Below are positions 1-64,000 of a stretch of 64,000 nucleotides of DNA, piece by piece. Source of the stretch: Trypanosoma brucei. Lineage: Eukaryota. The stretch spans positions 1,984,001 to 2,048,000 of the forward strand of contig CH464491.1 in NCBI GenBank assembly GCA_000002445.1, read 5' to 3'. Below the pieces are notes generated by a model, which was given only the letters and a program-made list of their open reading frames with translations, had not been told where the DNA came from and searched no databases. The translations under genes were made by a program, and so were the position numbers. Positions within the stretch are counted from its first letter, which is position 1, and every line of letters begins with the position of its first letter.

Positions 1-1809
1 TGTTGCCAAGAACTCACCTCCGGGTCCTGAACTTTTTTCGTACAGGGAGTGCCCCATCGCGTTTCGTGGTTGGCACATGCCGGATGGCACAGTCCCTGGA
101 ATCTTAAAGCGGTCAAAGGGCAGCACGACATTCACCGCCTCTACAAGTCCAATGTTGCAAGAGTCTAGTTTGTCATGGAAGAATAAAATAAAGTTGTGGG
201 CAGTCAGCACAGCGGCTGTACCGCGAAGGTCAGGAACAGCATCTTCTGCAAGTTGAAAGTACAGATGCTCTAGACGGTGCACAATATCTTTGGTAAGTAT
301 GGCTTCATATTCCCTTGTCACGGGACATAGCGGCTCCTCAGCGATGTGCTTTTTATCCAACAATCGTTCAACAATGGTTGTAAACTGTCGTGACAACTCG
401 GCGAAGTTAGGACCAATGCACGTTTTTGCTGATAAACGAACGAGTGACTCAACAAACTGACGGTAGTTGATACAGCCGTCCAGGCGCAGCACCTCACTAC
501 GCAGCTTCCGCAGCCGCCCACTCCGCTGATCAACAGGCTCCGAATGATCTTTCTTTTCCTCTTCCTCCAACGTTGTTACAACACAATCAACTGCAACCCC
601 AATAGTTATATAGCCGTTGATGATACGCGCATCGTTTAGTAGTCGAAGAAACTGAGGTATACATAAGTGTCCTGGAAGACGATGCCGCCACCACTCAGTG
701 TGCGTCGTAACAAACTTAATGCCCCTTTGTTTCCCACAGTAGTCAGTGAAAATATCTTTAAGGGGGTTGTTGAATCGCAGTACAAGGAGTCTAATGGACG
801 ATGCGGCGTGTTCAGTTGATCCATCCGAAACGTTGACGAGGTCCGTTAAGGTAACCGAGGGGAGTGGGTCAGACGACATATCTCCGGGAGGAAGATCCAT
901 CTCATTGCAATCAAAGGTTCCGTAATACGAACTGCCAGCGTTTGTTATACATTTTCCCCTTCCAAACTTATTGCCGTCCCTCCATGTACCTTCATATGTA
1001 CTTCCGTCCGCGTAGTAGAAAGTACCAAAGCCATTGCGCTTCCCATTAGCAAACTCACCCTCATACACGTTGATAACAGCGCAGCTAGGATGAGCGAATG
1101 TTGCTGGACCCTCTGTATCTGGTGTTGCCCTAGAGGGGTCAATGTAATGTACGTAGGTGGAGCGCCCAAAACCTTGCGGGACACCCTCATACCACTCACC
1201 CTCATACACTTCTACATAATAAGCGGTACCTGATTTCCATCCCATAGAGCCATGGCCGTGACGCTTACCGTTCACCCACATACCATCATACAAATCACCA
1301 TTCGGATACAACAACTTACCACTGCCGTGGCGCATGTTTTCAGCCCACTCACCCTCATAGTAGGACCCGCCATTTGCGTATGTTTGTCGGCCTTTGCCGT
1401 GGCGTTTACCGTAGCGCCACTGTCCATTGTAGACACCGGTTGCTGTTGTACTCTCCCCATAACCATGGTACACGCCTTTGTACACTTCACCAGCGTATCT
1501 GTCACCGTTTGCCTTAGTTAGAACACCAATGCCGTGTGGAGCATTGTTGTGGAAGCTACCTTCGTATGAGACACCGTTAGCCCAGGATATCCGTCCGTGT
1601 CCCTCCATGCACCCATGTACGAATGTCCCTTCGTAAATAAATCCCATGGCAGAGACAAGTGCCCCGTGGCCGTGAAAAAGATTATCGTCATCCACTTCCC
1701 CAACATACTTTCTCACAGCCGTGGTTGGCACCGTGTTACTCGACACACGATCGGTACACACAGCCTTCAAATATCTGTAAATCTGCACCACTGCTTCCTT
1801 CGTTGTCAT
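1..1809 (-). CDS. MORN-repeat protein (partial; C-terminus beyond left window edge). ATG at 1809-1807 (first in-frame ATG; in-frame stop 1834-1836 just upstream). About 10 MORN repeats (YEGEWxxGxxHGxG pattern) in the N-terminal part, then a non-MORN C-terminal region.
   Basis: Hand translation of the minus strand in frame with codon starts at positions congruent to 0 mod 3. Residues MTTKEAVVQIYRYLKAV, then MGFIYEGTFVHGCMEGHGRISWANGVSYEGSF, then VINVYEGEFANGKRNGFGTFYY. The frame stays open to position 1, and the ORF is absent from the track because it has no stop inside the window. Confidence 0.75.
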   Translation of the reverse strand, partial: MTTKEAVVQIYRYLKAVCTDRVSSNTVPTTAVRKYVGEVDDDNLFHGHGALVSAMGFIYEGTFVHGCMEGHGRISWANGVSYEGSFHNNAPHGIGVLTKANGDRYAGEVYKGVYHGYGESTTATGVYNGQWRYGKRHGKGRQTYANGGSYYEGEWAENMRHGSGKLLYPNGDLYDGMWVNGKRHGHGSMGWKSGTAYYVEVYEGEWYEGVPQGFGRSTYVHYIDPSRATPDTEGPATFAHPSCAVINVYEGEFANGKRNGFGTFYYADGSTYEGTWRDGNKFGRGKCITNAGSSYYGTFDCNEMDLPPGDMSSDPLPSVTLTDLVNVSDGSTEHAASSIRLLVLRFNNPLKDIFTDYCGKQRGIKFVTTHTEWWRHRLPGHLCIPQFLRLLNDARIINGYITIGVAVDCVVTTLEEEEKKDHSEPVDQRSGRLRKLRSEVLRLDGCINYRQFVESLVRLSAKTCIGPNFAELSRQFTTIVERLLDKKHIAEEPLCPVTREYEAILTKDIVHRLEHLYFQLAEDAVPDLRGTAAVLTAHNFILFFHDKLDSCNIGLVEAVNVVLPFDRFKIPGTVPSGMCQPRNAMGHSLYEKSSGPGGEFLAT

Positions 1810-1930
1810 CGCGATACCGCCAACAACTTCCGGCTAAAGTAGTAAAGAAAAGAAAAAGAAGTGAAAAAAAACATTGCACTCAAAACACCACAAGTGAACG
1901 TGCGGTTTCCACCTTCAACGAAGCAACGTG

Positions 1931-1949
1931 CGCACGGATGTATATATAT
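1931..1949. repeat. (TA)9 microsatellite in the intergenic region between the MORN and RRM genes.
   Basis: Read directly: tatatatatatatatatat. Confidence 0.9.
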
Positions 1950-2018
1950 ATATATATATTCGTCTTACTGTCGCAACTAATTATACTTAGAGTCGTCGTA
2001 CAGCCTACGCCAAAACTC

Positions 2019-2678
2019 TTATCCCGCCGACGGAACGTATGACTCGATGAATTTCTTGACGAACTCTGCTTCTTCACTAACCTCTTCCGCCAGGCGACGC
2101 TCGTGGTCTTCACGCATGCGCTTCCGAAGTTTTTGACGGATCTTTGAATGCTCCTTCCTCGACAGCATTAAGCCAAGTTTAAGCTTGCGCACCCCTAAAC
2201 GATCGTACTGGTTGGTGCCGTCCAGCACCTTCACGGCGTGCAGCGCCATCGCCTTGTTACGAAAAGTCAGCACCGCAAAATGTGTCTTGTTCAGTAAACT
2301 ACCCTGCTGAGATGTCCTCAATTCCACTTTCGGCTCATAAGCCTCAAAAACGGTGCGAACATCGTTTCGTTCAGTTCCAGGTCCAACAAAGCAGTGCAAC
2401 CGATACGTACTGTTTGTCTTTCGGTCCTTTCCAGCTTTTTTCTTCTTTATATCGCTCTTGGCGTTGTTGCACTCCTCACTGCGGGTTTCGCTCCCTAAGT
2501 CAGAGGGAACCTCATCGACATCCTCGACGGAAACACCAACCGGCAGACACGATGCACCAGTAGACCTTTTTCCTGATAATCCACGCCGTCGCGGGAACCG
2601 GTTCTCTCCGTCGACCTCAGCACCCCAAATGGCCGCAAGCTCAATTTGTCGCTCCTTCTCCAAATCACGCTTCCCCAT
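2019..2678 (-). CDS. Basic protein with an RRM-like RNA-binding fold (219 aa), possibly nucleolar.
   Basis: ATG verified at 2678-2676. The segment HCFVGPGTERNDVRTVFEAYEPKVELRTS...HFAVLTFRNKAMALHAVKVLDG resembles RNP-type beta-alpha-beta-beta-alpha-beta. It has lysine/arginine-rich tails. Confidence 0.45.
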   Translation of the reverse strand: MGKRDLEKERQIELAAIWGAEVDGENRFPRRRGLSGKRSTGASCLPVGVSVEDVDEVPSDLGSETRSEECNNAKSDIKKKKAGKDRKTNSTYRLHCFVGPGTERNDVRTVFEAYEPKVELRTSQQGSLLNKTHFAVLTFRNKAMALHAVKVLDGTNQYDRLGVRKLKLGLMLSRKEHSKIRQKLRKRMREDHERRLAEEVSEEAEFVKKFIESYVPSAG

Positions 2679-2970
2679 CGGCTCACAATCTAACCTGAAG
2701 TTGAAAACAGCGAGTACACGCCCTCACAACCCCAAAAGGAATTCACAGTTGATTAAACTCCGATGTACTACACAAAAGTAATGGTAAAATTCAGTGATTT
2801 GAGATCACGTGCACTAATCAGCTATACAGTAACATTTCAGGAAAAAACGACATTCCACCACTGAACAAATTTCCTTTTGAAGGTAACGGAACTCCACGCT
2901 TACAATAAATCAAAGGCTCATAACATTAAACAAACCAAACACAATAACATACACACGCTACGCACATTTC

Positions 2971-4812
2971 TTACTTCAATGGGGGACACTGTGGATTGGC
3001 GTTCTGCACGTCCCTTTTCTCCTTCGCCGTAAATTCCAGCACCGTTGCAATAGCTGGAACCATTTTCATTCTCATTTCCTCACAGGAACAGCAAAGGTAC
3101 TGCAGCACCACGTTGCGAACATATTCTACGCTCAGTTGCACGCGTTCCTTGGTTTTGAGCACCTCCATTTCCTTCGTGAATTGAGCTACAACACTATTAT
3201 TGTGATCACACTCGCGTCTCAACACAGCGTTTTCTCTCTCTAACGCCTGAACATTTGCCTGAAGTTGACGAATCTCGTTGTCCCGTTGGCTCTGCTGTGC
3301 AGCAAGAGATAACATGCCCCTCTCGAAGACGCCATCGGATGGGACACGAGCCGCTGCAACTCCTTGCAAAGATGCAGTAGCCACCATCGATTCCTGCTGA
3401 TCTCTCTCTCGCTGGAAAGCCTCCCTCTGACGTTTAATTTCCCTTCGCAAAAGTTCGCATTTCTCTTCAAGTTGGATATTCCTAGCCTCCAGCCCTGCGA
3501 CGACATCGGGCGAAACTAAAGAGCTGCATTTTGCTTCCAAAAGGACAAGCTGGGATCTAGCATCACTGATCATTTGCCTGCTCTTATCTAACTCTGCCGC
3601 AGCCACATCGCGTTCACTTCGCACGCCTTCGATGCTCGAACAGATCAGTTCAAACACCTGCAAAATGGAGTCAGCGTCGCAAACGACACAACACGACTTT
3701 GCTCGCTCTACTAGCAACTTACGAAAAGAGTCCAACCTCTGGGAAAACAAAGAAACGTTCACCAAACGCTCAGCAAACTCGTCGCCAATAACCTCTAAAG
3801 GGTTATCACACTCACAACCAAGGAACGCCAATACCGTGTGACAAAGTTGTTTCAGGTAACAACGCGACGTGCACAACGACGTCCTCAATTCATCGATAGT
3901 GGATTCGTCCTTCGCTTTTGCCACCTGAAATATTTCCCTCCACTCAACCAACTTCTCTTCGTACATACGTTTATCAATTTCTTTTTCATGCAGCAGATGC
4001 CCACACCGTTCCTCAGCATCATTGCACCTGCGAAATAGTTTGCGATTGGCGTCAACCTCGGCCTCCAACTTCGATGTTGTGTTCTCCAACTGGCACCGTA
4101 GAGCGTCAAGCTCCTCACGAAGATCTGCAATACGGGGCTCATCCTCCTCCTTTGTGCTACATAAACCCTTTTTGAGCTGTTCAGCCTCGCTACGGGCTGC
4201 CTCCACGAACCGTGACGCCTCCCCAAGGTCGGCCCGCAACGTCTCATTAGCCTTCCTCAGCTCCTTCACCATGCTGCCAACGAGGGCGGCCTGTTGGAAG
4301 GGATGGCCCTCTGGCACTTGTGCCCCTTGATGCTTCGGCTCTATTTTCCGCTCGATCAACGCCTCCTCCTCTTCCCCCTCCCTAAGGCATTCCTGGGATG
4401 GGGCGCGTCCTTCCTTGAGAAGCTCAGATGCTTCCTCATCCTTCTCTATTTGCATCAGTTGTTCGTGCACAGCTTCCTGTGGTTCGACAGATTCTAGGTT
4501 GTGATGGTTTCCTCCTCCACTTTTCTGCACGTCGAGCTGGGCTGCACTTGTTGCCAGTTGATGTTTTTTCCTCACTGCGCTTAGTTCCTCTTCTAGTTGG
4601 CTAATGCGCAGGCGGTCTTCGAGGGTTTTTTGCTTAATTTTTTCTTTCCATGCAACTACCTTGTCGTGCAAAGTCGCATACTTTAGTTTTTCTCCTGCGA
4701 GGTCATTTCCTAGGGATTCGATAGTTTCTCTCATTGCAGTTACCCTATCTCGGAGTGCGTCGACTTCCCCTCGGTGGGAAGACGGCGAGGCACCTTGATC
4801 CTCAGCGGCCAT
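2971..4812 (-). CDS. GRIP70: Coiled-coil golgin with C-terminal GRIP domain (613 aa, about 70 kDa). Consistent with T. brucei GRIP70.
   Basis: ATG verified at 4812-4810. There is a long heptad-rich coiled-coil. The C-terminal stretch SVEYVRNVVLQYLCCSCEEMRMKMVPAIATVLEFTAKE matches the GRIP consensus (EYLKNVLLQFL ... LxxVIxxLLxF) with the invariant Tyr. Confidence 0.7.
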   Translation of the reverse strand: MAAEDQGASPSSHRGEVDALRDRVTAMRETIESLGNDLAGEKLKYATLHDKVVAWKEKIKQKTLEDRLRISQLEEELSAVRKKHQLATSAAQLDVQKSGGGNHHNLESVEPQEAVHEQLMQIEKDEEASELLKEGRAPSQECLREGEEEEALIERKIEPKHQGAQVPEGHPFQQAALVGSMVKELRKANETLRADLGEASRFVEAARSEAEQLKKGLCSTKEEDEPRIADLREELDALRCQLENTTSKLEAEVDANRKLFRRCNDAEERCGHLLHEKEIDKRMYEEKLVEWREIFQVAKAKDESTIDELRTSLCTSRCYLKQLCHTVLAFLGCECDNPLEVIGDEFAERLVNVSLFSQRLDSFRKLLVERAKSCCVVCDADSILQVFELICSSIEGVRSERDVAAAELDKSRQMISDARSQLVLLEAKCSSLVSPDVVAGLEARNIQLEEKCELLRREIKRQREAFQRERDQQESMVATASLQGVAAARVPSDGVFERGMLSLAAQQSQRDNEIRQLQANVQALERENAVLRRECDHNNSVVAQFTKEMEVLKTKERVQLSVEYVRNVVLQYLCCSCEEMRMKMVPAIATVLEFTAKEKRDVQNANPQCPPLK

Positions 4813-5151
4813 TGAGTCTGCCGACTAGGCTTTGCTTGAGAAGTGGCGATTGAAGTGTGGCAGATCATGTATGTAACCAGTAGACGTTTAAAAAGTTACC
4901 AGTGATCGGCCGAAAGGTCAAGGCATCTGACATTGTCACTTGCAGGATAACAAGTTCACTGTAGTCTTGTAGATGTGATAACAATATCTGTGTATACGTG
5001 TGTGCGCGTGTGGGTGCACGAATGTAGGTAACAACGAGATTGACAGAGTAGTGTGATCTGCGCTCACAGAAAAAGAAAAACAGTACGATTATCAAAAGGA
5101 AAATTCCTATCGACGGGAGAACGCACTACATCAGGGAAAAGTACAAAACGC

Positions 5152-8100
5152 TTACTTCTTTCTCCGTACGTTGTCCCCCCGGTTGGCCGCCTTGTATTGT
5201 TTCTGCTCCACATTCGAAGCAGTCCTCAATAGCTTTTGGTCAACAGCAAATGTTACCGTCTTGTCAGGAACCGAAAATATGGGGAGTACGCCGTACGTTG
5301 ACATACTGTTCTTGAGCCACTCGACCAACTCGGGGGTAGTGGAGCGCTCCCCGTCAGCTGCAGGGAAAGGCACCTCCCCTGAATACAGCCGAACGCACTC
5401 TGCTACCTTCTTCGCTTCAGCATCCACTACCAATATGTGAAAGAGTGACCGTTTGATCACCGCGAAAAGTTTTTTTACTTCCTCGGCACGAACACGTTTT
5501 TCACTGTCCTTCAAGTAGAGGACGGGGTCGTCAGCGCGTTCAAAGCTACAATGCCTACGCACAACCCTGCAGACTTCCCGGGAGGTAATATCCACGGACT
5601 GAATGTTCATTTTTGTCTCGTGGAACAACGATATAGACGCTGACTGACTTCCAACTTGAAAAAGGGTTTGTATTCCCCTTGCCTTCATAGCCTTCCGGAA
5701 CCCGCGTACATCTTGGTCGATGCGAAAACATGCACGTATATTATCCAGCCACAGATTTGCAGAGACAGTAAGAGCGGAATACTTCTGACCTGGCGAGTAA
5801 ACGTCCTGAGGCCGAACCGCAACGCCGCTGAGAAGCAGTCCATCTGTTTGTGGGAACCGAACATGTTCACACACCTCACCAAGTGCGAAAAGATCAACAC
5901 TCAAGCAGACGGCTTGCACGTCGGCATTTCGGGCCCCACATTTACTTGTAAAATTTTCAACACCGCAGCAAAAGGCGATGGCGTGGCCCCTCTCATGCGT
6001 ACGGCACTCGAAGAAAACCCCGTAGTCAATGAACGACCTATCAACGGACGTTTCGGCGGGCTTCAGCCTTGGGTCGATGCAAACACGAACGTTCGATGCC
6101 ACCTGTTTCCCAAATAACTGCAGGGCCTCCGTTATCCTCAAGGTAAAAGTCTTCAATGCTTCTAACCGGTCATGCGAAGAGACGATGTGGTTGCCATCAG
6201 AGAGAGTGCTGTCAACTTTATCAAGAATGGGCCCAATGCTTTTTCCCGGTTCAATGGACTCACATAGGTCACCCAAGTGATCTAACGACTCAACGGAACC
6301 GACTGTTCTTGAATGAGTCGCAGCTAGCCAATCAGCGTGGGATACAATAATCTCCAGTTTGGACTTCAATTCAGCCACCGACAGGAGGTGGAAGAACGAA
6401 AGCAGGGGATCAAGGAACATTTCATCAACTATTCCAGGGGCACTCGACGGAGTGGTGAATACGGCATACGGCCGGGACCTGTAATGAAAATGATAGAAAG
6501 ATCCAATATGGTGATTTGTGAGTAGAGTGAGGTGGTATGCGGTAGCAAGCTGCGGCTGGTTAGGGAACGCCCACACATTGGAGTTCATGTCGATCAGACA
6601 CGATACGTCCTGTTCGCTCAGGAGGGTGTTCAGGGGGACCAAAGGGTCAACGGATGCCAAGGGCATAGCGCCATGAAGCATTCCTATAATATTCACTGCT
6701 TGGATAAGATCAAGTGTAACTGTATGGGTAAGTGCCTTAACGGCATCCTTTACCTGCGGTGGGGGTTTGCAGTGCTGTTTCACTGATGCCTGCTTCACGC
6801 AGTGAAGTACGCGACCAGAAAAGCGTTCACCGTGTCTTTTTATTGTTTCTAGAGCTTCAACCACGTCTGCGGGATCGCCGGGAAGGTCAGCCTTATTTAA
6901 TATTTCCTCCGACGTTCTCCGTTTTCCCGGATCCCGCTCCAGGAGACTTGCAATCACCTCAGCCATTCTCGGATTCCAGGCGTAAAACCATTGAGGAATC
7001 GGTTTTCCACGACTAATATCCGTCATTATGTTGAACCTTTCCCTGAATCCCTGTCCGGCAACAGCCAACCACATCTCAAGCGCTATCATACCCAAGCTGT
7101 ATTCATCCACACTGAAGTCATAACTCTCACCCCGCTCTTGTTCCGGTGCGCAGTAAACAACGGATCCCAGGTTGCCTGTCGGAGAAGGACCCACTTCAAG
7201 TTCATCCAGTGGTCGCACATCATTCAATTCCACATTACTTGGGCTATGCTTCATCGATCGGTGTAGTGTCCGCGCTAACCCAAAATCTGCCACGCGAATG
7301 GTACCAACGTCATCGCTGCTCACGGAGCTCTGCATCTCGAACAGGATGTTGTCCGGCTTAAGATCACGGTGGACTATGCCTTGCCTGTGAAAGTGAGACA
7401 CGACCGTCAGCAACTGACGAAATATTTTCGTTGCCACCTTGTCCCCGTTCCCTGCAGTAAGCAAACTACCTTCCTCTTTGTCGCACTGATCGATCAGATG
7501 CCGCAGGCTATGTTTGGAACACAATTCCATTTGAATGTAAAGTGTAGAAAATTCCTCCTCCTTGTGGGAGTGCATTGGGCTCTGTAAGTCATACAACAGG
7601 TTGCTCTCCTCACCATCATCATCTTCCGCAGAGGAAGAGCAGGAGTAGCATGTTGTGTTTGTTGTCTCCCCGCCACCCTCACCATAGTCGGAGGCGCCGC
7701 CGACCCTAATGCTACCACCGATAGTAGACCGGCGGTTTGAGTCGTAGCTGTGAGTGGTAGATCCATCACCATCGACACAATCGTCCTCAACCTCTTCATC
7801 GCCGTCGAGAACGTAGTCCAACAACTCATCGTCGCACCCCGGCTCGATCCATGCATCGTAGTACCGGACGATGTGTTTGTGGCTGAGAGCGGCCAAACTC
7901 TGAACCTCGCGCAGGGCCTTCTCTGCCTCATTTTTCCTTATCGCTATTTTCTTCACAGCATACAGACGACCATCAACCTTCTTCCGACAGACGTATACAG
8001 GAGCGAACCCACCAGATCCCAGAAGGCACTGCTCAATAAACTCGCTTCGGTACCGACCCGCTGACACTCTCCGGAACGTGCACGTGCCCTCTTCATGTGA

Positions 8101-8862
8101 CCACATCCACTTCATCAGAGGATCCGATCCATCGATGCACACCTGAATGGCATCGCTAAAGATTCGCTTGACGTACTCATACTTCCATGTCACGCATTTC
8201 TGCAAACCTTTTGGAATGAGTCTAGCATCGTTCAGCAAGTAGTTTACGAGTAACTGAAAATTACTGTTAGCTTCCTCCTTCGATTCAGGGTCTTTCAAAT
8301 GGCAACACTTGTTAAGTAAATGCAATGCCAGTACACTGAGCTTAACAACGTCACGTTTCAGCACGCTTTCCTCCGCTCCCGCGGGTGCCTTAGCATTTTC
8401 AATTTCCACCGTCGCTTGGGTTTGTGGGTGGCTATCCTCAGTAGATATCACTCGCTGCACAACTGATATGATCTGCATAATGCAGGGAGCCCCGGCAAGA
8501 AGACAAGGACTTATGGCATCTCTGATGTCCGTTTGGAGTTGTCCAATCTCCGCCTCACTTAGTACGCCATCAAGACCTACTGCTGCTTGGTGGGGAAAGA
8601 GAATACGGACCCTCGGTGCCACGAAGGGGTATCCACCAACGATGCTAACTTCCAACACCACACGCCGTGTGGGTTGCGTTGACGAATCAATGGTAAGCAG
8701 GACGACTGGGTGGAATCCTTCGCGCTCCACAATGTGAATGTCATCATAGTTCGCCCTTAGAAACTCGATTTCATCGGGTACCACATTGGTTACTTCGGTT
8801 TGGCCCTCTGAAATCAAGTCGAACGAAAGACATCCTTCAAACTTTCCCTCGTCTACGTGCAT
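5152..8862 (-). CDS. eIF2K1: eIF2alpha kinase of GCN2 type (1236 aa). Domain order: N-terminal RWD domain, protein kinase domain with a large acidic/Ser-rich insert, and C-terminal HisRS-like/anticodon-binding-like region.
   Basis: ATG verified at 8862-8860. Kinase motifs: GSGGFAPVY (Gly loop), AVKK, HRQGIVHRDLKPDNILF, and DFGLAR. The insert between subdomains is typical of eIF2alpha kinases. The N-terminal fragment LTIDSS...VSIVGGYPFVAPRV fits an RWD/UBC-like fold. The C-terminal 450 aa resemble a class II aaRS-like core. Confidence 0.8.
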   Translation of the reverse strand: MHVDEGKFEGCLSFDLISEGQTEVTNVVPDEIEFLRANYDDIHIVEREGFHPVVLLTIDSSTQPTRRVVLEVSIVGGYPFVAPRVRILFPHQAAVGLDGVLSEAEIGQLQTDIRDAISPCLLAGAPCIMQIISVVQRVISTEDSHPQTQATVEIENAKAPAGAEESVLKRDVVKLSVLALHLLNKCCHLKDPESKEEANSNFQLLVNYLLNDARLIPKGLQKCVTWKYEYVKRIFSDAIQVCIDGSDPLMKWMWSHEEGTCTFRRVSAGRYRSEFIEQCLLGSGGFAPVYVCRKKVDGRLYAVKKIAIRKNEAEKALREVQSLAALSHKHIVRYYDAWIEPGCDDELLDYVLDGDEEVEDDCVDGDGSTTHSYDSNRRSTIGGSIRVGGASDYGEGGGETTNTTCYSCSSSAEDDDGEESNLLYDLQSPMHSHKEEEFSTLYIQMELCSKHSLRHLIDQCDKEEGSLLTAGNGDKVATKIFRQLLTVVSHFHRQGIVHRDLKPDNILFEMQSSVSSDDVGTIRVADFGLARTLHRSMKHSPSNVELNDVRPLDELEVGPSPTGNLGSVVYCAPEQERGESYDFSVDEYSLGMIALEMWLAVAGQGFRERFNIMTDISRGKPIPQWFYAWNPRMAEVIASLLERDPGKRRTSEEILNKADLPGDPADVVEALETIKRHGERFSGRVLHCVKQASVKQHCKPPPQVKDAVKALTHTVTLDLIQAVNIIGMLHGAMPLASVDPLVPLNTLLSEQDVSCLIDMNSNVWAFPNQPQLATAYHLTLLTNHHIGSFYHFHYRSRPYAVFTTPSSAPGIVDEMFLDPLLSFFHLLSVAELKSKLEIIVSHADWLAATHSRTVGSVESLDHLGDLCESIEPGKSIGPILDKVDSTLSDGNHIVSSHDRLEALKTFTLRITEALQLFGKQVASNVRVCIDPRLKPAETSVDRSFIDYGVFFECRTHERGHAIAFCCGVENFTSKCGARNADVQAVCLSVDLFALGEVCEHVRFPQTDGLLLSGVAVRPQDVYSPGQKYSALTVSANLWLDNIRACFRIDQDVRGFRKAMKARGIQTLFQVGSQSASISLFHETKMNIQSVDITSREVCRVVRRHCSFERADDPVLYLKDSEKRVRAEEVKKLFAVIKRSLFHILVVDAEAKKVAECVRLYSGEVPFPAADGERSTTPELVEWLKNSMSTYGVLPIFSVPDKTVTFAVDQKLLRTASNVEQKQYKAANRGDNVRRKK

Positions 8863-9119
8863 TCAAAAATTGAACTATTACCTCCGATACCCTCTGCGTG
8901 AATAAGGGGCGTTTCGTCTTGACCTACATACAAAGAATGTATACAGATATAGTAAGGGAAAGAAGCGTGTGCCCAGAGATATCACCTTTGTGTGGGCTTG
9001 GGGGTTCCACCAAAATACCTCAGTTGCTGTGCTCCAGCTGCGACAGGGAACAAGTATATATAAAACCTCGAGGAAGAGAGCGGGTAAACAATGGGGACGA
9101 TCGCAGGTGCTGCTTCTTT

Positions 9120-11978
9120 CTAGACGGTGGGGCACGCAGATGTCACGCGGCGCACGCCTCGGGAAAGGAAGTGTAGGCTGGCCAAGTTTACCGTGGTGCG
9201 CGGAACCTTTTCTGCGACAGCCTTGTAACCAACCCTGGCCTCACTTACCGTTTTGTCCGCGTGGCAAGCAACGCAAAGTGTCTGTAGGTTGTCTAAATCA
9301 GAAGATCCCCCTCCTTGGGATACGGCTAGTATGTGATCTGCATTCCAGATGCTCCCCGGAGTAGGGTGCTCAACAATTCGGTTAAAAAGCACAGGGTGCT
9401 GTCGAAGTTGGGGGTGCAACCTGTCAAGTATATCTTCCCGTTCACTTCGACTAGTCGCAGCGACTGCTAAAGAATAAAGCAGTTCACAATCCACCTGACA
9501 AACCGAACAGATACCTTTGTCTACCTCCTGAACGCCCCTGCGGGCTGCAGAGCTGGACCGTTTGATAAAGAATACCCCGCGGCAGGCACCGCTACAAAAC
9601 ATCCGGGTATCATCGTCTATACGCACGACGCTGCCTGGTGAAATGAACTCCGAAGCTACCAGCGTACTGTCGCACTCCAAACACACCGGCAGAAAATGAG
9701 TTTCTAAAGGGACTAGCAATGCCCCGTAAGTGCGCTCGGGGAAATTGCGTTTCACTACCTTCCAGAAAAACACCCTGCCCAAGAGAATGTCGCTCTTGGC
9801 GTAACGGACAACTGTTTTCCGAGGTGCTCTCACCGGACGCCACGTAAAGTTAGATGGAAGCCAGGCGGCAGCCGTCCGCAGTCTCCGCCGTTCAACAGGA
9901 GATAACATATCGACATGGCTCAAGTAATCCCTCAGCTGCCTTGGAAACTCACCATCATGCCGCCAGTACTGCTGTGCCTCCTGAGTCGACAAACTCGTTA
10001 GATGCTTGCCTTCATGAACCACATGAATTCGACCTGTGTTGTGGCTGATACGGAAGAGAAGGGGTGCCGATAACCCTGATATGTCCAAAAAGGAGGGGGC
10101 TGGATGTCCCGCAGACGGAGTGGCTTCTTCCTCTAGTAACGCATTATGTACAGGCGCAGTGCCACTTAGGTAGCTTGCATCTAACGACAGCTTCACACCA
10201 TCGGTAATGCGCCTCACTGCTTGAAAAGATCGAGAAAGACGCGAAAACTGGGCCCCATCAAAGAAGGATCCCGTACTTATAATGTAATACAGAATGACAT
10301 GATTTTTCTGCCCAGGGCGGTGAAGCCGATCTTCCGCTTGCTGCATCCAACCGATGTCGGGCGGAAGTTCCGCAAACAACGCGCAGGAAGCACCTGTCAA
10401 CCGAACTCCAACCGCACAAGCAGTGATCCCGACAAGCGCTACAGAGACGTCCCCATCATTAAAACGTGAGAGCAGTTCCACTCTCGAGTTCATGGGAGTC
10501 CCTCCATCGATACGTATCCATGTAACCTTCTTATCGTTTACGTAAGTCGTCAGGCAATCCAAAAGATTAAGATGATGTGCAAAAAGCACAATTTTTCCAT
10601 GCTTGCAAAGCAAAAGGTCAACAATGTCTAGTATTTTTTCACGACTTTCAATCCAATTATCCGAATAAACCTTTTGGAAGAGGGACTTGTTCTTCTGACC
10701 CCTGATTGCATCAGTTGGAATACGCAAAATAACTCGTTGTTTCGTTGGCAAATCAACTAATGTTTCCGATTTAAGCCGACGAATCATGCAGGTTGCGTTT
10801 AGCAATGAATGCAATTCGGTACTTCGCGTACACTCAAATGTCCTAAAATATGGTGAGAACTCAATACGACAGTATCGCAAAGCAAATTCGAACCTTGAAG
10901 AGCCAAGCAAACCGGGACAGACCGTATCAACCTGGTTGAAAAGGTCAAAAGGGGTCGACAGCGAGGGAGTCCCGGTGAGAAGCAAACAATACTTTGTTCG
11001 CCTTCCGAGTTCACACAACAGGGTGGTGTAGTGTGCATCACAGGAAGCGTCAACTGAAGTATGGAGAATATGGCTTTCATCGACGACTAGGGAGCTCCAT
11101 TGACGACTCTTCATGTGGTTGGCCAACAAGGAAACCATATGAAAACTTGTGACAACAACCTTAGGTTCATCACTGCGGGAAAGGAAGTCACTCGAGGAAG
11201 TAATAACGCGAATATCGTCCATGTTCAGAACATCCATGAGCCATTTCTCCAACTCGTCCGCCCACATGTGCCGCAACGCGGCAGGGCAGACAATAAGTGC
11301 TGGAAAGGCGTTCAAGGCGGCCAAGGTTCCAATGGCTTGAAGGGTTTTACCAACACCCATTTCGTCAGCAAACATGGCCCGGCCACCGAATGACAACGCT
11401 TTACAAATCCCATCCACCTGATGCCGGTGTAACGCAGCCATAAGTTTTGGTGGCAGAAGATCCGGTAAATGGACAGCTTTGTTTTCTTTAACGGTTGATA
11501 TCGCTTCCCTGCAAACTCTTGAAGGCTCATTGACGTGGAGACGGTTTCCGCTCTCACCCGATAACATCCTAAGCTCATGCAGAAGGAGATCCAGTGAGTC
11601 AATGGAGTATCGAAAGCAGCCCTCTTGTATCATTGTCGACTCGCTCAAACTAAGTGGCAGCTCTTTCATAATTTGAAGGGAAGCTGAGGTAGTCATATTC
11701 ATGAAACCTAAGCGAACACATCTGTTGGTAAAATCGATTTCCACTTGCGCTATTTTGCAGTTATGTGTGGAAATCCGACCCGATATAACGGGGACAAATT
11801 CGATGAACCTTTCCCCCTCATTCAACTCTGCAACGTAATCACGAAGAACAGATTGCACGTTAAGAATTCCGTCAGGGCAACGGCACTCGAACACGCAACC
11901 AAAACGGGAAATCCTGAATAATCTCTGTGAACAGCAATCAAAGCAGTATTCCTGACCCCTTCGAAGTAGCTGCTCCAT
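9120..11978 (-). CDS. SNF2-family DNA translocase fused to a C-terminal HNH endonuclease (952 aa). This is a ZRANB3 / annealing-helicase-like architecture. There is a Cys-rich N-terminal extension and a Cys cluster between the helicase-C and HNH parts.
   Basis: ATG verified at 11978-11976. SNF2 N-lobe motifs: LHRHQVDG, DEMGVGKT (Walker A), and DESHIL (DExH). Helicase C motifs: LFAELPPDIGWMQQAEDRLHRPGQ. HNH motif near the C-terminus (about nt 9230-9350): WNADHILAVSQGGGSSDLDNLQTLCVACHADKT. Confidence 0.8.
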   Translation of the reverse strand: MEQLLRRGQEYCFDCCSQRLFRISRFGCVFECRCPDGILNVQSVLRDYVAELNEGERFIEFVPVISGRISTHNCKIAQVEIDFTNRCVRLGFMNMTTSASLQIMKELPLSLSESTMIQEGCFRYSIDSLDLLLHELRMLSGESGNRLHVNEPSRVCREAISTVKENKAVHLPDLLPPKLMAALHRHQVDGICKALSFGGRAMFADEMGVGKTLQAIGTLAALNAFPALIVCPAALRHMWADELEKWLMDVLNMDDIRVITSSSDFLSRSDEPKVVVTSFHMVSLLANHMKSRQWSSLVVDESHILHTSVDASCDAHYTTLLCELGRRTKYCLLLTGTPSLSTPFDLFNQVDTVCPGLLGSSRFEFALRYCRIEFSPYFRTFECTRSTELHSLLNATCMIRRLKSETLVDLPTKQRVILRIPTDAIRGQKNKSLFQKVYSDNWIESREKILDIVDLLLCKHGKIVLFAHHLNLLDCLTTYVNDKKVTWIRIDGGTPMNSRVELLSRFNDGDVSVALVGITACAVGVRLTGASCALFAELPPDIGWMQQAEDRLHRPGQKNHVILYYIISTGSFFDGAQFSRLSRSFQAVRRITDGVKLSLDASYLSGTAPVHNALLEEEATPSAGHPAPSFLDISGLSAPLLFRISHNTGRIHVVHEGKHLTSLSTQEAQQYWRHDGEFPRQLRDYLSHVDMLSPVERRRLRTAAAWLPSNFTWRPVRAPRKTVVRYAKSDILLGRVFFWKVVKRNFPERTYGALLVPLETHFLPVCLECDSTLVASEFISPGSVVRIDDDTRMFCSGACRGVFFIKRSSSAARRGVQEVDKGICSVCQVDCELLYSLAVAATSRSEREDILDRLHPQLRQHPVLFNRIVEHPTPGSIWNADHILAVSQGGGSSDLDNLQTLCVACHADKTVSEARVGYKAVAEKVPRTTVNLASLHFLSRGVRRVTSACPTV

Positions 11979-12688
11979 GGCCCCAAGGTCGTCAGTGCCA
12001 CCTGAAATATATAAAGAAGATTCACATAAAATCCACTACCCCTATGTGTATGCAACAGTCAAAACCGCCATAGAGGATGAGAATCAAAGAAAGGACCAAT
12101 GCATGCATATATTGTGGTGCGCGTCTAGTAACACACCACAGTGACAGCACCACTTCAAACTAAAAAAAAAAAGCTCGGCCTCTCAGTCTTTTCGTGCAGA
12201 GTCATGCAACTTTGCATGCGAAAGAACTGTGGGCAGCATATTTTCACCCTGCGGCAAACACTGCTCGTGGTCTCAGTGATATAAACGCCCTTAAATGTTT
12301 GGAAACATATTCATACGTAAAACATCGACGCGGCATATTTAAATTAATATGCCAGTTTCTTCAATAAACACATAGCAAAAGCGATTTGCTACCAACCAAC
12401 GAAAGATCAAGTACGGCTTCTGATACCTTTACAGCGCCGATGCTGGAAGGCACTTGGTGGTCTCCGATGGCGGCGAGGACCAGATCTATCCCCTGTCGCT
12501 GGAGAACACCAAAACCTTTTCGGTTCCACGATAACAACTAGAAACTTACTGTTCAACTCACTCAATGTTGTGAGCAGCGTGCCGTTTGGGGATCAAAGAT
12601 TATACAGGAAATCCGAAAGCACAAGTACGTTTCGGTTTCTCCAAACCCTTGTGCGCTTCGAGCTACCGGACAGCAGTGGGAGCCCCGT

Positions 12689-12716
12689 ACACACACAGAC
12701 ACACACACGCACGCAC
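12689..12716. repeat. Imperfect (CA)n tract in an intergenic/UTR region.
   Basis: Read directly: acacacacagacacacacacgcacgcaca. Confidence 0.85.
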
Positions 12717-13253
12717 AAATACAAATAATTTTCTTCGACACATTTGAGAATCAAACACAATCTGGATCCTTTGCCTCCTCTACCATGGGTCCGTATATAA
12801 TAAACCGCACCGGGACCTTATGCAGTGAAGTTAGGATGCGTCACTGGTTGTCTAGCTCTGAGCGGTTCTTGTTACTGATTTCCCCCTAAAATAAATTATG
12901 TTTCAGTGAAATAAAAAGATTAAGACACATATTTACATCAAATCACTATGTCACACTTAATCAAACCCCTTAATGCAGCAACTTTACTCCCAAAAGAGAA
13001 ATATCAGAGGGGGAATAGCACTACAACAGGACCAATAAGTGGGCAAAAGAGCATCGTTCCATTTGGTTGAAGAAAAAAAAACATTTTGAGCACAGAAAAA
13101 AATTACCAAAAAAGCCGTCGCTTTCTTGGTACGTTACGTTCTTATATAACAATGTAAACGCTATTACAGGGTGTTGTCTTCCCTATTCTCTCCCCTACAA
13201 CTAACCATTTTCGCTATGTTCCCCTATGGAAAAAAAGAAGGATACTCCGCCCT

Positions 13254-14165
13254 TTAATAACCCTGCTGAATACTTTCCGCTAGTGGGGGTTTGTGCTCCC
13301 CTCCATCCACCATCTCCTGTGGTGTCTTCCTACTCATAGCCTTCCTACTTGGTCTTGGTGGTTCTTTTATGTACATTGGCTTCGTTCGTACCTCACGATT
13401 GTTCTCTGCGTATCGGGCAAACTGCTCCCGTGCCTCCCGTTGATCTTCCAATTCCTCCCAAGTCAATTCCCACGAGTCTCTGTGCTCTATTGCAAGCAGT
13501 ACCATGTGTTTGGCAGCCTTTATCATGTCGTCCTGTTCCTTTTCAGTTAAGTCCCTCACCTTTTCAGCCGGATTTCCCGCCCACATTTCACCTGAGGGGA
13601 TGACCGCGCCTGACTGGAGAACCGAGGCTGCGCACAGCATGGAGCCAGACTCTATCTTTGCATCCCTCATCACAATGGCGTTAGCCCCGACGAAGGAGCA
13701 AGACGCTATATCAGCTGCATCAACAATCGCCATGGGTTCGATGGTCGTCCACTTGCCAATAGTTGTGCCTCCCGTCACGATCGCTTTCTCCTGTACGTTA
13801 CAGCTTTCCCCGAAATATATTGTTTCTCCCCTTTCTGCACGAACAATGGCATTATACCCAATATAATTCTTCCGCCCTACACGAACATCACCCGACAAAA
13901 ATGCACTAGGGGCAATGAAAACGTTATCCATCACGGTTGGACGCACTCCGTTTACTGCAAGGAGTCTTGGAACACAATTTAACGCTTCCCTTGGCTGCAC
14001 TCCCATTAACGCATCACTCAAGGAAATAATCTTCCTCGACACCACGGAAAGTTTTGTTGCCAGTCTGTCCAGCGCGAGAGCAAGTTTCGTTGGTTTTTTC
14101 ACCGCCCAGTCAGGAAGAACTGCCGGCATTTGCGCTTCAGCAAGCGCAAGCCTACACCGTTTCAT
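13254..14165 (-). CDS. Gamma-carbonic-anhydrase-like protein (303 aa) with a left-handed beta-helix made of hexapeptide repeats. Likely a mitochondrial complex I accessory subunit, as in plants and trypanosomatids.
   Basis: ATG at 14165-14163. Repeated [LIV]-G-x4 hexapeptide units: VFIAPSAFLSGDVRVGRKNYIGYNAIVRAERGETIYFGESCNVQEKAIV. C-terminal charged extension. Confidence 0.6.
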   Translation of the reverse strand: MKRCRLALAEAQMPAVLPDWAVKKPTKLALALDRLATKLSVVSRKIISLSDALMGVQPREALNCVPRLLAVNGVRPTVMDNVFIAPSAFLSGDVRVGRKNYIGYNAIVRAERGETIYFGESCNVQEKAIVTGGTTIGKWTTIEPMAIVDAADIASCSFVGANAIVMRDAKIESGSMLCAASVLQSGAVIPSGEMWAGNPAEKVRDLTEKEQDDMIKAAKHMVLLAIEHRDSWELTWEELEDQREAREQFARYAENNREVRTKPMYIKEPPRPSRKAMSRKTPQEMVDGGEHKPPLAESIQQGY

Positions 14166-14436
14166 TCCTTATGATTTCTTTACATGAGCACACACACGCA
14201 CAAAAAAAAAAATGGTATGGACAAGAGGAAATAGAGGGAAGTGTCTGCACGCTCCAAAACCAAGATGCACATCCGAGAATAACTGTCGCCAAAAGAGAAA
14301 CCCTTCAACCTTATGGCATCCATCCTGTGTCATTTAAAAAAACCCTGTTGAAGTTTGCGCGCTGAGAATGATCACTCCAAATCCAGAAGTTCACCACATA
14401 GTATTTCTCATACTCTACTCTTCCTTCATATGTGCT

Positions 14437-15612
14437 TTACACAAGTCGTGTCAGACGCGCAACCACGCTATCAACAAGTCCCAGGACTACGAACAAGCCA
14501 CCAATTATTCCACAGAGTTGCACCAAAAAGTGGTATATCGGTTCTCGTTTGAAATTATTGTTCACCTGCATTGGAAAAAAATCGAAGGAAAACTCGACAG
14601 AAGGAAAACCACCATAGCCAATAGCCACTTCACGGGAATTCCAGTTTGCGCTGTATTCATATGTCGGGGGGTGGAGGCCAGATGAAGCGCCACTTCCGTA
14701 GGTGGTAGGCACTATGTTCAAATAATACCTGACCTTCATGAATCTTCCACTGCCGTTAAATCGTTGTTTCTCCAGTGGATTTAAAACACCTCGGCGAGAA
14801 TGACGTCTTACGCTTTCGTCCCCAATAGAAAATTTATTTATCACATGACTTGCATCAAATTTCAAAAGGTCCTCCATCTTGATTGTGTTTTTGATGACCT
14901 TTGGAGTGAAAAATATAACGCCACTCACTTTTCTTACATTCAAGGCACCCCTGTAATTACAGCCGGGGTTTTCCAGAGATAGTTCACCGATGCATTGCTC
15001 GACCACATTTTTATTCGGCCTCGGCAGTCCTTTTCTATCGTGTTCGGCCATAACTTCTTCGCAAGTGTTGCAGCAATTCTTACCTCCAGCGATGGCTTTA
15101 TTACCAGTAAAACACCTTCCGCAAAAGTCGGGGGAGTTGGGGTCATTTCTCCTAGTATATAAAGGGCTCCTGGGGTCTGTGAAAAAGCGTCGGGTGCCCA
15201 AATAGGCAAGATTTCCCCCTACATCCACGGGAGTTTTTAACAGGTTTTCCGTAACATTAATACTAAAAGTTCCGCTAACATCACTCACATCGAGGAAAAG
15301 ATCGTGACACGGCTCTTGCATGAATGTAATGTCAATATTAAAAGTGATATTCTTCTCAGGGCTGGTATCCACTGATAGTTCCGTCTTGTAGGCATTCCAA
15401 CCTAAAGTGTAGGACATAACTTCCCACGATGCAAGAAGCCCAACCGCAAAAACTGTTATAATGCTAATAATAGCACCAGCTCGGGTCTGGGATCGGCAAT
15501 AATCCTCCTTTGGTTTCGTGAAAAGGTCTACAGCTGCAACTTTCCGAAGCAAAAAGGACGACGGAACTGGCTCGTCGTCGCTTTCGCTGCTGCGTTTCCG
15601 GAGGCCTATCAT
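14437..15612 (-). CDS. ERGIC3/Erv46-family ER-to-Golgi vesicle protein (391 aa). Two terminal transmembrane helices flank a cysteine-rich luminal domain.
   Basis: ATG verified at 15612-15610. N-terminal TM: AGAIISIITVFAVGLLASW. C-terminal TM: FLVQLCGIIGGLFVVLGLV. Luminal cysteine pattern: DFCGRCFTG...NCCNTCEEV. Overall length and topology match ERGIC-32/Erv41/Erv46. Confidence 0.55.
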   Translation of the reverse strand: MIGLRKRSSESDDEPVPSSFLLRKVAAVDLFTKPKEDYCRSQTRAGAIISIITVFAVGLLASWEVMSYTLGWNAYKTELSVDTSPEKNITFNIDITFMQEPCHDLFLDVSDVSGTFSINVTENLLKTPVDVGGNLAYLGTRRFFTDPRSPLYTRRNDPNSPDFCGRCFTGNKAIAGGKNCCNTCEEVMAEHDRKGLPRPNKNVVEQCIGELSLENPGCNYRGALNVRKVSGVIFFTPKVIKNTIKMEDLLKFDASHVINKFSIGDESVRRHSRRGVLNPLEKQRFNGSGRFMKVRYYLNIVPTTYGSGASSGLHPPTYEYSANWNSREVAIGYGGFPSVEFSFDFFPMQVNNNFKREPIYHFLVQLCGIIGGLFVVLGLVDSVVARLTRLV

Positions 15613-18600
15613 TGAAATAAGTTATACGGCTGTTTCTTCATACATTGAAAAGGAAGAAAGCACTCGGTGCTGCTGTCAGTAGAAGCAGAAAATGAACGCA
15701 GAGCCACAAGGGGCTACTTGCAGACACCTCATGGCATTGATGCTAAAGTGTCTCAACAGCGTGACCGCATCTGAATAAGACATTACTCCTGGTAGTTACA
15801 CATTCCATCCCAAATCAAAATACAAACACGTGGAGTGGAAGGGAAGGGGAGGAGCACAAGAACAAACTGCGATCATGCCCGTAGAGAGGTCTTGGAGGGC
15901 AGGATAACTCGCTGACGATCGAATCTGCGCCATCCGCCAGAATAAGGCAATTCAACAAACACATGTAAGATTCCGCAAAAAAGATTACAGCGCTAAATGT
16001 TTACGTGCAGCGGCCCCTACAATTCTCTTGGGTCATTGACAGCACCTAGACTTCTCTTGTCAGCCACTCAGGCACATTTGTCCCCACCTTGTTTCCTTCA
16101 GGTGAGATATTTTTTTCACTTGTCCCCCCTACTCTGGAGCAACATTTGTTGCGCGGGTGTAACTCCCAAACTTTAGAACTCCCCACTGAAATTCATTACA
16201 CTGCAGTAGACATTCACCAGGATCACGACCGACCACCACGACGAAGCACACAACAAGGTGCTAGCTGGTGCTTATGATGTCATCCCGCCTTTGAGCACTC
16301 GATGCACACTCTTACTTTGGCGACTACGGGCTGCTTTTGAATAGTATTCGCTGTCTTTTAAAATACTAGGTGCTTGGCGGACCAAAGAGCTTTTTTTCTT
16401 TGGTGAAAGGGGGGTCAGACTGAAGAGGGGCCCACCGTTCATCCTCCCCCTAACACCATGGAAAAAGTTAATCACCATACAAGGTTTAACACCCTCTTTC
16501 AACAAGCCTTCTCCGTGGTTCATGGCGCTTTATCCGCAGTAGAGCTGACCGCACCCACGCGCACGCCGTTGGGAGTTATTTCCCCCTCTTGCTGGTCCTC
16601 GAATAAAAAGCATACCACGAAATCGGATAAACCCTGCTTTCGCTGGAGAATCAGCGGGCATTCCAGCGTACTCGATGCTAACTCAGGTGGTTGGCGACCC
16701 GTTAAGGAGGAAAGGCAACAACATCAGCTTTGGGGTTTGATAAGAGCGCCCACGCGACCTTCAGCACGTGCAGATGCGCTTTCTGGGATACCTGCAGTGT
16801 GTTTCCGTTTTTGAGCTCACTGTCCGAACTAGACACGTGCCCAACTTCATATGGATCGCGCAGGAGACCTGGTGTTCTCTCAAAGCCAAAGAGGGTGGCA
16901 TCGGCAAAACACCCGTACAATTAAAAATCTAGCCTTGCCATCGTGTCCACAGCTCCCTTGTGTGCGGAGGAGAGCAAACTCACGAGGATATCTTAATATC
17001 CGAGCAAGCGGCTGCTCCAAAGTGTAAAGAATACCGATACTTCTGGGTAATCGTATAGCGTCCGGCAACGTCGACAGGCGCTGTTTCCATCTCAGATAAT
17101 GCCTGTTGAGCTCATGATCGGAGACTGGTTGCGTTTGAACCTTGGTCCCGTGCGTTTCCTGTGGCCGTTAACCGTCATCCGACCACCGCTGGCGTGCCGT
17201 CTTCATAGGGGAACTCTTCATAACAGGGAATGCGCACAAAAAAGGAAAAAAAGCACAAAGAAACACCGAGGACGGCGGGAAGGTGTAGGCAGAGCGATTG
17301 CCATATCCTGGCGGATTTGTCAGGACGTCAGGTATTTCATCTAGAGCCGCGGTGTTAACGTTCCAGGGAAATGGAAAAAGGACGGAGTAATTCGAGGGAA
17401 CGGGGGGAGCCCCACGTCGGTACAGAAGAAGGAGCGTGGCAATAGAAGGTGCATCCATGTCGCTTGCAGGTGTTGCCACAAAAGAGTCAGGAAAGGGGGA
17501 AGAGAATGACGGTGTTTAGCGATTCATCATCCCCTCTAATTGGCGTAAAAGCTGCCCCCTGAGGTAAATGGGAGTACCTTGCAACACGCACGGAGAAGCA
17601 CAGCATAATTAACCGGAGGATGAATGCCTTTAGACCTGCAAAGGACCAAAAGCGGAAAGAGGAAGAAAAGTAACTTGGAGAGGGCGCCGTTTTCGAAATA
17701 CGCCAAATCAACCTCGTGTTTTGTATTCGCAGTGCCACGCGGTACAACCCCTTAAGCCGTCTGAACCGAGATTCTGAATCAATCTCAAGTGAAAGGTAGG
17801 AGCATTTCTGCCCCCTCGTAGCGGTTGTGGGGAAGGGGAGTGCCATCCCGAAATGCAGGTGGCGTGCCGTCAAACCCTACGAAACACGGTGTAGTAGTTC
17901 CCAAGGTACCTGTTCATTCTCCCTTAGTGACTCTCGACACTAGTGCTTTTAAGGCGTCACCACCCGGCGATCCTCTTCTTTTGTGCTACGCTGTGCGGTC
18001 AGACCTAGTAAGAATCGCGAACCCCGCGATGAATAAGCGTCTACAGGAAAAGGAAAGGAAAAGAAAAACGGCAGGGACTGTGATAATCGCACCGTTAGAG
18101 TGCCAACAGCGCGTGAATCAACTATAGTTGCCATGCCTCTGAGAAGAAGTTTGAGTAACGGAAGCTGCTGTTGAGATTCATGGACTTGTCGCGGGTGATC
18201 GCACCCCTCATGTACAGTTCTGGGTTGAAAAGAGAGTGAGAGGAGGGCAAGGCGAAGCAGATAGGCTTGATTTTCCCCGCGGCTCGTTTATTATTCCTTT
18301 TTCCTTCGCATTGCACCGGTAAGAACCCCGAAGGTAGCATTACATTTTCCCTGCTGCAGGGGCATGTGCTGCCGGTTGAGTCGAGCGTTGCATCGGGCTG
18401 TCTCACCGAGCCAAATGGTGTGGGTGTGCCACCACCTCTTCTCCGAGGAGTGGAGTTCCTAAGCATCGCCCATCCGGCTGGCCCCAGAAATATTATTTCA
18501 GTCTTTTAGGTTACAGTGGTGAAGTGCCACCCGAGCTCATATTGGCCGAACCGTAGGCGGAAGGGGAATTGTGAACTTTCATGGCCCTCTCTTTTTTTTT

Positions 18601-19039
18601 TCCTTGGTGACCGCCGCCTTCCCTGAGCCCTCTCTGATTGGGGGGAGCGGAAGGGGATCCCGCCGGTTTCATCTCCGTCGTTGGAGAGTTACTTCCCCGG
18701 CCCCTTCGATCGATGTTTCCTCGTCCGTTTCTTTGGTTTATCGCACCTGTGTGGACGGGTTGTTGGTTTCTGGTACTTCGTCTTTTGATGTTCGAGCACG
18801 CCCTTTAACCTCTAGGTTGGACTCCTTCGACGCACGCATGTTCTTCCACAGTGCGGGCGCCGAGGTTTTTTTGTTTTGGCACCCCTTCTACCTGCGTGTA
18901 CAGCCAACGTGGATCAGCTGGTGGACACAGTTGGCCTCCGGGCGCGTCCTCTTTTAGCGGTATTCTCTGAAGGCGGGTGGTTAAGACTCATTTTTTATTT
19001 GTGCCGCTGTTACTTCAATGTGATCCTGACGCATCGTGC

Positions 19040-19300
19040 ATCTGCTTTGTTTGTGCTAGCTGATCGTTGCCACTGTTGGTTTGTTGCTGTCCCTATGTTG
19101 TTGTCTCTTACAGGGTGTGGTGGTAGTGTTTGCTTTACGTTCGTATGGTGAATGCCTTCTACGATGTTTTGATTTCCGGACGTTTTGGGTCTTTGGTTTT
19201 GTTAGTGTTTAGTGTTGACAAAGTTGTTAACGTTGGTGCTGCAGCCGACGTGGGACTGTGTGGGCCGTCGGTACTATTGGTGTGTGTAGCTCTCCCTCTT
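19040..19300 (+). promoter_or_regulatory. GT-rich tract on the plus strand about 300-500 bp upstream of the first plus-strand gene. Candidate GT-rich pol II initiation element of the type described for T. brucei TSSs.
   Basis: Read directly from the sequence: gtttgtgctagctgatcgttgccactgttggtttgttgctgtccctatgttgttgtctctta...gtgtggtggtagtgtttgctttacgttcgtatggtg...gttttgggtctttggttttgttagtgtttagtgttg. A weaker CA-rich mirror lies on the plus strand (GT-rich on the minus strand) near 15800-16260, on the side of the minus-strand unit. Confidence 0.4.
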
Positions 19301-19370
19301 GGCTTCGTTTCAACAGCCCTTTCACGTAGCAGGTAACGTGGTTGCTGTACCTTTGAGATGTATATATATA

Positions 19371-19385
19371 TATATTGGAAAGAAT
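19371..19385. repeat. (TA)7 microsatellite inside the strand-switch region.
   Basis: Read directly: tatatatatatatat. Confidence 0.85.
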
Positions 19386-19566
19386 TGTCCTACAAAAGGG
19401 ACAAGGGCAGCTGATTTACTTGAAGTAGAGAGGGTCGTTGGGAAGAGGGTTGTTTGGCTTCATTCTCCCAGATTAGCTAATTGGCGACAAAACGCAGTTT
19501 GCTACCATCTTTTTTGCTCTGCCTTTTCATGTTCTCCTACACTCTATAAAGCTGTTGCTAAACGCG

Positions 19567-20322
19567 ATGGCCAAACTTGGGACCTTGTACTCCGATGATA
19601 AAAGCGTAGAAAAATATTACGGTCAACGCCATCGGTTGTGGTCTCGTTTTGACGACGGCGTTTGGATGACGAAGAAAGGATGGTTCGAGGTGACGCCTGA
19701 AGGCATTGCCCGATCTTCTGCTTCCCTGCATGACGTTCTCAAAGATAAGGGATGTTGTTTGGATTTGTTTTGCGGCTGTGGCGGTGACACAGTCCAATTG
19801 GCTCAGGTTTTTGAAAAGGTAATAGCTGTAGATATAGATCCCGATGCTATAGAAGCAGCCAAAAAGAATGCCGAGGTATATGGTGTTTCGACTCGAGTTA
19901 CATTTCTGTGCGCCGACTACAGGACTCTAAAACCTGAAAACTTTTCCGTTAACGCTGTTCACTGCTCTCCCCCATGGGGCGGTGAACTGTATGCTGGTGC
20001 GCCGTTTTTCGATTTGCAAAATTCGCTTTGTGCCTCAAATGGCATAAAAATTTCGGACTTTTATGAACTGCTGTCAAAATTTTCGAATAATATTACCATG
20101 TTTCTACCGAGAAACACTCTTCTGTATTCAGTAGTTCCACCAAAATTTGCTTGGACCTTTGCGGTGTGTAGACACTATGCCAACGAAAAGTGCAAAGGGA
20201 TTACTATTTTGTGTGGCGATTTGGTAGCGTCTTCCCAGCTGAAAGCACCCTCAGCGCCAGTGTATTCAATACGAAATAAGATTCCACTTTGTGTAGAGAA
20301 GCGAGGGCGTGGGTCTTTGTGA
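19567..20322 (+). CDS. TGS1: Trimethylguanosine synthase (cap guanine-N2 methyltransferase), a compact 251-aa methyltransferase-only form.
   Basis: The ORF-track start at 19555 is TTG. The first ATG is at 19567 (MAKLGTLY), preceded by a polyY tract at 19506-19545 and an AG. Motifs: FEVTPE, VLDLFCGCGGDTVQLA (SAM motif I), VIAVDIDP, and SPPWGG (cap-guanine binding). Confidence 0.85.
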   Translation: MAKLGTLYSDDKSVEKYYGQRHRLWSRFDDGVWMTKKGWFEVTPEGIARSSASLHDVLKDKGCCLDLFCGCGGDTVQLAQVFEKVIAVDIDPDAIEAAKKNAEVYGVSTRVTFLCADYRTLKPENFSVNAVHCSPPWGGELYAGAPFFDLQNSLCASNGIKISDFYELLSKFSNNITMFLPRNTLLYSVVPPKFAWTFAVCRHYANEKCKGITILCGDLVASSQLKAPSAPVYSIRNKIPLCVEKRGRGSL

Positions 20323-20484
20323 ATAAAATCTAAGTTGTTTATGGTTTTGTTGTCATCCAAGTGTCACCAAAATCAACAGCTCAAGGTGTACAGACTCGCT
20401 CTGTTTCTGTTTTTGCAATTGAATAAGTATTAATTGTTCACTTTACAAAACACATTTTTTCCCTGCCACCTTCTACGAAGTAGG

Positions 20485-22146
20485 ATGAAGAGATACCGTT
20501 CCTCTGTTGTTACGAGATTAGTGAGGGCGATCACACTCCGTCCCGATGCTACCGTGGACCCAGAGAGGTATCCACTGGGCTACGTGCCTCTTGATGGATC
20601 CGAGTCGGTTGACAGTGTATGGTCTCTCGTAAAAAGTGGCGCCTTCGTTGCCCCACTTAGTAAAATCGAAACCATTCACAGGGCTCACGTGGGGATAAGG
20701 TATCTCACGCAGTCGGAGTATCCTGCTCTTAGTAGTATTGACGTTGTGGGTTTGCAAACCAGACTAAAGGAGCTATGTAGTCGCTTGCTTATACGACGTG
20801 ATTTCTGGGTTCTTGATGATTACAATGACCCCGAGCTTAATTCCAGCTTTGGTATCCAGAATATGTACTTTGATAACTTCAAGTGGTCTCAAGTTTTATG
20901 GAGAAGGTTTCAGCAGTATGTGGAGGAGTACTTTCCCGTAGCTGAGCACACCCATTTGACGTACGATGAGTACCTCCAGTTGTTGAGAAGTTTTTCTCAC
21001 TTTGAACAAGGTGCGAAATTGTTGCCATTACTACCCAAGCGCTACAGAATACATCCACCGTTCGGAGTGCCCGCACTGTCGAGAATTGACATGGAGCCCC
21101 TCCTGCTGTACAGTCAGTGGTTGAAAAATTTTAGAGGACCCTTGAAGCTTGACGCGGCTCTCGTAATCAGGAGTGGTTGTGGGGCTGCGGTATTTGCAAC
21201 AAAGTTAAACGGTGTTCCCATTGTCAGAGGTGTGGATCCAAACCCCAGGGCGGTGATGTCATGTCGTAAAGACGCTCAACGCATGGGGAGACGGTTTGAC
21301 TCTATTAGTTTTCGAGTCGGTGAGATGTTCCCAGACAAAGATGATGGCAACGGAGTGCCCAATAGCCGCAAATACGATATCATCGTTTTTTATCCTGATC
21401 AAGGATGCTACAACTTATTCTTTACAAATGCCATTGGCGAATATGCTCCTGTACTAACCGGATTTGCGGGGACGTTGGAGCACTTTTTTGAGGAAGCGGG
21501 GGACTATCTTTCAGACTCGGGCGTTATTGTATTATGTTGCACCAACGTCTATTCTATTCTGAAACCAACTGAGCCGCACCCTATTGAATACGAGATAAAA
21601 GTGAATCGGAGGTGGGTGTTGTTGGATTATTATGATATGCCGGTTAGAGGGAAAGGGACCTTATCCCACACTCCGACGGACCATCACTATCGTATTCCTA
21701 TGGAAATGAGGAAGTGTATGCGAAGCGAACTGTGGGTGCTGCACAAAATGACTTCCATAGCGCACTTTGCACATATTCACAATATACCCGGAGCGCAGCC
21801 ACCGTCTTGTGTCGTATCGCACTGGAGAAATAAGGCAATAGGCAAGCTGAGACGTGCTGTGCTCAAAGGTCAAGTGGAATCCAGTGGGGGTGACTGGGAC
21901 GACTACAAAAAACGGCTCGTACACCTACTTCAAGAGCAAAGCGAAAACGACGAAGACGATAAAGCTCAAGCCATCCGGATGGCGATGGACCCAAATTACC
22001 CAAAGGAACTCGCGGACCGTGCTAGAGCTGCCATCGAAAAAAATATGGATACTGACAAGGCTTTTCACAACAACGTTGCGAAGGCGTTCGGCGACATTTC
22101 GCCGCGGGAACGCTTTGATGCTTGCCTTTCGTGTTATCGTTTTTGA
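20485..22146 (+). CDS. Hypothetical protein (553 aa from the first ATG) with a central Rossmann-fold methyltransferase-like segment.
   Basis: The ORF-track start at 20434 is TTG. The first in-frame ATG is at 20485 (MKRYRSSV), after a polyY tract at 20451-20476. The segment ALVIRSGCGAAVFATKLNGVPIVRGVDPNPRAV...YDIIVFYPDQG resembles motif I / post I / a (D/N)PP(Y/F)-like motif IV of SAM-dependent methyltransferases. Confidence 0.4.
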   Translation: MKRYRSSVVTRLVRAITLRPDATVDPERYPLGYVPLDGSESVDSVWSLVKSGAFVAPLSKIETIHRAHVGIRYLTQSEYPALSSIDVVGLQTRLKELCSRLLIRRDFWVLDDYNDPELNSSFGIQNMYFDNFKWSQVLWRRFQQYVEEYFPVAEHTHLTYDEYLQLLRSFSHFEQGAKLLPLLPKRYRIHPPFGVPALSRIDMEPLLLYSQWLKNFRGPLKLDAALVIRSGCGAAVFATKLNGVPIVRGVDPNPRAVMSCRKDAQRMGRRFDSISFRVGEMFPDKDDGNGVPNSRKYDIIVFYPDQGCYNLFFTNAIGEYAPVLTGFAGTLEHFFEEAGDYLSDSGVIVLCCTNVYSILKPTEPHPIEYEIKVNRRWVLLDYYDMPVRGKGTLSHTPTDHHYRIPMEMRKCMRSELWVLHKMTSIAHFAHIHNIPGAQPPSCVVSHWRNKAIGKLRRAVLKGQVESSGGDWDDYKKRLVHLLQEQSENDEDDKAQAIRMAMDPNYPKELADRARAAIEKNMDTDKAFHNNVAKAFGDISPRERFDACLSCYRF

Positions 22147-22333
22147 GTAGTAGTTTTATTGTTTTTACTGTCTCGCTGCGGACCGTTGTCGCCAATATCT
22201 CACATAGATTCCTTGCGAACTTGTGTAATTAAAGAACTTGTTGCTCATTTATGTTTTTTCTCTCTTATTTTTCCAAACAAAGAGTAACCGAGCCTCTTGT
22301 GTTATTTTAAACCTATTCGTCGTCGTTTGTAGT

Positions 22334-22726
22334 ATGGACGTGGTTGAAAAATTTCTTTCTCTTCGCCGTGAAGGTCGTGGCGAAGAAGCGTATAAGATGC
22401 TTGCGCCTGGCGCAGCGATGGGCTGCCCATGGGGAGGAATGCACCACGGGGAGACTGTGCAGGAATTACTAAGAGACGAAACCCGGTTTGTTAAGAGAGG
22501 GTATCTTGACCACGTGCCCATTGAGAAAATTGACGAGAACACTTTTCAAAGGAAGTTCAAGTGGGATCGTGGAATGTCTGAGTATGGTAATAGTGGTTTT
22601 AAGGGCGTAGGCATTCTACCCGTTTGGCGTGAGATATACTTTGTTGATAATGGAAGCATCCGCCTGGTTACAGCCAACAAACAACTTAAGAATCGGTCAT
22701 TGTGGCACGTGCTTGGGGTTTCATGA
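22334..22726 (+). CDS. Small conserved hypothetical protein (130 aa).
   Basis: The ORF-track start at 22238 is TTG. The in-frame ATG is at 22334 (MDVVEKFLSL), preceded by a polyY tract at 22254-22285 and an AG. Continuous ORF with coding-like composition. No motif recognised. Confidence 0.4.
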   Translation: MDVVEKFLSLRREGRGEEAYKMLAPGAAMGCPWGGMHHGETVQELLRDETRFVKRGYLDHVPIEKIDENTFQRKFKWDRGMSEYGNSGFKGVGILPVWREIYFVDNGSIRLVTANKQLKNRSLWHVLGVS

Positions 22727-23166
22727 GTTCGTTGAGCAGTTGGGACACTTGGAATACACCTGAGCATCTGGAGAGACAGGCATGTGTGTCCCGAACACAA
22801 CGGATACTTGTCTACGTATCCTAGCGGCAAAGTAGGCGCACTTATGCTCAACGCATGAACTGTGTAAAATAGCGTTTTGTCCGCGTTCGAGCGTCTTTTT
22901 TCAGAGATGCGGTAGGCCCTTTCAACGATCAACCATCCCCCCTCTATTTAGCAATGGGTGTGAGAGAGTTGCTACCCACTTTTGTTTACCGTGTTCGTGC
23001 TCCATTGTTTTAATTTTTCGAGGCCGGACAGTTTTCGAAGTACTGCGGGGCAAAAACAAAAAAACGGTGACCTTATCACTCTTCCTGTCCCACGACAATT
23101 TGTCTGTTTGCCTTTCCGTTTGTTACAACTTTTTAAAGAAAAAAAGCTGGGGTTTTAGCAGGTGCC

Positions 23167-24477
23167 ATGAAACGAAGGAGGGACAGTAACGGTAAGTCCA
23201 TTGCGGCACTTAGGGCTGGGGTGGCAGCGCTGAGCGTATCTAGCAATATAGCTTCTAGGGAGCTCACCTGTCGTGATTCCCATGTTAAAGCTATATTAGA
23301 CTTCTTGAATGATAAAGTTCACCCTGTCATGCAGGTTTTCGGTATGCCGGGTACGGGAAAGACAGCGTCAGTGAACCACGCCCTCGCTCTTCTTGCGAGC
23401 TCGTCACCAGCAGGGTCGAAGCCCACAGCTGTCTTTCTTAATGGGTACATTATACAAAAAACATCTGATATATACTGGACCTTGAACTCACACCTAAGCA
23501 AAACTCGGTTAAAACATGCTGAAAATTGCTTACCGGAGCAATGTCCTGCTCTGATCGAAAAGAGATTTAAGCAAGGTTGGGGGAGTAGCACTACGCCCTT
23601 ATGTGTGATAGTTGTCGATGAAGTTGACAAAGTCCTTAAAAAGCACAACAAGGCGTTTTTCAGGATAGTAGATTGGTTAAGTCTACCGTATGCGTTTTGT
23701 AAACTGATAACAATTTCAAATAGCATGGAACTGGCAGCTGATGCGAAAACGAGAAGTCGACTGGACATAACGAAACGTCTCGTCTTCGAACCATATAGTC
23801 TGCCTGAGCTCAAGGAAATTATTCTTCGAAGAGTCAGTCACATCAAACCTACGTTATTTGCAGAGAAAGCAATCAACTATCTATGTAACCAAACTGCATC
23901 GCACTACGGGGATGTGAGACGTCTTTTACAATCTGCTTCCTCCGCCATTTGCGGTCTCATGATGAGAATAGAGGAGGGTTACAAGTTGCCGGAGAAGCAT
24001 GATGGCTTGCTAACTGTAAAGGATGTTCACTCAGTTGTTCGCCAAATATTTCACGATCGCTTTGTTGAGTTTATCCAAACTATTCGTCTTCCCGTAGTGT
24101 TTATCAGCGTTGCTGTCATTGCAGTAGAGACAGCAAGGCTTTTTCGAGCGAACTGCGAGGACAGCCGACTACCCATAGATAGCTTGTTTACGGCAACGAA
24201 GAGAGCCCAAGAGCGTTTTGGCTCAGTTTTTGCAGACCTACATGCCGTCACTTTGAACTATGGGGCGTACCTAGAAATAGTAGAGATGCTGCGGGAGGTA
24301 GCACTGATTGACGTTTCGGTAGGTGAAGAGCGCATTCCCGTCAAAACGGTTCAGTCACTACTCGAGGCCACTGAGAGGGCACACGCGTCAATGCTACAAC
24401 CATTCCAAACAGTCGTCGATGCATGCAAGCTCCACGATGACTTTGGTACGGGGATATGCCCACTGTTTTCGATATAG
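23167..24477 (+). CDS. ORC1: Origin recognition complex subunit ORC1/CDC6 (436 aa), an AAA+ ATPase.
   Basis: ATG verified at 23167. Walker A: VFGMPGTGKTASV. Walker B: CVIVVDEVDKV. Sensor regions and a winged-helix-like C-terminus. The 436-aa length matches what I recall for the T. brucei ORC1/CDC6 protein. Confidence 0.85.
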   Translation: MKRRRDSNGKSIAALRAGVAALSVSSNIASRELTCRDSHVKAILDFLNDKVHPVMQVFGMPGTGKTASVNHALALLASSSPAGSKPTAVFLNGYIIQKTSDIYWTLNSHLSKTRLKHAENCLPEQCPALIEKRFKQGWGSSTTPLCVIVVDEVDKVLKKHNKAFFRIVDWLSLPYAFCKLITISNSMELAADAKTRSRLDITKRLVFEPYSLPELKEIILRRVSHIKPTLFAEKAINYLCNQTASHYGDVRRLLQSASSAICGLMMRIEEGYKLPEKHDGLLTVKDVHSVVRQIFHDRFVEFIQTIRLPVVFISVAVIAVETARLFRANCEDSRLPIDSLFTATKRAQERFGSVFADLHAVTLNYGAYLEIVEMLREVALIDVSVGEERIPVKTVQSLLEATERAHASMLQPFQTVVDACKLHDDFGTGICPLFSI

Positions 24478-24706
24478 TTGTAAAATACCGTCTTAGGACG
24501 TGTGTGCTTTAAACGGATTAAAAAAAAAAAAAGCAAAACAAACCAACAGATCACGCAAAAAAGATGACTCTGTATGTCACTTGAATTAAATACTGTTGTG
24601 CGTAAGCGATTTGTTAGAAACGGAGCGTTGTGGCTAGTATGTAACCATTACAATTATTCTTCTTGTACTTTTTCTCGACACTGGAGAATGAGGGGGACTG
24701 GAGACT

Positions 24707-27547
24707 ATGACATCTAGCGTAACCGGACCCCCTTCTAGCTTTGCGGCAGCAGCGAAGGTCCTTTTTGACTCTGCGAAGAAGGTGGGGGCTGTGAAACCAC
24801 TAGGTACGACAAGCAAGTTATACGCTCATCAACTGAAAAAAATTCAAAGCCAAAGCCGAAAGAAGGGTGGTTCCCTGGGAAACGTGTCGTACAATGTAGC
24901 TGAATTTCTCGAAGCTCATCGGGCATCCCAAGTAAAATCCTCTCAGGGTCCCATTTTCCATACCCGGTGTGTTCCCCTCATAGATATTCCGCTGAAGAAA
25001 ACGAAACAAACGGGATCAGGCATGCAGAAGACTTCGTCGAACGAGGCACCACTGTTGAACCTCCATAAGAGGCAGCCCCACCTCGCGGCAACCCCTGATA
25101 TGTCGAAGGAAGCGGTACCGGTTGGTGGAGTTGCAGGGGTCGGACCACAGGTACCGAAGTTGGCCCCTCCAAAATTGGATTCCGTTCTTCTGCCGAAGGA
25201 TGGGGAGGCAAAACGACAGCCGTGGGTACATCATACGGATACACACGCAGCGGATCGCACATCGGCGACGGGAGGTGTGTTTTTAGCACCTGAGAGGATT
25301 TTGCACGGTGTTGCTCCTAGGGCCACAGTTGTTGAAGAGAAACCACTGTTTGAGAGCCCGTGTGTCACGGAGGCGAAGCCTCTTTCGTTCTTGGACCTGA
25401 AGGCGCGGCAACCAATGAAGGAAGTAGTGGAAGTAGTGGACAGACCCATCAAACCATCCGTAACAGTACCGATATCTTCCGGAGGCTCCTCTGCCGCCAG
25501 CACCCGGGGCGGGGAGAACGCCCGAACCGAGACTATCTCTGTTGATGTCTGGGAACTGCAACGCGAGCGAGAGCTAGAACAACTGCGGAAGGATCAAGAG
25601 AAAGCGGAAAAGGAACGGTTGGAAGCACGACGAGAAGAAGAGCATAAAACTTTGGGCGATGAGTGGGTGCTGAGTAGAACCTTGGCTACTTCTCGACCGC
25701 TTTGCGTGGGTGCGGTGAATGGTGCCCTAGAAAAGCTATACTTTTCGAGCGATTGGGAGACCTGCTTTCAGTTGTTCAAGGAACTGGTTTGTGCCCCAAC
25801 GCCACCAGTTCCGTCAGTTTCTAAGCAAGCGGTTTGTTTGATGGAAAGGCACCTTCGGCGCGTTCCAGGTGCGCGTAGGAACGAACTTAAAGTTGCACTC
25901 TCAAAGGAGTTGAAGGAGAGGAAACTTCTTGACGAAGCAACTAGGTTTGATTTGAAACACACGTATTCTGAGGCTTTTCTCCAGGTTTATCGCTCTGCGT
26001 CAAGCAGCGTAAAGGATTCATTAGACCTTTGCACTACGGCGAAGGCGATATCGACACTTGTCAGGTCAGGATCTTGGTTGGAGGCCGTCGAAGTGTTTCA
26101 CAGATCACAGCAACGTTTCTCCGACAAGGGTGGACGACTTGGTTTAGGGTTACTGGCGGAGTCTCGCTCACTGGACGGTGAAGCGAGGACTGCACTTTCA
26201 GAGTATACATCAAAAACTCTAACCGCACAGGGGCGTTTTGGGAAGTTACATAGCATTGAGCTTGTAAAGTTGAGTAAGGGCGGTCAGAAGCGACATTTAC
26301 TGTCACAGCTTATTGAATCTGGCCACGTGGACGAAGTTATTTATGCCGAGCTTCTGCGTACAACGAAGGAAAATGTAGAGGATGTTCTTGAGGAGATCGG
26401 CAAAAGGGGACTAAATGTTGAAGATCCAGCTATTCTAGCGGCTTTATGCTGGAGGTCATTTGATGTTGAAAGCCCCCAAGTCCTGTTCCGCGAGATTGAA
26501 CGGCAAGAGGCAAAAATAGGAATCCGACCGGCACACGTGCTGGCGGCTGTTGCAATGGCTAGGGCTTCGAAATCGGAACACACCCTCCGTTCTACGATTC
26601 AGATACTGAAGAAGAAGCCCAACTTTAGGTGTAAGTTCGTACTAAGAAAGTTGTTGCCTCTGTTATACGAAAGGCGGATGAACAGCGAAATCGTGGAGCT
26701 TGCAGAAATTTACGCTAGTAACCTACCCATAGCAGTGGCACTGCCCCAGGCTGTTGGATTCATCAATAGCGCCTTAATCGCGCAAGGGAAGAATCCGTTG
26801 TCAACCCACCTAGCTAGTGATTTAAACCTTTCTGGCAAAGCAGTGGTGGGAGACACGGGTGATGCGACACAGCTAACAATCCCAAGGGCGCCGGAATCTG
26901 TTGCCTCCACAGAGGCAATGTTTCAATGCGTGAAGGAAAGGGATTGGCTGAGGGCATTGGAGCTACTAGGTGCATTCTCATTGCATAGTGCGGGAGACCC
27001 TGACGTTGGAATGCGCTCTGTTATGTACAATTGCGCACTCAACGCATCTATGGAGAAACGCGAAATTGTGATGGCGCTTTATAAACAAATGATAGAGAGG
27101 GGCGTACAGGTTAATGCGACCACGAGCAACGCACTTCTTAGCTGCTTCATAGGATCTTCTGAATGGGAGGAAAGCATTGAATTCTACAAAAGGACAGACT
27201 CGTCGCTGCGTGACGGCGGCACGTATTCTATAATGCTTTCCCTTTTCGGTAAAAATGGAATGTGGAGAGAAGCATGCGAAGTTTTCCAGGACGCACGGGT
27301 AGGATTGGCTAAGGCACCTCCGGCAATCTTTAGGCTTGGTATCAACGCTGCGCATAGTCACAATTGGGAAGCCACTTTGAGTATTTTTGGAAACTTCTTG
27401 AAGGCGCATGGCATTCAAAACATTAGTGACTCTGTTGTCGATAAGGTAGTCCGATGTCTCTCACAAAACAACAGGACGACTGAGTTAAAAAAAGTGGAGA
27501 TGGAAGTATCGAAAATGAAAGGAAAGAACAAGGGGAAGAAAAAATAG
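24707..27547 (+). CDS. Large helical-repeat protein (946 aa), PPR-like (pentatricopeptide-type repeats in the C-terminal half). Probably mitochondrial RNA-binding.
   Basis: ATG verified at 24707. The C-terminal half has degenerate 35-residue helical repeats: YNCALNASMEKREIVMALYKQMIERGVQVNATTSNALLSCF and TYSIMLSLFGKNGMWREACEVFQDA. Low-complexity N-terminal region and a K-rich tail. Confidence 0.45.
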   Translation: MTSSVTGPPSSFAAAAKVLFDSAKKVGAVKPLGTTSKLYAHQLKKIQSQSRKKGGSLGNVSYNVAEFLEAHRASQVKSSQGPIFHTRCVPLIDIPLKKTKQTGSGMQKTSSNEAPLLNLHKRQPHLAATPDMSKEAVPVGGVAGVGPQVPKLAPPKLDSVLLPKDGEAKRQPWVHHTDTHAADRTSATGGVFLAPERILHGVAPRATVVEEKPLFESPCVTEAKPLSFLDLKARQPMKEVVEVVDRPIKPSVTVPISSGGSSAASTRGGENARTETISVDVWELQRERELEQLRKDQEKAEKERLEARREEEHKTLGDEWVLSRTLATSRPLCVGAVNGALEKLYFSSDWETCFQLFKELVCAPTPPVPSVSKQAVCLMERHLRRVPGARRNELKVALSKELKERKLLDEATRFDLKHTYSEAFLQVYRSASSSVKDSLDLCTTAKAISTLVRSGSWLEAVEVFHRSQQRFSDKGGRLGLGLLAESRSLDGEARTALSEYTSKTLTAQGRFGKLHSIELVKLSKGGQKRHLLSQLIESGHVDEVIYAELLRTTKENVEDVLEEIGKRGLNVEDPAILAALCWRSFDVESPQVLFREIERQEAKIGIRPAHVLAAVAMARASKSEHTLRSTIQILKKKPNFRCKFVLRKLLPLLYERRMNSEIVELAEIYASNLPIAVALPQAVGFINSALIAQGKNPLSTHLASDLNLSGKAVVGDTGDATQLTIPRAPESVASTEAMFQCVKERDWLRALELLGAFSLHSAGDPDVGMRSVMYNCALNASMEKREIVMALYKQMIERGVQVNATTSNALLSCFIGSSEWEESIEFYKRTDSSLRDGGTYSIMLSLFGKNGMWREACEVFQDARVGLAKAPPAIFRLGINAAHSHNWEATLSIFGNFLKAHGIQNISDSVVDKVVRCLSQNNRTTELKKVEMEVSKMKGKNKGKKK

Positions 27548-27805
27548 GTATAAGGCACGGGGCTCATTTGATGTAACACCTGTTAGCGTAAACGGAGGAA
27601 TGCATAACCACCCCCTTGCCCGTAATCAGTTGGTTTTACACATCCATGCCCCCCCCCTTTTACGTAGGTGCACTGGTTAGTGGTGGTGCAACATGTCACC
27701 TATACGTACTCTCTGTGGAGGACTCTGCTGGTGCATCGTTGCATTACTTTTGTTCATTTCCTTTTTTTTTTTTGCTACTGACGACTAGGTTTAGTAGAAC
27801 GCAGA

Positions 27806-30800
27806 ATGGCTTTGGTTGGTGGGGAGCACCGCGTAACCGAAGACATCGTTGCGGTGAAGTATCTAGAATCGGTCAGGAGGCTGTACTTCAATCCTCATGC
27901 TAAAGACTTAGAGCGGAGAACTGTGCAGCTCCTGGCGCAGCTTCTTGCATGCCCTCCCCACTCCTTGCTGGTGTGGGACTCTCTGAGAAGGACTAGATTG
28001 CTTACCACTGTCGCCCGGGTATTAGGGTCGGAGAAAAAGCTTCAAGGTCTTTTATCGGTAGGTGGGAGACCCGAAGATTACTTGAGGGTTGTGGAGCTTG
28101 CTTCCAACTCGAGCCCATGCGAATGCATGAATCATCTCACGAAAGGTGAAGACAGCCATACCGAGTTGGAGCCATTCTTCGCGGTCCTTGGTCGGTTAGG
28201 GAAGTTGGATTGTGATGCTGCTACCTACCGTGCTTGCTATGATTCGTTTGCGAGGGCAGTCTCTAATCTTCTCTCTGATGCCCGGAACTGTGCTCGTCTC
28301 GTTCGAGCAGACATATCACCCATAAAAATACTTTTCAATACATTGAAGGGTTCCCCGTCGAGCAGAATTGACGTTTCCCTTTGTGTGCTACGGGTTATTT
28401 TGCAGATACTTTTGCATACGGCCGCCTTTACATGCATTTGGATAAAGGAATTTAGCGATTTGGACGGACCTTCGACGTGCCTGTCCGTGGTTCTTACGTG
28501 GTGCGGAACATGCGAAGATCCGAGTCTTCCTCTGAGTACCGAATCTACCGTAGTGTTTGATCTTCTTTGCTTGTTGCTTTCTTTTCCCGGTAATGGACGG
28601 GGGCCCAGCAGTGCACTTTACATGTATCTGAGGGGCTGCCACTGGGAGGCTGAGAATCTGGAGGTCGGTCCGCTGGATGATACGGCGACAATAGGTATGT
28701 TTGGGCTCAACGTGCTTGTGGAAGCTTGTTCCATCGCCATGAATTTTCGTCCTGCTATCTTTACTCACCTTGCCCGACTCCTCGTCCGGGCGCTGAAGCT
28801 GGGGGGCGACGACGTTGTGTCGGCTGGACTCGTGAGTGCAGCACTGGTTGCTGTTTTGAGGCAGTATGCCAAATTTTGTGATGACTGTGATAAAACGATA
28901 TTAGCTATCGTCCGTTTGTGTGTAACAGTTTGCAGCTGCCACGGGGCTTACGATGCGCAAACTGAAGGGGCTACCCAACTTTGTACGCTAGTGGTAGAGC
29001 TCGTATGTGATATGAGGGGACATATATCGAAAGGCACTGTCCGGGCTGTCATGTGCTTAACCAGCCGCGTAAATGCAGAGTCTACGTTCACAAGGCTCTT
29101 CTCCGTTCACTTACTCGAGAGGTTGGAAGGGAGGTTAGCCATTTCACAGGATCCCGCTGAGGTGTATTTGTTTCTTCAAATGATGAATGAAATATGTGGG
29201 AATGTTCCCGTCCTACGAAGGGAATTCATGCTTACTCTCAACACTCTTTTCCAGCTGTTGGGTACTGAGGCAAAGAACGGCCGCGAGACGCTTATGTTGT
29301 GTGTGGATTTGCTCTCGACCATGTGTAGAGATGATGAAGAAACAACTTTTAATATCTATGCCGGGCTGCGGGAATTCATCACACGGAGCGATTTTTGCTC
29401 AGTTGATTCCATCCGGCTCGGGTGCTGGGGTCTGCAGGCGCTGATAGATCTGCTGGCGCATGCTTCGTCCTCTTTAACGCATTTTGCTGACTCTGTTGAC
29501 TTCCTCGTAACGTGCGTTGAGAAACTGTGTGTTGCCATGTGCCGGGCGTTTGACTCACAGATGACGGTTACAGAATGTTTTGGGGTACCTTCCCAAATTT
29601 TAGGTCCCCAACCATTGGAGGTAGGCGGCTTCGATGTGAATCCAGGCAGTGTCGTACCGAACGTGTATTATTTTTATTGCCAATTCTTAGTTCTTGGACT
29701 CCATGCACTATGTTACGTTCAGGCTACATCAACAGGTACGTTCTTCAGGGATCTACCCGCGAAACTTGAACGGGTATTGGCTAGGGGGCCTTTTCTCCGG
29801 TGTAGGGTGTACACTTCTGCGGTTGTTCGTGCCCTTATTGCGATGGCATCGTCCACCTCATCTGTTGTTTTTGACGAAGTATTCTTCGCCAACAGAGGTG
29901 ACTGTGCCCAATGGTTTGCAGGATGGGGTGCTGTGCATCGTCGTTCATGGAGGTTTAACACGTCGTTCGGTGACGTTTCTTTTTTTCACGAGAGGCAGCG
30001 GATTGTCCACATTGGGTACTTTTGGTGTCTGCAGCGGCTTCTTCTACAGCTCTCGGATACTTCTCAGAAGTCGATGCTTGGCGCGTCGGTACTGGAGCTT
30101 TGGTTCAATGTTTTTTCCAACTCGTCCGAAAACATCTACATCTTGATGGATAGTAAGATGACCCTCACCTTGGCGAGCCTTTGTGCCGTTTCGGCTGCCG
30201 ATGATTGCGAGTATTCGTTTGAAAGATATGAGATACTTCTTAAAACAATGCATGAAATGGGGGTATACGGGATGGACTGCGCATCCGTACTATACCTTCT
30301 CCGGTTATGCTTGTGTGACCGCGATAGCTCCTCTGTCCTGTACAACGACGAGGCAACTGTGAAAGTGCTATCTACTTTAAAGACCCTGTTGCGTCAGTCT
30401 CTCCCAAGCAATGGACCGGTGCTGTTTTACGGTGTTTCCTCAGGGTGTACGCCGCGGTCGCACTTTTGCAACAACACTGCGGCTTTACAGGTGAGGGGAC
30501 CACGCATTGGTGGAGGAGTTGATATCCCTGTTCTCCTTGGCAGGGTGAAGTCTGACAGGTGTTTTTCGTTTGTTCTTTGGTTTCTCCTCGAACCGAAGTC
30601 GCCACATACAGTTGAGGAGGTAGACATTATTTTGATGTCAATAGCTTTTAATCGAAACAGCGCATTTATCCAGCTTGTTTACACTGTCCAAGGAACGTTG
30701 CACCTACGGGTGATACTGAGGTCGCCTGAAGATCGAAACCAGCAGCAGCAGCGGCTTCATTCTGAATACGTTTTGTTCTCCAATGATGAAATACCAACCA

Positions 30801-33800
30801 AAAGGTGGTGCATGGTATCGATGCTAGTGTCTCAAAAGCGCACCAAATCATTTGGTAGAAACCCTAAATATTTGCTGAACGTTCAACTTTCATTGTACAC
30901 AGGGAGTCAAGCCGATGCCCAGCCATCAGTAGTGATGAAGCTGAGTGATATAAGGTGTCATGGAACGTGTAAGGGCGGTCAGTTGCTCCGAGAGGTAAAC
31001 ATGGTTTCGCTTGTCATGACGGATGGACCGCCAACTAACTATCCGCGGCGGTTTCTTTTGGGTTCGCTTGGCGCGTTCGGTGGAGTGCTCTCGCGGGTTG
31101 AGGTGGAGATGCTCTTTGCCATGGGAAGTGACTCCTTGTTTTCACTCCATTTCATGGACAAGAAATTTGTGAATAATCTCTTTCCGGCGCTGGCCTACAT
31201 GTCTGAGAGAAACCGAGGAAAACACGGGGCGCAGCTTATGCGATTGGCAGTGCCGTGGTTGGCGCAGGGTTACGCCAACGCGGAGAATGCCATTTTGGCT
31301 TCTACATTCCCCTTTGCAGTGTATCAGAAAAGGGAGCGACAGGTGGTTGTCGCTGGCGTGCGCAACGGCGACCTCTGCGTCGAGTCGAACGCAGAATACC
31401 TTCAACCCACCAATGACAGACCAAAAGTGCAGGGCAGCGGCGCTGAGGAGACGCTTCCACCGGCTTCTGCGCGGTCAGTAAAGAGTGGAACCCGGATCCC
31501 TGTACCGATTTTCCTGGGCGTGCGCTCCGTGTCCGATTTGCAGAACTCTGGGGTTGCGGGGGAAGACATGTTAGCGCTGTTGAATGCGCCACAGTTTATA
31601 TGCAGCACGCCCCTGTATTCCATTTTGGATGCGCTAGGTGGTCCACCTTTCTTCTTGTGTTTTTCCTCCTTGCAACTTCCCCACTCGGGGGCATTCGAGG
31701 AGGCGTGGGAATGTGCATGCGCTGCAGTTAAATGGCACACAACTAACAATCTACTTTGCCCTAAGGCCCAACGTGGGGACGCCCATCTCCTTGCGTTAGT
31801 CAAAGCCTTGCTTTATCATCGGATACATGTATCAGAGACAACGGCATCCTCCTTGTGCGATGTTGTTGGTGACCGACTCATCACCCGTATGGATATTCTA
31901 CCACTTCTTCTTGAGTTTACTGTTTGGGCGAGGGATACCGGTGCTTTTCGCTTTGTTGTGGGTAAATTGCGTCAGTATATCCTTGACGATGTGTATGGCC
32001 GTTTCAACAGACAAATACTTGGTGCTGGTCGTCATATTGCGTCAACTGAGGGCGAATGCAATGCTTTGGAGGAGTTTCTTTTGCATCTTCACATACACTT
32101 TTCAGAAGGCATTGTTGGTAGTTGGGATACCTCTCTCATTCCCTTTGCCACAGAGTTTCTGACGGCTCTGTGCCAAACGGCGACTCACGCGAGAAGGGTT
32201 GTGAAGGCGGCCACTGCTCTGCTCGCTTTGGACAAACCCTTGACGTCCGCGGCGATAGAGTGGGTGATTGGCCTCTTAGAGGCTGTGTTTTATTTAATGA
32301 ACGAGAATGTTATTCTTTGTGGAGATGAATCTGCGAGTTTAGCTGAAGACATTACCGCCATTTTTAAGTCTTCACACGAGGCCGTGCGTCGCAAGGCACT
32401 GTCTTTGTTTTCACGCACACCAATGTCTAGGACCCAGTTAGACGCCGTAATAAGCCAGTACATGGTGAGGGGAGTCCTCTCTTCGGTTGACGACTTGCTC
32501 TCTGAGGAGGAGTTTCTTACTATTGTGGGGATCATTGAACGAAGCGCGGCCTCAGGTGACACCACTCGAGCTCGTGGGCTTCTGTATTTTCTCGTCACAC
32601 TTCTTTCCCACGTCCCAAATGAAATTCGGTTGGGTATCCTGTCACTGCTCGAGGAGATAACGTGTGAAAGAGGCGCATTTGAGGGTGGGCTTCTTTCTCC
32701 TCTTGACACCGGTGGGTTCCCTGTCTCTCTGTTGTATGGCCGCTTGCTGCACGTGCTGCATATGGTAGAGGGCAATTGCTCCTCCTTGGTTGAGTCATTT
32801 GTGAGGTTGGTGATCCGTATGTGTGTGGGAATGGTTTCGGTCTCGTGTGAGAGAAATGACATGAATTGTGGCCATCTCCTAGGTGAAGTGGGTCTAGCCT
32901 CTCTAACGTGTGTAGCGTCGATATTAAAACGTTCTGGACGTGAGGGATCGCTTGATGCTTGCATCAGCAGCGCGTTAATCCGGGCTTACCGGTATTCATC
33001 TGAAGTGTTACGTGCCTACAGCATGCATCTTGAGAAGGGAACTGCTACCGGAGCGTTTCTGATGAGCTATGTTTCGTTCCTAAAATCCACTGCAATTGTT
33101 GTGATTCTTCTAAGTTGGTGTGAAAGAGACTATCGGCTCTCTAGTGAGGTTAAAGTAGAAGATGAGAGTTGCGTTTGCCATGCGGCGGCGGAGGCTTACT
33201 TGGCTCAGTTTTCGAAACCTATTCATTTTGGAGACCACCACCTTAGTGCCCGCCTCTGCATGTCATTTTTTGAAGGTGGGCAAAGGTTATTTTTCCAGTT
33301 GCAGCAAGCTGGCACCACTGGGCTTCACGCCAAGGAAGTAAAGCAGATCTCTCAGGAGTTACTGACACTGCAATGGAGAGTGGCAGTGACCCTACTAAAT
33401 GACGCAGACACGAGCGGAGAAGATCTTATGAAAGAGCTTGCTCTTCTATATGTTGCAAGTAGCGGCAGCGCCAGTTACGGCTTTAAGTTTTCGACTTGGA
33501 AGGAGAGAGAGAGGTTGGTTGAACCACCATTGGGTTCCGACTGGAAGCATTTGCAATTCGCTCCCGGTGCTTTAATTACTGAGCTTCTGAAAGTGGATTA
33601 TGAGAGAGCGGTGAGGGAGAGCGCCCCATGGCTAATCGTTTCTAGAGGTGCATCAAGTCTTCTTAGTGAATCTCGGCTGGAGAATTCTAGTCGATACAAC
33701 ATGGCGGTGTCCATATGCCGTCTTGTGCGGTACAACAGCGGTATTTGGTCTAACGTGAAGGGGGGGTTTACTCCATTGTCCGTTGCGGAACTGGATTCGA

Positions 33801-36800
33801 ACATCAAAACGAATGCTATGAGTATCGGAGGTGCCGCCTTAAAACCTCTACCAGAGGGGGGTGATGGTATTAGCGTACATTGGGAAGTGGAGTTTTCGCG
33901 TAGTGGTGTGGCTTCGCTGGAAAGGTACATCAATGATATTCACTCGACTGCACTTTCTTCACTTAATCAATGTAGTGAGCGGTTTGCTCTTCTCCTTTTG
34001 TCGGTAAGTGCTGAACAGGCATTGCAGCATCGGGAAAAAAGTGGACTGGCTGTAGAGCAGTACTGCCGCTCCGTTTTGCGGCAAGTAGCTTCGCATCGAA
34101 AATGTATCGAGGGGGAAAGCAAGGCAGTACTCGCTGCATATGCAGCCTATCGTTTTTCGTTAACACCATGGTGGGGTCAAAGTGTAAATCTCTATGTTGC
34201 ATCCCCTGTGCCCATGAACCAGTGGGAGCTCGACCGTTTTACGGGACCTGAGTGGCAGCGCATTCGCTTTCGTCGCTTTGCACATGCCATGAGGGTTAAG
34301 CATGTGAAGTCCAAAGGCGATATGCTCCCATACGTTTATCGAGGTGACATTTCTTACCCCGATGACACACAACTGTTGGAAATTTACTCTGTTACGGCCG
34401 TTCCACAGTTGATCGGAGTCCACTGCGATGGACCTCAGCCTTTTGTGGCAAAGTGTGTCTTGGTTTTGCCCATGGACCGGGTTCCCATTACGCTGTACGT
34501 GTCGCCACATACCATTTCTTACGTTCACGACGAATCAGAACCGTCCCCAGATGCCACAGAAAGGGGGGTTACAGCGACACAGGCAACGAAGGGCAACGGA
34601 GGCAGTTGTTTTTCAGGTCTTCCGTGTATCTCTGCGTCGGCCGACCAGGAGTCTGACACGGTGGCTTGCAATGGAGATGTGCGTCGCTACCAGAGGGTGT
34701 TTGCTGTATCTTCTTTACGGGCAGTTTGGCCACGCCGTAATTTGCTTCAGCCATCTGCGCTTGAACTCCTTTTTTCGACTGGTGAAAGTATATTTTTGGT
34801 TTTTCATTCTCAGGACACGATGAAACTTGTCTCTGATATCGTCACTACCGTTGCATGTCCTTATCTTGATAGGGCTCTGGTGTTAACGGAGGCAAACTTG
34901 AAGATGTGGTGTAATTGGTGGCGCGAAGGACGCATCACCAACTTCCACTATTTGATGTACCTCAACTTTGCCGCGGGTCGGAGCTACGGGGATATGCGAC
35001 AGTATCCGGTATTCCCGCATGTTGTGGCTGACTTTTCGTCACTCACGTTGGATTTGACGTCACCATCCACGTACCGCTGCCTCAAGAGGCCGATAGGTGC
35101 TCAAACCCCGGAGGGCATCCAAAGGGCAGCTAAAACTTATGCGGAGACCTCCACGGATGTGGGCATGGCTGTGGAGGCATCGTGTTGCGGGTCGCCTTAT
35201 CACTACGGTTCCCACTACTCACCCTTAGGAGGCGCTCTTCATTACCTTGTTCGTGTGCAACCGTTTTCAGACTTTTTCATGAAGATGAATTCCAAGCTGG
35301 ACGATGCGGGTCGTGTGTTTGATTCTGTTGGTGCAGCATACGCGATAGCAACCTGTGGTAAAGATGTAAAAGAACTATTACCAGAGTTTTACTGTTTGCC
35401 CGAGTTGTTTGTTAATGCTAACCGTATACCATTCGGAACGAAGCAGGACGGGGAAGTCGTTAATGATGTGCAATTACCCCCTTGGGCGTCTACCCCTCGC
35501 AAGTTATCACAGACACTCAGAAGAGCACTGGAGGGTTGTTACGTCTCAGAAAATCTGCACTCGTGGATAGACTTAATATTTGGTTTCAGGCAGCGAGGAA
35601 AAGAGGCTGTCGCAGCACTGAACACGTTTCATCCTCTCACCTACGAGGGTTCTGTGAACCTCCCAAATATCAGTGATGACGTTCTCCGTTCCAGTCACGA
35701 AACACAGATTGACTGCTTTGGGCAAACTCCACTGCAGCTGTTCTCCCAGCCACACAAATCACGGCGGAAGATAGCAGATATCACGTTCCGTCAAAGCCCA
35801 TGTCCTACCCTCCGCTGCGATGCATCAAATTTGGCCCTTTGTGTTCTGCTGAACCCGGGACGACTCATCCCTGCCGGCGTTTGCAAACGTAGCTGCGGGA
35901 CCACTGTTGTGTTTCCCCGAACGAAGCTGAACGGCATCGGAAGCAGTATTGATGAGGGCACCGAACGCAAGGCTCAAGATGGCCAAGTGCGGCCCTTGGT
36001 GCTACCGAAAGGTGTTTTTCCGTTCACAGTGGTTCACGAACAGGTTAGGGATTGTCTTCGTTACAAAGGCAGTTGTATTGTTTTGGTCGATGGCAAGGAT
36101 GCGTCACACCAGACACGTTCATTTCATGTCGGATATGGGGAAATAACAGCTCTAACGGTCGACTCACCAAATGTTTACGTGGGGATGGAGTCTGGAGCCA
36201 TTCACATGCTAACGATGACGTATGACACTTTTCTGGAAGTTGAGTTGACCTTTCGTGATGGGAAGGGAGTGCGGCTAGGTGGGGAGGAGGTATTCCAAAG
36301 GTTTCTACAGGGTAAACTCAATTTCACTGAAAGCCGCCAGACAGCTTGTCGAACTTTGTGTGTGCTTTACGGTCACACCGCACGCGTGACTGCCCTATGC
36401 TTGTCCAGCGAGTGGGGCATTTTGGTCTCATCCTCCGAGGATTGCAACGTCGCACTGTGGGATACGGAGCGCCGTGTGCTAATTCGTACTATCCCCAATC
36501 ATCTCATGTCACCAGCGTACTCCAAATTTCCGATGAAAAGTGTCATGAACCACCGACTACAGGGTAGCAGTGGGTCGTGGTATTTTGATCTCATCACTGT
36601 GAACGCGAAGCATGGGGACATTATTTTAGCGGGTGGTTCGCTCGCTGGTTTGCACGAAGTCCGACGGTACTCCATCAATGGTGAGTTTTTGGGTTTCTAC
36701 TCGCTGGGGGAAACTCCGGCAACTGCCATTCTTTCAGTCGGTGATATTGTGTTTGTTGGTAGAGGGAGTGTAGTTCACATGTTGAAGGGGAATAGTTTAG

Positions 36801-36934
36801 AGTGGTCATGTGATCTTATCCATCCTGGGATCGAAGACTGCATCGAGTCGTTGGCTTTGAGTCCTAATGGTCAATCTCTCGTTGCTTGTGATCGGAGGGA
36901 AAATCTTGTTACATGGAAGGTAGCACCGCAGTAA
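27806..36934 (+). CDS. Giant BEACH-domain protein (3042 aa) of the LYST/neurobeachin family. It has an ARM/HEAT-like N-terminal region, a BEACH domain, and C-terminal WD40 repeats.
   Basis: ATG at 27806 after a polyY tract at 27746-27780 and an AG at 27787-27788. BEACH signature: WREGRITNFHYLMYLNFAAGRSYGDMRQYPVFPHV...YHYGSHYSPLGGALHYLVRVQPF...WIDLIFGFRQRGKEAVAALNTFHPLTYEG. WD40-like sequence: LYGHTARVTALCLSSEWGILVSSSEDCNVALWD. Confidence 0.9.
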   Translation: MALVGGEHRVTEDIVAVKYLESVRRLYFNPHAKDLERRTVQLLAQLLACPPHSLLVWDSLRRTRLLTTVARVLGSEKKLQGLLSVGGRPEDYLRVVELASNSSPCECMNHLTKGEDSHTELEPFFAVLGRLGKLDCDAATYRACYDSFARAVSNLLSDARNCARLVRADISPIKILFNTLKGSPSSRIDVSLCVLRVILQILLHTAAFTCIWIKEFSDLDGPSTCLSVVLTWCGTCEDPSLPLSTESTVVFDLLCLLLSFPGNGRGPSSALYMYLRGCHWEAENLEVGPLDDTATIGMFGLNVLVEACSIAMNFRPAIFTHLARLLVRALKLGGDDVVSAGLVSAALVAVLRQYAKFCDDCDKTILAIVRLCVTVCSCHGAYDAQTEGATQLCTLVVELVCDMRGHISKGTVRAVMCLTSRVNAESTFTRLFSVHLLERLEGRLAISQDPAEVYLFLQMMNEICGNVPVLRREFMLTLNTLFQLLGTEAKNGRETLMLCVDLLSTMCRDDEETTFNIYAGLREFITRSDFCSVDSIRLGCWGLQALIDLLAHASSSLTHFADSVDFLVTCVEKLCVAMCRAFDSQMTVTECFGVPSQILGPQPLEVGGFDVNPGSVVPNVYYFYCQFLVLGLHALCYVQATSTGTFFRDLPAKLERVLARGPFLRCRVYTSAVVRALIAMASSTSSVVFDEVFFANRGDCAQWFAGWGAVHRRSWRFNTSFGDVSFFHERQRIVHIGYFWCLQRLLLQLSDTSQKSMLGASVLELWFNVFSNSSENIYILMDSKMTLTLASLCAVSAADDCEYSFERYEILLKTMHEMGVYGMDCASVLYLLRLCLCDRDSSSVLYNDEATVKVLSTLKTLLRQSLPSNGPVLFYGVSSGCTPRSHFCNNTAALQVRGPRIGGGVDIPVLLGRVKSDRCFSFVLWFLLEPKSPHTVEEVDIILMSIAFNRNSAFIQLVYTVQGTLHLRVILRSPEDRNQQQQRLHSEYVLFSNDEIPTKRWCMVSMLVSQKRTKSFGRNPKYLLNVQLSLYTGSQADAQPSVVMKLSDIRCHGTCKGGQLLREVNMVSLVMTDGPPTNYPRRFLLGSLGAFGGVLSRVEVEMLFAMGSDSLFSLHFMDKKFVNNLFPALAYMSERNRGKHGAQLMRLAVPWLAQGYANAENAILASTFPFAVYQKRERQVVVAGVRNGDLCVESNAEYLQPTNDRPKVQGSGAEETLPPASARSVKSGTRIPVPIFLGVRSVSDLQNSGVAGEDMLALLNAPQFICSTPLYSILDALGGPPFFLCFSSLQLPHSGAFEEAWECACAAVKWHTTNNLLCPKAQRGDAHLLALVKALLYHRIHVSETTASSLCDVVGDRLITRMDILPLLLEFTVWARDTGAFRFVVGKLRQYILDDVYGRFNRQILGAGRHIASTEGECNALEEFLLHLHIHFSEGIVGSWDTSLIPFATEFLTALCQTATHARRVVKAATALLALDKPLTSAAIEWVIGLLEAVFYLMNENVILCGDESASLAEDITAIFKSSHEAVRRKALSLFSRTPMSRTQLDAVISQYMVRGVLSSVDDLLSEEEFLTIVGIIERSAASGDTTRARGLLYFLVTLLSHVPNEIRLGILSLLEEITCERGAFEGGLLSPLDTGGFPVSLLYGRLLHVLHMVEGNCSSLVESFVRLVIRMCVGMVSVSCERNDMNCGHLLGEVGLASLTCVASILKRSGREGSLDACISSALIRAYRYSSEVLRAYSMHLEKGTATGAFLMSYVSFLKSTAIVVILLSWCERDYRLSSEVKVEDESCVCHAAAEAYLAQFSKPIHFGDHHLSARLCMSFFEGGQRLFFQLQQAGTTGLHAKEVKQISQELLTLQWRVAVTLLNDADTSGEDLMKELALLYVASSGSASYGFKFSTWKERERLVEPPLGSDWKHLQFAPGALITELLKVDYERAVRESAPWLIVSRGASSLLSESRLENSSRYNMAVSICRLVRYNSGIWSNVKGGFTPLSVAELDSNIKTNAMSIGGAALKPLPEGGDGISVHWEVEFSRSGVASLERYINDIHSTALSSLNQCSERFALLLLSVSAEQALQHREKSGLAVEQYCRSVLRQVASHRKCIEGESKAVLAAYAAYRFSLTPWWGQSVNLYVASPVPMNQWELDRFTGPEWQRIRFRRFAHAMRVKHVKSKGDMLPYVYRGDISYPDDTQLLEIYSVTAVPQLIGVHCDGPQPFVAKCVLVLPMDRVPITLYVSPHTISYVHDESEPSPDATERGVTATQATKGNGGSCFSGLPCISASADQESDTVACNGDVRRYQRVFAVSSLRAVWPRRNLLQPSALELLFSTGESIFLVFHSQDTMKLVSDIVTTVACPYLDRALVLTEANLKMWCNWWREGRITNFHYLMYLNFAAGRSYGDMRQYPVFPHVVADFSSLTLDLTSPSTYRCLKRPIGAQTPEGIQRAAKTYAETSTDVGMAVEASCCGSPYHYGSHYSPLGGALHYLVRVQPFSDFFMKMNSKLDDAGRVFDSVGAAYAIATCGKDVKELLPEFYCLPELFVNANRIPFGTKQDGEVVNDVQLPPWASTPRKLSQTLRRALEGCYVSENLHSWIDLIFGFRQRGKEAVAALNTFHPLTYEGSVNLPNISDDVLRSSHETQIDCFGQTPLQLFSQPHKSRRKIADITFRQSPCPTLRCDASNLALCVLLNPGRLIPAGVCKRSCGTTVVFPRTKLNGIGSSIDEGTERKAQDGQVRPLVLPKGVFPFTVVHEQVRDCLRYKGSCIVLVDGKDASHQTRSFHVGYGEITALTVDSPNVYVGMESGAIHMLTMTYDTFLEVELTFRDGKGVRLGGEEVFQRFLQGKLNFTESRQTACRTLCVLYGHTARVTALCLSSEWGILVSSSEDCNVALWDTERRVLIRTIPNHLMSPAYSKFPMKSVMNHRLQGSSGSWYFDLITVNAKHGDIILAGGSLAGLHEVRRYSINGEFLGFYSLGETPATAILSVGDIVFVGRGSVVHMLKGNSLEWSCDLIHPGIEDCIESLALSPNGQSLVACDRRENLVTWKVAPQ

Positions 36935-37545
36935 CCCATTGAGCTGGCCGCGTGGCGTATTCAGGGACGTTTTTTTTTGTGTGTGCGTGTGCAGGGCAGG
37001 TGCGCGTGCATGTTTCTGGTGTCGAGACAAGGCGGTTCTGTATGTGGATGCAATATTCCTCAATCGCCATTACTCCCTAACCAAGTTAAGTTTGCTTTTC
37101 CCTGCTATACATACACCAACCTCCGCCCTTCTTTGTTTGTGGCGCTACTTTGTTGTTGCGTCGAGTAGTTAATTTTCTTTGCTTCGGTGAATGATGCTAG
37201 GTAACTGGTTGTGCGGGCGAGTTGTGTTGTTTCTTGAACTTTTCATCATCGGCCGATCCTTGTCCTTTTGTGAAAGTGTGAGTATTCGCTTTGTTGTTGC
37301 GGAAGCGTCTGCGCGGAGAAACGATTAGTCGAGTCCTACGATCTAAATGTTATCAATGCCGATGACCAGCGAATATTTACTGTGTGTTGTCAGTGTGAAG
37401 TGTACCATCATTTCTCCCCTTATTTTTTGTCGTTTCTTTGTTTAGGGCCCTGCCTGTCGTCTGCTTGTGCCACTGTGCGTGTGCGCGAATCTGTTATGCC
37501 AAATCGTTCATTGTCAGCTTTTCTCCTGTTATCTAATGTAGCGCC

Positions 37546-38349
37546 ATGCCCGTGCTCCCGCCGTGGCGGCAGCGGACCTCCATTTTTCACCGTTCGGAGG
37601 GTCGTGTACAAAGTGTTGACGCGACGAGGATTTCTCTGGTGGCGGCTGCAGGACTTGTCGCTTCACAATCAGCTACGTTTACCGTCCTCTATTTGTTTCT
37701 TCCCGAGGGACTGGCAGGTTTGACGCATTTGATGGTTGCGGCGGTGCTGTTCAACGCATTTATGTTGTGGAATTGGGGGTCTGATCCGGGGTTTGTGACT
37801 TCTTCGGAGGAGCCTTCAACGGCAAGGGAGAGGGCGATCCGTAGATGGTGTTCTGTGTGTCGTCTGTTGCAGCCCCTGCGGACCAAACACTGTGACAAGT
37901 GCGGCAGATGTGTCCGGAAGTACGATCACCATTGTTACTGCATTGGTGGTTGTGTTGGCGAGTTCAATCATGTGCGTTTCGTTCTTACTTTGGCGTCTGC
38001 AGTCCCTTATTTTGTCCTTCTACCACCGGCACTACTTAAATGTTTTAGTCTCGGGGATATCATAGACCTCGACCGCGTCATCAGTAGGAATATCGTTCCC
38101 TTTATTTTTGTTGCATACACCACCATTCAATTGGTACTTGTGCTCTCTTTGCTTGGGTTGCACTGCACTCTGTTGCTCAACAACAAGACAACGTGGGAGC
38201 TCTCTTCCAGAGGCCGCATCACATATCTGGATTCAAGGGCAGCGAACCCCTTTAACAAGGGGATTGTGCAGAATGTTTACTTTCTTTTTCGGCGGAAGCC
38301 CATAAACTGGTATTCAGTATTGGAAGAGGATGAATGTGCCCTCGTCTAA
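37546..38349 (+). CDS. DHHC-type protein S-acyltransferase (267 aa), multi-pass membrane protein.
   Basis: ATG verified at 37546. The DHHC-CRD is CSVCRLLQPLRTKHCDKCGRCVRKYDHHCYCIGGCVGEFNH. It is flanked by hydrophobic helices. Confidence 0.85.
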   Translation: MPVLPPWRQRTSIFHRSEGRVQSVDATRISLVAAAGLVASQSATFTVLYLFLPEGLAGLTHLMVAAVLFNAFMLWNWGSDPGFVTSSEEPSTARERAIRRWCSVCRLLQPLRTKHCDKCGRCVRKYDHHCYCIGGCVGEFNHVRFVLTLASAVPYFVLLPPALLKCFSLGDIIDLDRVISRNIVPFIFVAYTTIQLVLVLSLLGLHCTLLLNNKTTWELSSRGRITYLDSRAANPFNKGIVQNVYFLFRRKPINWYSVLEEDECALV

Positions 38350-39516
38350 ATAATATTTTTGCCTTGCAATTTACTTACGCCCAGCGAGACCTGGACATGC
38401 CACTCTGTCGTGCTCGCCATGGAATTCGTGCTAGTGGCTTGTAGACTCGCTGCTCTATGTTACTCAAAACATATTGATGCTTGCGGATGCCTTTTTCGTG
38501 TGAGGGGGCGGCCCGTGTTGAAACACAACTGTCGTTTCCATACGTCGTTGAGAAAGTTTAATACTCTCTTGCTGGTTCATATTTGGTGTCTCAAATGCGC
38601 GCCTTTATGTTATACCCCTCTCAGCGTTTTTGTTTTCGCGAAGGTTTATCCTGATTATCATTTAGTTTACGCGTTTGTCACCCCTAGATATCTCATGGAC
38701 TGAAAGGGATAGAAATGAAGAGCGAGAAAAGGGGTTTCTCGTTTCCGAATTTTCGTCACATCAAGTTGAAGGTCGCCTGTGCCGCACTCTTCCCGGTTAA
38801 AAAATCTATGTTGTGCCAAGCCATTCACTGGCAGCTGAGGTGCTTCCCAGTAACGCGTGAGCCTCGTTGGTTTTCTTGGCTCAGCACCCTTTCGCGTAAG
38901 AGGTCTTGCAACCCAAATTGTCACCTTCAACTCCGAATACAGGAACATACCAGCGTGTGGTGCAAACCCACCATCTCAAGAGAAGGAAGGTGACTTCCCG
39001 AGTAATCTGGAGAGCAGACACCCTGAGAGAGATTATGCCACTTGACAGCTGCATCAGAATAGCCACATGGCGCCAGCACACTCATGGGAGATTTGTGGTT
39101 ATAATTGATATGCAAGACTGCCATCCCGGAGGAAACCGTTCGACCAGTGTCTGCATCTGCCGCAACCCACCATGTCCCGCAAACCGTTCACTGTATGCCA
39201 CACTCCTCCACACAGCGTGGCGTTCTAACGCATGATACAGGGTTGATTTCGGACGGACAAGCGCACAAAAAAGAGATACGTTGAACGATGAAGATGGACC
39301 GCAGCTCCAGTGATGTACTGTCAGTGTCAGTGTCAGTTCTGTTGGCTGACGGTAACGGGTCAGTACAGCACTGTAATGTTGGCTTCCCTCCATCTGATCT
39401 TGTGGGTCCTCATCAGGTATTTTCTTCGTTATTATTGTGTTTGTTTGTGTTTTGAAGCAGCTGTAGCAAAGGTTTTTTGCACTTTGACGTATTGTTGTTC
39501 GGCGTGTTGTGTTGCT

Positions 39517-39560
39517 CGCTGCTTTTTTTCTTTAACATTCCAGTTTTTCTTATTCTTTAG
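39517..39560 (+). promoter_or_regulatory. Polypyrimidine tract plus AG: the trans-splice acceptor signal for the downstream CCDC65/DRC2 gene.
   Basis: Sequence ctcgctgctttttttctttaacattccagtttttcttattctttag ends 9 nt before the ATG at 39569. Confidence 0.5.
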
Positions 39561-39568
39561 TTGAAGGT

Positions 39569-41092
39569 ATGCAAGCCGATGCAAAGGGGAAGAAAAAAAA
39601 GGGTTCCAAGAAGAGAAGGACACTTGATCCTGTTGTTGCTGAGCGAATGCGCGTTGAGGAGGAAGAACGGCGTAGACGTCAAGAGGTAGCACTTGTTGAA
39701 CGCCTGAGGGAGATGAAGAACGAAGAAGAAACTATGACAAAGAACGCGACTGCTGTTGTCGAGGCCCGATGGATTTCTTTCCTGCGTGAGTGCAAGCGCA
39801 AGGAACTTGTAGCGGAAATTGAAATTGTGCGTAGGGCATTCGGATCCTCTGTTGACCGTAAGAATGCAGTAATCGATATGCTGTTTGATGAGCTTGTGGA
39901 TGCTGAGGAGCAGCATCGCCTTGTTTTTCAGTCCCACATGCGAACTGTCGATTCTCTTATTCAAATGCAGAGCACACGTATGGAAGACCTCGAGGGCGAG
40001 TTTGAGAAGGACCTCCAGGAGATGAAGGCTGACTATGACAGAGAACTATTGGAACTTGCGCGCAAGCATGAGTATGAAGTGGCCGACCTGACATTCATTC
40101 TTGAGAATATGGCTGAGGAGGCGGAACAACTAGAAAAGAAGCTGCAAGAAAATACTTCGGAGGCACACGACACTGCTCTAGAAAAGATGGAGGAGGACCG
40201 AAAACAGATGGAAGCGGAACTGATTCGAGCAAGTGAAGCTATCCGCTCAGAGTTAGACACAAGGTACAAAGAATTTATGGCTACGGCGCAGGTGAGCATG
40301 AAGGATTACATGGACAAGTCGAAGAAAGATGCAGAAACGACGCAGCGCATCGCCTCACAGACGCAGCGTATTGAGAAGTTGCAGGAGAGCGTTAATTCGT
40401 GGAGGACGAACATAGCGCGCAATGCGAAGGGATGGGAACAGAAGAACTCCGTCATTCAACAGGAGCGTGACGCCACGATCGGTCATTTGAAGGCTTTGAA
40501 GAGCAAGATGCATGGTTGGAGGAGCAAGGAGGCCTCTCGTCTTGCAGAAGTGATCAAGAGTGCGAAGGACGTTGAAGACAAACTGCGTGGTGTGGTAAAG
40601 GATGCAGAAAAAATCCTCCGGCTAGTGGAACTTGCAAAGCCGCTGGAAACTGACAGGGAGCAAATACTCTCTTGCAACTCGAACATTACAACAAGCGAAA
40701 TTGAGAAAGAAGTTAAACACTTGATAGCAAATACCGATGCAGGAAGGCCAAGTGAAGAATCCTCTGTCCCCGATGGTGCGGCGTTCTCGGAGGACTGGCG
40801 CCTCCTGGAGCGCTTTTGGACGAAGTACAACAAGGTGGTGCTCGACAACGTGGCTCTGTCACAAGAGAGGCGTCACCTCGAGGAAGAAAATCTGAAGCTG
40901 CAGGTGTTGCTAAAGCAGTACCTAGATGAAATCAGCCTCAACGATGCCGTGATACGAGGTCCCAACCCATTGATCCAGGCGTCAAAACTACTGACTGTAG
41001 TTGAAGCTGCTGGGCGCGGGGCTACTGGCGGAAGACGTGAGTACACGACAGCGATAGAGGGCAACAAGTTCGTCTCCGACATGACGAGGTAG
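39569..41092 (+). CDS. DRC2: Axonemal coiled-coil protein (507 aa), an ortholog of CCDC65 / nexin-dynein regulatory complex subunit DRC2.
   Basis: ATG verified at 39569. From my memory of human CCDC65, the N-terminal segment AVVEARWISFLRECKRKELVAEIEIVRRAFG...DELVDAEEQHRLVFQSHMRTVDSL and the C-terminal segment ERFWTKYNKVVLDNVALSQERRHLEEENLKLQVLLKQYLDEISLNDAV...NPL align with it. The protein is a coiled-coil throughout. Confidence 0.6.
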   Translation: MQADAKGKKKKGSKKRRTLDPVVAERMRVEEEERRRRQEVALVERLREMKNEEETMTKNATAVVEARWISFLRECKRKELVAEIEIVRRAFGSSVDRKNAVIDMLFDELVDAEEQHRLVFQSHMRTVDSLIQMQSTRMEDLEGEFEKDLQEMKADYDRELLELARKHEYEVADLTFILENMAEEAEQLEKKLQENTSEAHDTALEKMEEDRKQMEAELIRASEAIRSELDTRYKEFMATAQVSMKDYMDKSKKDAETTQRIASQTQRIEKLQESVNSWRTNIARNAKGWEQKNSVIQQERDATIGHLKALKSKMHGWRSKEASRLAEVIKSAKDVEDKLRGVVKDAEKILRLVELAKPLETDREQILSCNSNITTSEIEKEVKHLIANTDAGRPSEESSVPDGAAFSEDWRLLERFWTKYNKVVLDNVALSQERRHLEEENLKLQVLLKQYLDEISLNDAVIRGPNPLIQASKLLTVVEAAGRGATGGRREYTTAIEGNKFVSDMTR

Positions 41093-41532
41093 GCAATTCC
41101 TGTTGGGGTATGAGCACACTTTTCATCGTTTCCTCCTTTAAGCAATATGGGGAAATGGCAATGTAGAGTTTACGACTAGAGCAACAGTGGTAAAGACCAA
41201 ATCCGAACAAGCGGTGTAACGGAATGGGTCCTTGCGGGTTTGCGGCAGGGGCTGGCATGACTGAATACCCGGCAACCTCATAATCTTCTTGGGGGCTAAC
41301 ACTTGGTTAGGTGTTGTTTGGCCACTCAGTTTTTTATCGTTTTTTTTCTTTTTCTGTCCCAAACTTTTTTGATATTCATGTAACGCGCGCACGAGTTGTA
41401 TACTGTGTGTTTGACGAAATAGACTGATAACAATAACCATAGGGTATACTATCTGTGCGGAAGGTTGAAAGGAAGGGTGTTACTTCTGTAAAAGGAAGTA
41501 AAAAGGGCAAGGCTCGAGAAGGGTTTCAAGCA

Positions 41533-43023
41533 ATGCGCCGTTTCTACTGCATTCCGTGGAACTGCTTGGTGCTGTCGAAGCCGCCACTTTCACGGCGCTT
41601 ATCAAGTTCAACTGAGACCCCAGAAGCTATTAGGGACGCTATCGCGGCTGATGAGAGGGATCAACGGCGACGTGAGGAGGCTGTCGATGGGCGTTCGGTT
41701 GTGTTTGCATGCGGCAGCAGTGCTGACCACCGACCACGCATAGCCGCTGCCGAAGCCTTTGACGTTGCGGCAGCCGCTCTGTCCAGCACTCCGAATTTCT
41801 GCTTTATGAACGTTTCGATGGATTACGCAGGGATGATAGATGCACCTGAGGTTGTATGGTACAACCTCTGCAAGGTCAACGATGTCACACCGTCGACTGT
41901 ACGGCCACAACAACTGCACATGATTGGAGGTGCTACACGGCTGCAGCGGCCTGGTGGGGGGTTCGTGCAGGTGATGTTGGGTTGCATACCTGACCTGCAG
42001 AGCGACACCTTCACATTTGATACAATACCCGAAGAGGATGACCTGGCAGAAGCTCACCGTCCGTCACCTGCAATTTGTTTTGCGCTCATGGATAATAAGT
42101 TAACGTTGCAGTATGAGCGGCAGCTCGTAGCACATTTGCAGGTTCTAAGCGAACGATTGGGCGGATGCCCTCTCACTGGAGGTATTTATCCAGCCGTTCA
42201 GAAATCTGCAGGTACCACTGGAGATAGTGGTGACGAGACTAAGGAGGAAAAAGGATCAGATAACGATCTTGGAGATTCACTGTTTTTCTTAAATGATCGT
42301 GTGTATACAGGAAGTGCCGCTGGTACTGTTCTCCGCAGTGAGATGGTCAAGGCACATAATCTAAGTGTGGTCCCTTCTATTGCCATTAGGAAAGTAGCCG
42401 TAACGTCCATCAGTAGCGAAGTTGAAGGCGTGTTTGTCGTCAAAACTTTGGAGGGTCGAAGGGCTACAGATGTTATTCATGACGTGTACTGCTCACCGGA
42501 GATGAAGGGGAAACCGTCGAGAGTGTTTCTTGGTCTGCAACATAATGACTTCTGTATCCCTGTTTCCTTTATCGGCAACCCGGGAACCGGCGAGCTTCGT
42601 TTCAGTGCGCCTAAGGGTATCAGTGTGGCTGAGAACGGCACTGTTCAGCTACTGGTGGACGACGTGGAATTGGATAGTGAGGTGGGAGCAGGTGCTCTTA
42701 TAGGACTTCACAAGCGTGTGGCCATGACGTACGCGACGAAGGATGTTAACGTTGCACGAGAGGCTCGCAGAAATGTTGTGGCATCATCTGCAGCTGCGTT
42801 CCATTACTCACATCCCGGCATGAACGTTTTGGCGCGACCGGAAGTGAACATTACTTTAGGGAATTCATCTGTGATGTATGCCCCCTCCCTTCTTCAGCGA
42901 TGCCTGGGAGGGTATTGTTCAACGACTGGTGTTTTTTGCCCTGGTCAGGTAATTACATTGGGTAATGCTACCGGTGTTTTTGCCAGATCCAGCAGCTACA
43001 CTGTCCTGGAGGGGCTCAAATAA
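41533..43023 (+). CDS. Conserved hypothetical protein (496 aa from the first ATG).
   Basis: The ORF-track start at 41455 is GTG. The first in-frame ATG is at 41533 (MRRFYCIPW), preceded by a T-rich tract at 41330-41380. Long uninterrupted ORF with coding composition. No confident domain. Confidence 0.45.
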   Translation: MRRFYCIPWNCLVLSKPPLSRRLSSSTETPEAIRDAIAADERDQRRREEAVDGRSVVFACGSSADHRPRIAAAEAFDVAAAALSSTPNFCFMNVSMDYAGMIDAPEVVWYNLCKVNDVTPSTVRPQQLHMIGGATRLQRPGGGFVQVMLGCIPDLQSDTFTFDTIPEEDDLAEAHRPSPAICFALMDNKLTLQYERQLVAHLQVLSERLGGCPLTGGIYPAVQKSAGTTGDSGDETKEEKGSDNDLGDSLFFLNDRVYTGSAAGTVLRSEMVKAHNLSVVPSIAIRKVAVTSISSEVEGVFVVKTLEGRRATDVIHDVYCSPEMKGKPSRVFLGLQHNDFCIPVSFIGNPGTGELRFSAPKGISVAENGTVQLLVDDVELDSEVGAGALIGLHKRVAMTYATKDVNVAREARRNVVASSAAAFHYSHPGMNVLARPEVNITLGNSSVMYAPSLLQRCLGGYCSTTGVFCPGQVITLGNATGVFARSSSYTVLEGLK

Positions 43024-44345
43024 GCTATTTGTAGACTTGGAGTGAGATATGCCGCAGACATGAATGTTTTAATAAATAGGAGATGGGGTCAGATGCCGAT
43101 GCTGCTCCTGCGTGTACGGGCTTGCGAATGTTTTTCTTCCCGTTTTTGAAACGACTGTTGCCATTGTGCACCCTCTTGTCCTCTTGATATGTGGTGGAGC
43201 TTTATTTTTTCATTTTATTTCGACCCAAGTCCCCCTTGTTACCGTTATGCATAGCATGAGAGTAGTCTTATTGGAGATGACAGGAAGGGGTGGGTTCCGC
43301 GCCTTTCGTTGAATGGGGATAACCAGGTAATGTTACCGGACACCTTTAATGAATGCTGCATCCCTATCGCTACCTTGTATTTGTTTATCGTTTACTTGAT
43401 AAGGGGAGAGGTGTCCACGGGGAAGTGGTTTGTGAACTTCCGTGGTATTTATAGTGTGGGGGTGGATTCATTTTGATGGTGGTTTGTAACTGCTGATTTG
43501 TAGTGTTTTGTAGCTTTTAGTGTTGTTGCAGCAATATTTCTGTGAGAGGAAGCGTACGAATCCACGAAAGATATGAGCCCACCCCTCAGTTAATTATTCC
43601 CATTTCCTACGTGGGTGCTTATGTGCTCCACTGCCCCGCCTCTGTTTGTGGTTTGTACTTTATTTGCTACCATTAGTTTGTTCTCTATGCGAGTAAATGA
43701 ATCCAAGACACGGGGGTGCCGCTGTGCAACATTACCGATGAATGGCTTCCCTGTTAGATACGGTTTATGTTTTACCATACATTTAAAAGAAATTAAATCT
43801 GTCGTTATTTCTTGAAGTTTTCGAACGAAGTGTTGACAATGGATGTTGTTCGCGATATCCTGGGTGAGGGGTCGGGGGTTCCCCAGGGTAACATCATATA
43901 CGAGTCATGCGGACCAAAGTAAAATATATCATACCAGTTCTTCTGTTCAGTTCCTGCTTGTGTGGTGGACTAGGTTGTTCCGTGTCTGGTTTTTAAAGTT
44001 TTTCGAAAGATTGTTTTAAGTGGAGTTGTCCGTCGTGCGGTGCGGTATTTAGCTTCGTGAGTTTTGGGTTTCCCCAGAGGATCGTACCTCCGCATGAGCA
44101 TGGTGAATTTCCAAGAGAGCAACGCACACGCCCGCCGGATCCTAGTTATCTTGTTTGTATGGATATGCTCCTCGTGATCGTTTTTCTCTCAGTAGGCTGG
44201 TGAGCAAGGATGTTAGTGGGGCCTGGACCCCCTGAAAGGTCAAGGAGAATCGTGGCAAGACAACTAACGATATGGAAGCACGCGGTGGCGTGTGATGCTC
44301 TATATCTCGCTTTATTGTTGTAATTATTACATATCATGATTGCTA

Positions 44346-44368
44346 TGTTTTTCTTTTTTCTTTTTTAG
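44346..44368 (+). promoter_or_regulatory. PolyY-AG splice acceptor signal for the small ORF at 44394.
   Basis: Sequence tgtttttcttttttcttttttag lies 25 nt upstream of the ATG. Confidence 0.4.
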
Positions 44369-44393
44369 TGCTAAAACTTAAGGAGTTTTTAGA

Positions 44394-44630
44394 ATGAGAC
44401 AACCCTTTCCGACTACTTGGAAGGTTTACCTCCCCGGTCTGTTCGTCATGGCGATTTACACCTTCGTCATATACTTCAATAATACCCGCGGCAATTTAGT
44501 GAAGGCGGGTCACGACTTTACGCCGATCTATTCTGAGGAGGGAAAACTGGAAGGCTTCACGCATCCCGTGTTGGTGCGAGCAGGTGATAACTACAGGAGT
44601 CGCGAGAACGCAAAAGCAGACTCGTCATAA
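44394..44630 (+). CDS. Candidate small membrane protein (78 aa) with a single predicted TM helix.
   Basis: ATG at 44394 immediately downstream of a strong polyY-AG. Hydrophobic helix: LPGLFVMAIYTFVIYF. It sits alone in a 2-kb gap, and a separate polyY tract (about 44880-44985) serves the downstream proteasome gene. This suggests the mini-ORF is an independently processed mRNA. Confidence 0.35.
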   Translation: MRQPFPTTWKVYLPGLFVMAIYTFVIYFNNTRGNLVKAGHDFTPIYSEEGKLEGFTHPVLVRAGDNYRSRENAKADSS

Positions 44631-45088
44631 TGGATGCGTTGGAGGCTACCGTTCACATGATGCGAATCTATAAGTCTGCTTCGTTCCTGTTATTAATACT
44701 ATGTTTATATTTTGGTTGTTGATGTAAGCGAGCTATCGCCACCACTTTATCGCATTTCAGCATTCTCGCATGCTGCGATGGCAGCTGCGGGCTTATTTAC
44801 AACTTTTGTCTGCTAATTTTGTGCCTGTGTACGTGTTTGGGTGATCACTGGTGGTGGCATACTTTGTCGCACCTACTGCCTTCCTGTTGCGTAATATCGT
44901 ACCTTTTAACTTAGTTATTTCGCTTTTGCTTTTGTGTACCACCTTGCTGCTCCACGATTTTTTTCTTTTGACGTGGGGAAATAGTTAGGAGTTCAAACTA
45001 CTTGTACCCTTCCACGCTCCGATTGCTGTAGTCAAGTTACCATTGGTGCGAAGATTATAAAGAGGAAAGCCAGCCTGCATTTGCTTCC

Positions 45089-45706
45089 ATGTCCATTCTC
45101 ACGTACAGCGGTGGCTCCTGCTTAGCCATGGCTGGCAAGGAGTGCTTTGTGGTGATTTCGGACAATCGCCTTGGTGAGCAACTTAAAACGATTTCTATGG
45201 AGGTTCCGAAGCTATACGTCATCAACGATGGGATTGTTATGGGACTCACGGGGCTCCGAACAGACCAGCAAACCTTCGCTCAGAAAGTTAACTTCCGGAC
45301 CGAAATGTACAAACTCCGTGAGGAGCGGGACATTAACGGTAAGGCTTTCGCAGCTTTAGTGTCCTCTATGCTCTATGAGGCTCGGTTCGGCCCATGGTTC
45401 GTGGAGCCTGTGATTGGCACCATCGACCGCAAAACCGGTGAAGTATATCTCTGCGCTACGGATCTCATCGGTGCCCCGTGCGAGCCAGAGGACTACGTCT
45501 GCGCTGGCACCTGCGCTGAGAGTCTTCACGGTATGTGTGAGGCACTCTGGCGGCCTGGGCTTGAACCGGAGGAATTGTTTGAAGTTGCTGCGCAAGCAAT
45601 GCTTTCTGCATGCGATAGGGATTCCCTCTCAGGTTACGGTGCGGTGGCTGCAATTGTAACAAAGGACAAATTGGTAACACGTCTCATCAAGGGTCGCAAA
45701 GACTAG
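45089..45706 (+). CDS. PSB3: 20S proteasome beta-3 subunit (205 aa), non-catalytic beta type.
   Basis: ATG verified at 45089. The N-terminus MSILTYSGGSCLAMAGKECFVVISDNRLG matches the beta-3 family (MSI..YNGG.V.AM.GK.C.AIA.D.R.G). The Ntn-hydrolase fold holds throughout, and the protein lacks the catalytic Thr1 propeptide context. Confidence 0.85.
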   Translation: MSILTYSGGSCLAMAGKECFVVISDNRLGEQLKTISMEVPKLYVINDGIVMGLTGLRTDQQTFAQKVNFRTEMYKLREERDINGKAFAALVSSMLYEARFGPWFVEPVIGTIDRKTGEVYLCATDLIGAPCEPEDYVCAGTCAESLHGMCEALWRPGLEPEELFEVAAQAMLSACDRDSLSGYGAVAAIVTKDKLVTRLIKGRKD

Positions 45707-46339
45707 GTGAAAATTAGTAAGACTTCCCAATCACTGTTGTGGGGCATGGTAGTGTAGATGACGGGGAAAGGTATTTTTACATCTGTGCGGCGTCATATTT
45801 TCGCTGCCAGCGCTTGTCTTCCCTCCCATCTGTTTCTTCTCACTTCGCGTGCTGGTGCCGTTTGTGCTAGCGCCTTATCACCACCGGATCCTCACCTTGC
45901 CATACAGTGTTTCTTTGCAAACGAGGGTGGCCTTTCTTATATGTGTGTTGGTTAGCTCGCCCTACCCCATTTTCCCCACCGTTCTAACCGTGAGCAAAGA
46001 GAGAGACATGAGAAAGTAAGAAAAAAAAAGAACATGTGATGTGTCAACCAACGGCGATATCGGCGGTTGTCTTTTCCGAAAGGTGTCATTCCGTTGAAGA
46101 GGAATTCTTGTGGCAGAGGTGGCTGACGTAATTTGACTCAAGCGTTTGTACGCATGTGTGGTGCCCCAGCAGGGTGTAGACGTGGAGCCCCCTCCTTCAT
46201 CACTTGTTGTTCCTGTCCCCTCTAAGCTTTGATCACAAGAACTTATAGCTTCTTCTTTCCTAATAACACTTTCTCCTTTCCAAAAAAAAATTGTCGTTTC
46301 GATGAACCTGAAACGAAGCTAAGGTGGAATAAAACCACC

Positions 46340-46741
46340 ATGGAGTCCACTTTGACGCAGTTAGATGATGCACCAATGATCTTTTGCGAGCGCTGTAACA
46401 ATCTGCTCTATCCAGAGAGTGGCAAGGAGGACAGGGTTATGCGATGGCGCTGTAACTACTGCAAAACGTCTGAGATACACGACGAAAATAAACTCGTATA
46501 CATTTTAAACCTGAAGGTTAAGACGAGTACTGTAGAAGAACTGGAACTGTTGGCCGAGTTTGCGAATGATCCCACGGCTCAGCGTGACACCACGAAGCAG
46601 TGCCCTCGATGTGCGATGAACGAAGTCACATGCTTCGTGAACCCCCTTGGACAGCCTCATGAGGATATGACACTCTACTTCGCCTGCGCCAATCAGGGGT
46701 GCCGTCACGTATGGAAGAGCAGCGACCATCAAGACAATTAA
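46340..46741 (+). CDS. RPB9: RNA polymerase small subunit of the RPB9/RPA12/RPC11 family (133 aa) with two zinc ribbons. It is most like RPB9, since it lacks the acidic RSADE hairpin of RPC11/TFIIS.
   Basis: The ORF-track start at 46229 is TTG and lies inside the polyY tract (46245-46282). The ATG is at 46340 (MESTLTQ). N-terminal ribbon: FCERCNNLLYP...CNYC. C-terminal ribbon: CPRCAMNEVTCFVNPLGQPHEDMTLYFACANQGCRHVW. Confidence 0.65.
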   Translation: MESTLTQLDDAPMIFCERCNNLLYPESGKEDRVMRWRCNYCKTSEIHDENKLVYILNLKVKTSTVEELELLAEFANDPTAQRDTTKQCPRCAMNEVTCFVNPLGQPHEDMTLYFACANQGCRHVWKSSDHQDN

Positions 46742-47553
46742 AAAGTGGAAGGGGGAAGGTTATGATCAGCACTGCCTTTTCCACTTCTGGTGTTGTGTTA
46801 AATTATTCAAGATTGATTCATTCCGTAAACCTTCTTGTCCCTCCAGGAGATTGCATACTTATTCTTCGGGTGCCCCACCGCCTACCTTTGCGATGAAAAG
46901 ATTTGAGGTACCGCTTCCCTCTATACCATATAACGAAACAAATATGCACCAACTGCAGTGATCTGTGGGAACAAAGATAATGGACCTACTGAAGTTAGCG
47001 GAGGGAGCGTGTGTTGACGCTGATGGATTAACTCTAGCAGTACAATTTAAATGGAGAAGACAAATGCCTTTATTCTTATTGCCCTCCCGATTTAATCGGC
47101 AATTCGCGTATTTTGGCGGCAGAATTGGTAGTTACAGGTACCGCAATAAGCTGTTTGTTTAGGTTTCATATCGTTCTGATCCCTTCTGATTGTTGCAGTT
47201 TGATGAGTGACCAACACATCTGTTAACTCTAAGTGGTTGTGTGCGCGTGGGGGAGGGGAAGAGGGAAGGGGAGTGAAGGTGCCATCCCCGATGCGATTTA
47301 TGAGTGCAGTTAAGGGTAGTTTTGTACCACACCTTCTCAACTGTACGGTGGCTGTGTTACACTACCCAGGTCCAATTTTTTCACGTCGCTGCTCCCTACG
47401 TCCTTCTCTTTCTCCACTGCTGCGCCGTACTTGTGCATGCTCCTTACCTGGTGCCCGTACTTTTTTCATTTTTCCGTCGTTATTTTGCGTTGCCGTAGAA
47501 AGGTTGTTCTTTTCTGAGTCGCGGCGGCTTTCACTGATCACAGTGCAAAGACA

Positions 47554-50500
47554 ATGATCTCCTCCAGTCAAGGGGGGCCCAAACCCCGAGGAGGCGCGAA
47601 GCGGGGTGTTGCTGAACTGCGAGGAATTGCGGTCGCCACAGCCACAAATGCGCAACTTCGCGTGTTGAGTTATAACTTTAACATCCTCCCCAGGGGTTGT
47701 GGCGGCTTTCAACGGGAACGCATCAGCTCGTTTCTTGAGACTGTCGACCAATATGATGTGATAATGCTGCAGGAGGTCTATGCAGCCAGTGTGTTGCCTT
47801 ACTTTCTGCAGAACCGCATGTGCTTTCAGAAGATGCTGGTGGACGAGCTGGTGCTTCGTGGTTTTCAGCACTACGCCATATCGAAGCAGCCATCGTACAC
47901 TACTATGTTGCGCAATAATGTTTTCTCAGACAATGGACTTATCATTGCATCGCGGTTTCCAATAGGCCAGCGAGGGTCGTACACGTTCCGCAGCCACGAG
48001 CGTGCGGTGCAGTCTGTTCGACGAGGTTGCCTGTTTGCCGAGGTGAAGGTGCCCTTGACCAGTGGTGGGGAGGAGTCAATAATTTTCTTTAATGTACATC
48101 TTCGACAGGAGGATAGCGATGACGTAACCTCAGAGCACGTAAAGGAAACACGCCAGTTTGCTGCCTCCGTCATTCGAAACATGTGCTCAAACCCTGAAGA
48201 TGTGGCACAAATTCCCTTTGTTTTGGCTGGAGACTTTGATGTTAACGGTATCAATTTACACAACGTTGGTCAACCCACAAAAAAGTATGAGGATCTTTTG
48301 GGCGAACTGCAGGCTCTCGGGTCTGGTGTACGTGAGGCCGTGTTTGATGCCCAGCACCGCCATCCGCCAACAAGACCAACGGAGTTGTTCTTCCCGACAC
48401 AATCAAAGTTGGTTCGCAATTCCTTTTCGCCCCAAAGGCAAGACTACTTCTTCGTCTCGCACACCGTTGCCGTTAAGAATCCGGATATCCACAAGTTTGT
48501 TTCAGACAGCCAGCAGCCGTATACATACCTCTCCGATCATTTTGGCGTCTCCGCCGTACTTGCAATCCCCCAAACGTCGAAGCAAAGACACAAAAGATGG
48601 ATGCCGCTCACTGAGTCAAATGCACCAGAATCCGAAGAAACGGTTAACGAACACTCAAACCCCATATTCAGTATCATAGTGGAGATCATCGTTCTATGTA
48701 CCGTGTCGTGGGCGGCGTTCTGTTTTAGCTGGGTTGCGCTTTTGTTCTCCCTGCTTGTGGGTGTGCTTGTTTGGTACTGCCTTTCTCCTATCCATGAGCT
48801 TAGGAGCGAACGGAAATTCACGCGGGTGGGGAACAGCAATGCACATGGAGGGGAAGGTTGTGTGTCGGATCTGCCGCGAGAGTACGAGAGTCTGAAACAT
48901 GCCAACAGTGTTGGTGAAATGTGGAGGCGGGCCGTGTCTCTCCACTCAGCGCAGAGGTGCCTCGGACAAAAGAACGATGCCGGTGTGCCCGAGTGGCTCA
49001 CATTTGTGTCTGTCGATGCGCGGGCTCAAGAGTTGGCCTCCGGTCTCGCTGCTCTTGGTGTTGGCCCCGGTGATGTCATCGGTGTAGACTGTGATGCCAG
49101 TGTTGATTCAACTGTTCTTGAACTGGCTTGCGCTACATACGGAATCGCAACGTTGGCTTTGGTGGGAAAGGGCTCTACAATTAGGAATCTCATTGATGAA
49201 TATGATATTAAGGTAGTTTTTGCTGCCCGCAATGCCGTTGGGGCGATATTGACTTGCCGATCACGATCTTTAGAGACGCTGGTGTGTATGCATTCTTCCC
49301 ACGATAGTACAGACTGCATGGTTGCACGCGATGTTTGCATAACGCTTATTTCGTACAACGAAGTCTTCAGTAAAGGGCGATCACAACCTGTCTTGTTGCG
49401 GCCCGTGTGCGATGACACCACCCTTTACACTATGGTGGTTGATCCTTCGACCTCCAATGGCAATCTCAAAGTTGTTCGGGTGACCCACGCAGATGCCCTT
49501 CGTGCTATTCGCACGCTTGTTGGCACTGCCGTGCTCCCAAATACTCAGCATAAACACCTACTCGTACATTACACTCCCTTCGCGATGCTGTTCAACCGTT
49601 TGTTTGTACTGGGGCTCTTTGCTCACGGCAGTGCTGTGGCAACGACGCCGGTGGCGGCATGTGCGAGAGCGTTTGCCACGATACAACCCACCATCGTGGT
49701 AGCAACACCCTCGTTGTTTTCAACGAGTGCTGTCCAGTTGCGACGCAGGAACGAGCGTTATTGGCCCATCTTCTCATGGATCTTCGAGCAGATTTACCAT
49801 CTCCGGCTTTTTCTCATCAATACCCACAACCGAGATTCACTAATATTGCGAACAATCTTCTTCCGCGGGACACAGCACCTTTTTGGTGGGAATGTCGAAA
49901 AAATCGTTGTGTGCTCTTCTGAAGAAAGCTTATCCGACACACTAGCAGAGCACATCGTTGTTTGTTACACCCCGTGCTTGCGGGAGGTATTTTTTCTGCC
50001 CTCTGAGGGAGTTTTTTGTGTGGATGGGGTTCCAGCACCCAACATTCACGTGCACCTTGAGCCGTTCGACGAACCCTCAAAAGAGGCGAAAATCGGAAGC
50101 CTGGTACTCAGTTGCGAGGGCAGAAAGGAGCGAACCCTTCCCATAGCGGCGATGTGGACTGGTACTCGAACGCTTCGACTCATCGGACCTCCCGACGGCG
50201 TTTTGTTACCTGTAAGATCCGAGTACGTGCTGGCGGCGTCTTTGGAGCGTGTATTTTCCCAATCACGCTACGTCAACGACGTTTTTCTGTATGCCGAGCC
50301 GTCGCGCCCCATTATTGCCATCATTTCACCCAATCGTGATACCGTTGATTTCGAGTGGAGGCAAAGCCGGGAAGGGGAGGTCGCCGGTGAAGATAATCTG
50401 CTATCGAACTGGGCGAAGTTCGCCAGCTTTGCATCCGATCTTCTCACGGCAGACTTCCAAGTGATTGCAAAGAGGAACGCACTGCACGAGTCGAATGTCC

Positions 50501-51957
50501 CTTCATATGTGCACATCCACCCCCATGCGTTTAAGAAGCATGACAGTTTTTTGACCCCGTATGGGGGAATCCGTCGGAATTCACTGAAATCGTACTTCAA
50601 GGTTGTTATCGAAGGGTTTTACAACGACGCAACCCCGACCGCCCTCCCAACACCAGGTCAAATAATCGAAAGCGACGAGGAGGGACAAGCCTATGAGAGG
50701 GATCAGAAGCCGTTTTCACTTAATACGCCAATCTCGATTGATGTTGGGGGAACATTCGCGAAACTTGTTTATGTGCAACCCCCCGGTGATTTCAAAGTAC
50801 CTCACTATGTGGTGAAGGAGGCCGCGGTACTCGCTGAGGGGTTTAATGTACGAATGCTTGACCTCCTCGATAATGCAGAGGGTATGAAGAGGTTGCTCAA
50901 TGATGACCCGTTCTCCACGGTTGGTACGCTGCAGTTTGCCAAGATGTCATCGAAGTGTATTCCTGACTTTATGTCGTATATAGTTGAAAGCCAAATGTTA
51001 AGTTACTACACCAAGGAATACCGCAATACTCTGCGCGTCACAGGTGGTGGAGCCTTTAAGTACGCTGCTCTCGCCAAAAAGATGGATTTGAATTTTTCTG
51101 TGATGAGGGAGATGAGTGCAGTTGTACATGGCCTCGGTGTTGTTATAGGAAGGGCCCCGGAGACCATCTTTACTGTGGACCCGGCCACTGGTGAACGCCA
51201 TCCACACCGCTTGAAGAGCCCCCCTGGAGAGCCGTTTTCCCCTTATCCGTGCTTGCTTGTGAATATTGGCTCAGGCATTTCCATAATCAAGTGTCTTGGT
51301 CCCGATGGGTCGCACGTGCGTATCGGAGGAAGTCCAATGGGTGGAGCGACATTTTGGGGTCTTGTGCGCACCATGACAGCCGTTACGTCGTGGGAGGAAA
51401 TAACTGAGACGATGCGGCTCGACGGGCCGGGTGACAACAGAAATGTGGATCTTCTTGTTGGTGATATTTACGGCTACAATGCGAAGGATCTCCCTCCCAT
51501 GCTTTCAGTAGACACGGTTGCCAGCACGTTTGGTAAGCTTGGCACTGAACGCTTTTATGAATCACAGGGTAATGTGGACAGGTTGTACGCGTCGTCCAGC
51601 GAAGACCTGAGCGGTGCAGTTTCGTCTTCCCCTGATTCGAACCCAACGCTGCACGACGCGGTCGCCCCAACGTTGGCGTCACATGGAAAGACATCGGAGA
51701 TCGACATTGTGAGGTCCTTGTTGAACATGATATCGAGCAATGTCACTCAACTTGCCTACCTTCATAGCCGCGTGCAGGATGTACACAACATCTTTTTTGC
51801 CGGTGGCTTTGTCCGCAACAATCCCATTGTTTGGAGCCATATCAGTTCCTTTATGGCGTACTGGTCAAAAGGTGAGTGCCATGCACATTTCTTGGGGCAT
51901 GACAGTCACCTCGGAGCCCTGGGCGCGGCGACAAACACAGAGGAACATGTGTCCTGA
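47554..51957 (+). CDS. PANK: Tri-domain fusion protein (1467 aa), in N-to-C order. (1) An N-terminal endonuclease/exonuclease/phosphatase (EEP, sphingomyelinase-like) domain. (2) A TM segment followed by an acyl-CoA-synthetase (AMP-binding)-like domain with degenerate catalytic motifs. (3) A C-terminal type II (eukaryotic/fumble) pantothenate kinase.
   Basis: ATG verified at 47554. EEP region: LRVLSYNFNILPRGCGG...YDVIMLQEV...LAGDFDVNG...SDHFGV. TM: IIVEIIVLCTVSWAAFCFSWVALLFSLLVGVLVWY. AMP-binding-like region: VDARAQELASGLAALGVGPGDVIGV...LKVVRVTHADAL...VHYTPFAMLF, with no intact T-S-G-T-T-G P-loop. PanK region: ISIDVGGTFAKLVYV...GGGAFKYA...NIGSGISIIK. Confidence 0.8.
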   Translation: MISSSQGGPKPRGGAKRGVAELRGIAVATATNAQLRVLSYNFNILPRGCGGFQRERISSFLETVDQYDVIMLQEVYAASVLPYFLQNRMCFQKMLVDELVLRGFQHYAISKQPSYTTMLRNNVFSDNGLIIASRFPIGQRGSYTFRSHERAVQSVRRGCLFAEVKVPLTSGGEESIIFFNVHLRQEDSDDVTSEHVKETRQFAASVIRNMCSNPEDVAQIPFVLAGDFDVNGINLHNVGQPTKKYEDLLGELQALGSGVREAVFDAQHRHPPTRPTELFFPTQSKLVRNSFSPQRQDYFFVSHTVAVKNPDIHKFVSDSQQPYTYLSDHFGVSAVLAIPQTSKQRHKRWMPLTESNAPESEETVNEHSNPIFSIIVEIIVLCTVSWAAFCFSWVALLFSLLVGVLVWYCLSPIHELRSERKFTRVGNSNAHGGEGCVSDLPREYESLKHANSVGEMWRRAVSLHSAQRCLGQKNDAGVPEWLTFVSVDARAQELASGLAALGVGPGDVIGVDCDASVDSTVLELACATYGIATLALVGKGSTIRNLIDEYDIKVVFAARNAVGAILTCRSRSLETLVCMHSSHDSTDCMVARDVCITLISYNEVFSKGRSQPVLLRPVCDDTTLYTMVVDPSTSNGNLKVVRVTHADALRAIRTLVGTAVLPNTQHKHLLVHYTPFAMLFNRLFVLGLFAHGSAVATTPVAACARAFATIQPTIVVATPSLFSTSAVQLRRRNERYWPIFSWIFEQIYHLRLFLINTHNRDSLILRTIFFRGTQHLFGGNVEKIVVCSSEESLSDTLAEHIVVCYTPCLREVFFLPSEGVFCVDGVPAPNIHVHLEPFDEPSKEAKIGSLVLSCEGRKERTLPIAAMWTGTRTLRLIGPPDGVLLPVRSEYVLAASLERVFSQSRYVNDVFLYAEPSRPIIAIISPNRDTVDFEWRQSREGEVAGEDNLLSNWAKFASFASDLLTADFQVIAKRNALHESNVPSYVHIHPHAFKKHDSFLTPYGGIRRNSLKSYFKVVIEGFYNDATPTALPTPGQIIESDEEGQAYERDQKPFSLNTPISIDVGGTFAKLVYVQPPGDFKVPHYVVKEAAVLAEGFNVRMLDLLDNAEGMKRLLNDDPFSTVGTLQFAKMSSKCIPDFMSYIVESQMLSYYTKEYRNTLRVTGGGAFKYAALAKKMDLNFSVMREMSAVVHGLGVVIGRAPETIFTVDPATGERHPHRLKSPPGEPFSPYPCLLVNIGSGISIIKCLGPDGSHVRIGGSPMGGATFWGLVRTMTAVTSWEEITETMRLDGPGDNRNVDLLVGDIYGYNAKDLPPMLSVDTVASTFGKLGTERFYESQGNVDRLYASSSEDLSGAVSSSPDSNPTLHDAVAPTLASHGKTSEIDIVRSLLNMISSNVTQLAYLHSRVQDVHNIFFAGGFVRNNPIVWSHISSFMAYWSKGECHAHFLGHDSHLGALGAATNTEEHVS

Positions 51958-53568
51958 TTGCTGTATTGAGCGTTGTCGCTATCTCTTCTCCCCTCCTTTG
52001 ACGTGTAAATGATGAGATTTACGTGTGAAATGTGAGGGGTGGTCTTTGGATGACAGGGCTTAAGGAGATGGGCGAAACCCCCACAACTGGTAAGAAGACG
52101 CGATCATTTCTCAATCTTATTTATTTTTCTACTTTTCGTTTTAGAACCACCTCTCGTAGATCCTTTCAGACATGTTGCCTTTTCAGGTGGCTGCTCCGCA
52201 TTAATACCATTTGCGCGTAGCGTTTTGTTACTTGTTCCCTTAGTGCGTGCGTACGTACCTGTCTCATGCTTACACATACAACAACGCAAGTGGTGAGGAG
52301 AGAGTAGTTAAAGGAGTGGAGCCAGAGAGTTTTTGTCTTTCGCCCCTTGAGAGCGTTGACCACAGGGGTAGGGAATGAAAAGGGGGAAAGAATACCTGTG
52401 TCGTGCTGTGGTTTTCTTTCCACTGCAGATGAAGCTACACCTTTCTCTATTCTCTCGTGGGGCGGTTAATGTTGTCCATTCATTATTCAGTCCCTTCCCG
52501 GTAGTACATGGACAGCACGAGTCAAGCAACAGCGGCATTAATTTCTGTTCTGACACAAGTTGGATAACAGTGCCTGTACTGTAGCCCTCAGAAAATCGCA
52601 AGTAATGGGAAAGCATGGTGAATGGTGTTTGTGCCAGCGAAGAGATAAATGCAAGACAAAGTGGACCGTGCGACAATTTTGGTTTCTCCTAAAGCGACGA
52701 ATCCCTCTCATTATAATTTCTGTCTTTTTTACTCGCGAACAACATGGGTATGTGTATGTGTGTGCCGGACAACTTCATTTGCATTGGGGATGTTTACCAT
52801 CACGTCACTTACCGGAGCAACGAAGGTAGTATGATCTGTAAAGTGTATTTCGTTGGGAGACGTGGTGTTTTTTGCGTGTGGAAGGAAGCTGATCGTGCGC
52901 CGCAACACGTGTGTGCGCGTTCGTGTCTGCTTCGGTGATGTGACACCTTGTGATCATTCAATGGTGAGCATTGTTTGTTATCTTGCCGTGGCTATTTTCA
53001 CACGATCTGCTTCTTTGATTTGTTTGTTCGTTTATGTTTTCCAATCCTTTTTAATGTTATATTCATGGACTGATTTCCACTTATTTTACACTATATATAT
53101 ATATTAGCATGTACGACCACGTGGTCGCACTGCTTTTTTTTCCTTAAGTGGGGAGGCGGGTGTGGAAAATGTAACCTGATCTATTCGGTAACTTATTTGT
53201 TTCTGTGGTGCGCGCGCGGTGAGGGCACGTTAATTTTCTTTTTTTTTTTTCTACCCTTCCCTTGCGCATTGTTGCAGGTCTATTATTATCACTGTGTTCT
53301 TTTTGCATCTTTTTGTTTTGTTATTCACCCATCTCTATTTACCCTTCCCTTTCCCCCTTCTTCCACATTCCTTTTTTTTACTGTGTAAGTGTCTACTAGG
53401 TGAGGCAGGGCGGTTCAAGAAGGAGGTGTGTATTTTCTTTCACTTTCCTACTTGTTTGCTTTTTTTTTATTCCTTACGGGGCAGGGCGAGGGGCATACAT
53501 ACAAAAAGTGACACAATTGCTGGATCGTGGTGGTGTCGGTTCCCCCTAGAGGAGAGGATCTATTCGCA

Positions 53569-55107
53569 ATGGAAAGACAATCTGATGAAGATATGCTCGT
53601 TGGCACCAACGATGAACCCGGAACGTGTAGGATGGTAATGAATGAGATCCTCGAACTGAGATGGCGTGCGCTCGTTGCCATATGTCTTCTCACCTTCGGC
53701 TCGTATTACGTTGTGGATTTTCCCGGTTCTATGGGCACTGGGAGTGGGAATACAATTGAACAGTATTTCCGAGACCACAATATGGAATACACTCAAGAAA
53801 TGAACCAATTGTTATATAGCGTATATTCATGGCCCAACACTGTACTTGCTTTCTTTGGTGGTTTGCTAATTGACAAGTATCTGGGAATCCGTACGGCTGC
53901 ATTGCTTTTCACATCGTTAGTTGTCTGTGGTTCTTTGCTGTTCTGGGTGGGATTGCGATTTACCTACTTTCCATTGATGGTGGGCTCCCGTGTTATACTG
54001 GGTATTGGAAGTGAATCTTTGGGTGTGGCCCAATCATCGTACGTGGCTCGTTGGTTCAAGAATACTCGCGGTGTTGCACTGGCGTTTGGCGTTACAATAA
54101 GCTTCTCACGTGTTGGTTCTTCGTTCAACTTCATATTCACCCCAACAATTGCTGAGTCTCTTGGAGTGGAGGTTGCAACCCTTGCTGGCGTTGCCATGTG
54201 CGGGGTGTCACTTCTTGCTTGCATAATTCTGGTAGTAGTTGATTTGTACGCGGTACGGACGAAATACATACGTGCTGAGCCATGTGATGACGAGGAAAGC
54301 GTGATGAAGCTTTCCGATGTGTTTCGGTTGCCTTTTACGTTCTGGGCACTCACTTTTATGTGCACCTTTTCCTATACCGCCATAATGCCCTTCATAAGTA
54401 TCGCGCGAAACTACTTCCAGGTTAAATACGACATTGATGGGACCCAAGCTGCCCTGTATATTTCCGCCTATCAGCTCTCAGCCGCCATCGGCTCACCTGT
54501 GATTGGTTCCATTGTTGGCGCTTTGGGACGTAACACACTGTGGCTGATACTCTCGTCCACTTTCATCGGTGTCTTTCATCTTGTACTACTCTTGACAAAC
54601 ATTCGTGGTGACCTGCTGATGGCGTCGTTGGGTGTTGTTTACAGTTTTCTCGTTTCCGGCTTGTGGCCATCTATTCCGTTGGCTGTGGAAGAGAACGTGG
54701 TGGGAGTGTCATATGGTGCCATGACATCCTTGCAGAACATTGGATTAGCAGTGTTCCCTCTAGTAGTTGGGAAGATTCTTGATGCTTATACTCCTGATCA
54801 TAACAGTAGCAGCATAATTGACCTGGCGTTTGACGCTGAGCTCCTCAACGGAAACAGTAATGCATCTGCTGACGGCCCACACCCAACTCTTGAGGGTTAT
54901 GAAGTGGCTGAACTAGTATTTATAGGATCAGCGGGTGTCGCCCTCTTGGCGTCTATGGCGGTGCTCATAGCGGACAAGTGCGGTAGGGGTATTCTCAGTG
55001 CTTCAGCGAAAAAGCGTGGACAAATGAAGGATGAAAAGCGGGAGAGCCTCCTGAATCATCTTCCCGAAGAGGAGAGGACTTTGGTATATTTGCATCGTGA
55101 GCCCTAG
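53569..55107 (+). CDS. Major facilitator superfamily transporter (512 aa from the ATG), 12-TM type, MFSD1-like.
   Basis: The ORF-track start at 53527 is GTG. The ATG is at 53569 (MERQSDED). There are two 6-helix bundles of hydrophobic segments. MFS loop motif between TM2 and TM3: GGLLIDKYLGIRTAALLF. A second occurrence in the C-terminal half: GSIVGALGRNTLWL. Confidence 0.7.
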   Translation: MERQSDEDMLVGTNDEPGTCRMVMNEILELRWRALVAICLLTFGSYYVVDFPGSMGTGSGNTIEQYFRDHNMEYTQEMNQLLYSVYSWPNTVLAFFGGLLIDKYLGIRTAALLFTSLVVCGSLLFWVGLRFTYFPLMVGSRVILGIGSESLGVAQSSYVARWFKNTRGVALAFGVTISFSRVGSSFNFIFTPTIAESLGVEVATLAGVAMCGVSLLACIILVVVDLYAVRTKYIRAEPCDDEESVMKLSDVFRLPFTFWALTFMCTFSYTAIMPFISIARNYFQVKYDIDGTQAALYISAYQLSAAIGSPVIGSIVGALGRNTLWLILSSTFIGVFHLVLLLTNIRGDLLMASLGVVYSFLVSGLWPSIPLAVEENVVGVSYGAMTSLQNIGLAVFPLVVGKILDAYTPDHNSSSIIDLAFDAELLNGNSNASADGPHPTLEGYEVAELVFIGSAGVALLASMAVLIADKCGRGILSASAKKRGQMKDEKRESLLNHLPEEERTLVYLHREP

Positions 55108-56017
55108 ACGCTTCGCAACGGAGGTCTTTTATTTTTCTTTTTTGTCGTGTGCCTGTCCTGTGGGGTAGTGCCGTGTTTTGGAAAAATCGGCGTATTAAGT
55201 TCATGAGAGAGACGAAGTGTGTGGAAGGGCCCACCTTGGGAATTAAGTGGAAAATGAATGTGATGGGGGATTTTTTTCTTTTCGTGCGCCTTTGCTTATC
55301 GCTATTCATCCTCCGCCGCGCAAGCAATAAGTCACGTCCGCTCCCTTTAAATGTAAGCACGCGCCTTGCGTCGGAGCGTAGAATGTGTGCGCGGGCGGAA
55401 ACTGTTCAAACAGCGGTATAACTTTTAAGTCCAGGAGTTTAGAAGAGGGAGATGTAACGGAGCGAAATGGAAGAGTTGGGGCACAGAGAGGACGGGGTCT
55501 GGAGCGGCTCTTACATTTTCCTCACTTTGTTGTTTCCCTTTTTATTTTGTCTGCTGTTCCGCCTTTGTTTCACTGTTTTTTAACAACGTAGCAAACTCCC
55601 TCCTTTTGTGGCACTTTAGTTTCACGTTGCCGGTTCGGTGGAAGCAACGTCAGGGTACCTTGACCTCCTGTCCTCTCCAATGATTTGCTCCCTCGTTTTT
55701 CTTTTTTTTCCCCCCCATCCCTTTTCATTACTTACTCTCTTCATCATATGCTCATTCCTTGACTTTATTCGCCACTTTACCCTCACACCACAACCTTTTC
55801 ACACCTTGCGAGTGTCTTTCTGTCTCAAGTGAGAAATTCCCCCCGTTCTCTGTTTTTCTTCGACTGAGGCTGTATTTGCCTTGGCAAAACTTTACGGTGC
55901 CGATGATGTTTCGTGGTTACTCATGTCTTTTGCATGTGTACATATGTAAATATACATGTATGTTATATTTTGACCTTTCTTTACTTTGATTTTCTACTTG
56001 GACAACAGTGTGTGCCG

Positions 56018-56818
56018 ATGCCTAGTAGGGCAGTTCTTCGAAAAAAGGCTCGACGCGAGTCAAAACGTCGGAAAGATGAAACTGAGGGCAAAACTACTGC
56101 CTTTAAGCTGCAGGCTATGGAGCAGTTAGGGAAGTCCCATAAGGCAGACGCCACAAAACATGTGGCCAGTGACCGGAAGGTGCAGTGCAATAAACGTCCG
56201 CGTGGGGAAACAGTGAAGGAAAAAGACACGGATGTCTGTGAGGTACTTGAGGGCGCTAGCCGAAAGGAACGTAAGCGATTCGAGGCAAAGCGGCGGTTTG
56301 AACGACAGCTGGGAGCGCTGAATCGGTCACTGGCAGCCGTAACTTCTAATACTGATGGAACTTCTAGGGATGCAGCGCCCTCTGCTGAGGAGGCACACCA
56401 ACGACATGATCCTAAATACAAAAACGGGACTTTCTGGCGGGATCGTAAGGAACGGCGAAGAAGAACCGTTTTCCTGGGTAATGTACCCGCTAAGCTAACC
56501 GAACAAGACGTTACCAGTCTTATTAGTGACACTTTGAGAAAAGGGTGGACACCACCTGAAGAGGATGGCATTGCTGATGTGGACGTGGTTATTGAAGAGG
56601 AAGTTGTGGAATCGGTGGATTTCATTAAGTCGATGCCCCGAGCGAAACGGCGTCACATGTATGTGACCATGTGCTCCATAAAGGCAGCTGAGTCTGCCAC
56701 TAAGCTGCTTGATGGGAAAATGATGGAGGGGATCGCATTGCGGTGCAATTTCGCTGCTGATAAAGTGCAGCGCGGCGAAGCAATTCAGAGGCGGTCGGCT
56801 TCTGGCAGCGAGCATTAG
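56018..56818 (+). CDS. Basic protein with a C-terminal RRM-like domain (266 aa), possibly a nucleolar RNA-binding protein.
   Basis: The ORF-track start at 55913 is GTG, and the region 55921-56008 is AT-rich polyY ending in an AG. The ATG is at 56018 (MPSRAVLRKK). K/R-rich N-terminal half. RRM-like sequence: RTVFLGNVPAKLTEQDV...HMYVTMCSIKAAESATKLLDGKMMEGIALRCNFA. Confidence 0.45.
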   Translation: MPSRAVLRKKARRESKRRKDETEGKTTAFKLQAMEQLGKSHKADATKHVASDRKVQCNKRPRGETVKEKDTDVCEVLEGASRKERKRFEAKRRFERQLGALNRSLAAVTSNTDGTSRDAAPSAEEAHQRHDPKYKNGTFWRDRKERRRRTVFLGNVPAKLTEQDVTSLISDTLRKGWTPPEEDGIADVDVVIEEEVVESVDFIKSMPRAKRRHMYVTMCSIKAAESATKLLDGKMMEGIALRCNFAADKVQRGEAIQRRSASGSEH

Positions 56819-57232
56819 TTTGTCACCACGTGGCGGAAGTCGGTAGGGGTGATGACGTTACTGAACCGAAAACGAGGATAAGTTAACAGTGCTCTTTCCG
56901 TTTTGTTTTCTGACCTTACGCTCGTTATGTGTAAGAAGGGATAATACGTGTAAAGCAGAGCGATGGTGGCAGTTGGGCATTTGTGTGCTTCCACATATGT
57001 CTTCTTCTTGCGATATTTACAGTCCCGCTGAGTTATCTTTCTTTTTTTATCCCTTTTTCTCTCGGTCGCTCCCTTCGGCGCAAGCTTCTGTGCTTTAAGA
57101 ACGAATATTAGGTAGTTACAGTAGCGGGGTTTGGACATCACATACACTGCATTTGTATTCTTTTTCCAACTAAACAAAGGTGTCGGGGTTGGAGGTGACA
57201 CGCCATTAAGGTACGTTGTGACAATAGTTCAA

Positions 57233-58477
57233 ATGAGCCGGTTGTTGTCTCCATCTGTCGCTCTGAGCGTAGAAAATGGTTTTGCTGATATTGGAGAATT
57301 CTGCGCCTCGTCACCTGATACTTCCTCATCAGTTTCCGAGTCTCTGGCATCGGCAGAACTTCCTCAGTTACATCAACAGCATAAACTGGGTGGGGTGGAT
57401 TTGAATGAAGTTGCTGATGAGCTTGAAGAAGAACTTGTTCTTTGCCTAAGCACCGGTTACTGCAACCTTTCACAGATGGGCTTTGTTACTACTCCCGCCA
57501 ACATTCCATATGAGTCCTTGGTTACCTTGTTACTATCGGGGAACCAAATTAAGGAAATATCTGAGAGTCTTTTTACAAATGGAAATTTCCAATTCCTCTG
57601 CAAGCTTGACTTGAGTTCTAACTGCTTGGAGTCGGTTCCGAAGTCTCTGTTCAAGTTGATGAAACTGGAGGTACTGCTGTTGGACCACAACAACATAACG
57701 AGGCTGCCGGTTTCTGTTGATGAACAAATTGGCAGTCAGCTTCTGCCAGCGCTTCAACGTATCGGTCTCGAATTCAACGACCTCAGTAGATTCCCTATTG
57801 AGCTCTTTAAGCATTGTCCCTCTCTGGAGGCAGTTTATCTGAGCCAGAATCTACGTATGCTAAACGAACCAGTTTCTGTGAAACAGCTCCTTCAAGCTGC
57901 AGCTGTGGAATCCAGTAAAGAGAACCACCGCGTTCTCCTTAAGGTGGACAACAAACCAGTTTTTGTTCAGCAAATGTACGACGAGAAGTGGGACGAGGTG
58001 CTCCCATGGTTGGACGTGGAGCTACATAAGATATATCCAGACAAGGTTTTGTCCTTTCTTTACCTTGGGTCTCTGCGTACGGCGCAAACTCCGCTCGTCT
58101 ATCGTGATCTTGATATAGGTTTCATATTGAGTGCCGGCCGGAATATGACAGTTCACGTGGAGTCCGGCATGAGACATCTTGTGCTTCCGATCGATGATCA
58201 TCCGGGGGAAAAGTTGCGACCCATTTTTGACATGGCATTTAACTTCATTGACGATGCGCGCGAGGAGGGAAAAGGGGTCCTGCTGCACTGTTTTGCGGGG
58301 TTATCCCGCTCTGTCACCATTGCGGTAGCTTATTTGATGAGTCGTTATAACTACAAGCGCGATGAGGCTATAGAGATGATAAGGAGGGTGCGCCCGTCGT
58401 CGCAACCGAACTCGGGGTTTATGGACATATTAGCACAGTATGAACAGGAACTAAACAATCAAAAGCATCATATGTAA
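57233..58477 (+). CDS. Leucine-rich-repeat protein fused to a dual-specificity protein phosphatase domain (414 aa), LRR-DUSP architecture.
   Basis: The ORF-track start at 57131 is TTG. The ATG is at 57233 (MSRLLSP) after a polyY tract at 57149-57180. LRRs: LLLSGNQIKEISESLF...LDLSSNCLESVPKSLFKLMKLEVLLLDHNNITRLP. DUSP P-loop: VLLHCFAGLSRSVTIAVAYLM (HCxxGxxRS), with an upstream Asp loop. Confidence 0.8.
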   Translation: MSRLLSPSVALSVENGFADIGEFCASSPDTSSSVSESLASAELPQLHQQHKLGGVDLNEVADELEEELVLCLSTGYCNLSQMGFVTTPANIPYESLVTLLLSGNQIKEISESLFTNGNFQFLCKLDLSSNCLESVPKSLFKLMKLEVLLLDHNNITRLPVSVDEQIGSQLLPALQRIGLEFNDLSRFPIELFKHCPSLEAVYLSQNLRMLNEPVSVKQLLQAAAVESSKENHRVLLKVDNKPVFVQQMYDEKWDEVLPWLDVELHKIYPDKVLSFLYLGSLRTAQTPLVYRDLDIGFILSAGRNMTVHVESGMRHLVLPIDDHPGEKLRPIFDMAFNFIDDAREEGKGVLLHCFAGLSRSVTIAVAYLMSRYNYKRDEAIEMIRRVRPSSQPNSGFMDILAQYEQELNNQKHHM

Positions 58478-58865
58478 CATGAGGTGGTTGCATGTGTGTA
58501 GAACCGATCTGTTACCATCTCTCCCACCCAACAATTATACTTGGGGGGGGAAATGCATGAATTGGTAGAGACCTTGCCACCGAATTGGTAATAAGTTCGG
58601 TATGTTTGTGTTGGGGTGAGTTATTCGTGCTATCCCATTTTCTCATCTACGCAGCATGTCCTTGTGCATGCGTAGGAAACACGCCTATATATATATGTAG
58701 ATGTCCGTGGCTGTGGTATAGAACCCACGGCTGCGTTTTTTTGTTCCGTTTTTGTTCTCATAGTTTCAACTGTTTACTGATTTTTTTTTTGGTGTAAAAC
58801 AACATTGCCATCCATATATCTTGGCGGGTGTCGTAGCCATTCTGCGTCCGGTTGGCCCATTGCCC

Positions 58866-58868
<3 letters not shown>

Positions 58869-58905
<37 letters not shown>
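58869..58905. repeat. (AT)n dinucleotide microsatellite, about 18 units, intergenic.
   Basis: Read directly: atatatatatatatatatatatatatatatatata. Confidence 0.95.
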
Positions 58906-58907
<2 letters not shown>

Positions 58908-59377
58908 CCTTCGTGTACAAACCTCTTCCACTTAAGAGTGAAGGATTTCCCCTGCGCACGTTTTTTTTCTTATTTATCTACGTTCTTCTATATAATTTTC
59001 GTTGTTCTGTGGCCCGCTTACGCACGGGCGAAGGAGGAGGGGTTAAGTCGACCATTATGTTGGATGGCGGTAGGCTCGCCTTTAACGTTGTTCTATTTTT
59101 TTAGTGTTTTCCCCCCTTTTATCAGTACTTTTCCATTTCCTTTTTTCAGAGCATATTAAGGTTTTTTTTCCCCATTTTTGTTGGAGACGGTGGTACCTGC
59201 TACTTTGCAGCACTGCGGTAAATGAGTACACAGCGTTGACGTAGTAATTCCCTTCTGCTTCTTCTCTTTCAGTTTGACATTCTTTCGGCCATACCTTTTA
59301 TCCCTTCTTTGCACTTCCATCTAAAACTTTTTGGCACCGTGTTGCGCATCAGCGGGGTTAATAAATAACAAGAAGAA

Positions 59378-60010
59378 ATGTCAACGCAGCTGGTTCGCGA
59401 GGTTATTTTCTCCTCCGTTGTTTGGACAGCGGGTGATTTTCTCGCTCAGTTTTTAGATGTCCATATCGATGCTGCGCGTCGCCGCGCCGCTGGTGAACCG
59501 AAAAGCGATCACCCCTCTGGAAAGCAAATGATAATAATGGTGGATCAACAAAGGTTGGGGTTTGCTGCCGTGTTTGGTGCCATTGTTGCGCCTGGGATGA
59601 TTCACTTTCGTGGCATATTAGCCCGTGTGGTAGGCTCGGCTCATGGCAATACATTGGCTGCCTTTTCTATTCTCACCGCTCAGCAGTTGTTTGCCACACC
59701 GCTCATGTTGCTGTTCTATCACAATAGTGCGACGATGGTTCGCGGCGGATTTACCGATCCAAGCTTTTTATCTGCTCACGAAACCAGCGTGATCGCAAGA
59801 CTGCGTGGCCGCTACGATGCCATGGCCGTGGAGCGGCGCATTGCGATTGATATTTTGCCCCAAACACTCCTCGCTTCCTGGTGTGTTTTCTTACCTCAGG
59901 TACTGCACAGTTATATGCGCGGGAGGTCTCTTAGAAGCCGTTACGCTGCTTGTCTGCACATTCCATGGCTCGCTTATGTATCGTACGTGCAGAGCACGAT
60001 GTTATTGTGA
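59378..60010 (+). CDS. Mpv17/PMP22-family small integral membrane protein (210 aa), peroxisomal or mitochondrial inner-membrane type.
   Basis: ATG verified at 59378. About 4 hydrophobic helices. The N-terminal VVWTAGDFLAQFL resembles the Mpv17 TAG..G.GD...Q motif, and the overall length fits. Confidence 0.45.
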   Translation: MSTQLVREVIFSSVVWTAGDFLAQFLDVHIDAARRRAAGEPKSDHPSGKQMIIMVDQQRLGFAAVFGAIVAPGMIHFRGILARVVGSAHGNTLAAFSILTAQQLFATPLMLLFYHNSATMVRGGFTDPSFLSAHETSVIARLRGRYDAMAVERRIAIDILPQTLLASWCVFLPQVLHSYMRGRSLRSRYAACLHIPWLAYVSYVQSTMLL

Positions 60011-60778
60011 ATGCACATGAACGGAATATAACTCGTGATGTGTATGTGGTGTATATGTCAATGTTGAGGGTGAGGTGGAGTGAGCTTGGTGGGAACCATT
60101 ATCGCTATTCCCCAAACGCGTATAATTCATTCATTGTGTACTGGGGAAAATAGTGGTGTGAGGCCACCTCCCGTTGCGCCACCGGTAGACAAAAAAAATG
60201 TGCTGATGAAGGAGGGTGGAAGGGATTCAGAAAGTAAAAGGATACCACATGAGAGGCGTGTGGTATTGAGAAAAGTGATTAGTTGGTGGGGAGCTGTCAA
60301 AGCGGTGGGTGGGCATCTTCATCTATTTTTTTTTTACGTTTGAGATAAATTTACGTTCGAATGGATGCATAAGTTTAACCACACACTCCAAGAGCGTGTG
60401 GTCTTACGTCCACGTTAATACTTTTGTCTTCCTCAGCGTGACACTTTACAAGTGTGGATGGCGTGACCATCCTCTACCTAAGGCGCATCTGGACGTCGAC
60501 ATCTATGCATACTTGAGTGTGCCACCTCTTCCTTTCCCTCTTGCTTTTGGTGCCATTTTCCCCATATTTTTTTTGTCTTGTAGCCGGACAAGTGTGAACT
60601 CGGATAGGGTTGCGCCTTCACCACAACAGTCACACACATTATCATAGCGACTACATCAGTCCTTGTTATTAGTTTTTTTTTTCACCGCTATACAATTGTC
60701 AGTTTTCTTAACGACGTCTTCGCAATCTGTAGTGCTTTAATATTTACACGCAGAACTACGCGTGGACGGTAGTAGTGG

Positions 60779-62458
60779 ATGCAAAGTTCCTCTGAGACGA
60801 TGGTTTCCTCTGCATCCCCATTATCGGTTGACGAACCCGATTTGTGGGATGCGAGTGAAATGCCAGTGGAGCTTTCAAGGCAGTTGGCAGTCGTAGAGGC
60901 AATATCCATAAAGTATGCCAACACGCAGTACGAGGGCTTTGGCTCCTTTCATTCAGAAAATGTAGAGGATGTTATAGGCATGGATGACAAAGAATATCGT
61001 CCTCCCTCACTTCCGTCCTTTGCTCGCAGGATCCTTTCCTCCACTGAGCTTCAGGAGATTCGGACTATGGGCGATAACGAGGCCAGAGAGGAAGAAATAA
61101 TGCAGCGCCCAGTTGCGAGATGTGACTTCGGGCGTGTGTTCCGCCGAGAGCATTTTGTGGTAACGCCTAAATTCGTGTTCCTCAACCACGGCGCCTTTGG
61201 TGGAGCGCTGCGCGGTGCATTAGAAGTTAAACACAGATTTGAGATGATGATGGAACATCAAGTAGTACAATACATGGACCGAATTCTGCTTCCACTTGCG
61301 TTGTACAGTGTCCGGAGGCTTGCAGAGTTTGTTAATGCGGACCCCAAACAAATAGTCATTGCGACAAACGCAACATTTATGTTGAATTCCGCCATGGAGT
61401 TAATTGAGAAGGATGACGTTGTTGCATACTTTGACACAGAGTATCTTTCCGTGTACAAGATGATGTACTTCCGATGCAAGAAAGTCGGTGCTTCTCTCCA
61501 TGAGGTTCCCTTACTGAAGTATTGGAATAACCCGGATATTATGGGTGATGACGAAGCTCTGACTCGTGAAATGTGCTCTAACCTGCCAGGAGGTTGTACA
61601 ACGGTTGTGGTTGATCACATCACGTCAACTACGGCCCTCCTCTTTCCGGTGTTCACGCACCTCATTCCGTCTCTGAAGCGCTGTGGCGTGAGGAAGGTTA
61701 TTGTTGACGGGGCTCATGCTCCACTCCAGGTGGACTTGGATTTTAAAGCACTTCCAGAGGAGTGTCAACCGAGCGTTTTCGTTGGTAATCTGCACAAATG
61801 GTGTTCTCTCCCTAAATCTGCTGGTTTCATGTGGGTGCACAGCACGCTAGTTGATTCCGTCCATCCTGTTGTGCTGTCACACGGGTCTGGTGACGGGCTC
61901 TTGTCGGAATTCATATGGGACGGCACCCGTGACCATAGTAGTTATCTTTGCATACCAGCTGTTATCGACTTTTGGTATGCTCAGGGACACAAGCGCGTGA
62001 GGGAGTATTGCATAGACTTGCTTCAGCAGGCAGCAGTGATGCTCTCGGAAAGTTTTGACACGAAACTTGTTAGCCGTCATTCACCATTTATGAGCCTGGT
62101 TGAACTACCGAAAGTGTTGCAAACTCCCAATGTAACACCAAGATACCTCCAGGACGTTCTACACGATGTGTACCGAGTGGAAGTGCCCGTGAAGAAGGTG
62201 GAGGGACGGCTGTATGTTCGAATCAGTGCTTTTGTTTATAATGAGCGTAGCGACTATGTGTATCTGCGTGAAGCCGTGTTGAGCATGAGCAGGAAGTTGG
62301 GTAGTATACTGATGCGAAAGGGAGTTTCGGGGAAAACGGAGGAGACTCCACCAGATAATCAAAAGGTTCTTAGTGACAAACATGTACGGGAAAAAACCGG
62401 CTGCGGGTTGTGCGGACTTAACTCCGTTTCAAAGAGGCGCAGGGGTTCACGGTTTTGA
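60779..62458 (+). CDS. PLP-dependent enzyme of the aminotransferase class V fold (559 aa), like isopenicillin-N-epimerase or cysteine desulfurase / C-S lyase.
   Basis: ATG verified at 60779. Matches class V large-domain motifs: FLNHGAFGGAL, VVVDHITSTTALLFPV, and VIVDGAHAPLQVDLDF. Candidate PLP-lysine context: FVGNLHKWCSLPKSAGFMWV. Confidence 0.6.
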   Translation: MQSSSETMVSSASPLSVDEPDLWDASEMPVELSRQLAVVEAISIKYANTQYEGFGSFHSENVEDVIGMDDKEYRPPSLPSFARRILSSTELQEIRTMGDNEAREEEIMQRPVARCDFGRVFRREHFVVTPKFVFLNHGAFGGALRGALEVKHRFEMMMEHQVVQYMDRILLPLALYSVRRLAEFVNADPKQIVIATNATFMLNSAMELIEKDDVVAYFDTEYLSVYKMMYFRCKKVGASLHEVPLLKYWNNPDIMGDDEALTREMCSNLPGGCTTVVVDHITSTTALLFPVFTHLIPSLKRCGVRKVIVDGAHAPLQVDLDFKALPEECQPSVFVGNLHKWCSLPKSAGFMWVHSTLVDSVHPVVLSHGSGDGLLSEFIWDGTRDHSSYLCIPAVIDFWYAQGHKRVREYCIDLLQQAAVMLSESFDTKLVSRHSPFMSLVELPKVLQTPNVTPRYLQDVLHDVYRVEVPVKKVEGRLYVRISAFVYNERSDYVYLREAVLSMSRKLGSILMRKGVSGKTEETPPDNQKVLSDKHVREKTGCGLCGLNSVSKRRRGSRF

Positions 62459-63272
62459 TTCGGGTATTTTGTAGCTGAGAGACAGCTCACTCCTTTTGAT
62501 GACCGTTTTAGTCATCTGTGTTGTAAAACACATGAAAGAATGGTCGTGTATTAGTGGTATGCTATGCTTTTGTTTTGTTTTATTATTTTTTTTCCTTGTT
62601 TCATCCTCCCCCGTCCTGTGTTCTCGTTTTCTTCCATCGGTAGTGGTGCTTCCCTTTTGGAGGCTCGCTTTTACCCCCTTTTGGCATTATTTTTATCGTT
62701 GGTATCGTTCATCCATGTTTATTTCACGTATCGGCATAATTCCACACACCAACCCACAATTGTGTATTCGCGCACGGATCCAACGGATTGTAACGCTATT
62801 AGTTAGTGGAAAAGGGGGGTCAATTAAATAACAAATGCGCCTGAGGAAGAAACGAATGATGATATATACATATATATCAGAAGAGATGAACTAATCCGAT
62901 AAACCTTTAATTTTTAATCATCATGATACCGGCGCGCGCACTCTACCTGTTTTGTATTTACTGGGGAGAGAGGGAGGGAGGGGGGAAGGGGGAAAAGGGG
63001 CCGGAAAAAACCGCTGCATACTTCCCGGACTTGTTTGTTTCCTTTTCCTACCCAGTCCCACCACCGTCGCGGAGCTGAACTATCTTGGTGTGGACTCGTT
63101 CAGCTACAGACGCATGTGCTTACTTGCATTTGAGGTACATATATCCATTATTCTTTTTTCACTTCGCCATCAATTCAAACTATCTTCTCACCTGTAACTT
63201 CATAATTTAATGGAAGATAAGGGGTATTACTTACGAACAGAAGGGAGTAACCGAGAAGTTGAACACAAAAAG

Positions 63273-63707
63273 GGTATGCCGCCAACTAAAGGAGGAAAGC
63301 GTCCGCTCCCACTCGGTGGAAAGGGAAAGGGCAAACGCCCACCCGGTCAGACAACAAAGTCATCAAGCAGCAGGAAGAAGAGTGGCGCTCGTCGCGGAAA
63401 GAAACAACAACGTTGGGATTTATACATCCACCGAACTCTCCGTCAAGTTTACAAGCGCGGCACGCTCTCCAAGGCTGCCGTCCGCGTCCTATCATCCTTC
63501 ATTGAAGACATGTACGGGAAAATTCAGGCTGAGGCGGTTCATGTGGCGTGTATTAACAACGTAAAGACTCTTACTGCTCGTGAAATTCAAACATCCGCGA
63601 GGTTGCTTCTTCCACCAGAACTGGCAAAGCACGCCATGAGTGAGGGCACAAAGGCAGTCGCCAAATACAACGCGTCACGCGAGGAGGCGTACTCCAAGGT
63701 ACTGTAG
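63273..63707 (+). CDS. H2BV: Histone H2B variant (144 aa from MPPTKGG). The histone-fold core is H2B-like, but the N-tail and several core positions diverge from canonical trypanosomatid H2B, so I assign it to H2B.V.
   Basis: H2B fold and C-terminal helix: YIHRTLRQVYKRGTLSKAAVRVLSSFIEDMYGKIQAEAVHVACINNVKTLTAREIQTSARLLLPPELAKHAMSEGTKAVAKY. An upstream ATG at 63210 exists, but the first AG after the polyY tract (63180-63202) lies downstream of it, so 63273 is the more likely start. Confidence 0.75.
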   Translation, partial: GMPPTKGGKRPLPLGGKGKGKRPPGQTTKSSSSRKKSGARRGKKQQRWDLYIHRTLRQVYKRGTLSKAAVRVLSSFIEDMYGKIQAEAVHVACINNVKTLTAREIQTSARLLLPPELAKHAMSEGTKAVAKYNASREEAYSKVL

Positions 63708-64000
63708 AGCATATATTCAAGATACAAAGGAAATAGATCATTTTCCTTTCCTTCTTGTTTCCTCCCTTCCTGTATTTGTGAGTTTTTTTTAATTTTCTGT
63801 TGATTACTCACCGCTTTTGTTGTTGTCGTTGTCGCCCGTTTGGTTGCTCGAGATCATCATTTTTGTTTCCCACTTCGTGCCAGGAGGTCTTACATTCCTT
63901 TTGTTGTTTTGTTATTTGCATTTCCCAACCCTGCCTCTCCACACCTGCGAAAAGAAAAAAAAATGCACTGAAAAGGGAGGGGATTAGCCGTAACATTAGA

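What the first reader, a model, noticed from the sequence alone, without database searches (positions are those of the whole stretch)
9120..11978. SNF2 translocase fused to an HNH nuclease (ZRANB3-like) in a kinetoplastid genome
One 952-aa ORF carries complete SNF2 ATPase motifs (GVGKT, DESH, helicase-C arginine finger region) and then a textbook HNH endonuclease motif (DHILAVSQGGG..NLQTLCVACHADKT) at the extreme C-terminus. This architecture is characteristic of metazoan ZRANB3 (annealing helicase 2, a replication-fork remodeler with structure-specific nuclease). To my knowledge it has not been functionally described in trypanosomatids. The protein also has a Cys-rich N-terminal extension (CFDCCSQRLFRISRFGCVFECRCPDG) and a second Cys cluster between the motor and the nuclease (CSGACRG...CSVCQVDC). 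These could be zinc-binding modules in place of the NZF/PIP elements of ZRANB3. A fork-reversal enzyme with an attached nuclease would bear on replication stress handling and antigenic-variation-type recombination in these parasites.
Basis: partly seen in the sequence, partly recalled or inferred. Interest (0 to 1): 0.6.

Follow-up and report, generated by a model that had tools for sequence, protein, structure and literature searches.

The report
Trypanosome ZRANB3-like fork-remodelling nuclease gene
This Trypanosoma brucei gene (most probably Tb927.11.7211) encodes the parasite's counterpart of the human DNA-replication-stress enzyme ZRANB3, a DNA motor with an attached nuclease; it is a real but unstudied member of a known, pan-eukaryotic family, and it carries an unusual parasite-lineage-specific N-terminal DNA-binding module in place of the human enzyme's PCNA- and ubiquitin-binding motifs.

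Summary
Window 9120-11978 (minus strand) is a 952-aa ORF with an intact SNF2 ATPase and a complete HNH nuclease. It is T. brucei chromosome 11, UniProt Q384V0, most probably Tb927.11.7211, annotated only as "SNF2 DNA repair protein, putative".

It belongs to the ZRANB3 family.
- One collinear alignment to Selaginella ZRANB3 spans motor to HNH (E 6e-99).
- The substrate-recognition domain and a CxxC...FCxxxC finger match plant, algal and animal members (hhalign 97-98%).

- The architecture is pan-eukaryotic, not metazoan.
- The "second Cys cluster" is an ancestral ZRANB3 finger plus half of the HNH zinc site. It does not replace the NZF or PIP.
- The N-terminal Cys cluster is a topoisomerase-I-type zinc ribbon. 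It opens a 175-aa module found only in these orthologues among 1.84 billion proteins.
- PIP, NZF and APIM are absent.

A published genome-wide RNAi screen lists Tb927.11.7211 as "No effects" for growth or MMS.

Verdict: an uncharacterised member of a known family. Interest is modest.

The parts
9120..11978 (-). Complete CDS, 952 aa plus stop. It is T. brucei Q384V0 / XP_828793.1, most probably Tb927.11.7211, annotated 'SNF2 DNA repair protein, putative'.
   Evidence: ORF. The exact sequence is found in the database. The ID is inferred from the neighbours TbK1 = Tb927.11.7210 (primer match) and ORC1/CDC6 = Tb927.11.7216. The annotation string for that ID comes from the Stortz 2017 S1 table.
11868..11951 (-). 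Topoisomerase-I-type C4 zinc ribbon, residues 10-37. Probable ligands are C12 and C15, plus C32 and C34 (C28 is also nearly invariant).
   Evidence: The Cys residues are nearly invariant in orthologues. The N-terminal profile hits an E. coli Topo I ribbon at E 0.016. In an exhaustive search it hits only Topo IA ribbon repeats outside the orthologues (E 6.5e-7 to 9e-4). All 8 such hits tested carry PF01396. Pfam's own model does not hit the protein directly.
11529..11810 (-). N-terminal alpha/beta domain, residues about 57-150. It is restricted to this lineage and may act as a junction- or DNA-recognition domain.
10659..11456 (-). SNF2 ATPase lobe 1, residues 175-440. Contains Walker A (G208-T212), DExH (D300-H303) and motif III (T335-P338, TGTP).
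   Evidence: Pfam SNF2-rel_dom E 5.9e-27. The motifs are invariant in 18 orthologues. 35% identity to the Anolis ZRANB3 motor, E 5e-66.
10254..10634 (-). SNF2 ATPase lobe 2 (Helicase_C), residues 449-575. Contains motif VI, QAEDRLHRPGQ, at 547-557.
   Evidence: Pfam Helicase_C E 1.2e-11. The motif is invariant.
9693..10073 (-). ZRANB3-type substrate-recognition domain (SRD), residues 636-762. It begins with LLFRISHNTGRIHV.
   Evidence: It lies collinear inside the single BLASTP alignment to Selaginella ZRANB3. hhalign against the plant/algal/animal SRD gives probability 96.7%, E 4.4e-10, over 102 columns. The human SRD is defined as N720-T869.
9561..9689 (-). CxxC...FCxxxC zinc finger (FCS/TRASH-like), residues 764-806. 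Ligands are C766, C769, C795 and C799.
   Evidence: The Cys residues are invariant. There is a weak Pfam TRASH hit at E 0.008, below the cut-off. The finger is present in animal, plant and algal ZRANB3. hhalign gives 97.7%, E 1.7e-12.
9225..9551 (-). ZRANB3-type HNH nuclease domain, residues 810-918. It has a four-Cys zinc site (C824, C827, C902, C905), the ZRANB3-specific helical insert (about 832-876) and catalytic D881, H882, N897 and H906.
9135..9200 (-). Conserved C-terminal tail motif, TTV-x2-A...RV[TS]xxR, residues 927-948. Its function is unknown. It sits where human ZRANB3 carries its APIM.
   Evidence: The motif is conserved among Trypanosoma, Leishmaniinae-like and Phytomonas orthologues in alignment A1. 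It matches neither the PIP nor the APIM pattern.

Best explanation
The gene encodes the trypanosome orthologue of the ZRANB3 family, also called annealing helicase 2.

Shown here:
- An SNF2 double-stranded-DNA translocase core with every ATPase motif intact.
- After it, in the same order as in plant, algal and animal ZRANB3: the substrate-recognition domain, a CxxC...FCxxxC zinc finger, and an HNH nuclease of the specific ZRANB3 subtype. That subtype has a four-Cys structural zinc site, a helical insert and catalytic D-H...N...H.

Inferred from the biochemistry of the human enzyme:
- The motor and SRD bind forked or splayed DNA.
- ATP hydrolysis drives branch migration, strand annealing and fork regression.
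- ATP hydrolysis also licenses the HNH domain to nick the duplex near the junction.
- The enzyme would therefore act in replication-stress tolerance.

The trypanosome version differs in two ways. It lacks the three metazoan modules that bind PCNA or ubiquitin-PCNA (PIP box, NZF, APIM). It instead carries a lineage-restricted N-terminal module: a topoisomerase-I-type zinc ribbon plus a small alpha/beta domain. I infer that this module helps target the enzyme directly to single-stranded or branched DNA.
For: - ORF and motifs.
- Best relatives outside kinetoplastids are proteins named ZRANB3, at E 1e-103 to 1e-62, nearly all with an HNH domain. The best other SNF2 subfamilies in the PDB score only about 1e-24.
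- One collinear BLASTP alignment covers residues 175-915 against Selaginella ZRANB3, E 6e-99.
- Against Anolis ZRANB3, the motor scores E 5e-66 and the finger plus HNH E 2e-21.
- SRD and finger homology by hhalign: 96.7% and 97.7%.
- The catalytic and zinc residues defined by mutagenesis and crystallography in human ZRANB3 are invariant in 18 orthologues.
- The order of signature motifs is the same in kinetoplastid, plant, algal and animal members; the two stramenopile-like sequences checked (P0089, P0113) lack one or two HNH motifs.
- Prokaryote genomes contain matches to the HNH core only.
- N-terminal ribbon.
- Absence of PIP, APIM and NZF.
Against: - No enzymatic, localisation or interaction data exist for this protein.
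- In the published bloodstream-form genome-wide RNAi screen, Tb927.11.7211 is classed 'No effects' (T/C 1.17, Tm/T 0.77). Knock-down therefore gave no detectable growth defect or MMS sensitivity.
- I did not build a tree that includes SMARCAL1, so subfamily placement rests on best hits and shared accessory domains.
- Absence of canonical PIP and APIM patterns does not exclude a non-canonical PCNA-binding motif. Rice CHR721 binds PCNA through such a motif.
- T. brucei has Ala at position 885, where at least 90% of the aligned orthologues have Pro (DHIxPV). The effect is unknown.
Confidence: 0.85

Rival explanations
1. It is a SMARCAL1-type annealing helicase, or another SNF2 subfamily member, that acquired an HNH domain independently. 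On this view the resemblance to ZRANB3 is convergent.
For: ZRANB3 and SMARCAL1 motors are close paralogues. The protein has a globular domain N-terminal to the motor, as SMARCAL1 does, with weak fold similarity to XPB-DRD and UvsW-N. UvsW-N is described as a HARP domain. I made no explicit tree with SMARCAL1.
Against: Three separate accessory elements that define ZRANB3 are homologous and collinear: the SRD, the CxxC...FCxxxC finger, and the HNH with its ZRANB3-specific helical insert. The review describes SMARCAL1 as lacking both the SRD and nuclease activity. Pfam HARP (PF07443) gives no hit in the protein. The first 120 database hits are ZRANB3-like.
Confidence: 0.03
2. It is a prokaryote-derived SNF2-HNH protein, of the defence or 'bacterial ZRANB3-like' type, acquired by horizontal transfer into kinetoplastids.
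For: HNH domains and SNF2-HNH fusions exist in bacteria. Sebesta et al. mention bacterial ZRANB3-like proteins.
Against: All named close relatives are eukaryotic. A pattern scan of 185,579 prokaryotic species' genomes with the C-terminal profile found only 3 loci, and these match only about 40 residues of the HNH core. The gene sits in an ordinary polycistronic unit of housekeeping genes, with no change in composition. Orthologues occur in Trypanosoma, Phytomonas, Leptomonas, Lotmaria and more distant relatives.
Confidence: 0.02
3. It is a true ZRANB3-family protein, but its cellular role has diverged from PCNA-coupled fork reversal. Recruitment would be driven by DNA structure. Possible roles include R-loop or transcription-replication conflict processing, recombination intermediates, or kinetoplast DNA. 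It could also be largely redundant.
For: PIP, NZF and APIM are all absent. There is a lineage-restricted N-terminal module with a Topo-I-type ribbon. RNAi gave no growth or MMS phenotype. No localisation entry was found in the TrypTag supplement text.
Against: The catalytic machinery and SRD are under strong conservation, which points to the same basic biochemistry. Non-canonical PCNA motifs cannot be excluded. Pooled RNAi screens miss mild or condition-specific phenotypes. Nothing here positively indicates a different pathway.
Confidence: 0.1

Closest known systems
Human/vertebrate ZRANB3 (annealing helicase 2; HNH domain structure PDB 5MKW)
   Different: No PIP box, no NZF (RanBP2-type finger) and no APIM. 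The linker between motor and SRD is short (about 50 aa). There is an additional 175-aa N-terminal module (zinc ribbon plus alpha/beta domain), whereas the vertebrate motor begins almost at residue 1. There is a trypanosomatid-specific C-terminal tail motif.
Plant, algal and stramenopile ZRANB3-like proteins (e.g. Selaginella 'DNA annealing helicase and endonuclease ZRANB3')
   Same: Full collinear homology from motor to HNH (E 6e-99). These proteins also lack the NZF and also carry an N-terminal extension before the motor. Some algal and stramenopile members likewise begin with a Cys-rich ribbon.
   Different: The N-terminal extensions are not detectably homologous to the kinetoplastid one (hhalign below 1%), although the algal and plant extensions match each other (93%). 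Several land-plant members (e.g. P0032, P0024) start with an EEQRRRxEANR helix that is absent here.
SMARCAL1 (HARP)
   Same: Closely related SNF2 motor subfamily. Has a globular domain N-terminal to the motor. Expected annealing and fork-regression chemistry.
   Different: The review describes SMARCAL1 as lacking the SRD and any nuclease activity, and it has no ZRANB3-type finger. It uses HARP domains and an RPA-binding motif, and neither is detectable by sequence here.
Bacterial topoisomerase IA C-terminal zinc ribbons (Pfam Zn_ribbon_Top1, PF01396)
   Same: A C-x2-C...[RK]FG.[FY]..C..C ribbon pattern. The kinetoplastid N-terminal profile retrieves these ribbons as its only hits outside the orthologues.
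   Different: A single copy, fused to an SNF2 motor and not to a topoisomerase. The Pfam model itself does not reach E <= 1 on the trypanosome protein.

Membership tests
ZRANB3 family (SNF2-SRD-HNH) | SNF2 ATPase core with intact Walker A, DExH, motif III and motif VI | tested here: met
   Pfam E 5.9e-27 and 1.2e-11. The motifs are invariant in 18 orthologues.
ZRANB3 family (SNF2-SRD-HNH) | The motor is closer to ZRANB3 than to other SNF2 subfamilies | tested here: met
   The first 120 hits outside the species are ZRANB3 or ZRANB3-like, at E down to 1e-103. The best PDB chains of other subfamilies reach about 1e-24. This is a best-hit criterion only.
ZRANB3 family (SNF2-SRD-HNH) | Monophyly with ZRANB3 in a tree that includes SMARCAL1 and other SNF2 subfamilies | not tested
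   No SMARCAL1 motor sequences could be obtained.
ZRANB3 family (SNF2-SRD-HNH) | Substrate-recognition domain C-terminal to the motor (human N720-T869) | tested here: met
   hhalign 96.7%, E 4.4e-10, 102 columns. It is collinear in the BLASTP alignment. The human Trp790 position is not conserved in kinetoplastids.
ZRANB3 family (SNF2-SRD-HNH) | HNH domain with a four-Cys structural zinc site, the ZRANB3-specific helical domain and catalytic D/H/N/H | tested here: met
ZRANB3 family (SNF2-SRD-HNH) | CxxC...FCxxxC finger immediately before the HNH | tested here: met
   Invariant C766, C769, C795 and C799. hhalign 97.7%. Present in Anolis, plants and algae.
Metazoan ZRANB3 sensu stricto | PIP box (Q-x-x-[VILM]-x-x-[FY]-[FY]) between the motor and the NZF | tested here: not met
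   No match in T. brucei and none conserved in orthologues. The only degenerate match lies inside the helicase fold.
Metazoan ZRANB3 sensu stricto | NZF / RanBP2-type zinc finger that binds K63-polyubiquitinated PCNA | tested here: not met
   No PF00641 hit and no W-x-C-x2-C...C-x2-C pattern. It is present in the Anolis and scallop controls.
Metazoan ZRANB3 sensu stricto | C-terminal APIM | tested here: not met
   No [KR][FYW][LIVA][LIVA][KR] pattern. A different conserved tail motif occupies this position. My strict pattern also misses the Anolis tail (RFFVK), so only sequences close to the canonical motif are excluded.
ZRANB3 family (SNF2-SRD-HNH) | ATP-dependent structure-specific endonuclease and fork-regression activity | not testable with these tools
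   This needs biochemistry.
SMARCAL1 | HARP domain(s) N-terminal to the motor | tested here: inconclusive
SMARCAL1 | No nuclease domain; RPA-binding N-terminal motif | tested here: not met
   The protein has a complete HNH. No EEQ[RK]..E.NR-type motif is present.
Zn_ribbon_Top1 (PF01396) | C4 ribbon with sequence similarity to topoisomerase IA ribbons | tested here: met
   The kinetoplastid profile hits Topo IA ribbon repeats at E 6.5e-7 to 9e-4, library-wide. 8 of 8 tested carry PF01396. E. coli TopA scores E 0.016. Caveat: the Pfam model does not itself hit the protein at E <= 1.
Prokaryotic SNF2-HNH proteins | Closest relatives are prokaryotic | tested here: not met
   Only HNH-core matches in 3 of 185,579 species' genomes. 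The top hits are eukaryotic.

The most novel reading that the evidence does not exclude
Kinetoplastid (Discoba) ZRANB3-like enzymes have replaced recruitment through PCNA and ubiquitin (PIP, NZF and APIM are all absent) with a lineage-restricted N-terminal module. This module consists of a topoisomerase-IA-type zinc ribbon that binds single-stranded DNA, plus a HARP/UvsW-N-like junction-recognition domain. The enzyme would then find stalled forks or other branched DNA directly. In one polypeptide it would combine the SMARCAL1 design (a fork-recognition domain ahead of the motor) with the ZRANB3 design (SRD and HNH behind it). Together with the plant and algal N-terminal extensions, this would suggest that the ancestral eukaryotic enzyme had an N-terminal DNA-recognition module, and that the PCNA-coupled metazoan form is the derived one.
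Probability: 0.3. Interest if true: 0.5.

Novelty: new member of a known kind. Interest (0 to 1): 0.3.

Why it matters
Fork reversal and its enzymes are essentially unexplored in trypanosomatids. In these parasites replication stress, transcription-replication conflicts and break-induced recombination are central to genome plasticity and, in T. brucei, to VSG switching.

This work identifies Tb927.11.7211 as the ZRANB3-family enzyme. It provides mapped catalytic residues (K211, D881/H882, N897, H906) and delimited domains. That gives the field a concrete gene to mutate and separation-of-function alleles to build.

The finding also extends the documented range of the ZRANB3 family to Discoba, which supports an origin in the last eukaryotic common ancestor. 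It further shows that the PCNA-binding modules studied in human cells are not universal to the family.

The practical importance is tempered by the lack of any phenotype in the one available genome-wide RNAi screen.

Tried and rejected
- **Homology of the kinetoplastid N-terminus to plant, algal or stramenopile N-terminal extensions.** hhalign gives below 1%, so I rejected it at the sequence level.
- **PIP, APIM, NZF and RPA-binding motif scans.** All negative.
- **Second Cys cluster as a novel module.** Rejected. It is the ancestral ZRANB3 finger plus the HNH zinc site.
- **Literature under the name 'SNF2 DNA repair protein'.** This led to different genes: Tb927.3.5440 (ATRX-like), Tb927.7.4650 and Tb927.11.5690.
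- **Guessed old-style and new-style gene IDs.** These gave no hits until the neighbour anchors resolved the ID.
- **TrypTag supplement.** No entry for the ID in the text held.
- **AFDB Foldseek.** The library was unavailable.
- **Rice CHR721 paper.** That protein is a 747-aa SMARCAL1-subfamily protein without an HNH. It is useful only as a precedent for non-canonical PIP boxes.
- **Prokaryote scan.** Only HNH-core matches.
- **tRNA scan of the window.** None found.
Full report
**1. Observation**

The window contains, on the minus strand at 9120..11978, an ATG-initiated ORF of 952 codons. Pfam finds SNF2-rel_dom (residues 201-426, E 5.9e-27), Helicase_C (451-556, E 1.2e-11) and HNH (877-910, E 3.9e-8, 33.7 bits against a cut-off of 21.4). 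The start codon is supported because nearly all full-length orthologues in the alignment start at the same Met with ME.LL/ME.FL.

**2. Source and gene identity**

The protein is 100% identical to T. brucei brucei TREU927 XP_828793.1 / UniProt Q384V0, and to a T. equiperdum entry. Both are named only "SNF2 DNA repair protein, putative".

The downstream neighbour at 5152..8862(-) is an RWD-plus-kinase protein. A published RNAi primer for TbK1 (Tb927.11.7210, PMC5861040) matches it exactly at 6245-6264. A 436-aa AAA/Cdc6-ORC-like gene at 23167..24477(+) fits TbORC1/CDC6, which is Tb927.11.7216 (PMC4889932). Tb927.11.7212 is a complex-I-associated protein (PMC8312217), which fits the hexapeptide-repeat gene at 13254..14165.

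The numbering therefore makes the SNF2-HNH gene Tb927.11.7211. That ID carries exactly this annotation in the S1 table of Stortz et al. 2017. The assignment is an inference from adjacency plus annotation, not a sequence match.

**3. Family assignment**

Orthologues occur in other trypanosomes (58-66% identity) and in Phytomonas, Leptomonas and Lotmaria (about 40%). More distant relatives (32-37%) appear in environmental assemblies and EukProt transcriptomes.

Beyond these, the best hits are plant, algal, stramenopile-like and animal proteins. Most are named "DNA annealing helicase and endonuclease ZRANB3" and nearly all carry an HNH domain (E 1e-103 to 1e-62). The best chains from other SNF2 subfamilies in the PDB (SMARCAD1, INO80, CHD1L, ERCC6) reach only about 1e-24.

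A single BLASTP alignment to Selaginella ZRANB3 runs collinearly from residue 175 to 915 (30% identity, E 6e-99). Against Anolis ZRANB3, the motor gives 35% identity (E 5e-66) and the finger-plus-HNH region 34% (E 2e-21).

I then tested each post-motor element separately.
- The segment that begins LLFRISHNTGRIHV aligns with the ZRANB3 substrate-recognition domain of plants, algae and animals (hhalign 96.7%, E 4.4e-10, 102 columns). The SRD was defined functionally in human ZRANB3 as N720-T869.
- The CxxC...FCxxxC element (C766, C769, C795, C799; all invariant) aligns with the same element in those proteins (97.7%, E 1.7e-12).
- A profile of the kinetoplastid C-terminal half hits the human ZRANB3 HNH crystal structure 5MKW at E 8.1e-28 over 114 positions. 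The next HNH in the PDB reaches only 1e-5.

Sebesta et al. 2017 (PMC5481773) showed that human D1020, H1021 and H1045 are essential for cleavage and that N1036 is important. They also showed that four cysteines hold a non-catalytic zinc and that a ZRANB3-specific helical domain (975-1013) is needed. These correspond to D881, H882, H906, N897, C824/C827/C902/C905 and residues about 832-876, and all the point residues are invariant in 18 orthologues.

**4. What the Cys clusters are**

The "second cluster" is not a lineage-specific replacement for the NZF or PIP. CSGACRG is the second half of the ancestral finger, and Anolis ZRANB3 has this finger in addition to its NZF. CSVCQ is the first CxxC dyad of the HNH zinc site.

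The N-terminal cluster (C12, C15, C28, C32, C34) is a real, nearly invariant feature.
- A profile of residues 1-178 weakly matches a zinc ribbon of E. coli topoisomerase I (E 0.016).
- In an exhaustive HMMER search of 1.84 billion representative proteins, its only hits beyond the orthologues are 12 proteins that match positions about 6-45 in 2-4 repeats (E 6.5e-7 to 9e-4).
- All eight of those that I tested are topoisomerase IA C-terminal regions built from Zn_ribbon_Top1 (PF01396) repeats.

The cluster is therefore a topoisomerase-I-type C4 ribbon. In topoisomerase IA these ribbons contact single-stranded DNA; that point rests on established knowledge and was not tested here.

**5. The N-terminal module as a whole**

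The module models confidently (pLDDT 84.5, pTM 0.71). It consists of the ribbon, a helix, and an alpha/beta domain of four to five strands and two helices.

The full module is found in only about 10 cluster representatives. The two newly found ones scanned with Pfam (P0121, P0122) and those already in the orthologue set are SNF2(-HNH) proteins of this lineage.

The module shows no sequence relationship to the N-terminal extensions of plant or algal ZRANB3-like proteins (hhalign below 1%). Those extensions are related to each other (93%, E 4e-7).

**6. What is missing**

There is no canonical PIP box, APIM or NZF in the T. brucei protein, and none is conserved among its orthologues. The NZF pattern is found in the animal controls. 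My strict APIM pattern, however, also misses the Anolis tail. The linker between motor and SRD, where human ZRANB3 carries the PIP and NZF, is only about 50 residues long and is predicted to be disordered.

After the HNH there is a tail motif, TTV..A...RV[TS]xxR, conserved across trypanosomatids. Its function is unknown. Non-canonical PCNA-binding motifs exist in related plant proteins (PMC8974069), so PCNA binding cannot be excluded.

**7. Rival origins**

A pattern-based scan of one genome from each of 185,579 prokaryotic species with the C-terminal profile returned three loci, and these match only the HNH core of about 40 residues. The gene lies in a normal polycistronic run of housekeeping genes with unremarkable composition. 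Horizontal acquisition from bacteria, and independent fusion onto a non-ZRANB3 motor, are both very unlikely.

The one formal gap is that I could not build a tree that includes SMARCAL1.

**8. Mechanism**

Shown: intact ATPase motifs, the SRD, the finger, the HNH catalytic and zinc sites, and the N-terminal ribbon.

Inferred from human ZRANB3: the motor and SRD recognise splayed or forked DNA, ATP hydrolysis drives annealing and fork regression, and cleavage by the HNH is ATP-dependent and structure-specific.

Speculative: recruitment occurs through the N-terminal ribbon and alpha/beta module, or through the C-terminal tail, and not through PCNA or ubiquitin.

**9. Existing functional data**

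In the bloodstream-form genome-wide RIT-seq screen, Tb927.11.7211 has normalised reads of 26.9 (day 1), 31.35 (day 5) and 24.15 (day 5 plus MMS). The ratios are T/C 1.165 and Tm/T 0.77, and the summary is "No effects". No localisation entry was found in the TrypTag supplement text held.

No paper in the searchable library discusses ZRANB3 in trypanosomatids. [quoted passage not shown]

**10. Verdict**

This is a genuine, correctly recognised ZRANB3-family gene. Its domains are already visible in public annotation, but it has never been characterised or named as such. It is a new member of a known kind.

The modest novelty lies in two things: the lineage-restricted N-terminal ribbon-plus-alpha/beta module, and the absence of the metazoan PCNA-coupling motifs. 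Interest is about 0.3. A specialist would find it useful but not surprising.

Noticed in passing
window 15613-19554 (between ORFs 14437..15612(-) and 19555..20322(+)): This is a divergent strand-switch region. All large ORFs to the left are on the minus strand and all to the right are on the plus strand. GC skew changes sign at about 17-18 kb. In T. brucei such regions are Pol II transcription start regions and often replication origins; that is my own knowledge and was not tested.
   Followed up: no
window 23167-24477 (+): A 436-aa AAA+ / Cdc6-ORC-like protein. It fits TbORC1/CDC6 (Tb927.11.7216), the replication initiator, and lies about 11 kb from the ZRANB3-like gene. This is probably a coincidence of gene order.
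   Followed up: partly
window 47554-51957 (+): A 1467-aa ORF with an unusual three-domain fusion: an endonuclease/exonuclease/phosphatase-family domain (39-334), an AMP-binding enzyme domain (479-725) and a Fumble/pantothenate-kinase domain (1060-1459).
   Followed up: no
window 9135-9200 (-), residues 927-948: A tail motif, TTV-x2-A...RV[TS]xxR, lies after the HNH. It is conserved in Trypanosoma, Leishmaniinae-like and Phytomonas orthologues but absent from the most distant ones. It sits where human ZRANB3 has its APIM. Its function is unknown.
   Followed up: partly
window 9324-9326 (-), residue 885: The T. brucei group has Ala in DHILAV, where at least 90% of the aligned orthologues have Pro (DHIxPV), as do the human and Anolis sequences.
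   Followed up: no
protein P0122 (hit): This 992-aa database protein joins ERGIC_N and COPII-ERV domains to the N-terminal module and SNF2 start. It is probably a gene-model fusion in another kinetoplastid. If so, the ERV/ERGIC gene (window 14437..15612) and the ZRANB3-like gene are syntenic neighbours there too.
   Followed up: no
proteins P0032, P0024, P0026, P0029 and others (land-plant ZRANB3-like): Land-plant members begin with an EEQRRRxEANR(L)AAL helix. From memory this resembles the RPA32-binding motif at the N-terminus of SMARCAL1. Algal and stramenopile members instead begin with Cys-rich ribbons; P0109, for example, has C..C.G.M..R.GKFG.FWGCSNW. The N-terminal recruitment module of this family seems to have been swapped repeatedly.
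   Followed up: partly
window 27806-36934 (+): A 3042-aa BEACH-domain protein (PH_BEACH, BEACH and WD40). A 224-aa antisense ORF at 32290..32964 lies inside it and is presumably spurious.
   Followed up: no
window 8969-9364 (+): A 131-aa GTG-initiated ORF lies antisense to the 3' end of the ZRANB3-like gene. It has no support and is presumably a chance ORF.
   Followed up: no
Stortz 2017 S1 table: [quoted passage not shown] At least four T. brucei genes share this uninformative name: Tb927.3.5440, Tb927.7.4650, Tb927.11.5690 and Tb927.11.7211.
   Followed up: no

What the first reader, a model, noticed from the sequence alone, without database searches (positions are those of the whole stretch)
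15613..19566. Divergent strand-switch region with strand-asymmetric GT-rich tracts: a candidate bidirectional pol II transcription start zone
Every ORF left of 15612 is on the minus strand and every ORF right of 19567 is on the plus strand. This leaves a 3.95-kb ORF-free gap, the canonical layout of a trypanosomatid divergent SSR where pol II initiates bidirectionally. On the plus-strand side, 19040-19300 is conspicuously GT-rich on the plus strand. On the minus-strand side (about 15800-16260), the plus strand is CA-rich, so that the minus strand is GT-rich. Each transcription unit therefore has a GT-rich element on its own sense strand just upstream of its first gene. This mirrors the reported ability of GT-rich elements to drive pol II initiation and H2A.Z deposition in T. 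brucei. The same window happens to encode an H2B variant (63273-63707), the partner of H2A.Z at such sites.
Basis: partly seen in the sequence, partly recalled or inferred. Interest (0 to 1): 0.55.

Follow-up and report, generated by a model that had tools for sequence, protein, structure and literature searches.

The report
Known trypanosome divergent transcription start region
This is the non-coding gap between two head-to-head gene arrays on Trypanosoma brucei chromosome 11, already catalogued as a pair of RNA polymerase II start regions. Its GT-rich tract is real on one side only, so the finding is correct but ordinary.

Summary
The window is Trypanozoon (T. brucei group) chromosome 11. 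The 3,954-bp gap at 15613-19566 separates Tb11.02.5080 (ERV/ERGIC-like, minus strand) from Tb11.02.5090 (TbTgs, plus strand). Kolev et al. 2010 (Table S14) already list both gene arrays as 'Divergent' pol II transcription units, and they report 5'-triphosphate RNA tags at every such unit. The core interpretation is therefore right, and already known.

- **Plus side.** The GT tract (18984-19313, core 19034-19293, G+T 0.72) is the most GT-rich 260-nt window in all 64 kb. It exceeds every intergenic region and all 200 Markov simulations. Its position is conserved in T. congolense (-640 versus -533 from the ATG).
- **Minus side.** The claimed element at 15800-16260 is at background level (0.57-0.585). 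Only a ~118-nt patch (16151-16268) stands out, and only modestly.

The gap shows no coding potential, tRNA, Rfam hit or repeat.

New minor points:
- T. cruzi and T. theileri carry an extra 474-aa gene here and a compact 0.4-0.7-kb switch region.
- T. brucei and T. congolense share a positionally conserved compositional layout without any alignable sequence: skew switch, then a GA-rich block, then the GT tract.

H2B.V lies in the same window by coincidence. Promoter function of the tract at this locus remains untested.

The parts
14437..15612 (-). First gene of the minus-strand polycistronic unit: ERV/ERGIC-like membrane protein (Tb11.02.5080; EAN79683/XP_828795)
   Evidence: Pfam COPIIcoated_ERV and ERGIC_N. 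Exact match to the T. brucei TREU927 protein. Listed as the first ORF of a 'Divergent' unit in Kolev Table S14.
15613..19566 (.). Non-coding divergent strand-switch region (3,954 bp)
   Evidence: no coding potential. (no RNA genes). (no repeats).
15630..15660 (-). Candidate proximal polypyrimidine tract (15660-15647) with AG (15631-15630): trans-splice acceptor for the ERV gene. Inferred from sequence only.
   Evidence: Read from the minus-strand sequence. Not experimentally mapped here.
15789..15866 (-). Candidate distal polypyrimidine tract (15866-15832) with AG (15790-15789): alternative splice acceptor for the ERV gene. Inferred.
16151..16268 (-). Short minus-sense GT-rich (plus-strand CA-rich) patch.
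   Evidence: 100-nt C+A 0.69 and 50-nt 0.76. Top 0.13-0.19% of windows, but only the 8th-longest such stretch.
16957..16957 (.). Minimum of cumulative GC skew: the compositional switch point between the two arms of the region
   Evidence: The T. congolense equivalent lies at -2789 from the Tgs ATG, versus -2610 here.
17207..17521 (+). Purine-rich (GA) block, the most purine-rich 300-nt window of the 64 kb. Function unknown. It may mark the 5' edge of the plus-strand start region.
   Evidence: A+G 0.667, top 0.01% of windows. T. congolense has its top purine window at a similar offset, -2582 versus -2345.
18984..19313 (+). GT-rich, A-poor tract on the sense strand of the plus array (core 19034-19293, G+T 0.723). 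Candidate directional promoter and H2A.Z-positioning element.
   Evidence: Conserved in position and composition in T. congolense (0.762 at -640) and T. theileri (0.719 at -275). Identical in T. equiperdum.
19361..19375 (.). (TA)7.5 microsatellite between the GT tract and the splice signals. Its length differs between strains.
   Evidence: T. equiperdum has three more TA units.
19507..19551 (+). Candidate polypyrimidine tract (19507-19546) with AG (19550-19551): trans-splice acceptor for TbTgs. Inferred.
   Evidence: Read from the sequence.
19567..20322 (+). First gene of the plus-strand unit: trimethylguanosine synthase TbTgs (Tb11.02.5090)
   Evidence: Pfam Methyltransf_15. 100% match to P0001. 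Gene ID from PMC2588526. Listed as first ORF of a 'Divergent' unit.
63210..63707 (+). Histone H2B variant gene (H2B.V, Tb11.02.5250). It lies inside the same plus-strand unit and is not part of the start region.

Best explanation
The interval is the divergent strand-switch region between Tb11.02.5080 and Tb11.02.5090 on T. brucei-group chromosome 11. In other words, it holds two back-to-back pol II transcription start regions.

Proposed mechanism:
1. Pol II starts over a broad zone in each arm of the gap, from two separate promoters facing in opposite directions. The surrounding chromatin carries H2A.Z/H2B.V nucleosomes.
2. The primary transcripts run outward into the two gene arrays.
3. Each first mRNA is released by trans-splicing at the first polypyrimidine/AG signal: about 19550 for Tgs, and about 15630 or 15790 for the ERV gene.
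4. The unspliced leader RNA is discarded.

On the plus arm, the sense strand turns G-rich at the skew switch (about 16957). It then passes through a GA-rich block (17207-17521) and ends in a 330-nt GT-rich, A-poor tract (18984-19313), 250-580 nt upstream of the Tgs ATG. That tract is the best candidate for a Wedel-type GT-rich element that biases initiation towards the sense direction and promotes H2A.Z deposition.

The minus arm has no comparable element, only a ~118-nt patch.

What is shown and what is inferred:
- Shown here: the strand switch, the non-coding nature of the gap, the compositional anatomy, and its positional conservation.
- Taken from the literature: pol II initiation at this locus, and the marks that divergent strand-switch regions carry in general.
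- Inferred: that this specific GT tract is a functional promoter element, the exact start sites, and the splice sites.
For: **Identity of the locus**
- The Tgs protein is 100% identical to a Trypanozoon protein.
- The ERV, ORC1/CDC6 and H2B.V proteins match T. brucei, T. b. gambiense or T. equiperdum entries exactly.
- Gene IDs are confirmed.

**Published status**
- Kolev 2010 Table S14 lists both units as 'Divergent'.
- The text reports 5'-triphosphate tag enrichment at every divergent unit, coinciding with sites of modified and variant histones.

**Known mechanism (Wedel 2017)**
- Initiation occurs at the 5' end of H2A.Z regions with a 4:1 sense bias.
- Synthetic GT elements drive orientation-dependent transcription and H2A.Z deposition.

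**Anatomy here**
- The plus tract is the top GT window of 64 kb and lies beyond all 200 simulations.
- In the right arm there are 11 GT-only runs of 10 nt or more and no CA-only runs.
- The gap is non-coding and has no RNA genes.

**Conservation**
- T. congolense has its top GT window at -640 from the Tgs ATG. T. theileri has top-ranked GT windows on both sense strands of a 665-bp switch region.
- T. brucei and T. congolense composition profiles upstream of Tgs correlate best at lag 0-100 nt (keto r = 0.85, purine r = 0.6). Nothing aligns between them.
Against: - No raw ChIP-seq or start-site data for this locus could be examined. Only a published table and general statements were available.
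- This tract itself was never assayed. Wedel's fragments came from chromosome 10.
- Wedel's published 10-mers are just as frequent, or more so, in ordinary intergenic regions inside the array (63 hits in 53001-53500 versus 45 per kb here). The 10-mer signature is therefore not specific.
- The most enriched published motif, poly-G, is absent. There is no G run longer than 6 in the gap.
- The minus arm lacks a distinct element, yet must also initiate.
- T. vivax and T. cruzi show no top-ranked plus-side GT peak.
- The start site could lie near the skew switch and GA block (about 17.0-17.5 kb) rather than at the GT tract.
Confidence: 0.85

Rival explanations
1. The region is a genuine pol II start region, but the GT-rich tract is a passive compositional by-product. 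It would reflect transcription- or replication-associated mutational skew together with the usual T-richness of trypanosome non-coding sense strands. Initiation would instead be set by chromatin state or by a short sequence-specific core promoter elsewhere in the gap.
For: - Sense-strand G+T excess is general. All intergenic regions of both arrays have G+T of 0.50-0.65 on the sense strand.
- The published 10-mers are equally dense in ordinary intergenic DNA.
- The minus array evidently starts without a strong GT tract.
- T. vivax and T. cruzi lack a top-ranked plus-side peak.
- A secondary report says the GT and poly-T elements lay outside the essential 75-bp core promoter in the one region dissected.
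Against: - The tract is a clear outlier: 0.723 versus at most 0.677 anywhere else, and beyond all simulations.
- Its position relative to the first ATG is kept in T. congolense although the sequence is unalignable. A mirrored pair exists in T. theileri.
- Synthetic GT elements are sufficient for directional transcription and H2A.Z deposition.
Confidence: 0.3
2. The gap is not truly empty. It would contain an unannotated gene, or the decayed remains of the 474-aa gene that sits between ERV and Tgs in T. cruzi and T. theileri. On this view the unusual composition is a relic of coding sequence.
For: - T. cruzi and T. theileri have a minus-strand 474/475-aa gene at exactly this position, and a switch region of only 420-665 bp.
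- The T. brucei gap is 1.5-1.9 kb longer than the ERV-to-Tgs distance in those species.
Against: - tblastn with both proteins finds nothing in the gap.
- A family HMM searched against the six-frame translation also finds nothing (best E = 3.7, versus 5e-253 for the positive control).
- Homologues occur only in non-salivarian trypanosomes.
- Codon-usage scores of the gap ORFs are at noise level.
- No conserved translated similarity exists among the T. brucei, T. congolense and T. vivax gaps.
- Annotators call no gene here.
Confidence: 0.04
3. The region also, or mainly, acts as a DNA replication origin. ORC1/CDC6 binds at boundaries of T. brucei transcription units. On this view the skew switch at about 16957 would reflect replication rather than the direction of transcription.
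For: - From general knowledge, not tested here: T. brucei ORC1/CDC6 sites and mapped origins lie at boundaries of transcription units.
- The cumulative GC skew has a sharp minimum inside the gap.
Against: - Only a minority of such regions fire as origins.
- The skew follows coding strand throughout both arrays, as expected for transcription-linked asymmetry.
- No origin-mapping data for this locus were available.
- This reading does not exclude the transcription-start role.
Confidence: 0.15

Closest known systems
Divergent strand-switch regions / divergent transcription start regions of T. brucei (Siegel 2009; Kolev 2010)
   Same: Head-to-head gene arrays and a non-coding gap of a few kb. This exact pair of units is listed as 'Divergent' in Kolev Table S14. 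The GC and keto skews switch inside the gap.
   Different: Nothing essential. The chromatin marks and 5' ends were not inspected directly here.
GT-rich dispersed pol II promoters (Wedel et al. 2017, EMBO J)
   Same: A sense-strand GT-rich, A-poor tract lies at the upstream end of the plus array and is strongly strand-specific. Its composition is of the same kind as the active synthetic GT_210 element, though less extreme (G+T 0.69-0.72 versus 0.80).
   Different: There are no long poly-G runs, which are the most enriched published motif. The published 10-mers are not more frequent than in ordinary intergenic DNA. The minus arm lacks a comparable tract. This locus was not among the fragments tested.
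Sequence-specific unidirectional core promoters in T. brucei strand-switch regions (Cordon-Obras et al. 2022, Cell Rep)
   Same: A model of two oppositely oriented promoters per region, each driving one array (secondary descriptions). This would explain how the minus array starts without a GT tract.
Compact divergent strand-switch regions of T. theileri and T. cruzi at the orthologous position
   Same: Same flanking synteny (ERV ... Tgs, ORC1/CDC6, PPR, BEACH). T. theileri shows mirror-image T/G-rich tracts on both sense strands, including (GT)n and G-runs.
   Different: An extra 474-aa minus-strand gene is present, and the gap is only 420-665 bp, against 3,954 bp in T. brucei, more than 4.8 kb in T. 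congolense and 8.4 kb in T. vivax.
Dispersed CpG-island-type promoters of mammals
   Same: Broad initiation zones without TATA or Inr-type motifs, divergent transcription, and variant-histone-marked chromatin. This analogy is drawn by Kolev 2010 and Wedel 2017.
   Different: There is no CpG enrichment logic. Transcription here is polycistronic with trans-splicing, and the strand bias is attributed to GT asymmetry.

Membership tests
Trypanosomatid divergent strand-switch region (pair of pol II start regions) | Two polycistronic gene arrays arranged head to head, with the coding strand switching at the gap | tested here: met
   ORF map, T. equiperdum gene calls and Pfam identities of the flanking genes.
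Trypanosomatid divergent strand-switch region (pair of pol II start regions) | The gap is non-coding and holds no pol III or other RNA genes that would define another boundary type | tested here: met
   Codon-usage scores at noise level. No tRNA. No Rfam hit even at E<=1. No conserved translated similarity.
Trypanosomatid divergent strand-switch region (pair of pol II start regions) | Primary (5'-triphosphate) transcripts starting in the gap and running outward on both strands | not testable with these tools
   Raw data are not available here. Kolev 2010 Table S14 lists both units as 'Divergent', and the text reports tag enrichment at every divergent unit.
Trypanosomatid divergent strand-switch region (pair of pol II start regions) | Enrichment of H2A.Z, H2B.V, H4K10ac and related marks | not testable with these tools
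   Only general statements in the literature were available. No locus-level track could be read.
Trypanosomatid divergent strand-switch region (pair of pol II start regions) | The first gene of each array is preceded by a polypyrimidine tract and an AG splice acceptor downstream of the presumed start zone | tested here: met
   Sequence reading: 19507-19551 (+), and 15660-15630 and 15866-15789 (-). Splice-site usage is not experimentally confirmed (searches found no data).
GT-rich promoter element (Wedel 2017) | G+T excess on the coding strand at the upstream end of the start region: plus array | tested here: met
   0.723, the top window of 64 kb, above all intergenic regions and all 200 simulations.
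GT-rich promoter element (Wedel 2017) | G+T excess on the coding strand at the upstream end of the start region: minus array | tested here: inconclusive
   At 260 nt it is 0.585, which is background. At 100 nt a short patch at 16151-16268 reaches 0.69, top 0.13% of windows.
GT-rich promoter element (Wedel 2017) | Enrichment of the published coding-strand 10-mers (Dataset EV1) | tested here: inconclusive
   The strand bias is strong: 45 versus 8 one-mismatch hits in 18501-19500. The density, however, is no higher than in ordinary intergenic regions (up to 63 per 500 nt).
GT-rich promoter element (Wedel 2017) | Long G runs, the most enriched published 10-mer | tested here: not met
   The longest G run in the gap is 6 nt, and there is no canonical G-quadruplex motif.
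GT-rich promoter element (Wedel 2017) | Orientation-dependent promoter activity and induced H2A.Z deposition | not testable with these tools
   This needs a reporter assay or genome editing. The published reporters used chromosome 10 fragments and synthetic elements.
Sequence-specific core promoter (Cordon-Obras 2022) | Presence of the three motifs of the 75-bp core promoter | not tested
   The paper is not held in the library, so the motifs were unavailable.

The most novel reading that the evidence does not exclude
The layout upstream of Tgs is a functional, length-constrained compositional architecture. It runs from a skew switch at about -2.6 kb, through a GA-rich block at about -2.3 kb and a GT-rich tract at about -0.5 kb, to the splice signals. 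Selection would maintain its composition and spacing rather than its sequence, since T. brucei and T. congolense share it with no alignable DNA. The partner minus array would use a different, non-GT promoter type. That would make this an intrinsically asymmetric pair of promoters, assembled after salivarian trypanosomes lost (or stercorarian ones gained) a 474-aa gene at the switch point.
Probability: 0.2. Interest if true: 0.35.

Novelty: already known. Interest (0 to 1): 0.12.

Why it matters
It matters little as a discovery. This strand-switch region has been listed as a pair of pol II start regions since 2010, and GT-rich sense-strand tracts at such sites were described in 2017.

Its modest value is as a worked example:
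- It shows that the GT signature can be strongly one-sided within a single region.
- It shows that the published 10-mer list does not separate start regions from ordinary intergenic DNA.
- It shows that composition and spacing, not sequence, are what T. brucei and T. congolense share upstream of the first gene.

The 665-bp T. theileri orthologue, with mirror-image tracts, would be a convenient minimal region for dissecting a promoter.

Tried and rejected
1. **Hidden genes in the gap.** I used ORF listing, codon-usage log-odds, an exact-sequence look-up of ten ORFs, and tblastx among the three salivarian gaps. Nothing was found. The exact look-up is uninformative for ORFs with TTG or GTG starts.
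2. **Relic of the 474-aa stercorarian gene.** tblastn and a family HMM against six-frame translations found nothing.
3. **Structured RNAs and tRNAs.** None found.
4. **Repeats or mobile-element remnants.** Only a (TA)n microsatellite and chance-level short repeats turned up.
5. **G-quadruplex or poly-G explanation.** There is no such motif in the gap.
6. **DNA alignment of the gap between species.** Nothing aligned. This is weakly informative, because the flanking proteins are only about 64% identical.
7. **Published 10-mer scoring as a specific test.** Rejected as non-discriminating.
8. **Cordon-Obras 2022.** The paper could not be obtained.
9. **Mapped splice sites for Tb11.02.5080 and Tb11.02.5090.** None were present in the held supplements.
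10. **TREU927 coordinates for placing Kolev's novel transcripts.** The look-up returned only the T. equiperdum contig.
Full report
**What the window is**

The first plus-strand gene after the gap (19567-20322) encodes an RNA cap guanine-N2 methyltransferase (Pfam Methyltransf_15). It is 100% identical to a Trypanozoon protein and 60-66% identical to its orthologues in other Trypanosoma species.

The DNA is 99.89% identical to T. equiperdum OVI contig CZPT02001525.1. Exact-sequence look-ups match T. brucei TREU927, T. b. gambiense or T. equiperdum entries. The ERV-like protein is EAN79683/XP_828795 (TREU927). The ORC1/CDC6 protein is EAN79686. The histone is 'histone H2B variant, putative' in T. 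b. gambiense.

The literature gives TbTgs = Tb11.02.5090, H2BV = Tb11.02.5250 and ORC1/CDC6 = Tb927.11.7216. The window is therefore T. brucei-group chromosome 11. The gap lies between Tb11.02.5080 and Tb11.02.5090.

**Checking the observation**

The strand switch is real.
- Six minus-strand genes end at 15612, and all long plus-strand genes start at 19567 or later.
- The few opposite-strand ORFs of 150 aa or more are nested in longer genes. Their codon scores are at noise level.

The 3,954-bp gap is non-coding by every test available.
- Its ORFs are at most 128 aa.
- Its ORFs of 80 aa or more score at most 0.066 per codon, against 0.082-0.278 for the 24 real genes.
- The T. equiperdum annotation places no gene there.
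- There is no tRNA, no Rfam hit at gathering score or at E<=1, and no significant tandem, direct or inverted repeat apart from a (TA)7.5 microsatellite.

The plus-side GT tract is confirmed and is in fact the compositional extreme of the window.
- 19040-19300 has G+T = 0.716.
- The window at 19034 (0.723) ranks first of 63,741.
- It exceeds the best 260-nt window of each of the 12 plus-array and 4 minus-array intergenic regions long enough to hold one (0.527-0.677).
- It exceeds all 200 Markov-1 simulations of the whole window (mean maximum 0.640 +/- 0.013, highest 0.688).
- 18984-19313 is the longest stretch with 100-nt G+T of at least 0.65.
- The right arm of the gap has 11 GT-only runs of 10 nt or more and no CA-only runs.

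The minus-side claim is weak.
- 15800-16260 has C+A of only 0.57.
- The best 260-nt minus-sense G+T in the left arm is 0.585. That is within the intergenic background and within what random sequence reaches.
- Only a ~118-nt patch (16151-16268) is notable at fine scale. It is in the top 0.13% of 100-nt windows but is only the eighth-longest such stretch.

**What it is**

Kolev et al. 2010 mapped putative pol II start sites genome-wide with a 5'-triphosphate-enriched library.
- Their Table S14 lists 'Tb11.02.5080 -> Tb11.02.4570, -, Divergent' and 'Tb11.02.5090 -> Tb11.02.5410, +, Divergent'.

This exact gap is therefore already catalogued as a divergent pair of pol II start regions.

Wedel et al. 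2017 showed several relevant things:
- Initiation occurs at the upstream end of H2A.Z domains, with a 4:1 sense bias.
- Synthetic GT elements drive orientation-dependent transcription and H2A.Z deposition.

Their tested natural fragments came from chromosome 10, not from this locus.

Secondary descriptions of Cordon-Obras 2022 say that each such region holds two separate unidirectional promoters. [quoted passage not shown] I could not obtain that paper.

**How specific the GT signature is**

I scored the 157 published coding-strand 10-mers across the window, allowing one mismatch.
- The plus tract shows a strong strand bias: 45 versus 8 hits in 18501-19500.
- Ordinary intergenic regions inside the array score as high or higher, for example 63 hits in 53001-53500.
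- The list is dominated by T-rich words that are common in trypanosome untranslated regions, so it does not discriminate.
- The most enriched published word, G10, has no counterpart here. The longest G run is 6 nt, and there is no G-quadruplex motif in the gap.

What distinguishes the tract is combined G+T richness with A depletion (A 0.115-0.13), not any specific motif.

**Comparative evidence**

Orthologous loci were fetched through the Tgs protein. Synteny is conserved throughout (ERV ... Tgs, a 553-aa protein, a 130-aa protein, ORC1/CDC6, PPR, BEACH).

T. cruzi and T. theileri carry an additional minus-strand 474/475-aa coiled-coil gene between ERV and Tgs.
- This leaves a switch region of only 420 and 665 bp respectively.
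- That gene has homologues only in non-salivarian trypanosomes.
- It has left no detectable relic in the T. brucei, T. congolense or T. vivax gaps by tblastn or by family HMM (best E = 0.77-4, against 5e-253 for the positive control).
- The salivarian gaps are long: 3.95 kb in T. brucei, more than 4.8 kb in T. congolense (the contig ends) and 8.4 kb in T. vivax.

Nothing in the T. brucei gap aligns with the other species by blastn or tblastx. Yet the composition is positionally conserved.
- The top GT window of the T. congolense contig (0.762) lies at -640 from the Tgs ATG, against -533 in T. brucei.
- In T. theileri, the top-ranked GT window (0.719 at -275) and the top-ranked minus-sense GT window (0.735 at -684) of the 20-kb locus are the two halves of the compact switch region. 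They include (GT)n and G-runs.
- T. cruzi and T. vivax show no top-ranked plus-side peak.

17207-17521 is the most purine-rich 300-nt window on the plus strand in the whole 64 kb (A+G 0.667). It lies just to the right of the cumulative GC-skew minimum at 16957.

T. congolense has the same features at similar offsets:

| Feature (offset from Tgs ATG) | T. congolense | T. brucei |
|---|---|---|
| Top purine window | -2582 | -2345 |
| GC-skew minimum | -2789 | -2610 |

Composition profiles of the 3.95 kb upstream of Tgs correlate best between the two species at lag 0-100 nt (keto r = 0.85, T r = 0.86, purine r = 0.57-0.62). The purine correlation vanishes at lags of 500 nt or more.

The plus arm therefore has a conserved layout: skew switch, GA block, GT tract, polypyrimidine/AG, ATG. 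Sequence alone cannot tell whether initiation peaks at the GA block or at the GT tract.

**Mechanism, with what is shown and what is inferred**

- Shown here: the head-to-head arrays, the non-coding gap, the one-sided GT extreme, and its positional conservation.
- From the literature: pol II initiates here in both directions, and such regions carry H2A.Z/H2B.V and acetylated histones.
- Inferred: the 330-nt GT tract biases initiation towards Tgs and favours H2A.Z deposition.
- Inferred: the first mRNAs are released at the polypyrimidine/AG signals near 19550 (+) and near 15630 or 15790 (-).
- Inferred: the minus array relies on a different or weaker element.

My confidence estimates are:
- about 0.95 that this is a divergent pol II start region;
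- about 0.5-0.6 that the GT tract is itself functional;
- about 0.25 that the left patch is functional.

**Rivals**

1. The tract is a passive skew by-product, and a short core promoter or chromatin state does the work. This is plausible (0.3) but sits uneasily with the outlier magnitude and the positional conservation.
2. A hidden or decayed gene lies in the gap. This is essentially excluded (0.04).
3. The region is a replication origin. This is not exclusive of the main reading and is untested (0.15).

**Comparison with known systems, and verdict**

The locus is a member of the T. brucei class of divergent transcription start regions, and an already listed one. Its plus arm resembles a Wedel-type GT-rich promoter in composition and strand specificity. 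However, it lacks poly-G, and its activity is untested.

The H2B.V gene at 63210-63707 is simply one of the genes of the plus array (Tb11.02.5090-5410). Its presence is coincidental.

Novelty: already known. Interest is low. The only fresh points are minor and comparative.

Noticed in passing
L004 8156-9580 (-), L006 7908-9335 (-); corresponding position window 15613-19566: T. cruzi and T. theileri have an extra 474/475-aa coiled-coil gene between ERV and Tgs. Homologues occur only in non-salivarian trypanosomes. T. brucei, T. congolense and T. vivax lack it, with no detectable relic, and have much longer gaps (3.95 kb, more than 4.8 kb and 8.4 kb).
   Followed up: yes
window 17207-17521 (+): This is the most purine-rich (GA) 300-nt window of the whole 64 kb. 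It sits at the centre of the gap, next to the GC-skew minimum (16957). T. congolense has its top purine window and skew minimum at similar offsets from Tgs. Function unknown.
   Followed up: partly
window 19361-19375: A (TA)7.5 microsatellite lies about 190 nt upstream of the Tgs ATG. T. equiperdum has three more TA units. The T10 run at 18592 also varies in length, whereas the GT tract itself is invariant between the two genomes.
   Followed up: partly
window 11979-13253; L004 3881-4792, L006 4009-4920: T. cruzi and T. theileri have a 303-aa ABC_tran gene between the SNF2-HNH gene and the hexapeptide-repeat gene. T. brucei has only a 1.3-kb intergenic region there, with no tblastn relic.
   Followed up: partly
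L006 9336-10000 (T. theileri): This compact 665-bp divergent switch region has a mirror-image layout. The left half has long A-runs and (CA)n on the plus strand, which read as T-runs and (GT)n on the minus sense strand. A G-rich patch (about 9683-9706) is followed by long T-runs on the right. It would make a convenient minimal natural example of the GT/T-rich sense-strand rule.
   Followed up: partly
window 52501-53500 and 43024-45088: These are unusually long intergenic regions inside the plus array (1.6 and 2.1 kb). They have the highest density of the published 'start-region' 10-mers in the window (63 hits in 53001-53500). Kolev lists no internal start site in this array, so they probably reflect ordinary T-rich untranslated regions.
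   Followed up: no
window 43862, 47249, 62963 (+): All canonical G-quadruplex motifs in the 64 kb lie on the plus (sense) strand of plus-array intergenic regions. None is on the minus strand and none is in the strand-switch region.
   Followed up: no
window 23167-24477 (+): The ORC1/CDC6 gene (Tb927.11.7216) is the fourth gene of the plus array, 3.6 kb from the switch region. From general knowledge, ORC1/CDC6 binds at boundaries of transcription units. Whether this region is an origin was not testable.
   Followed up: no
L003 5529-9755 (T. vivax): The T. vivax assembly annotates five small plus-strand genes (104-219 aa, no Pfam hit) inside its 8.4-kb gap. They show no translated similarity to the T. 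brucei or T. congolense gaps and are probably over-predictions.
   Followed up: partly
window 9120-11978 (-): A 952-aa protein combines SNF2-related helicase domains with a C-terminal HNH endonuclease domain. It is conserved in T. theileri (989 aa).
   Followed up: no

What the first reader, a model, noticed from the sequence alone, without database searches (positions are those of the whole stretch)
47554..51957. Pantothenate kinase embedded in a 1467-aa fusion with a phosphoesterase domain and a degenerate acyl-CoA-synthetase-like domain
The C-terminal 400 aa form a clear type II pantothenate kinase, the first step of CoA synthesis. It is preceded in the same ORF by an EEP (sphingomyelinase/Mg-dependent phosphoesterase) domain, a transmembrane segment, and a region with AMP-binding enzyme topology. 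The canonical P-loop (TSGTTGxPKG) of that region is not recognisable, which suggests a pseudo-enzyme or regulatory CoA/acyl-adenylate sensing module. Fusing a CoA-consumer-like domain to the CoA-pathway gatekeeper suggests feedback regulation or membrane tethering of CoA synthesis. The combination is unusual outside kinetoplastids.
Basis: partly seen in the sequence, partly recalled or inferred. Interest (0 to 1): 0.55.

Follow-up and report, generated by a model that had tools for sequence, protein, structure and literature searches.

The report
Membrane-anchored trypanosome PanK with pseudo-ACSL
The trypanosome enzyme that starts coenzyme A synthesis is one real 1467-residue protein joined to a sphingomyelinase-like domain, a membrane hairpin and a catalytically dead acyl-CoA-synthetase domain; that front module is much older than the fusion, and its function is untested.

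Summary
ORF 47554-51957 (+) encodes 1467 aa with four parts:
- an EEP phosphoesterase domain (aa 34-336)
- one ~45-aa hydrophobic region that fits a two-helix hairpin (aa 370-414)
- a complete but degenerate ANL/ACSL fold (aa 442-1027)
- an intact type II pantothenate kinase (aa 1059-1460)

The window is Trypanosoma brucei-group, 2 aa from a T. equiperdum protein. Public records already name the gene "pantothenate kinase subunit, putative", and some product names list all three domains.

What this work adds:
- The ACSL-like domain lacks adenylation motifs A3, A5, A7 and A8 (and the A10 Lys here) but is conserved well above the linkers, so it is a constrained pseudoenzyme.
- The triple fusion also occurs in early kinetoplastids (Papus) and a diplonemid.
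- The EEP-hairpin-pseudoACSL module exists without PanK in Amoebozoa and an apusomonad, already degenerate there. It therefore did not evolve as a PanK regulator.
- An assembly artefact is excluded.

Function (membrane tethering, possible acyl-CoA or lipid sensing) remains inferred. This is an uncharacterised variant of known enzyme kinds, of moderate interest.

The parts
47554..51957 (+). Complete ORF, 1467 aa: the EEP - TM hairpin - pseudo-ACSL - PanK fusion protein ('pantothenate kinase subunit, putative')
   Evidence: It differs by 2 aa from T. equiperdum P0001. Full-length orthologues occur across Trypanosomatidae.
47653..48561 (+). Neutral-sphingomyelinase-like EEP (Mg-dependent phosphodiesterase) domain, aa 34-336. 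Catalytic set: N41, E74, H182, D227, D229 (N in most orthologues), D297, D328, H329.
48661..48795 (+). The only hydrophobic region of the protein, aa 370-414 ('IFSIIVEIIVLCTVSWAAFCFSWVALLFSLLVGVLVWYCL'). At about 45 aa it fits two short helices forming a membrane hairpin.
   Evidence: Kyte-Doolittle scans. Hydrophobicity is conserved but sequence is not (17% identity to Leishmania). A comparable 40-50 aa hydrophobic region lies between EEP and ANL in every family member examined.
48877..50634 (+). Complete ANL (ACSL/CAR-like) fold with N and C subdomains, aa 442-1027. It is catalytically degenerate, i.e. a pseudo-acyl-CoA synthetase.
   Evidence: Pfam AMP-binding, partial match. Profile against PDB: CAR A-domain 6oz1, 4e-10, matching both subdomains. 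AF2 model pLDDT 84.7. Foldseek: 6oz1 1e-31, TM 0.71 over 646 columns, then T. thermophilus LC-FACS 1ult. Motif losses are shown. Identity to Leishmania is 39-46% against 11-21% for linkers.
49444..49473 (+). Site of the lost A3 P-loop: aa 631-640 'PSTSNGNLKV', aligned to canonical 'TSGTTGxPKG'
   Evidence: HMMER alignment to CAR 6oz1. MAFFT alignment with 7 canonical ACSLs. Regex scan: 10 of 12 canonical ACSL hits have the motif, 0 of 21 family members do.
50512..50541 (+). His cluster 'HIHPHAFKKH' (H-x-H-P-H-x-F-x-x-H), aa 987-996, in the ANL C-subdomain. It is found in the PanK-fused kinetoplastid-type forms examined (partial in Papus, absent in the diplonemid).
   Evidence: H987 is present in 32/32, H989 in 31/32, P990 in 32/32, H991 in 31/32 and H996 in 29/32 orthologues. 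It is absent from canonical ACSLs and from the amoebozoan two-domain proteins.
50728..51933 (+). Type II (eukaryotic, Fumble) pantothenate kinase domain, aa 1059-1460, with a low-complexity insert at about aa 1331-1382. Key residues: D1063-G-G-T, E1186 (= PANK3 E138), N1237-IGSG-S1243, R1256 (= PANK3 R207).
   Evidence: Pfam Fumble 2.4e-90. PDB hits: Cab1 4e-46 and PANK1-3, with residue-level alignments. These residues are invariant in 32 orthologues.
47399..47475 (+). Two polypyrimidine tracts (47399-47415 and 47460-47475), 80-155 nt upstream of the ATG. They are candidates for the trans-splicing acceptor signal of this gene.
   Evidence: There are no tracts of 16 nt or more inside the ORF, 2 upstream and 7 in the downstream intergenic region. 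That these are splice signals is inferred, not shown.

Best explanation
This is one genuine gene. It encodes the pantothenate kinase of T. brucei-group trypanosomes as a membrane-anchored, four-part protein.

Shown:
- The C-terminal type II PanK has every catalytic residue tested and should be the active CoA-pathway entry enzyme.
- The N-terminal EEP domain is of the neutral-sphingomyelinase type. Its catalytic set is nearly complete, with one substitution (N229D) specific to the brucei lineage.
- The middle domain has a full ACSL/ANL fold but has lost A3, A5, A7, A8 and, in this protein, the A10 Lys. It cannot adenylate a fatty acid, yet it is under purifying selection.
- EEP + hairpin + pseudo-ACSL is an old eukaryotic module. 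It is found without PanK in Amoebozoa and an apusomonad. PanK was appended to it in the lineage leading to diplonemids and kinetoplastids.

Inferred:
- The ~45-aa hydrophobic segment forms a two-helix hairpin, as in SMPD2. There is no signal peptide. All three globular domains would therefore sit on the cytosolic face of an endomembrane.
- PanK, a dimer in all known type II enzymes, is thereby held at a membrane next to a lipid phosphodiesterase.
- The pseudo-ACSL most likely acts as a non-catalytic ligand-binding or docking module (acyl chain, acyl-CoA or CoA) that couples membrane lipid or acyl-CoA status to its two neighbours.
For: - ORF and domains.
- PanK catalytic residues aligned to Cab1 and PANK1-3, and invariant in the family.
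- ANL fold complete.
- Motifs lost in all 13 family members aligned, while the 7 canonical ACSLs in the same alignment keep them.
- Constraint: the ANL domain is 39-46% identical to Leishmania, against 11-21% for linkers and 17% for the TM region.
- A single hydrophobic region of hairpin length is conserved in position across the family.
- Distribution: exhaustive HMMER search, organism names, Pfam on outgroups.
- Euglena gracilis PanK transcript P0203 has Fumble only, preceded by an N-terminal hydrophobic segment. This hints that membrane anchoring of PanK predates the fusion.
- No stand-alone trypanosomatid PanK appears among the 120 best additional PanK hits.
- The protein is detected in bloodstream-form T. 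brucei by MS (bioRxiv 10.1101/2025.11.17.688794).
Against: - No biochemical, localisation or knock-down data for this protein were found in the searchable literature.
- Ligand binding by the pseudo-ACSL is pure inference. The FACS signature region that shapes the fatty-acid pocket (A7-A8) is itself degenerate.
- The EEP domain may be impaired in this species (N229D). It has lost catalytic residues in some lineages: Phytomonas D227S, and several substitutions in the P0032/P0037 clade. EEP catalysis is therefore not universally required.
- Hairpin versus single-pass topology was not modelled.
- TIGR00555 (equivalog) scores 211.6, below its 247.6 cut-off, probably because of the inserts.
- A weaker second PanK in trypanosomatids is not rigorously excluded.
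Confidence: 0.6

Rival explanations
1. Tether only. The EEP-hairpin-pseudoACSL part is just a membrane anchor or oligomerisation scaffold inherited by fusion. The pseudo-ACSL binds no metabolite, and PanK is regulated only through its own acetyl/acyl-CoA site, as in other type II PanKs.
For: - The ATP-site motifs of the ANL domain are gone.
- The module predates the PanK fusion, so it was not shaped for PanK control.
- Euglena PanK appears to have a simple N-terminal hydrophobic anchor instead, which suggests that location is the selected trait.
Against: - A 590-residue domain kept at 39-46% identity over the trypanosomatid radiation, and recognisable back to Amoebozoa, is more constraint than a spacer needs.
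- A His cluster largely confined to the PanK-fused kinetoplastid forms appears in the ANL C-subdomain, suggesting new functional contacts.
Confidence: 0.28
2. Kinase-phosphatase couple. The EEP domain acts on a CoA-pathway phosphoester (for example 4'-phosphopantetheine, 4'-phosphopantothenate, or the 3'-phosphate of CoA/acyl-CoA presented by the pseudo-ACSL). This would be functionally analogous to the DUF89 phosphatase fused to PanK in human PANK4 and plant PANK2.
For: - PanK-phosphatase fusions are an established theme (own knowledge: PANK4, AtPANK2). One search lists a chytrid protein with PF03630 + PF01937.
Against: - Sequence-profile similarity is specifically to sphingomyelinases.
- The best structural match, SMPD2, shares the EEP + two-TM layout.
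- The EEP-pseudoACSL pair exists without PanK in several lineages, so its substrate need not be in the CoA pathway.
Confidence: 0.07
3. The ANL domain is still an enzyme with non-canonical chemistry, for example acting on pre-formed acyl-adenylate, or as an acyl-CoA thioesterase or transferase.
For: The fold is complete with both subdomains. Some amoebozoan members keep the A5 'TET' and parts of A4.
Against: All nucleotide-binding and hinge motifs (A3, A7 Asp, A8 Arg) are lost family-wide, and the A10 Lys is not conserved even among Trypanosoma species. No alternative conserved catalytic constellation was identified apart from the uncharacterised His cluster.
Confidence: 0.04
4. Assembly or gene-model artefact that joins separate genes.
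For: None found.
Against: - Collinear full-length orthologues occur in more than 30 species on long contigs.
- Single Trinity transcripts (EukProt records) from Papus and Namystynia carry all three domains.
- The ORF has no Ns and no polypyrimidine tracts of 16 nt or more, while the flanking intergenic regions do.
Confidence: 0.01

Closest known systems
Eukaryotic type II pantothenate kinases (human PANK1-3, yeast Cab1; Pfam Fumble PF03630)
   Same: The C-terminal 400 aa align end to end. The ASKHA DxGGT motif, the catalytic Glu (PANK3 E138 = E1186), the NIGSGxS loop and the Arg (PANK3 R207 = R1256) are all present.
   Different: It is preceded by about 1050 residues of unrelated domains and a membrane hairpin. 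It has a ~50-aa low-complexity insert. It scores below the TIGR00555 equivalog cut-off.
PanK fusion proteins with a second pathway-related domain: human PANK4 and Arabidopsis PANK2 (PanK + DUF89 phosphatase)
   Same: A type II PanK domain is fused in one polypeptide to a metal-dependent phosphoesterase.
   Different: The partner here is an EEP/nSMase-like domain at the N-terminus, not a C-terminal DUF89 (there is no PF01937 hit). A pseudo-ACSL and a TM hairpin intervene. Unlike PANK4 (own knowledge: E138V/R207W pseudokinase), the kinase residues are intact here.
Neutral sphingomyelinases with C-terminal membrane helices (human SMPD2/nSMase1, yeast ISC1, T. brucei nSMase) and bacterial SMase C
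   Different: Identity is only 15-20%. Position 229 is Asp rather than Asn in this species. The substrate is unknown. The helices are followed by two more large domains rather than ending the protein.
Long-chain acyl-CoA synthetases (ACSL/FACS) and carboxylic-acid-reductase A-domains (ANL superfamily)
   Same: Full two-subdomain ANL fold of the long ACSL/CAR type. The ACSL-like C-terminal signature '...HPxxF...LTPxxKxxR...YF' is recognisable. It sits directly after a membrane segment, as in ACSLs.
   Different: A3 P-loop, A5 YGxTE, A7 TGD and A8 DRxK are lost, and the A10 Lys is lost in T. brucei. It is therefore not a functional adenylating enzyme.
EEP-TM-pseudoACSL proteins of Amoebozoa and Thecamonas (e.g. 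Balamuthia KAL6079083.1, annotated 'Long-chain-fatty-acid--CoA ligase 6'; Thecamonas XP_013758655.1)
   Same: The first three parts are collinear, with end-to-end HMM matches. The P-loop, A7 and A8 are degenerate and the EEP catalytic set is intact.
   Different: They have no PanK domain. Their ANL domain is less eroded (full-length Pfam match, E down to 1e-51). They lack the His cluster. Some isoforms have an extra C-terminal hydrophobic tail. None is characterised.

Membership tests
Type II pantothenate kinase (Fumble, PF03630 / TIGR00555) | Significant full-length match to the family HMM | tested here: met
   Pfam Fumble scores 303.6 bits against a cut-off of 28.5, covering profile positions 2-332 of 334. 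The stricter TIGR00555 equivalog scores 211.6, below its 247.6 cut-off, so subfamily-level 'equivalog' status is not reached.
Type II pantothenate kinase (Fumble, PF03630 / TIGR00555) | ASKHA phosphate-binding motif DxGGT, and the catalytic Glu and Arg (PANK3 E138, R207) that are mutated in the pseudokinase PANK4 | tested here: met
   D1063-V-G-G-T, E1186 and R1256 align to these residues in PANK1-3 and Cab1. They are invariant in 32 orthologues. The roles of these residues are taken from own knowledge of the PANK3/PANK4 literature.
Type II pantothenate kinase (Fumble, PF03630 / TIGR00555) | ATP-dependent phosphorylation of pantothenate; feedback inhibition by acetyl/acyl-CoA | not testable with these tools
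   This needs an enzyme assay.
Neutral sphingomyelinase / SMase C branch of the EEP superfamily | EEP four-layer alpha/beta sandwich fold | tested here: met
Neutral sphingomyelinase / SMase C branch of the EEP superfamily | Closest relatives by sequence profile are sphingomyelinases rather than nucleases or inositol phosphatases | tested here: met
   The six best PDB profile hits are all SMases, with E from 3e-9 to 4e-4. The structural margin over TDP2 and CNOT6L is small, so the assignment rests mainly on sequence.
Neutral sphingomyelinase / SMase C branch of the EEP superfamily | Complete catalytic set (Mg-binding Glu, His, Asp-x-Asn, Asp-His) | tested here: inconclusive
   E74, H182, D227, D328 and H329 are present, but the Asn of D-x-N is Asp (D229) in this protein. 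Most orthologues and outgroups have Asn.
Neutral sphingomyelinase / SMase C branch of the EEP superfamily | Hydrolysis of sphingomyelin or a related phosphodiester lipid | not testable with these tools
   This needs an enzyme assay.
ANL superfamily adenylating enzymes / long-chain acyl-CoA synthetases | Two-subdomain ANL fold | tested here: met
   AF2 model pLDDT 84.7. Foldseek to CAR A-domain 6oz1: E 1e-31, TM 0.71, 646 columns. T. thermophilus LC-FACS 1ult: 2.6e-24.
ANL superfamily adenylating enzymes / long-chain acyl-CoA synthetases | A3 P-loop [ST][ST]G[ST][TS]GxPKG | tested here: not met
   The aligned segment is 'PSTSNGNLKV'. The motif is absent in 0 of 21 family members and present in 10 of 12 canonical ACSL hits scanned.
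ANL superfamily adenylating enzymes / long-chain acyl-CoA synthetases | A5 YGxTE, A7 TGD (ribose-binding Asp), A8 hinge DRxK, A10 catalytic Lys | tested here: not met
   A5 aligns to 'EVFFLPSE', A7 to 'LPIA', A8 to 'GPPD', and A10 'TPTFKLKR' to 'TPYGGIRR'. The domain is therefore not filed as a functional ACSL.
PanK-DUF89 bifunctional proteins (PANK4 / AtPANK2 type) | DUF89 (PF01937) phosphatase domain fused to PanK | tested here: not met
   There is no PF01937 hit at E up to 1. The resemblance is functional only (kinase plus phosphoesterase in one chain).

The most novel reading that the evidence does not exclude
EEP(nSMase-like)-hairpin-pseudoACSL would be an unrecognised, ancient eukaryotic family of membrane proteins, present in Amoebozoa, apusomonads and Euglenozoa and possibly more widely. 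In it, a dead acyl-CoA synthetase serves as an acyl-CoA or fatty-acyl sensor that gates a lipid phosphodiesterase. The ancestor of diplonemids and kinetoplastids then captured PanK onto this sensor, so that the first and presumably rate-setting step of CoA synthesis is controlled directly by membrane lipid or acyl-CoA status. The His cluster largely confined to the kinetoplastid fusions (aa 987-996) would be the new coupling or metal site.
Probability: 0.15. Interest if true: 0.7.

Novelty: new variant of a known kind. Interest (0 to 1): 0.45.

Why it matters
- CoA synthesis is required by T. brucei. Inhibitors that act on its CoA synthesis kill trypomastigotes, and the effect is rescued by pathway intermediates (PMC5114727).
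- PanK is the pathway's entry step. If, as the searches suggest, this fusion is the only PanK in trypanosomatids, all CoA synthesis passes through a protein with about 1050 residues that human PanKs lack. That would offer parasite-specific handles for inhibition or mislocalisation.
- More generally, it is a clean natural example of a pseudoenzyme (a dead ACSL) kept under selection for roughly the age of eukaryotic supergroups.
- It is also a 'Rosetta-stone' fusion that links CoA supply to a sphingomyelinase-like lipid enzyme at a membrane. It converts a vague idea (PanK regulated by lipid status) into constructs that can be made and assayed.

Tried and rejected
- **Artefact or merged gene model:** rejected.
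rejected. An alignment with 7 canonical ACSLs shows real loss of A3, A5, A7 and A8.
- **'Degeneration is a kinetoplastid adaptation to PanK':** rejected. PanK-less amoebozoan homologues are already degenerate.
- **AFDB fold search:** unavailable.
- **Literature:** six searches found no paper that discusses this architecture or assays the enzyme. Only passing mentions turned up.
- **Gene neighbourhood:** unrelated genes in a polycistronic array, so uninformative, as expected for trypanosomatids.
- **First Pfam batch on outgroups:** failed on a size limit and was repeated.

Full report
**1. Observation**

Pfam finds three domains, all far above their gathering cut-offs:
- Exo_endo_phos2, aa 39-334, E 1.5e-29
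- AMP-binding, aa 479-725, E 1e-18, matching only profile positions 19-270 of 384
- Fumble, aa 1060-1459, E 2.4e-90

NCBIfam gives type II PanK (TIGR00555, 211.6 bits, below its 247.6 equivalog cut-off) and weak matches to carboxylic acid reductase and FadD-type ligases. By sequence, the best solved relatives of the C-terminus are yeast Cab1 and human PANK1-3.

The whole protein has one hydrophobic region, aa ~368-414.

The protein differs at two residues (Q219E, L670I) from a T. equiperdum protein named 'pantothenate kinase subunit, putative'. The window is therefore T. brucei-group DNA. The gene is already in public databases, and two product names (T. vivax, L. naiffi) spell out all three Pfam domains.

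**2. It is one gene, not an artefact**

- Collinear full-length orthologues (1445-1580 aa) occur throughout Trypanosomatidae, many on contigs of 0.1-2.4 Mb. All three domains are conserved in a 32-sequence alignment.
- Single Trinity transcripts (EukProt records) from Papus ankaliazontas (P0039) and Namystynia karyoxenos (P0185) carry EEP + AMP-binding + Fumble.
- The ORF has no Ns and no polypyrimidine tract of 16 nt or more. There are two such tracts 80-155 nt upstream of the ATG and seven in the downstream intergenic region.
- The neighbours are unrelated genes, all on the + strand: an NYD-SP28 flagellar protein, an RPB9-like protein, an MFS transporter and an LRR-DSP phosphatase. This is typical of a trypanosomatid polycistron and says nothing about function.

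**3. PanK domain**

Residue-level alignments to Cab1 and PANK1-3 show:
- the ASKHA phosphate-1 motif: D1063-V-G-G-T against D-I-G-G-T
- the catalytic Glu: 'mrEMsavvhGL' against 'klDELdclvkGL', so E1186 corresponds to PANK3 E138
- the NIGSGxS loop
- the Arg: 'vRigGspmGGaTF' against 'kRvtGtslGGGTF', so R1256 corresponds to PANK3 R207

All of these are invariant in 32 orthologues. From my own knowledge of the PANK literature, these Glu and Arg residues are the ones replaced in the pseudokinase PANK4, so this domain should be active.

A PanK-domain search found no named stand-alone trypanosomatid PanK among the best 120 additional hits. That is consistent with this being the only PanK, but it does not prove it.

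**4. EEP domain**

- A 12-sequence profile of aa 30-345 hits only sphingomyelinases at the top of the PDB list: B. cereus SMase C 3e-9, human nSMase2 6e-8, S. aureus beta-hemolysin 6e-7.
- The AF2 model (pLDDT 79, pTM 0.85) has an EEP fold.
- Foldseek does not separate the EEP subfamilies.
- SMPD2 shares the layout of an EEP domain followed by two membrane helices.

The catalytic set N41/E74/H182/D227/D297/D328/H329 is present. The Asn of the D-x-N motif is Asp in this species (D229) and Asn in T. congolense, Leishmania and nearly all outgroups. A few lineages have lost more: Phytomonas D227S, P0031 D227N, and the environmental P0032/P0037 clade at E74, H182 and N229.

**5. ACSL-like domain**

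The AF2 model of aa 440-1030 is confident (pLDDT 84.7, pTM 0.83). It superposes over 646 columns on carboxylic-acid-reductase A-domains (E 1e-31, TM 0.71) and then on T. thermophilus long-chain acyl-CoA synthetase. The profile matches both the N and C subdomains of CAR. The fold is therefore complete.

A MAFFT alignment with seven canonical ACSLs from the same search shows these replacements:

| Motif | Canonical | This protein |
|---|---|---|
| A3 | TSGTTGxPKG | PSTSNGNLKV |
| A5 | GYGxTE | EVFFLPSE |
| A7 | TGD | LPIA |
| A8 | DRxK | GPPD |
| A10 | TPTFKLKR | TPYGGIRR |

The A10 Lys is kept in Leishmania but not in several Trypanosoma species. A regex scan finds the P-loop in 10 of 12 canonical hits and in none of 21 family members.

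The domain is nevertheless 39-46% identical between T. brucei and L. donovani. The linkers are 11-21% identical and the TM region 17%. It is a pseudoenzyme under constraint.

**6. Evolutionary context (the main addition)**

An exhaustive HMMER search with aa 1-1050, followed by name look-ups and Pfam scans, gave these results:
- The triple fusion is present in the early-branching kinetoplastid Papus and in the diplonemid Namystynia. The Trypanoplasma borreli transcript (P0038) is truncated at its 5' end but is consistent with the same architecture.
- EEP-TM-ANL proteins without PanK exist in Amoebozoa (Balamuthia, Copromyxa, Pyxidicula), in the apusomonad Thecamonas, and in several unnamed environmental eukaryotes.
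- All of these match the trypanosomatid ANL profile strongly. All lack A3, A7 and A8. Most keep an intact EEP catalytic set. All have a 40-50 aa hydrophobic region between the two domains.
- The amoebozoan ANL domains are less eroded. They give a full-length Pfam match with E down to 1e-51, and Copromyxa and Pyxidicula retain the A5 'TET'.
- A Euglena gracilis transcript (P0203, 506 aa) has only Fumble, preceded by an N-terminal hydrophobic segment.

The simplest reading is that an old two-domain membrane protein (nSMase-like + pseudo-ACSL) acquired a C-terminal PanK in the common ancestor of diplonemids and kinetoplastids, after euglenids diverged. The dating is tentative because euglenid sampling is a single transcript.

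**7. Mechanism**

What is shown and what is inferred are set out under 'best explanation'. In brief, I infer a cytosol-facing, hairpin-anchored protein, probably dimeric through PanK. In it, an active PanK sits beside a lipid phosphodiesterase, and the dead ACSL acts as a binding or docking module.

'Membrane tethering' is better supported.

Other readings were considered and weighted: a pure tether, a CoA-pathway phosphatase analogous to DUF89, and residual non-canonical catalysis.

**8. Comparison and novelty**

The parts belong to well-known families: type II PanK, the nSMase branch of EEP, and the ANL fold. The gene model is public.

I found no paper that analyses the architecture or assays the protein. 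It is only mentioned as detected in bloodstream-form MS and in a T. cruzi phosphoproteome GO term. T. brucei CoA synthesis has been shown to be chemically vulnerable (PMC5114727).

I rate this as a new, uncharacterised variant of known kinds, and of moderate interest. The combination is not shocking, since PanK-phosphatase fusions exist. But the ancient pseudo-ACSL module and the parasite-specific extension of an essential enzyme are concrete and testable.

Noticed in passing
window 50512-50541 (aa 987-996): The His cluster H-x-H-P-H-x-F-x-x-H in the ANL C-subdomain is invariant or nearly so in the PanK-fused kinetoplastid-type forms (partial in Papus, absent in the diplonemid). It is absent from canonical ACSLs and from the PanK-less amoebozoan homologues. 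It could be a metal site or an interface with PanK.
   Followed up: partly
window 48238-48240 (aa 229): The Asn of the EEP D-x-N motif is Asp in the T. brucei / T. equiperdum protein (and in P0027). T. congolense, T. cruzi, Leishmania and almost all outgroups have Asn. EEP activity may be altered specifically in the brucei group.
   Followed up: partly
P0203 (Euglena gracilis transcript EG_transcript_3070), aa 1-50: The Euglena PanK is a stand-alone Fumble protein. Its first ~28 residues are strongly hydrophobic ('MSPFPWSLALQLIVVIGLAAWFVYFLIQ') and lie directly before the DIGG motif. This suggests a signal-anchor, and that membrane attachment of PanK may predate the fusion in Euglenozoa.
   Followed up: no
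P0189 aa ~1079-1099; P0192 aa ~1087-1106: The longer isoforms of the Copromyxa and Pyxidicula two-domain proteins end in an extra hydrophobic segment resembling a tail anchor. The kinetoplastid fusions have PanK at that position instead.
   Followed up: no
L001 423-1529 (environmental contig Ga0609847_1197): In the unnamed kinetoplastid-like contig that encodes P0032, the gene immediately upstream of the fusion, on the same strand, is a choline/ethanolamine kinase. This may be a coincidence within a polycistron.
   Followed up: no
P0032 and P0037 (environmental triple-fusion proteins): This clade keeps PanK and the pseudo-ACSL but has lost several EEP catalytic residues (H182R/A, N229G, and E74G in P0037). 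In some lineages both non-PanK domains therefore look catalytically dead.
   Followed up: partly
window ~16000-20000: GC skew changes sign at about 18 kb, negative before and positive after. All large ORFs from 37 kb onward are on the + strand. This is probably a divergent strand-switch region between two polycistronic units.
   Followed up: no
window 47362-47871 (-), 48158-48679 (+), 48537-49001 (-): ORFs of 154-173 aa overlap the PanK-fusion ORF in other frames or on the other strand. They start with GTG or TTG, and no evidence of coding was sought or seen. They are most likely spurious.
   Followed up: no
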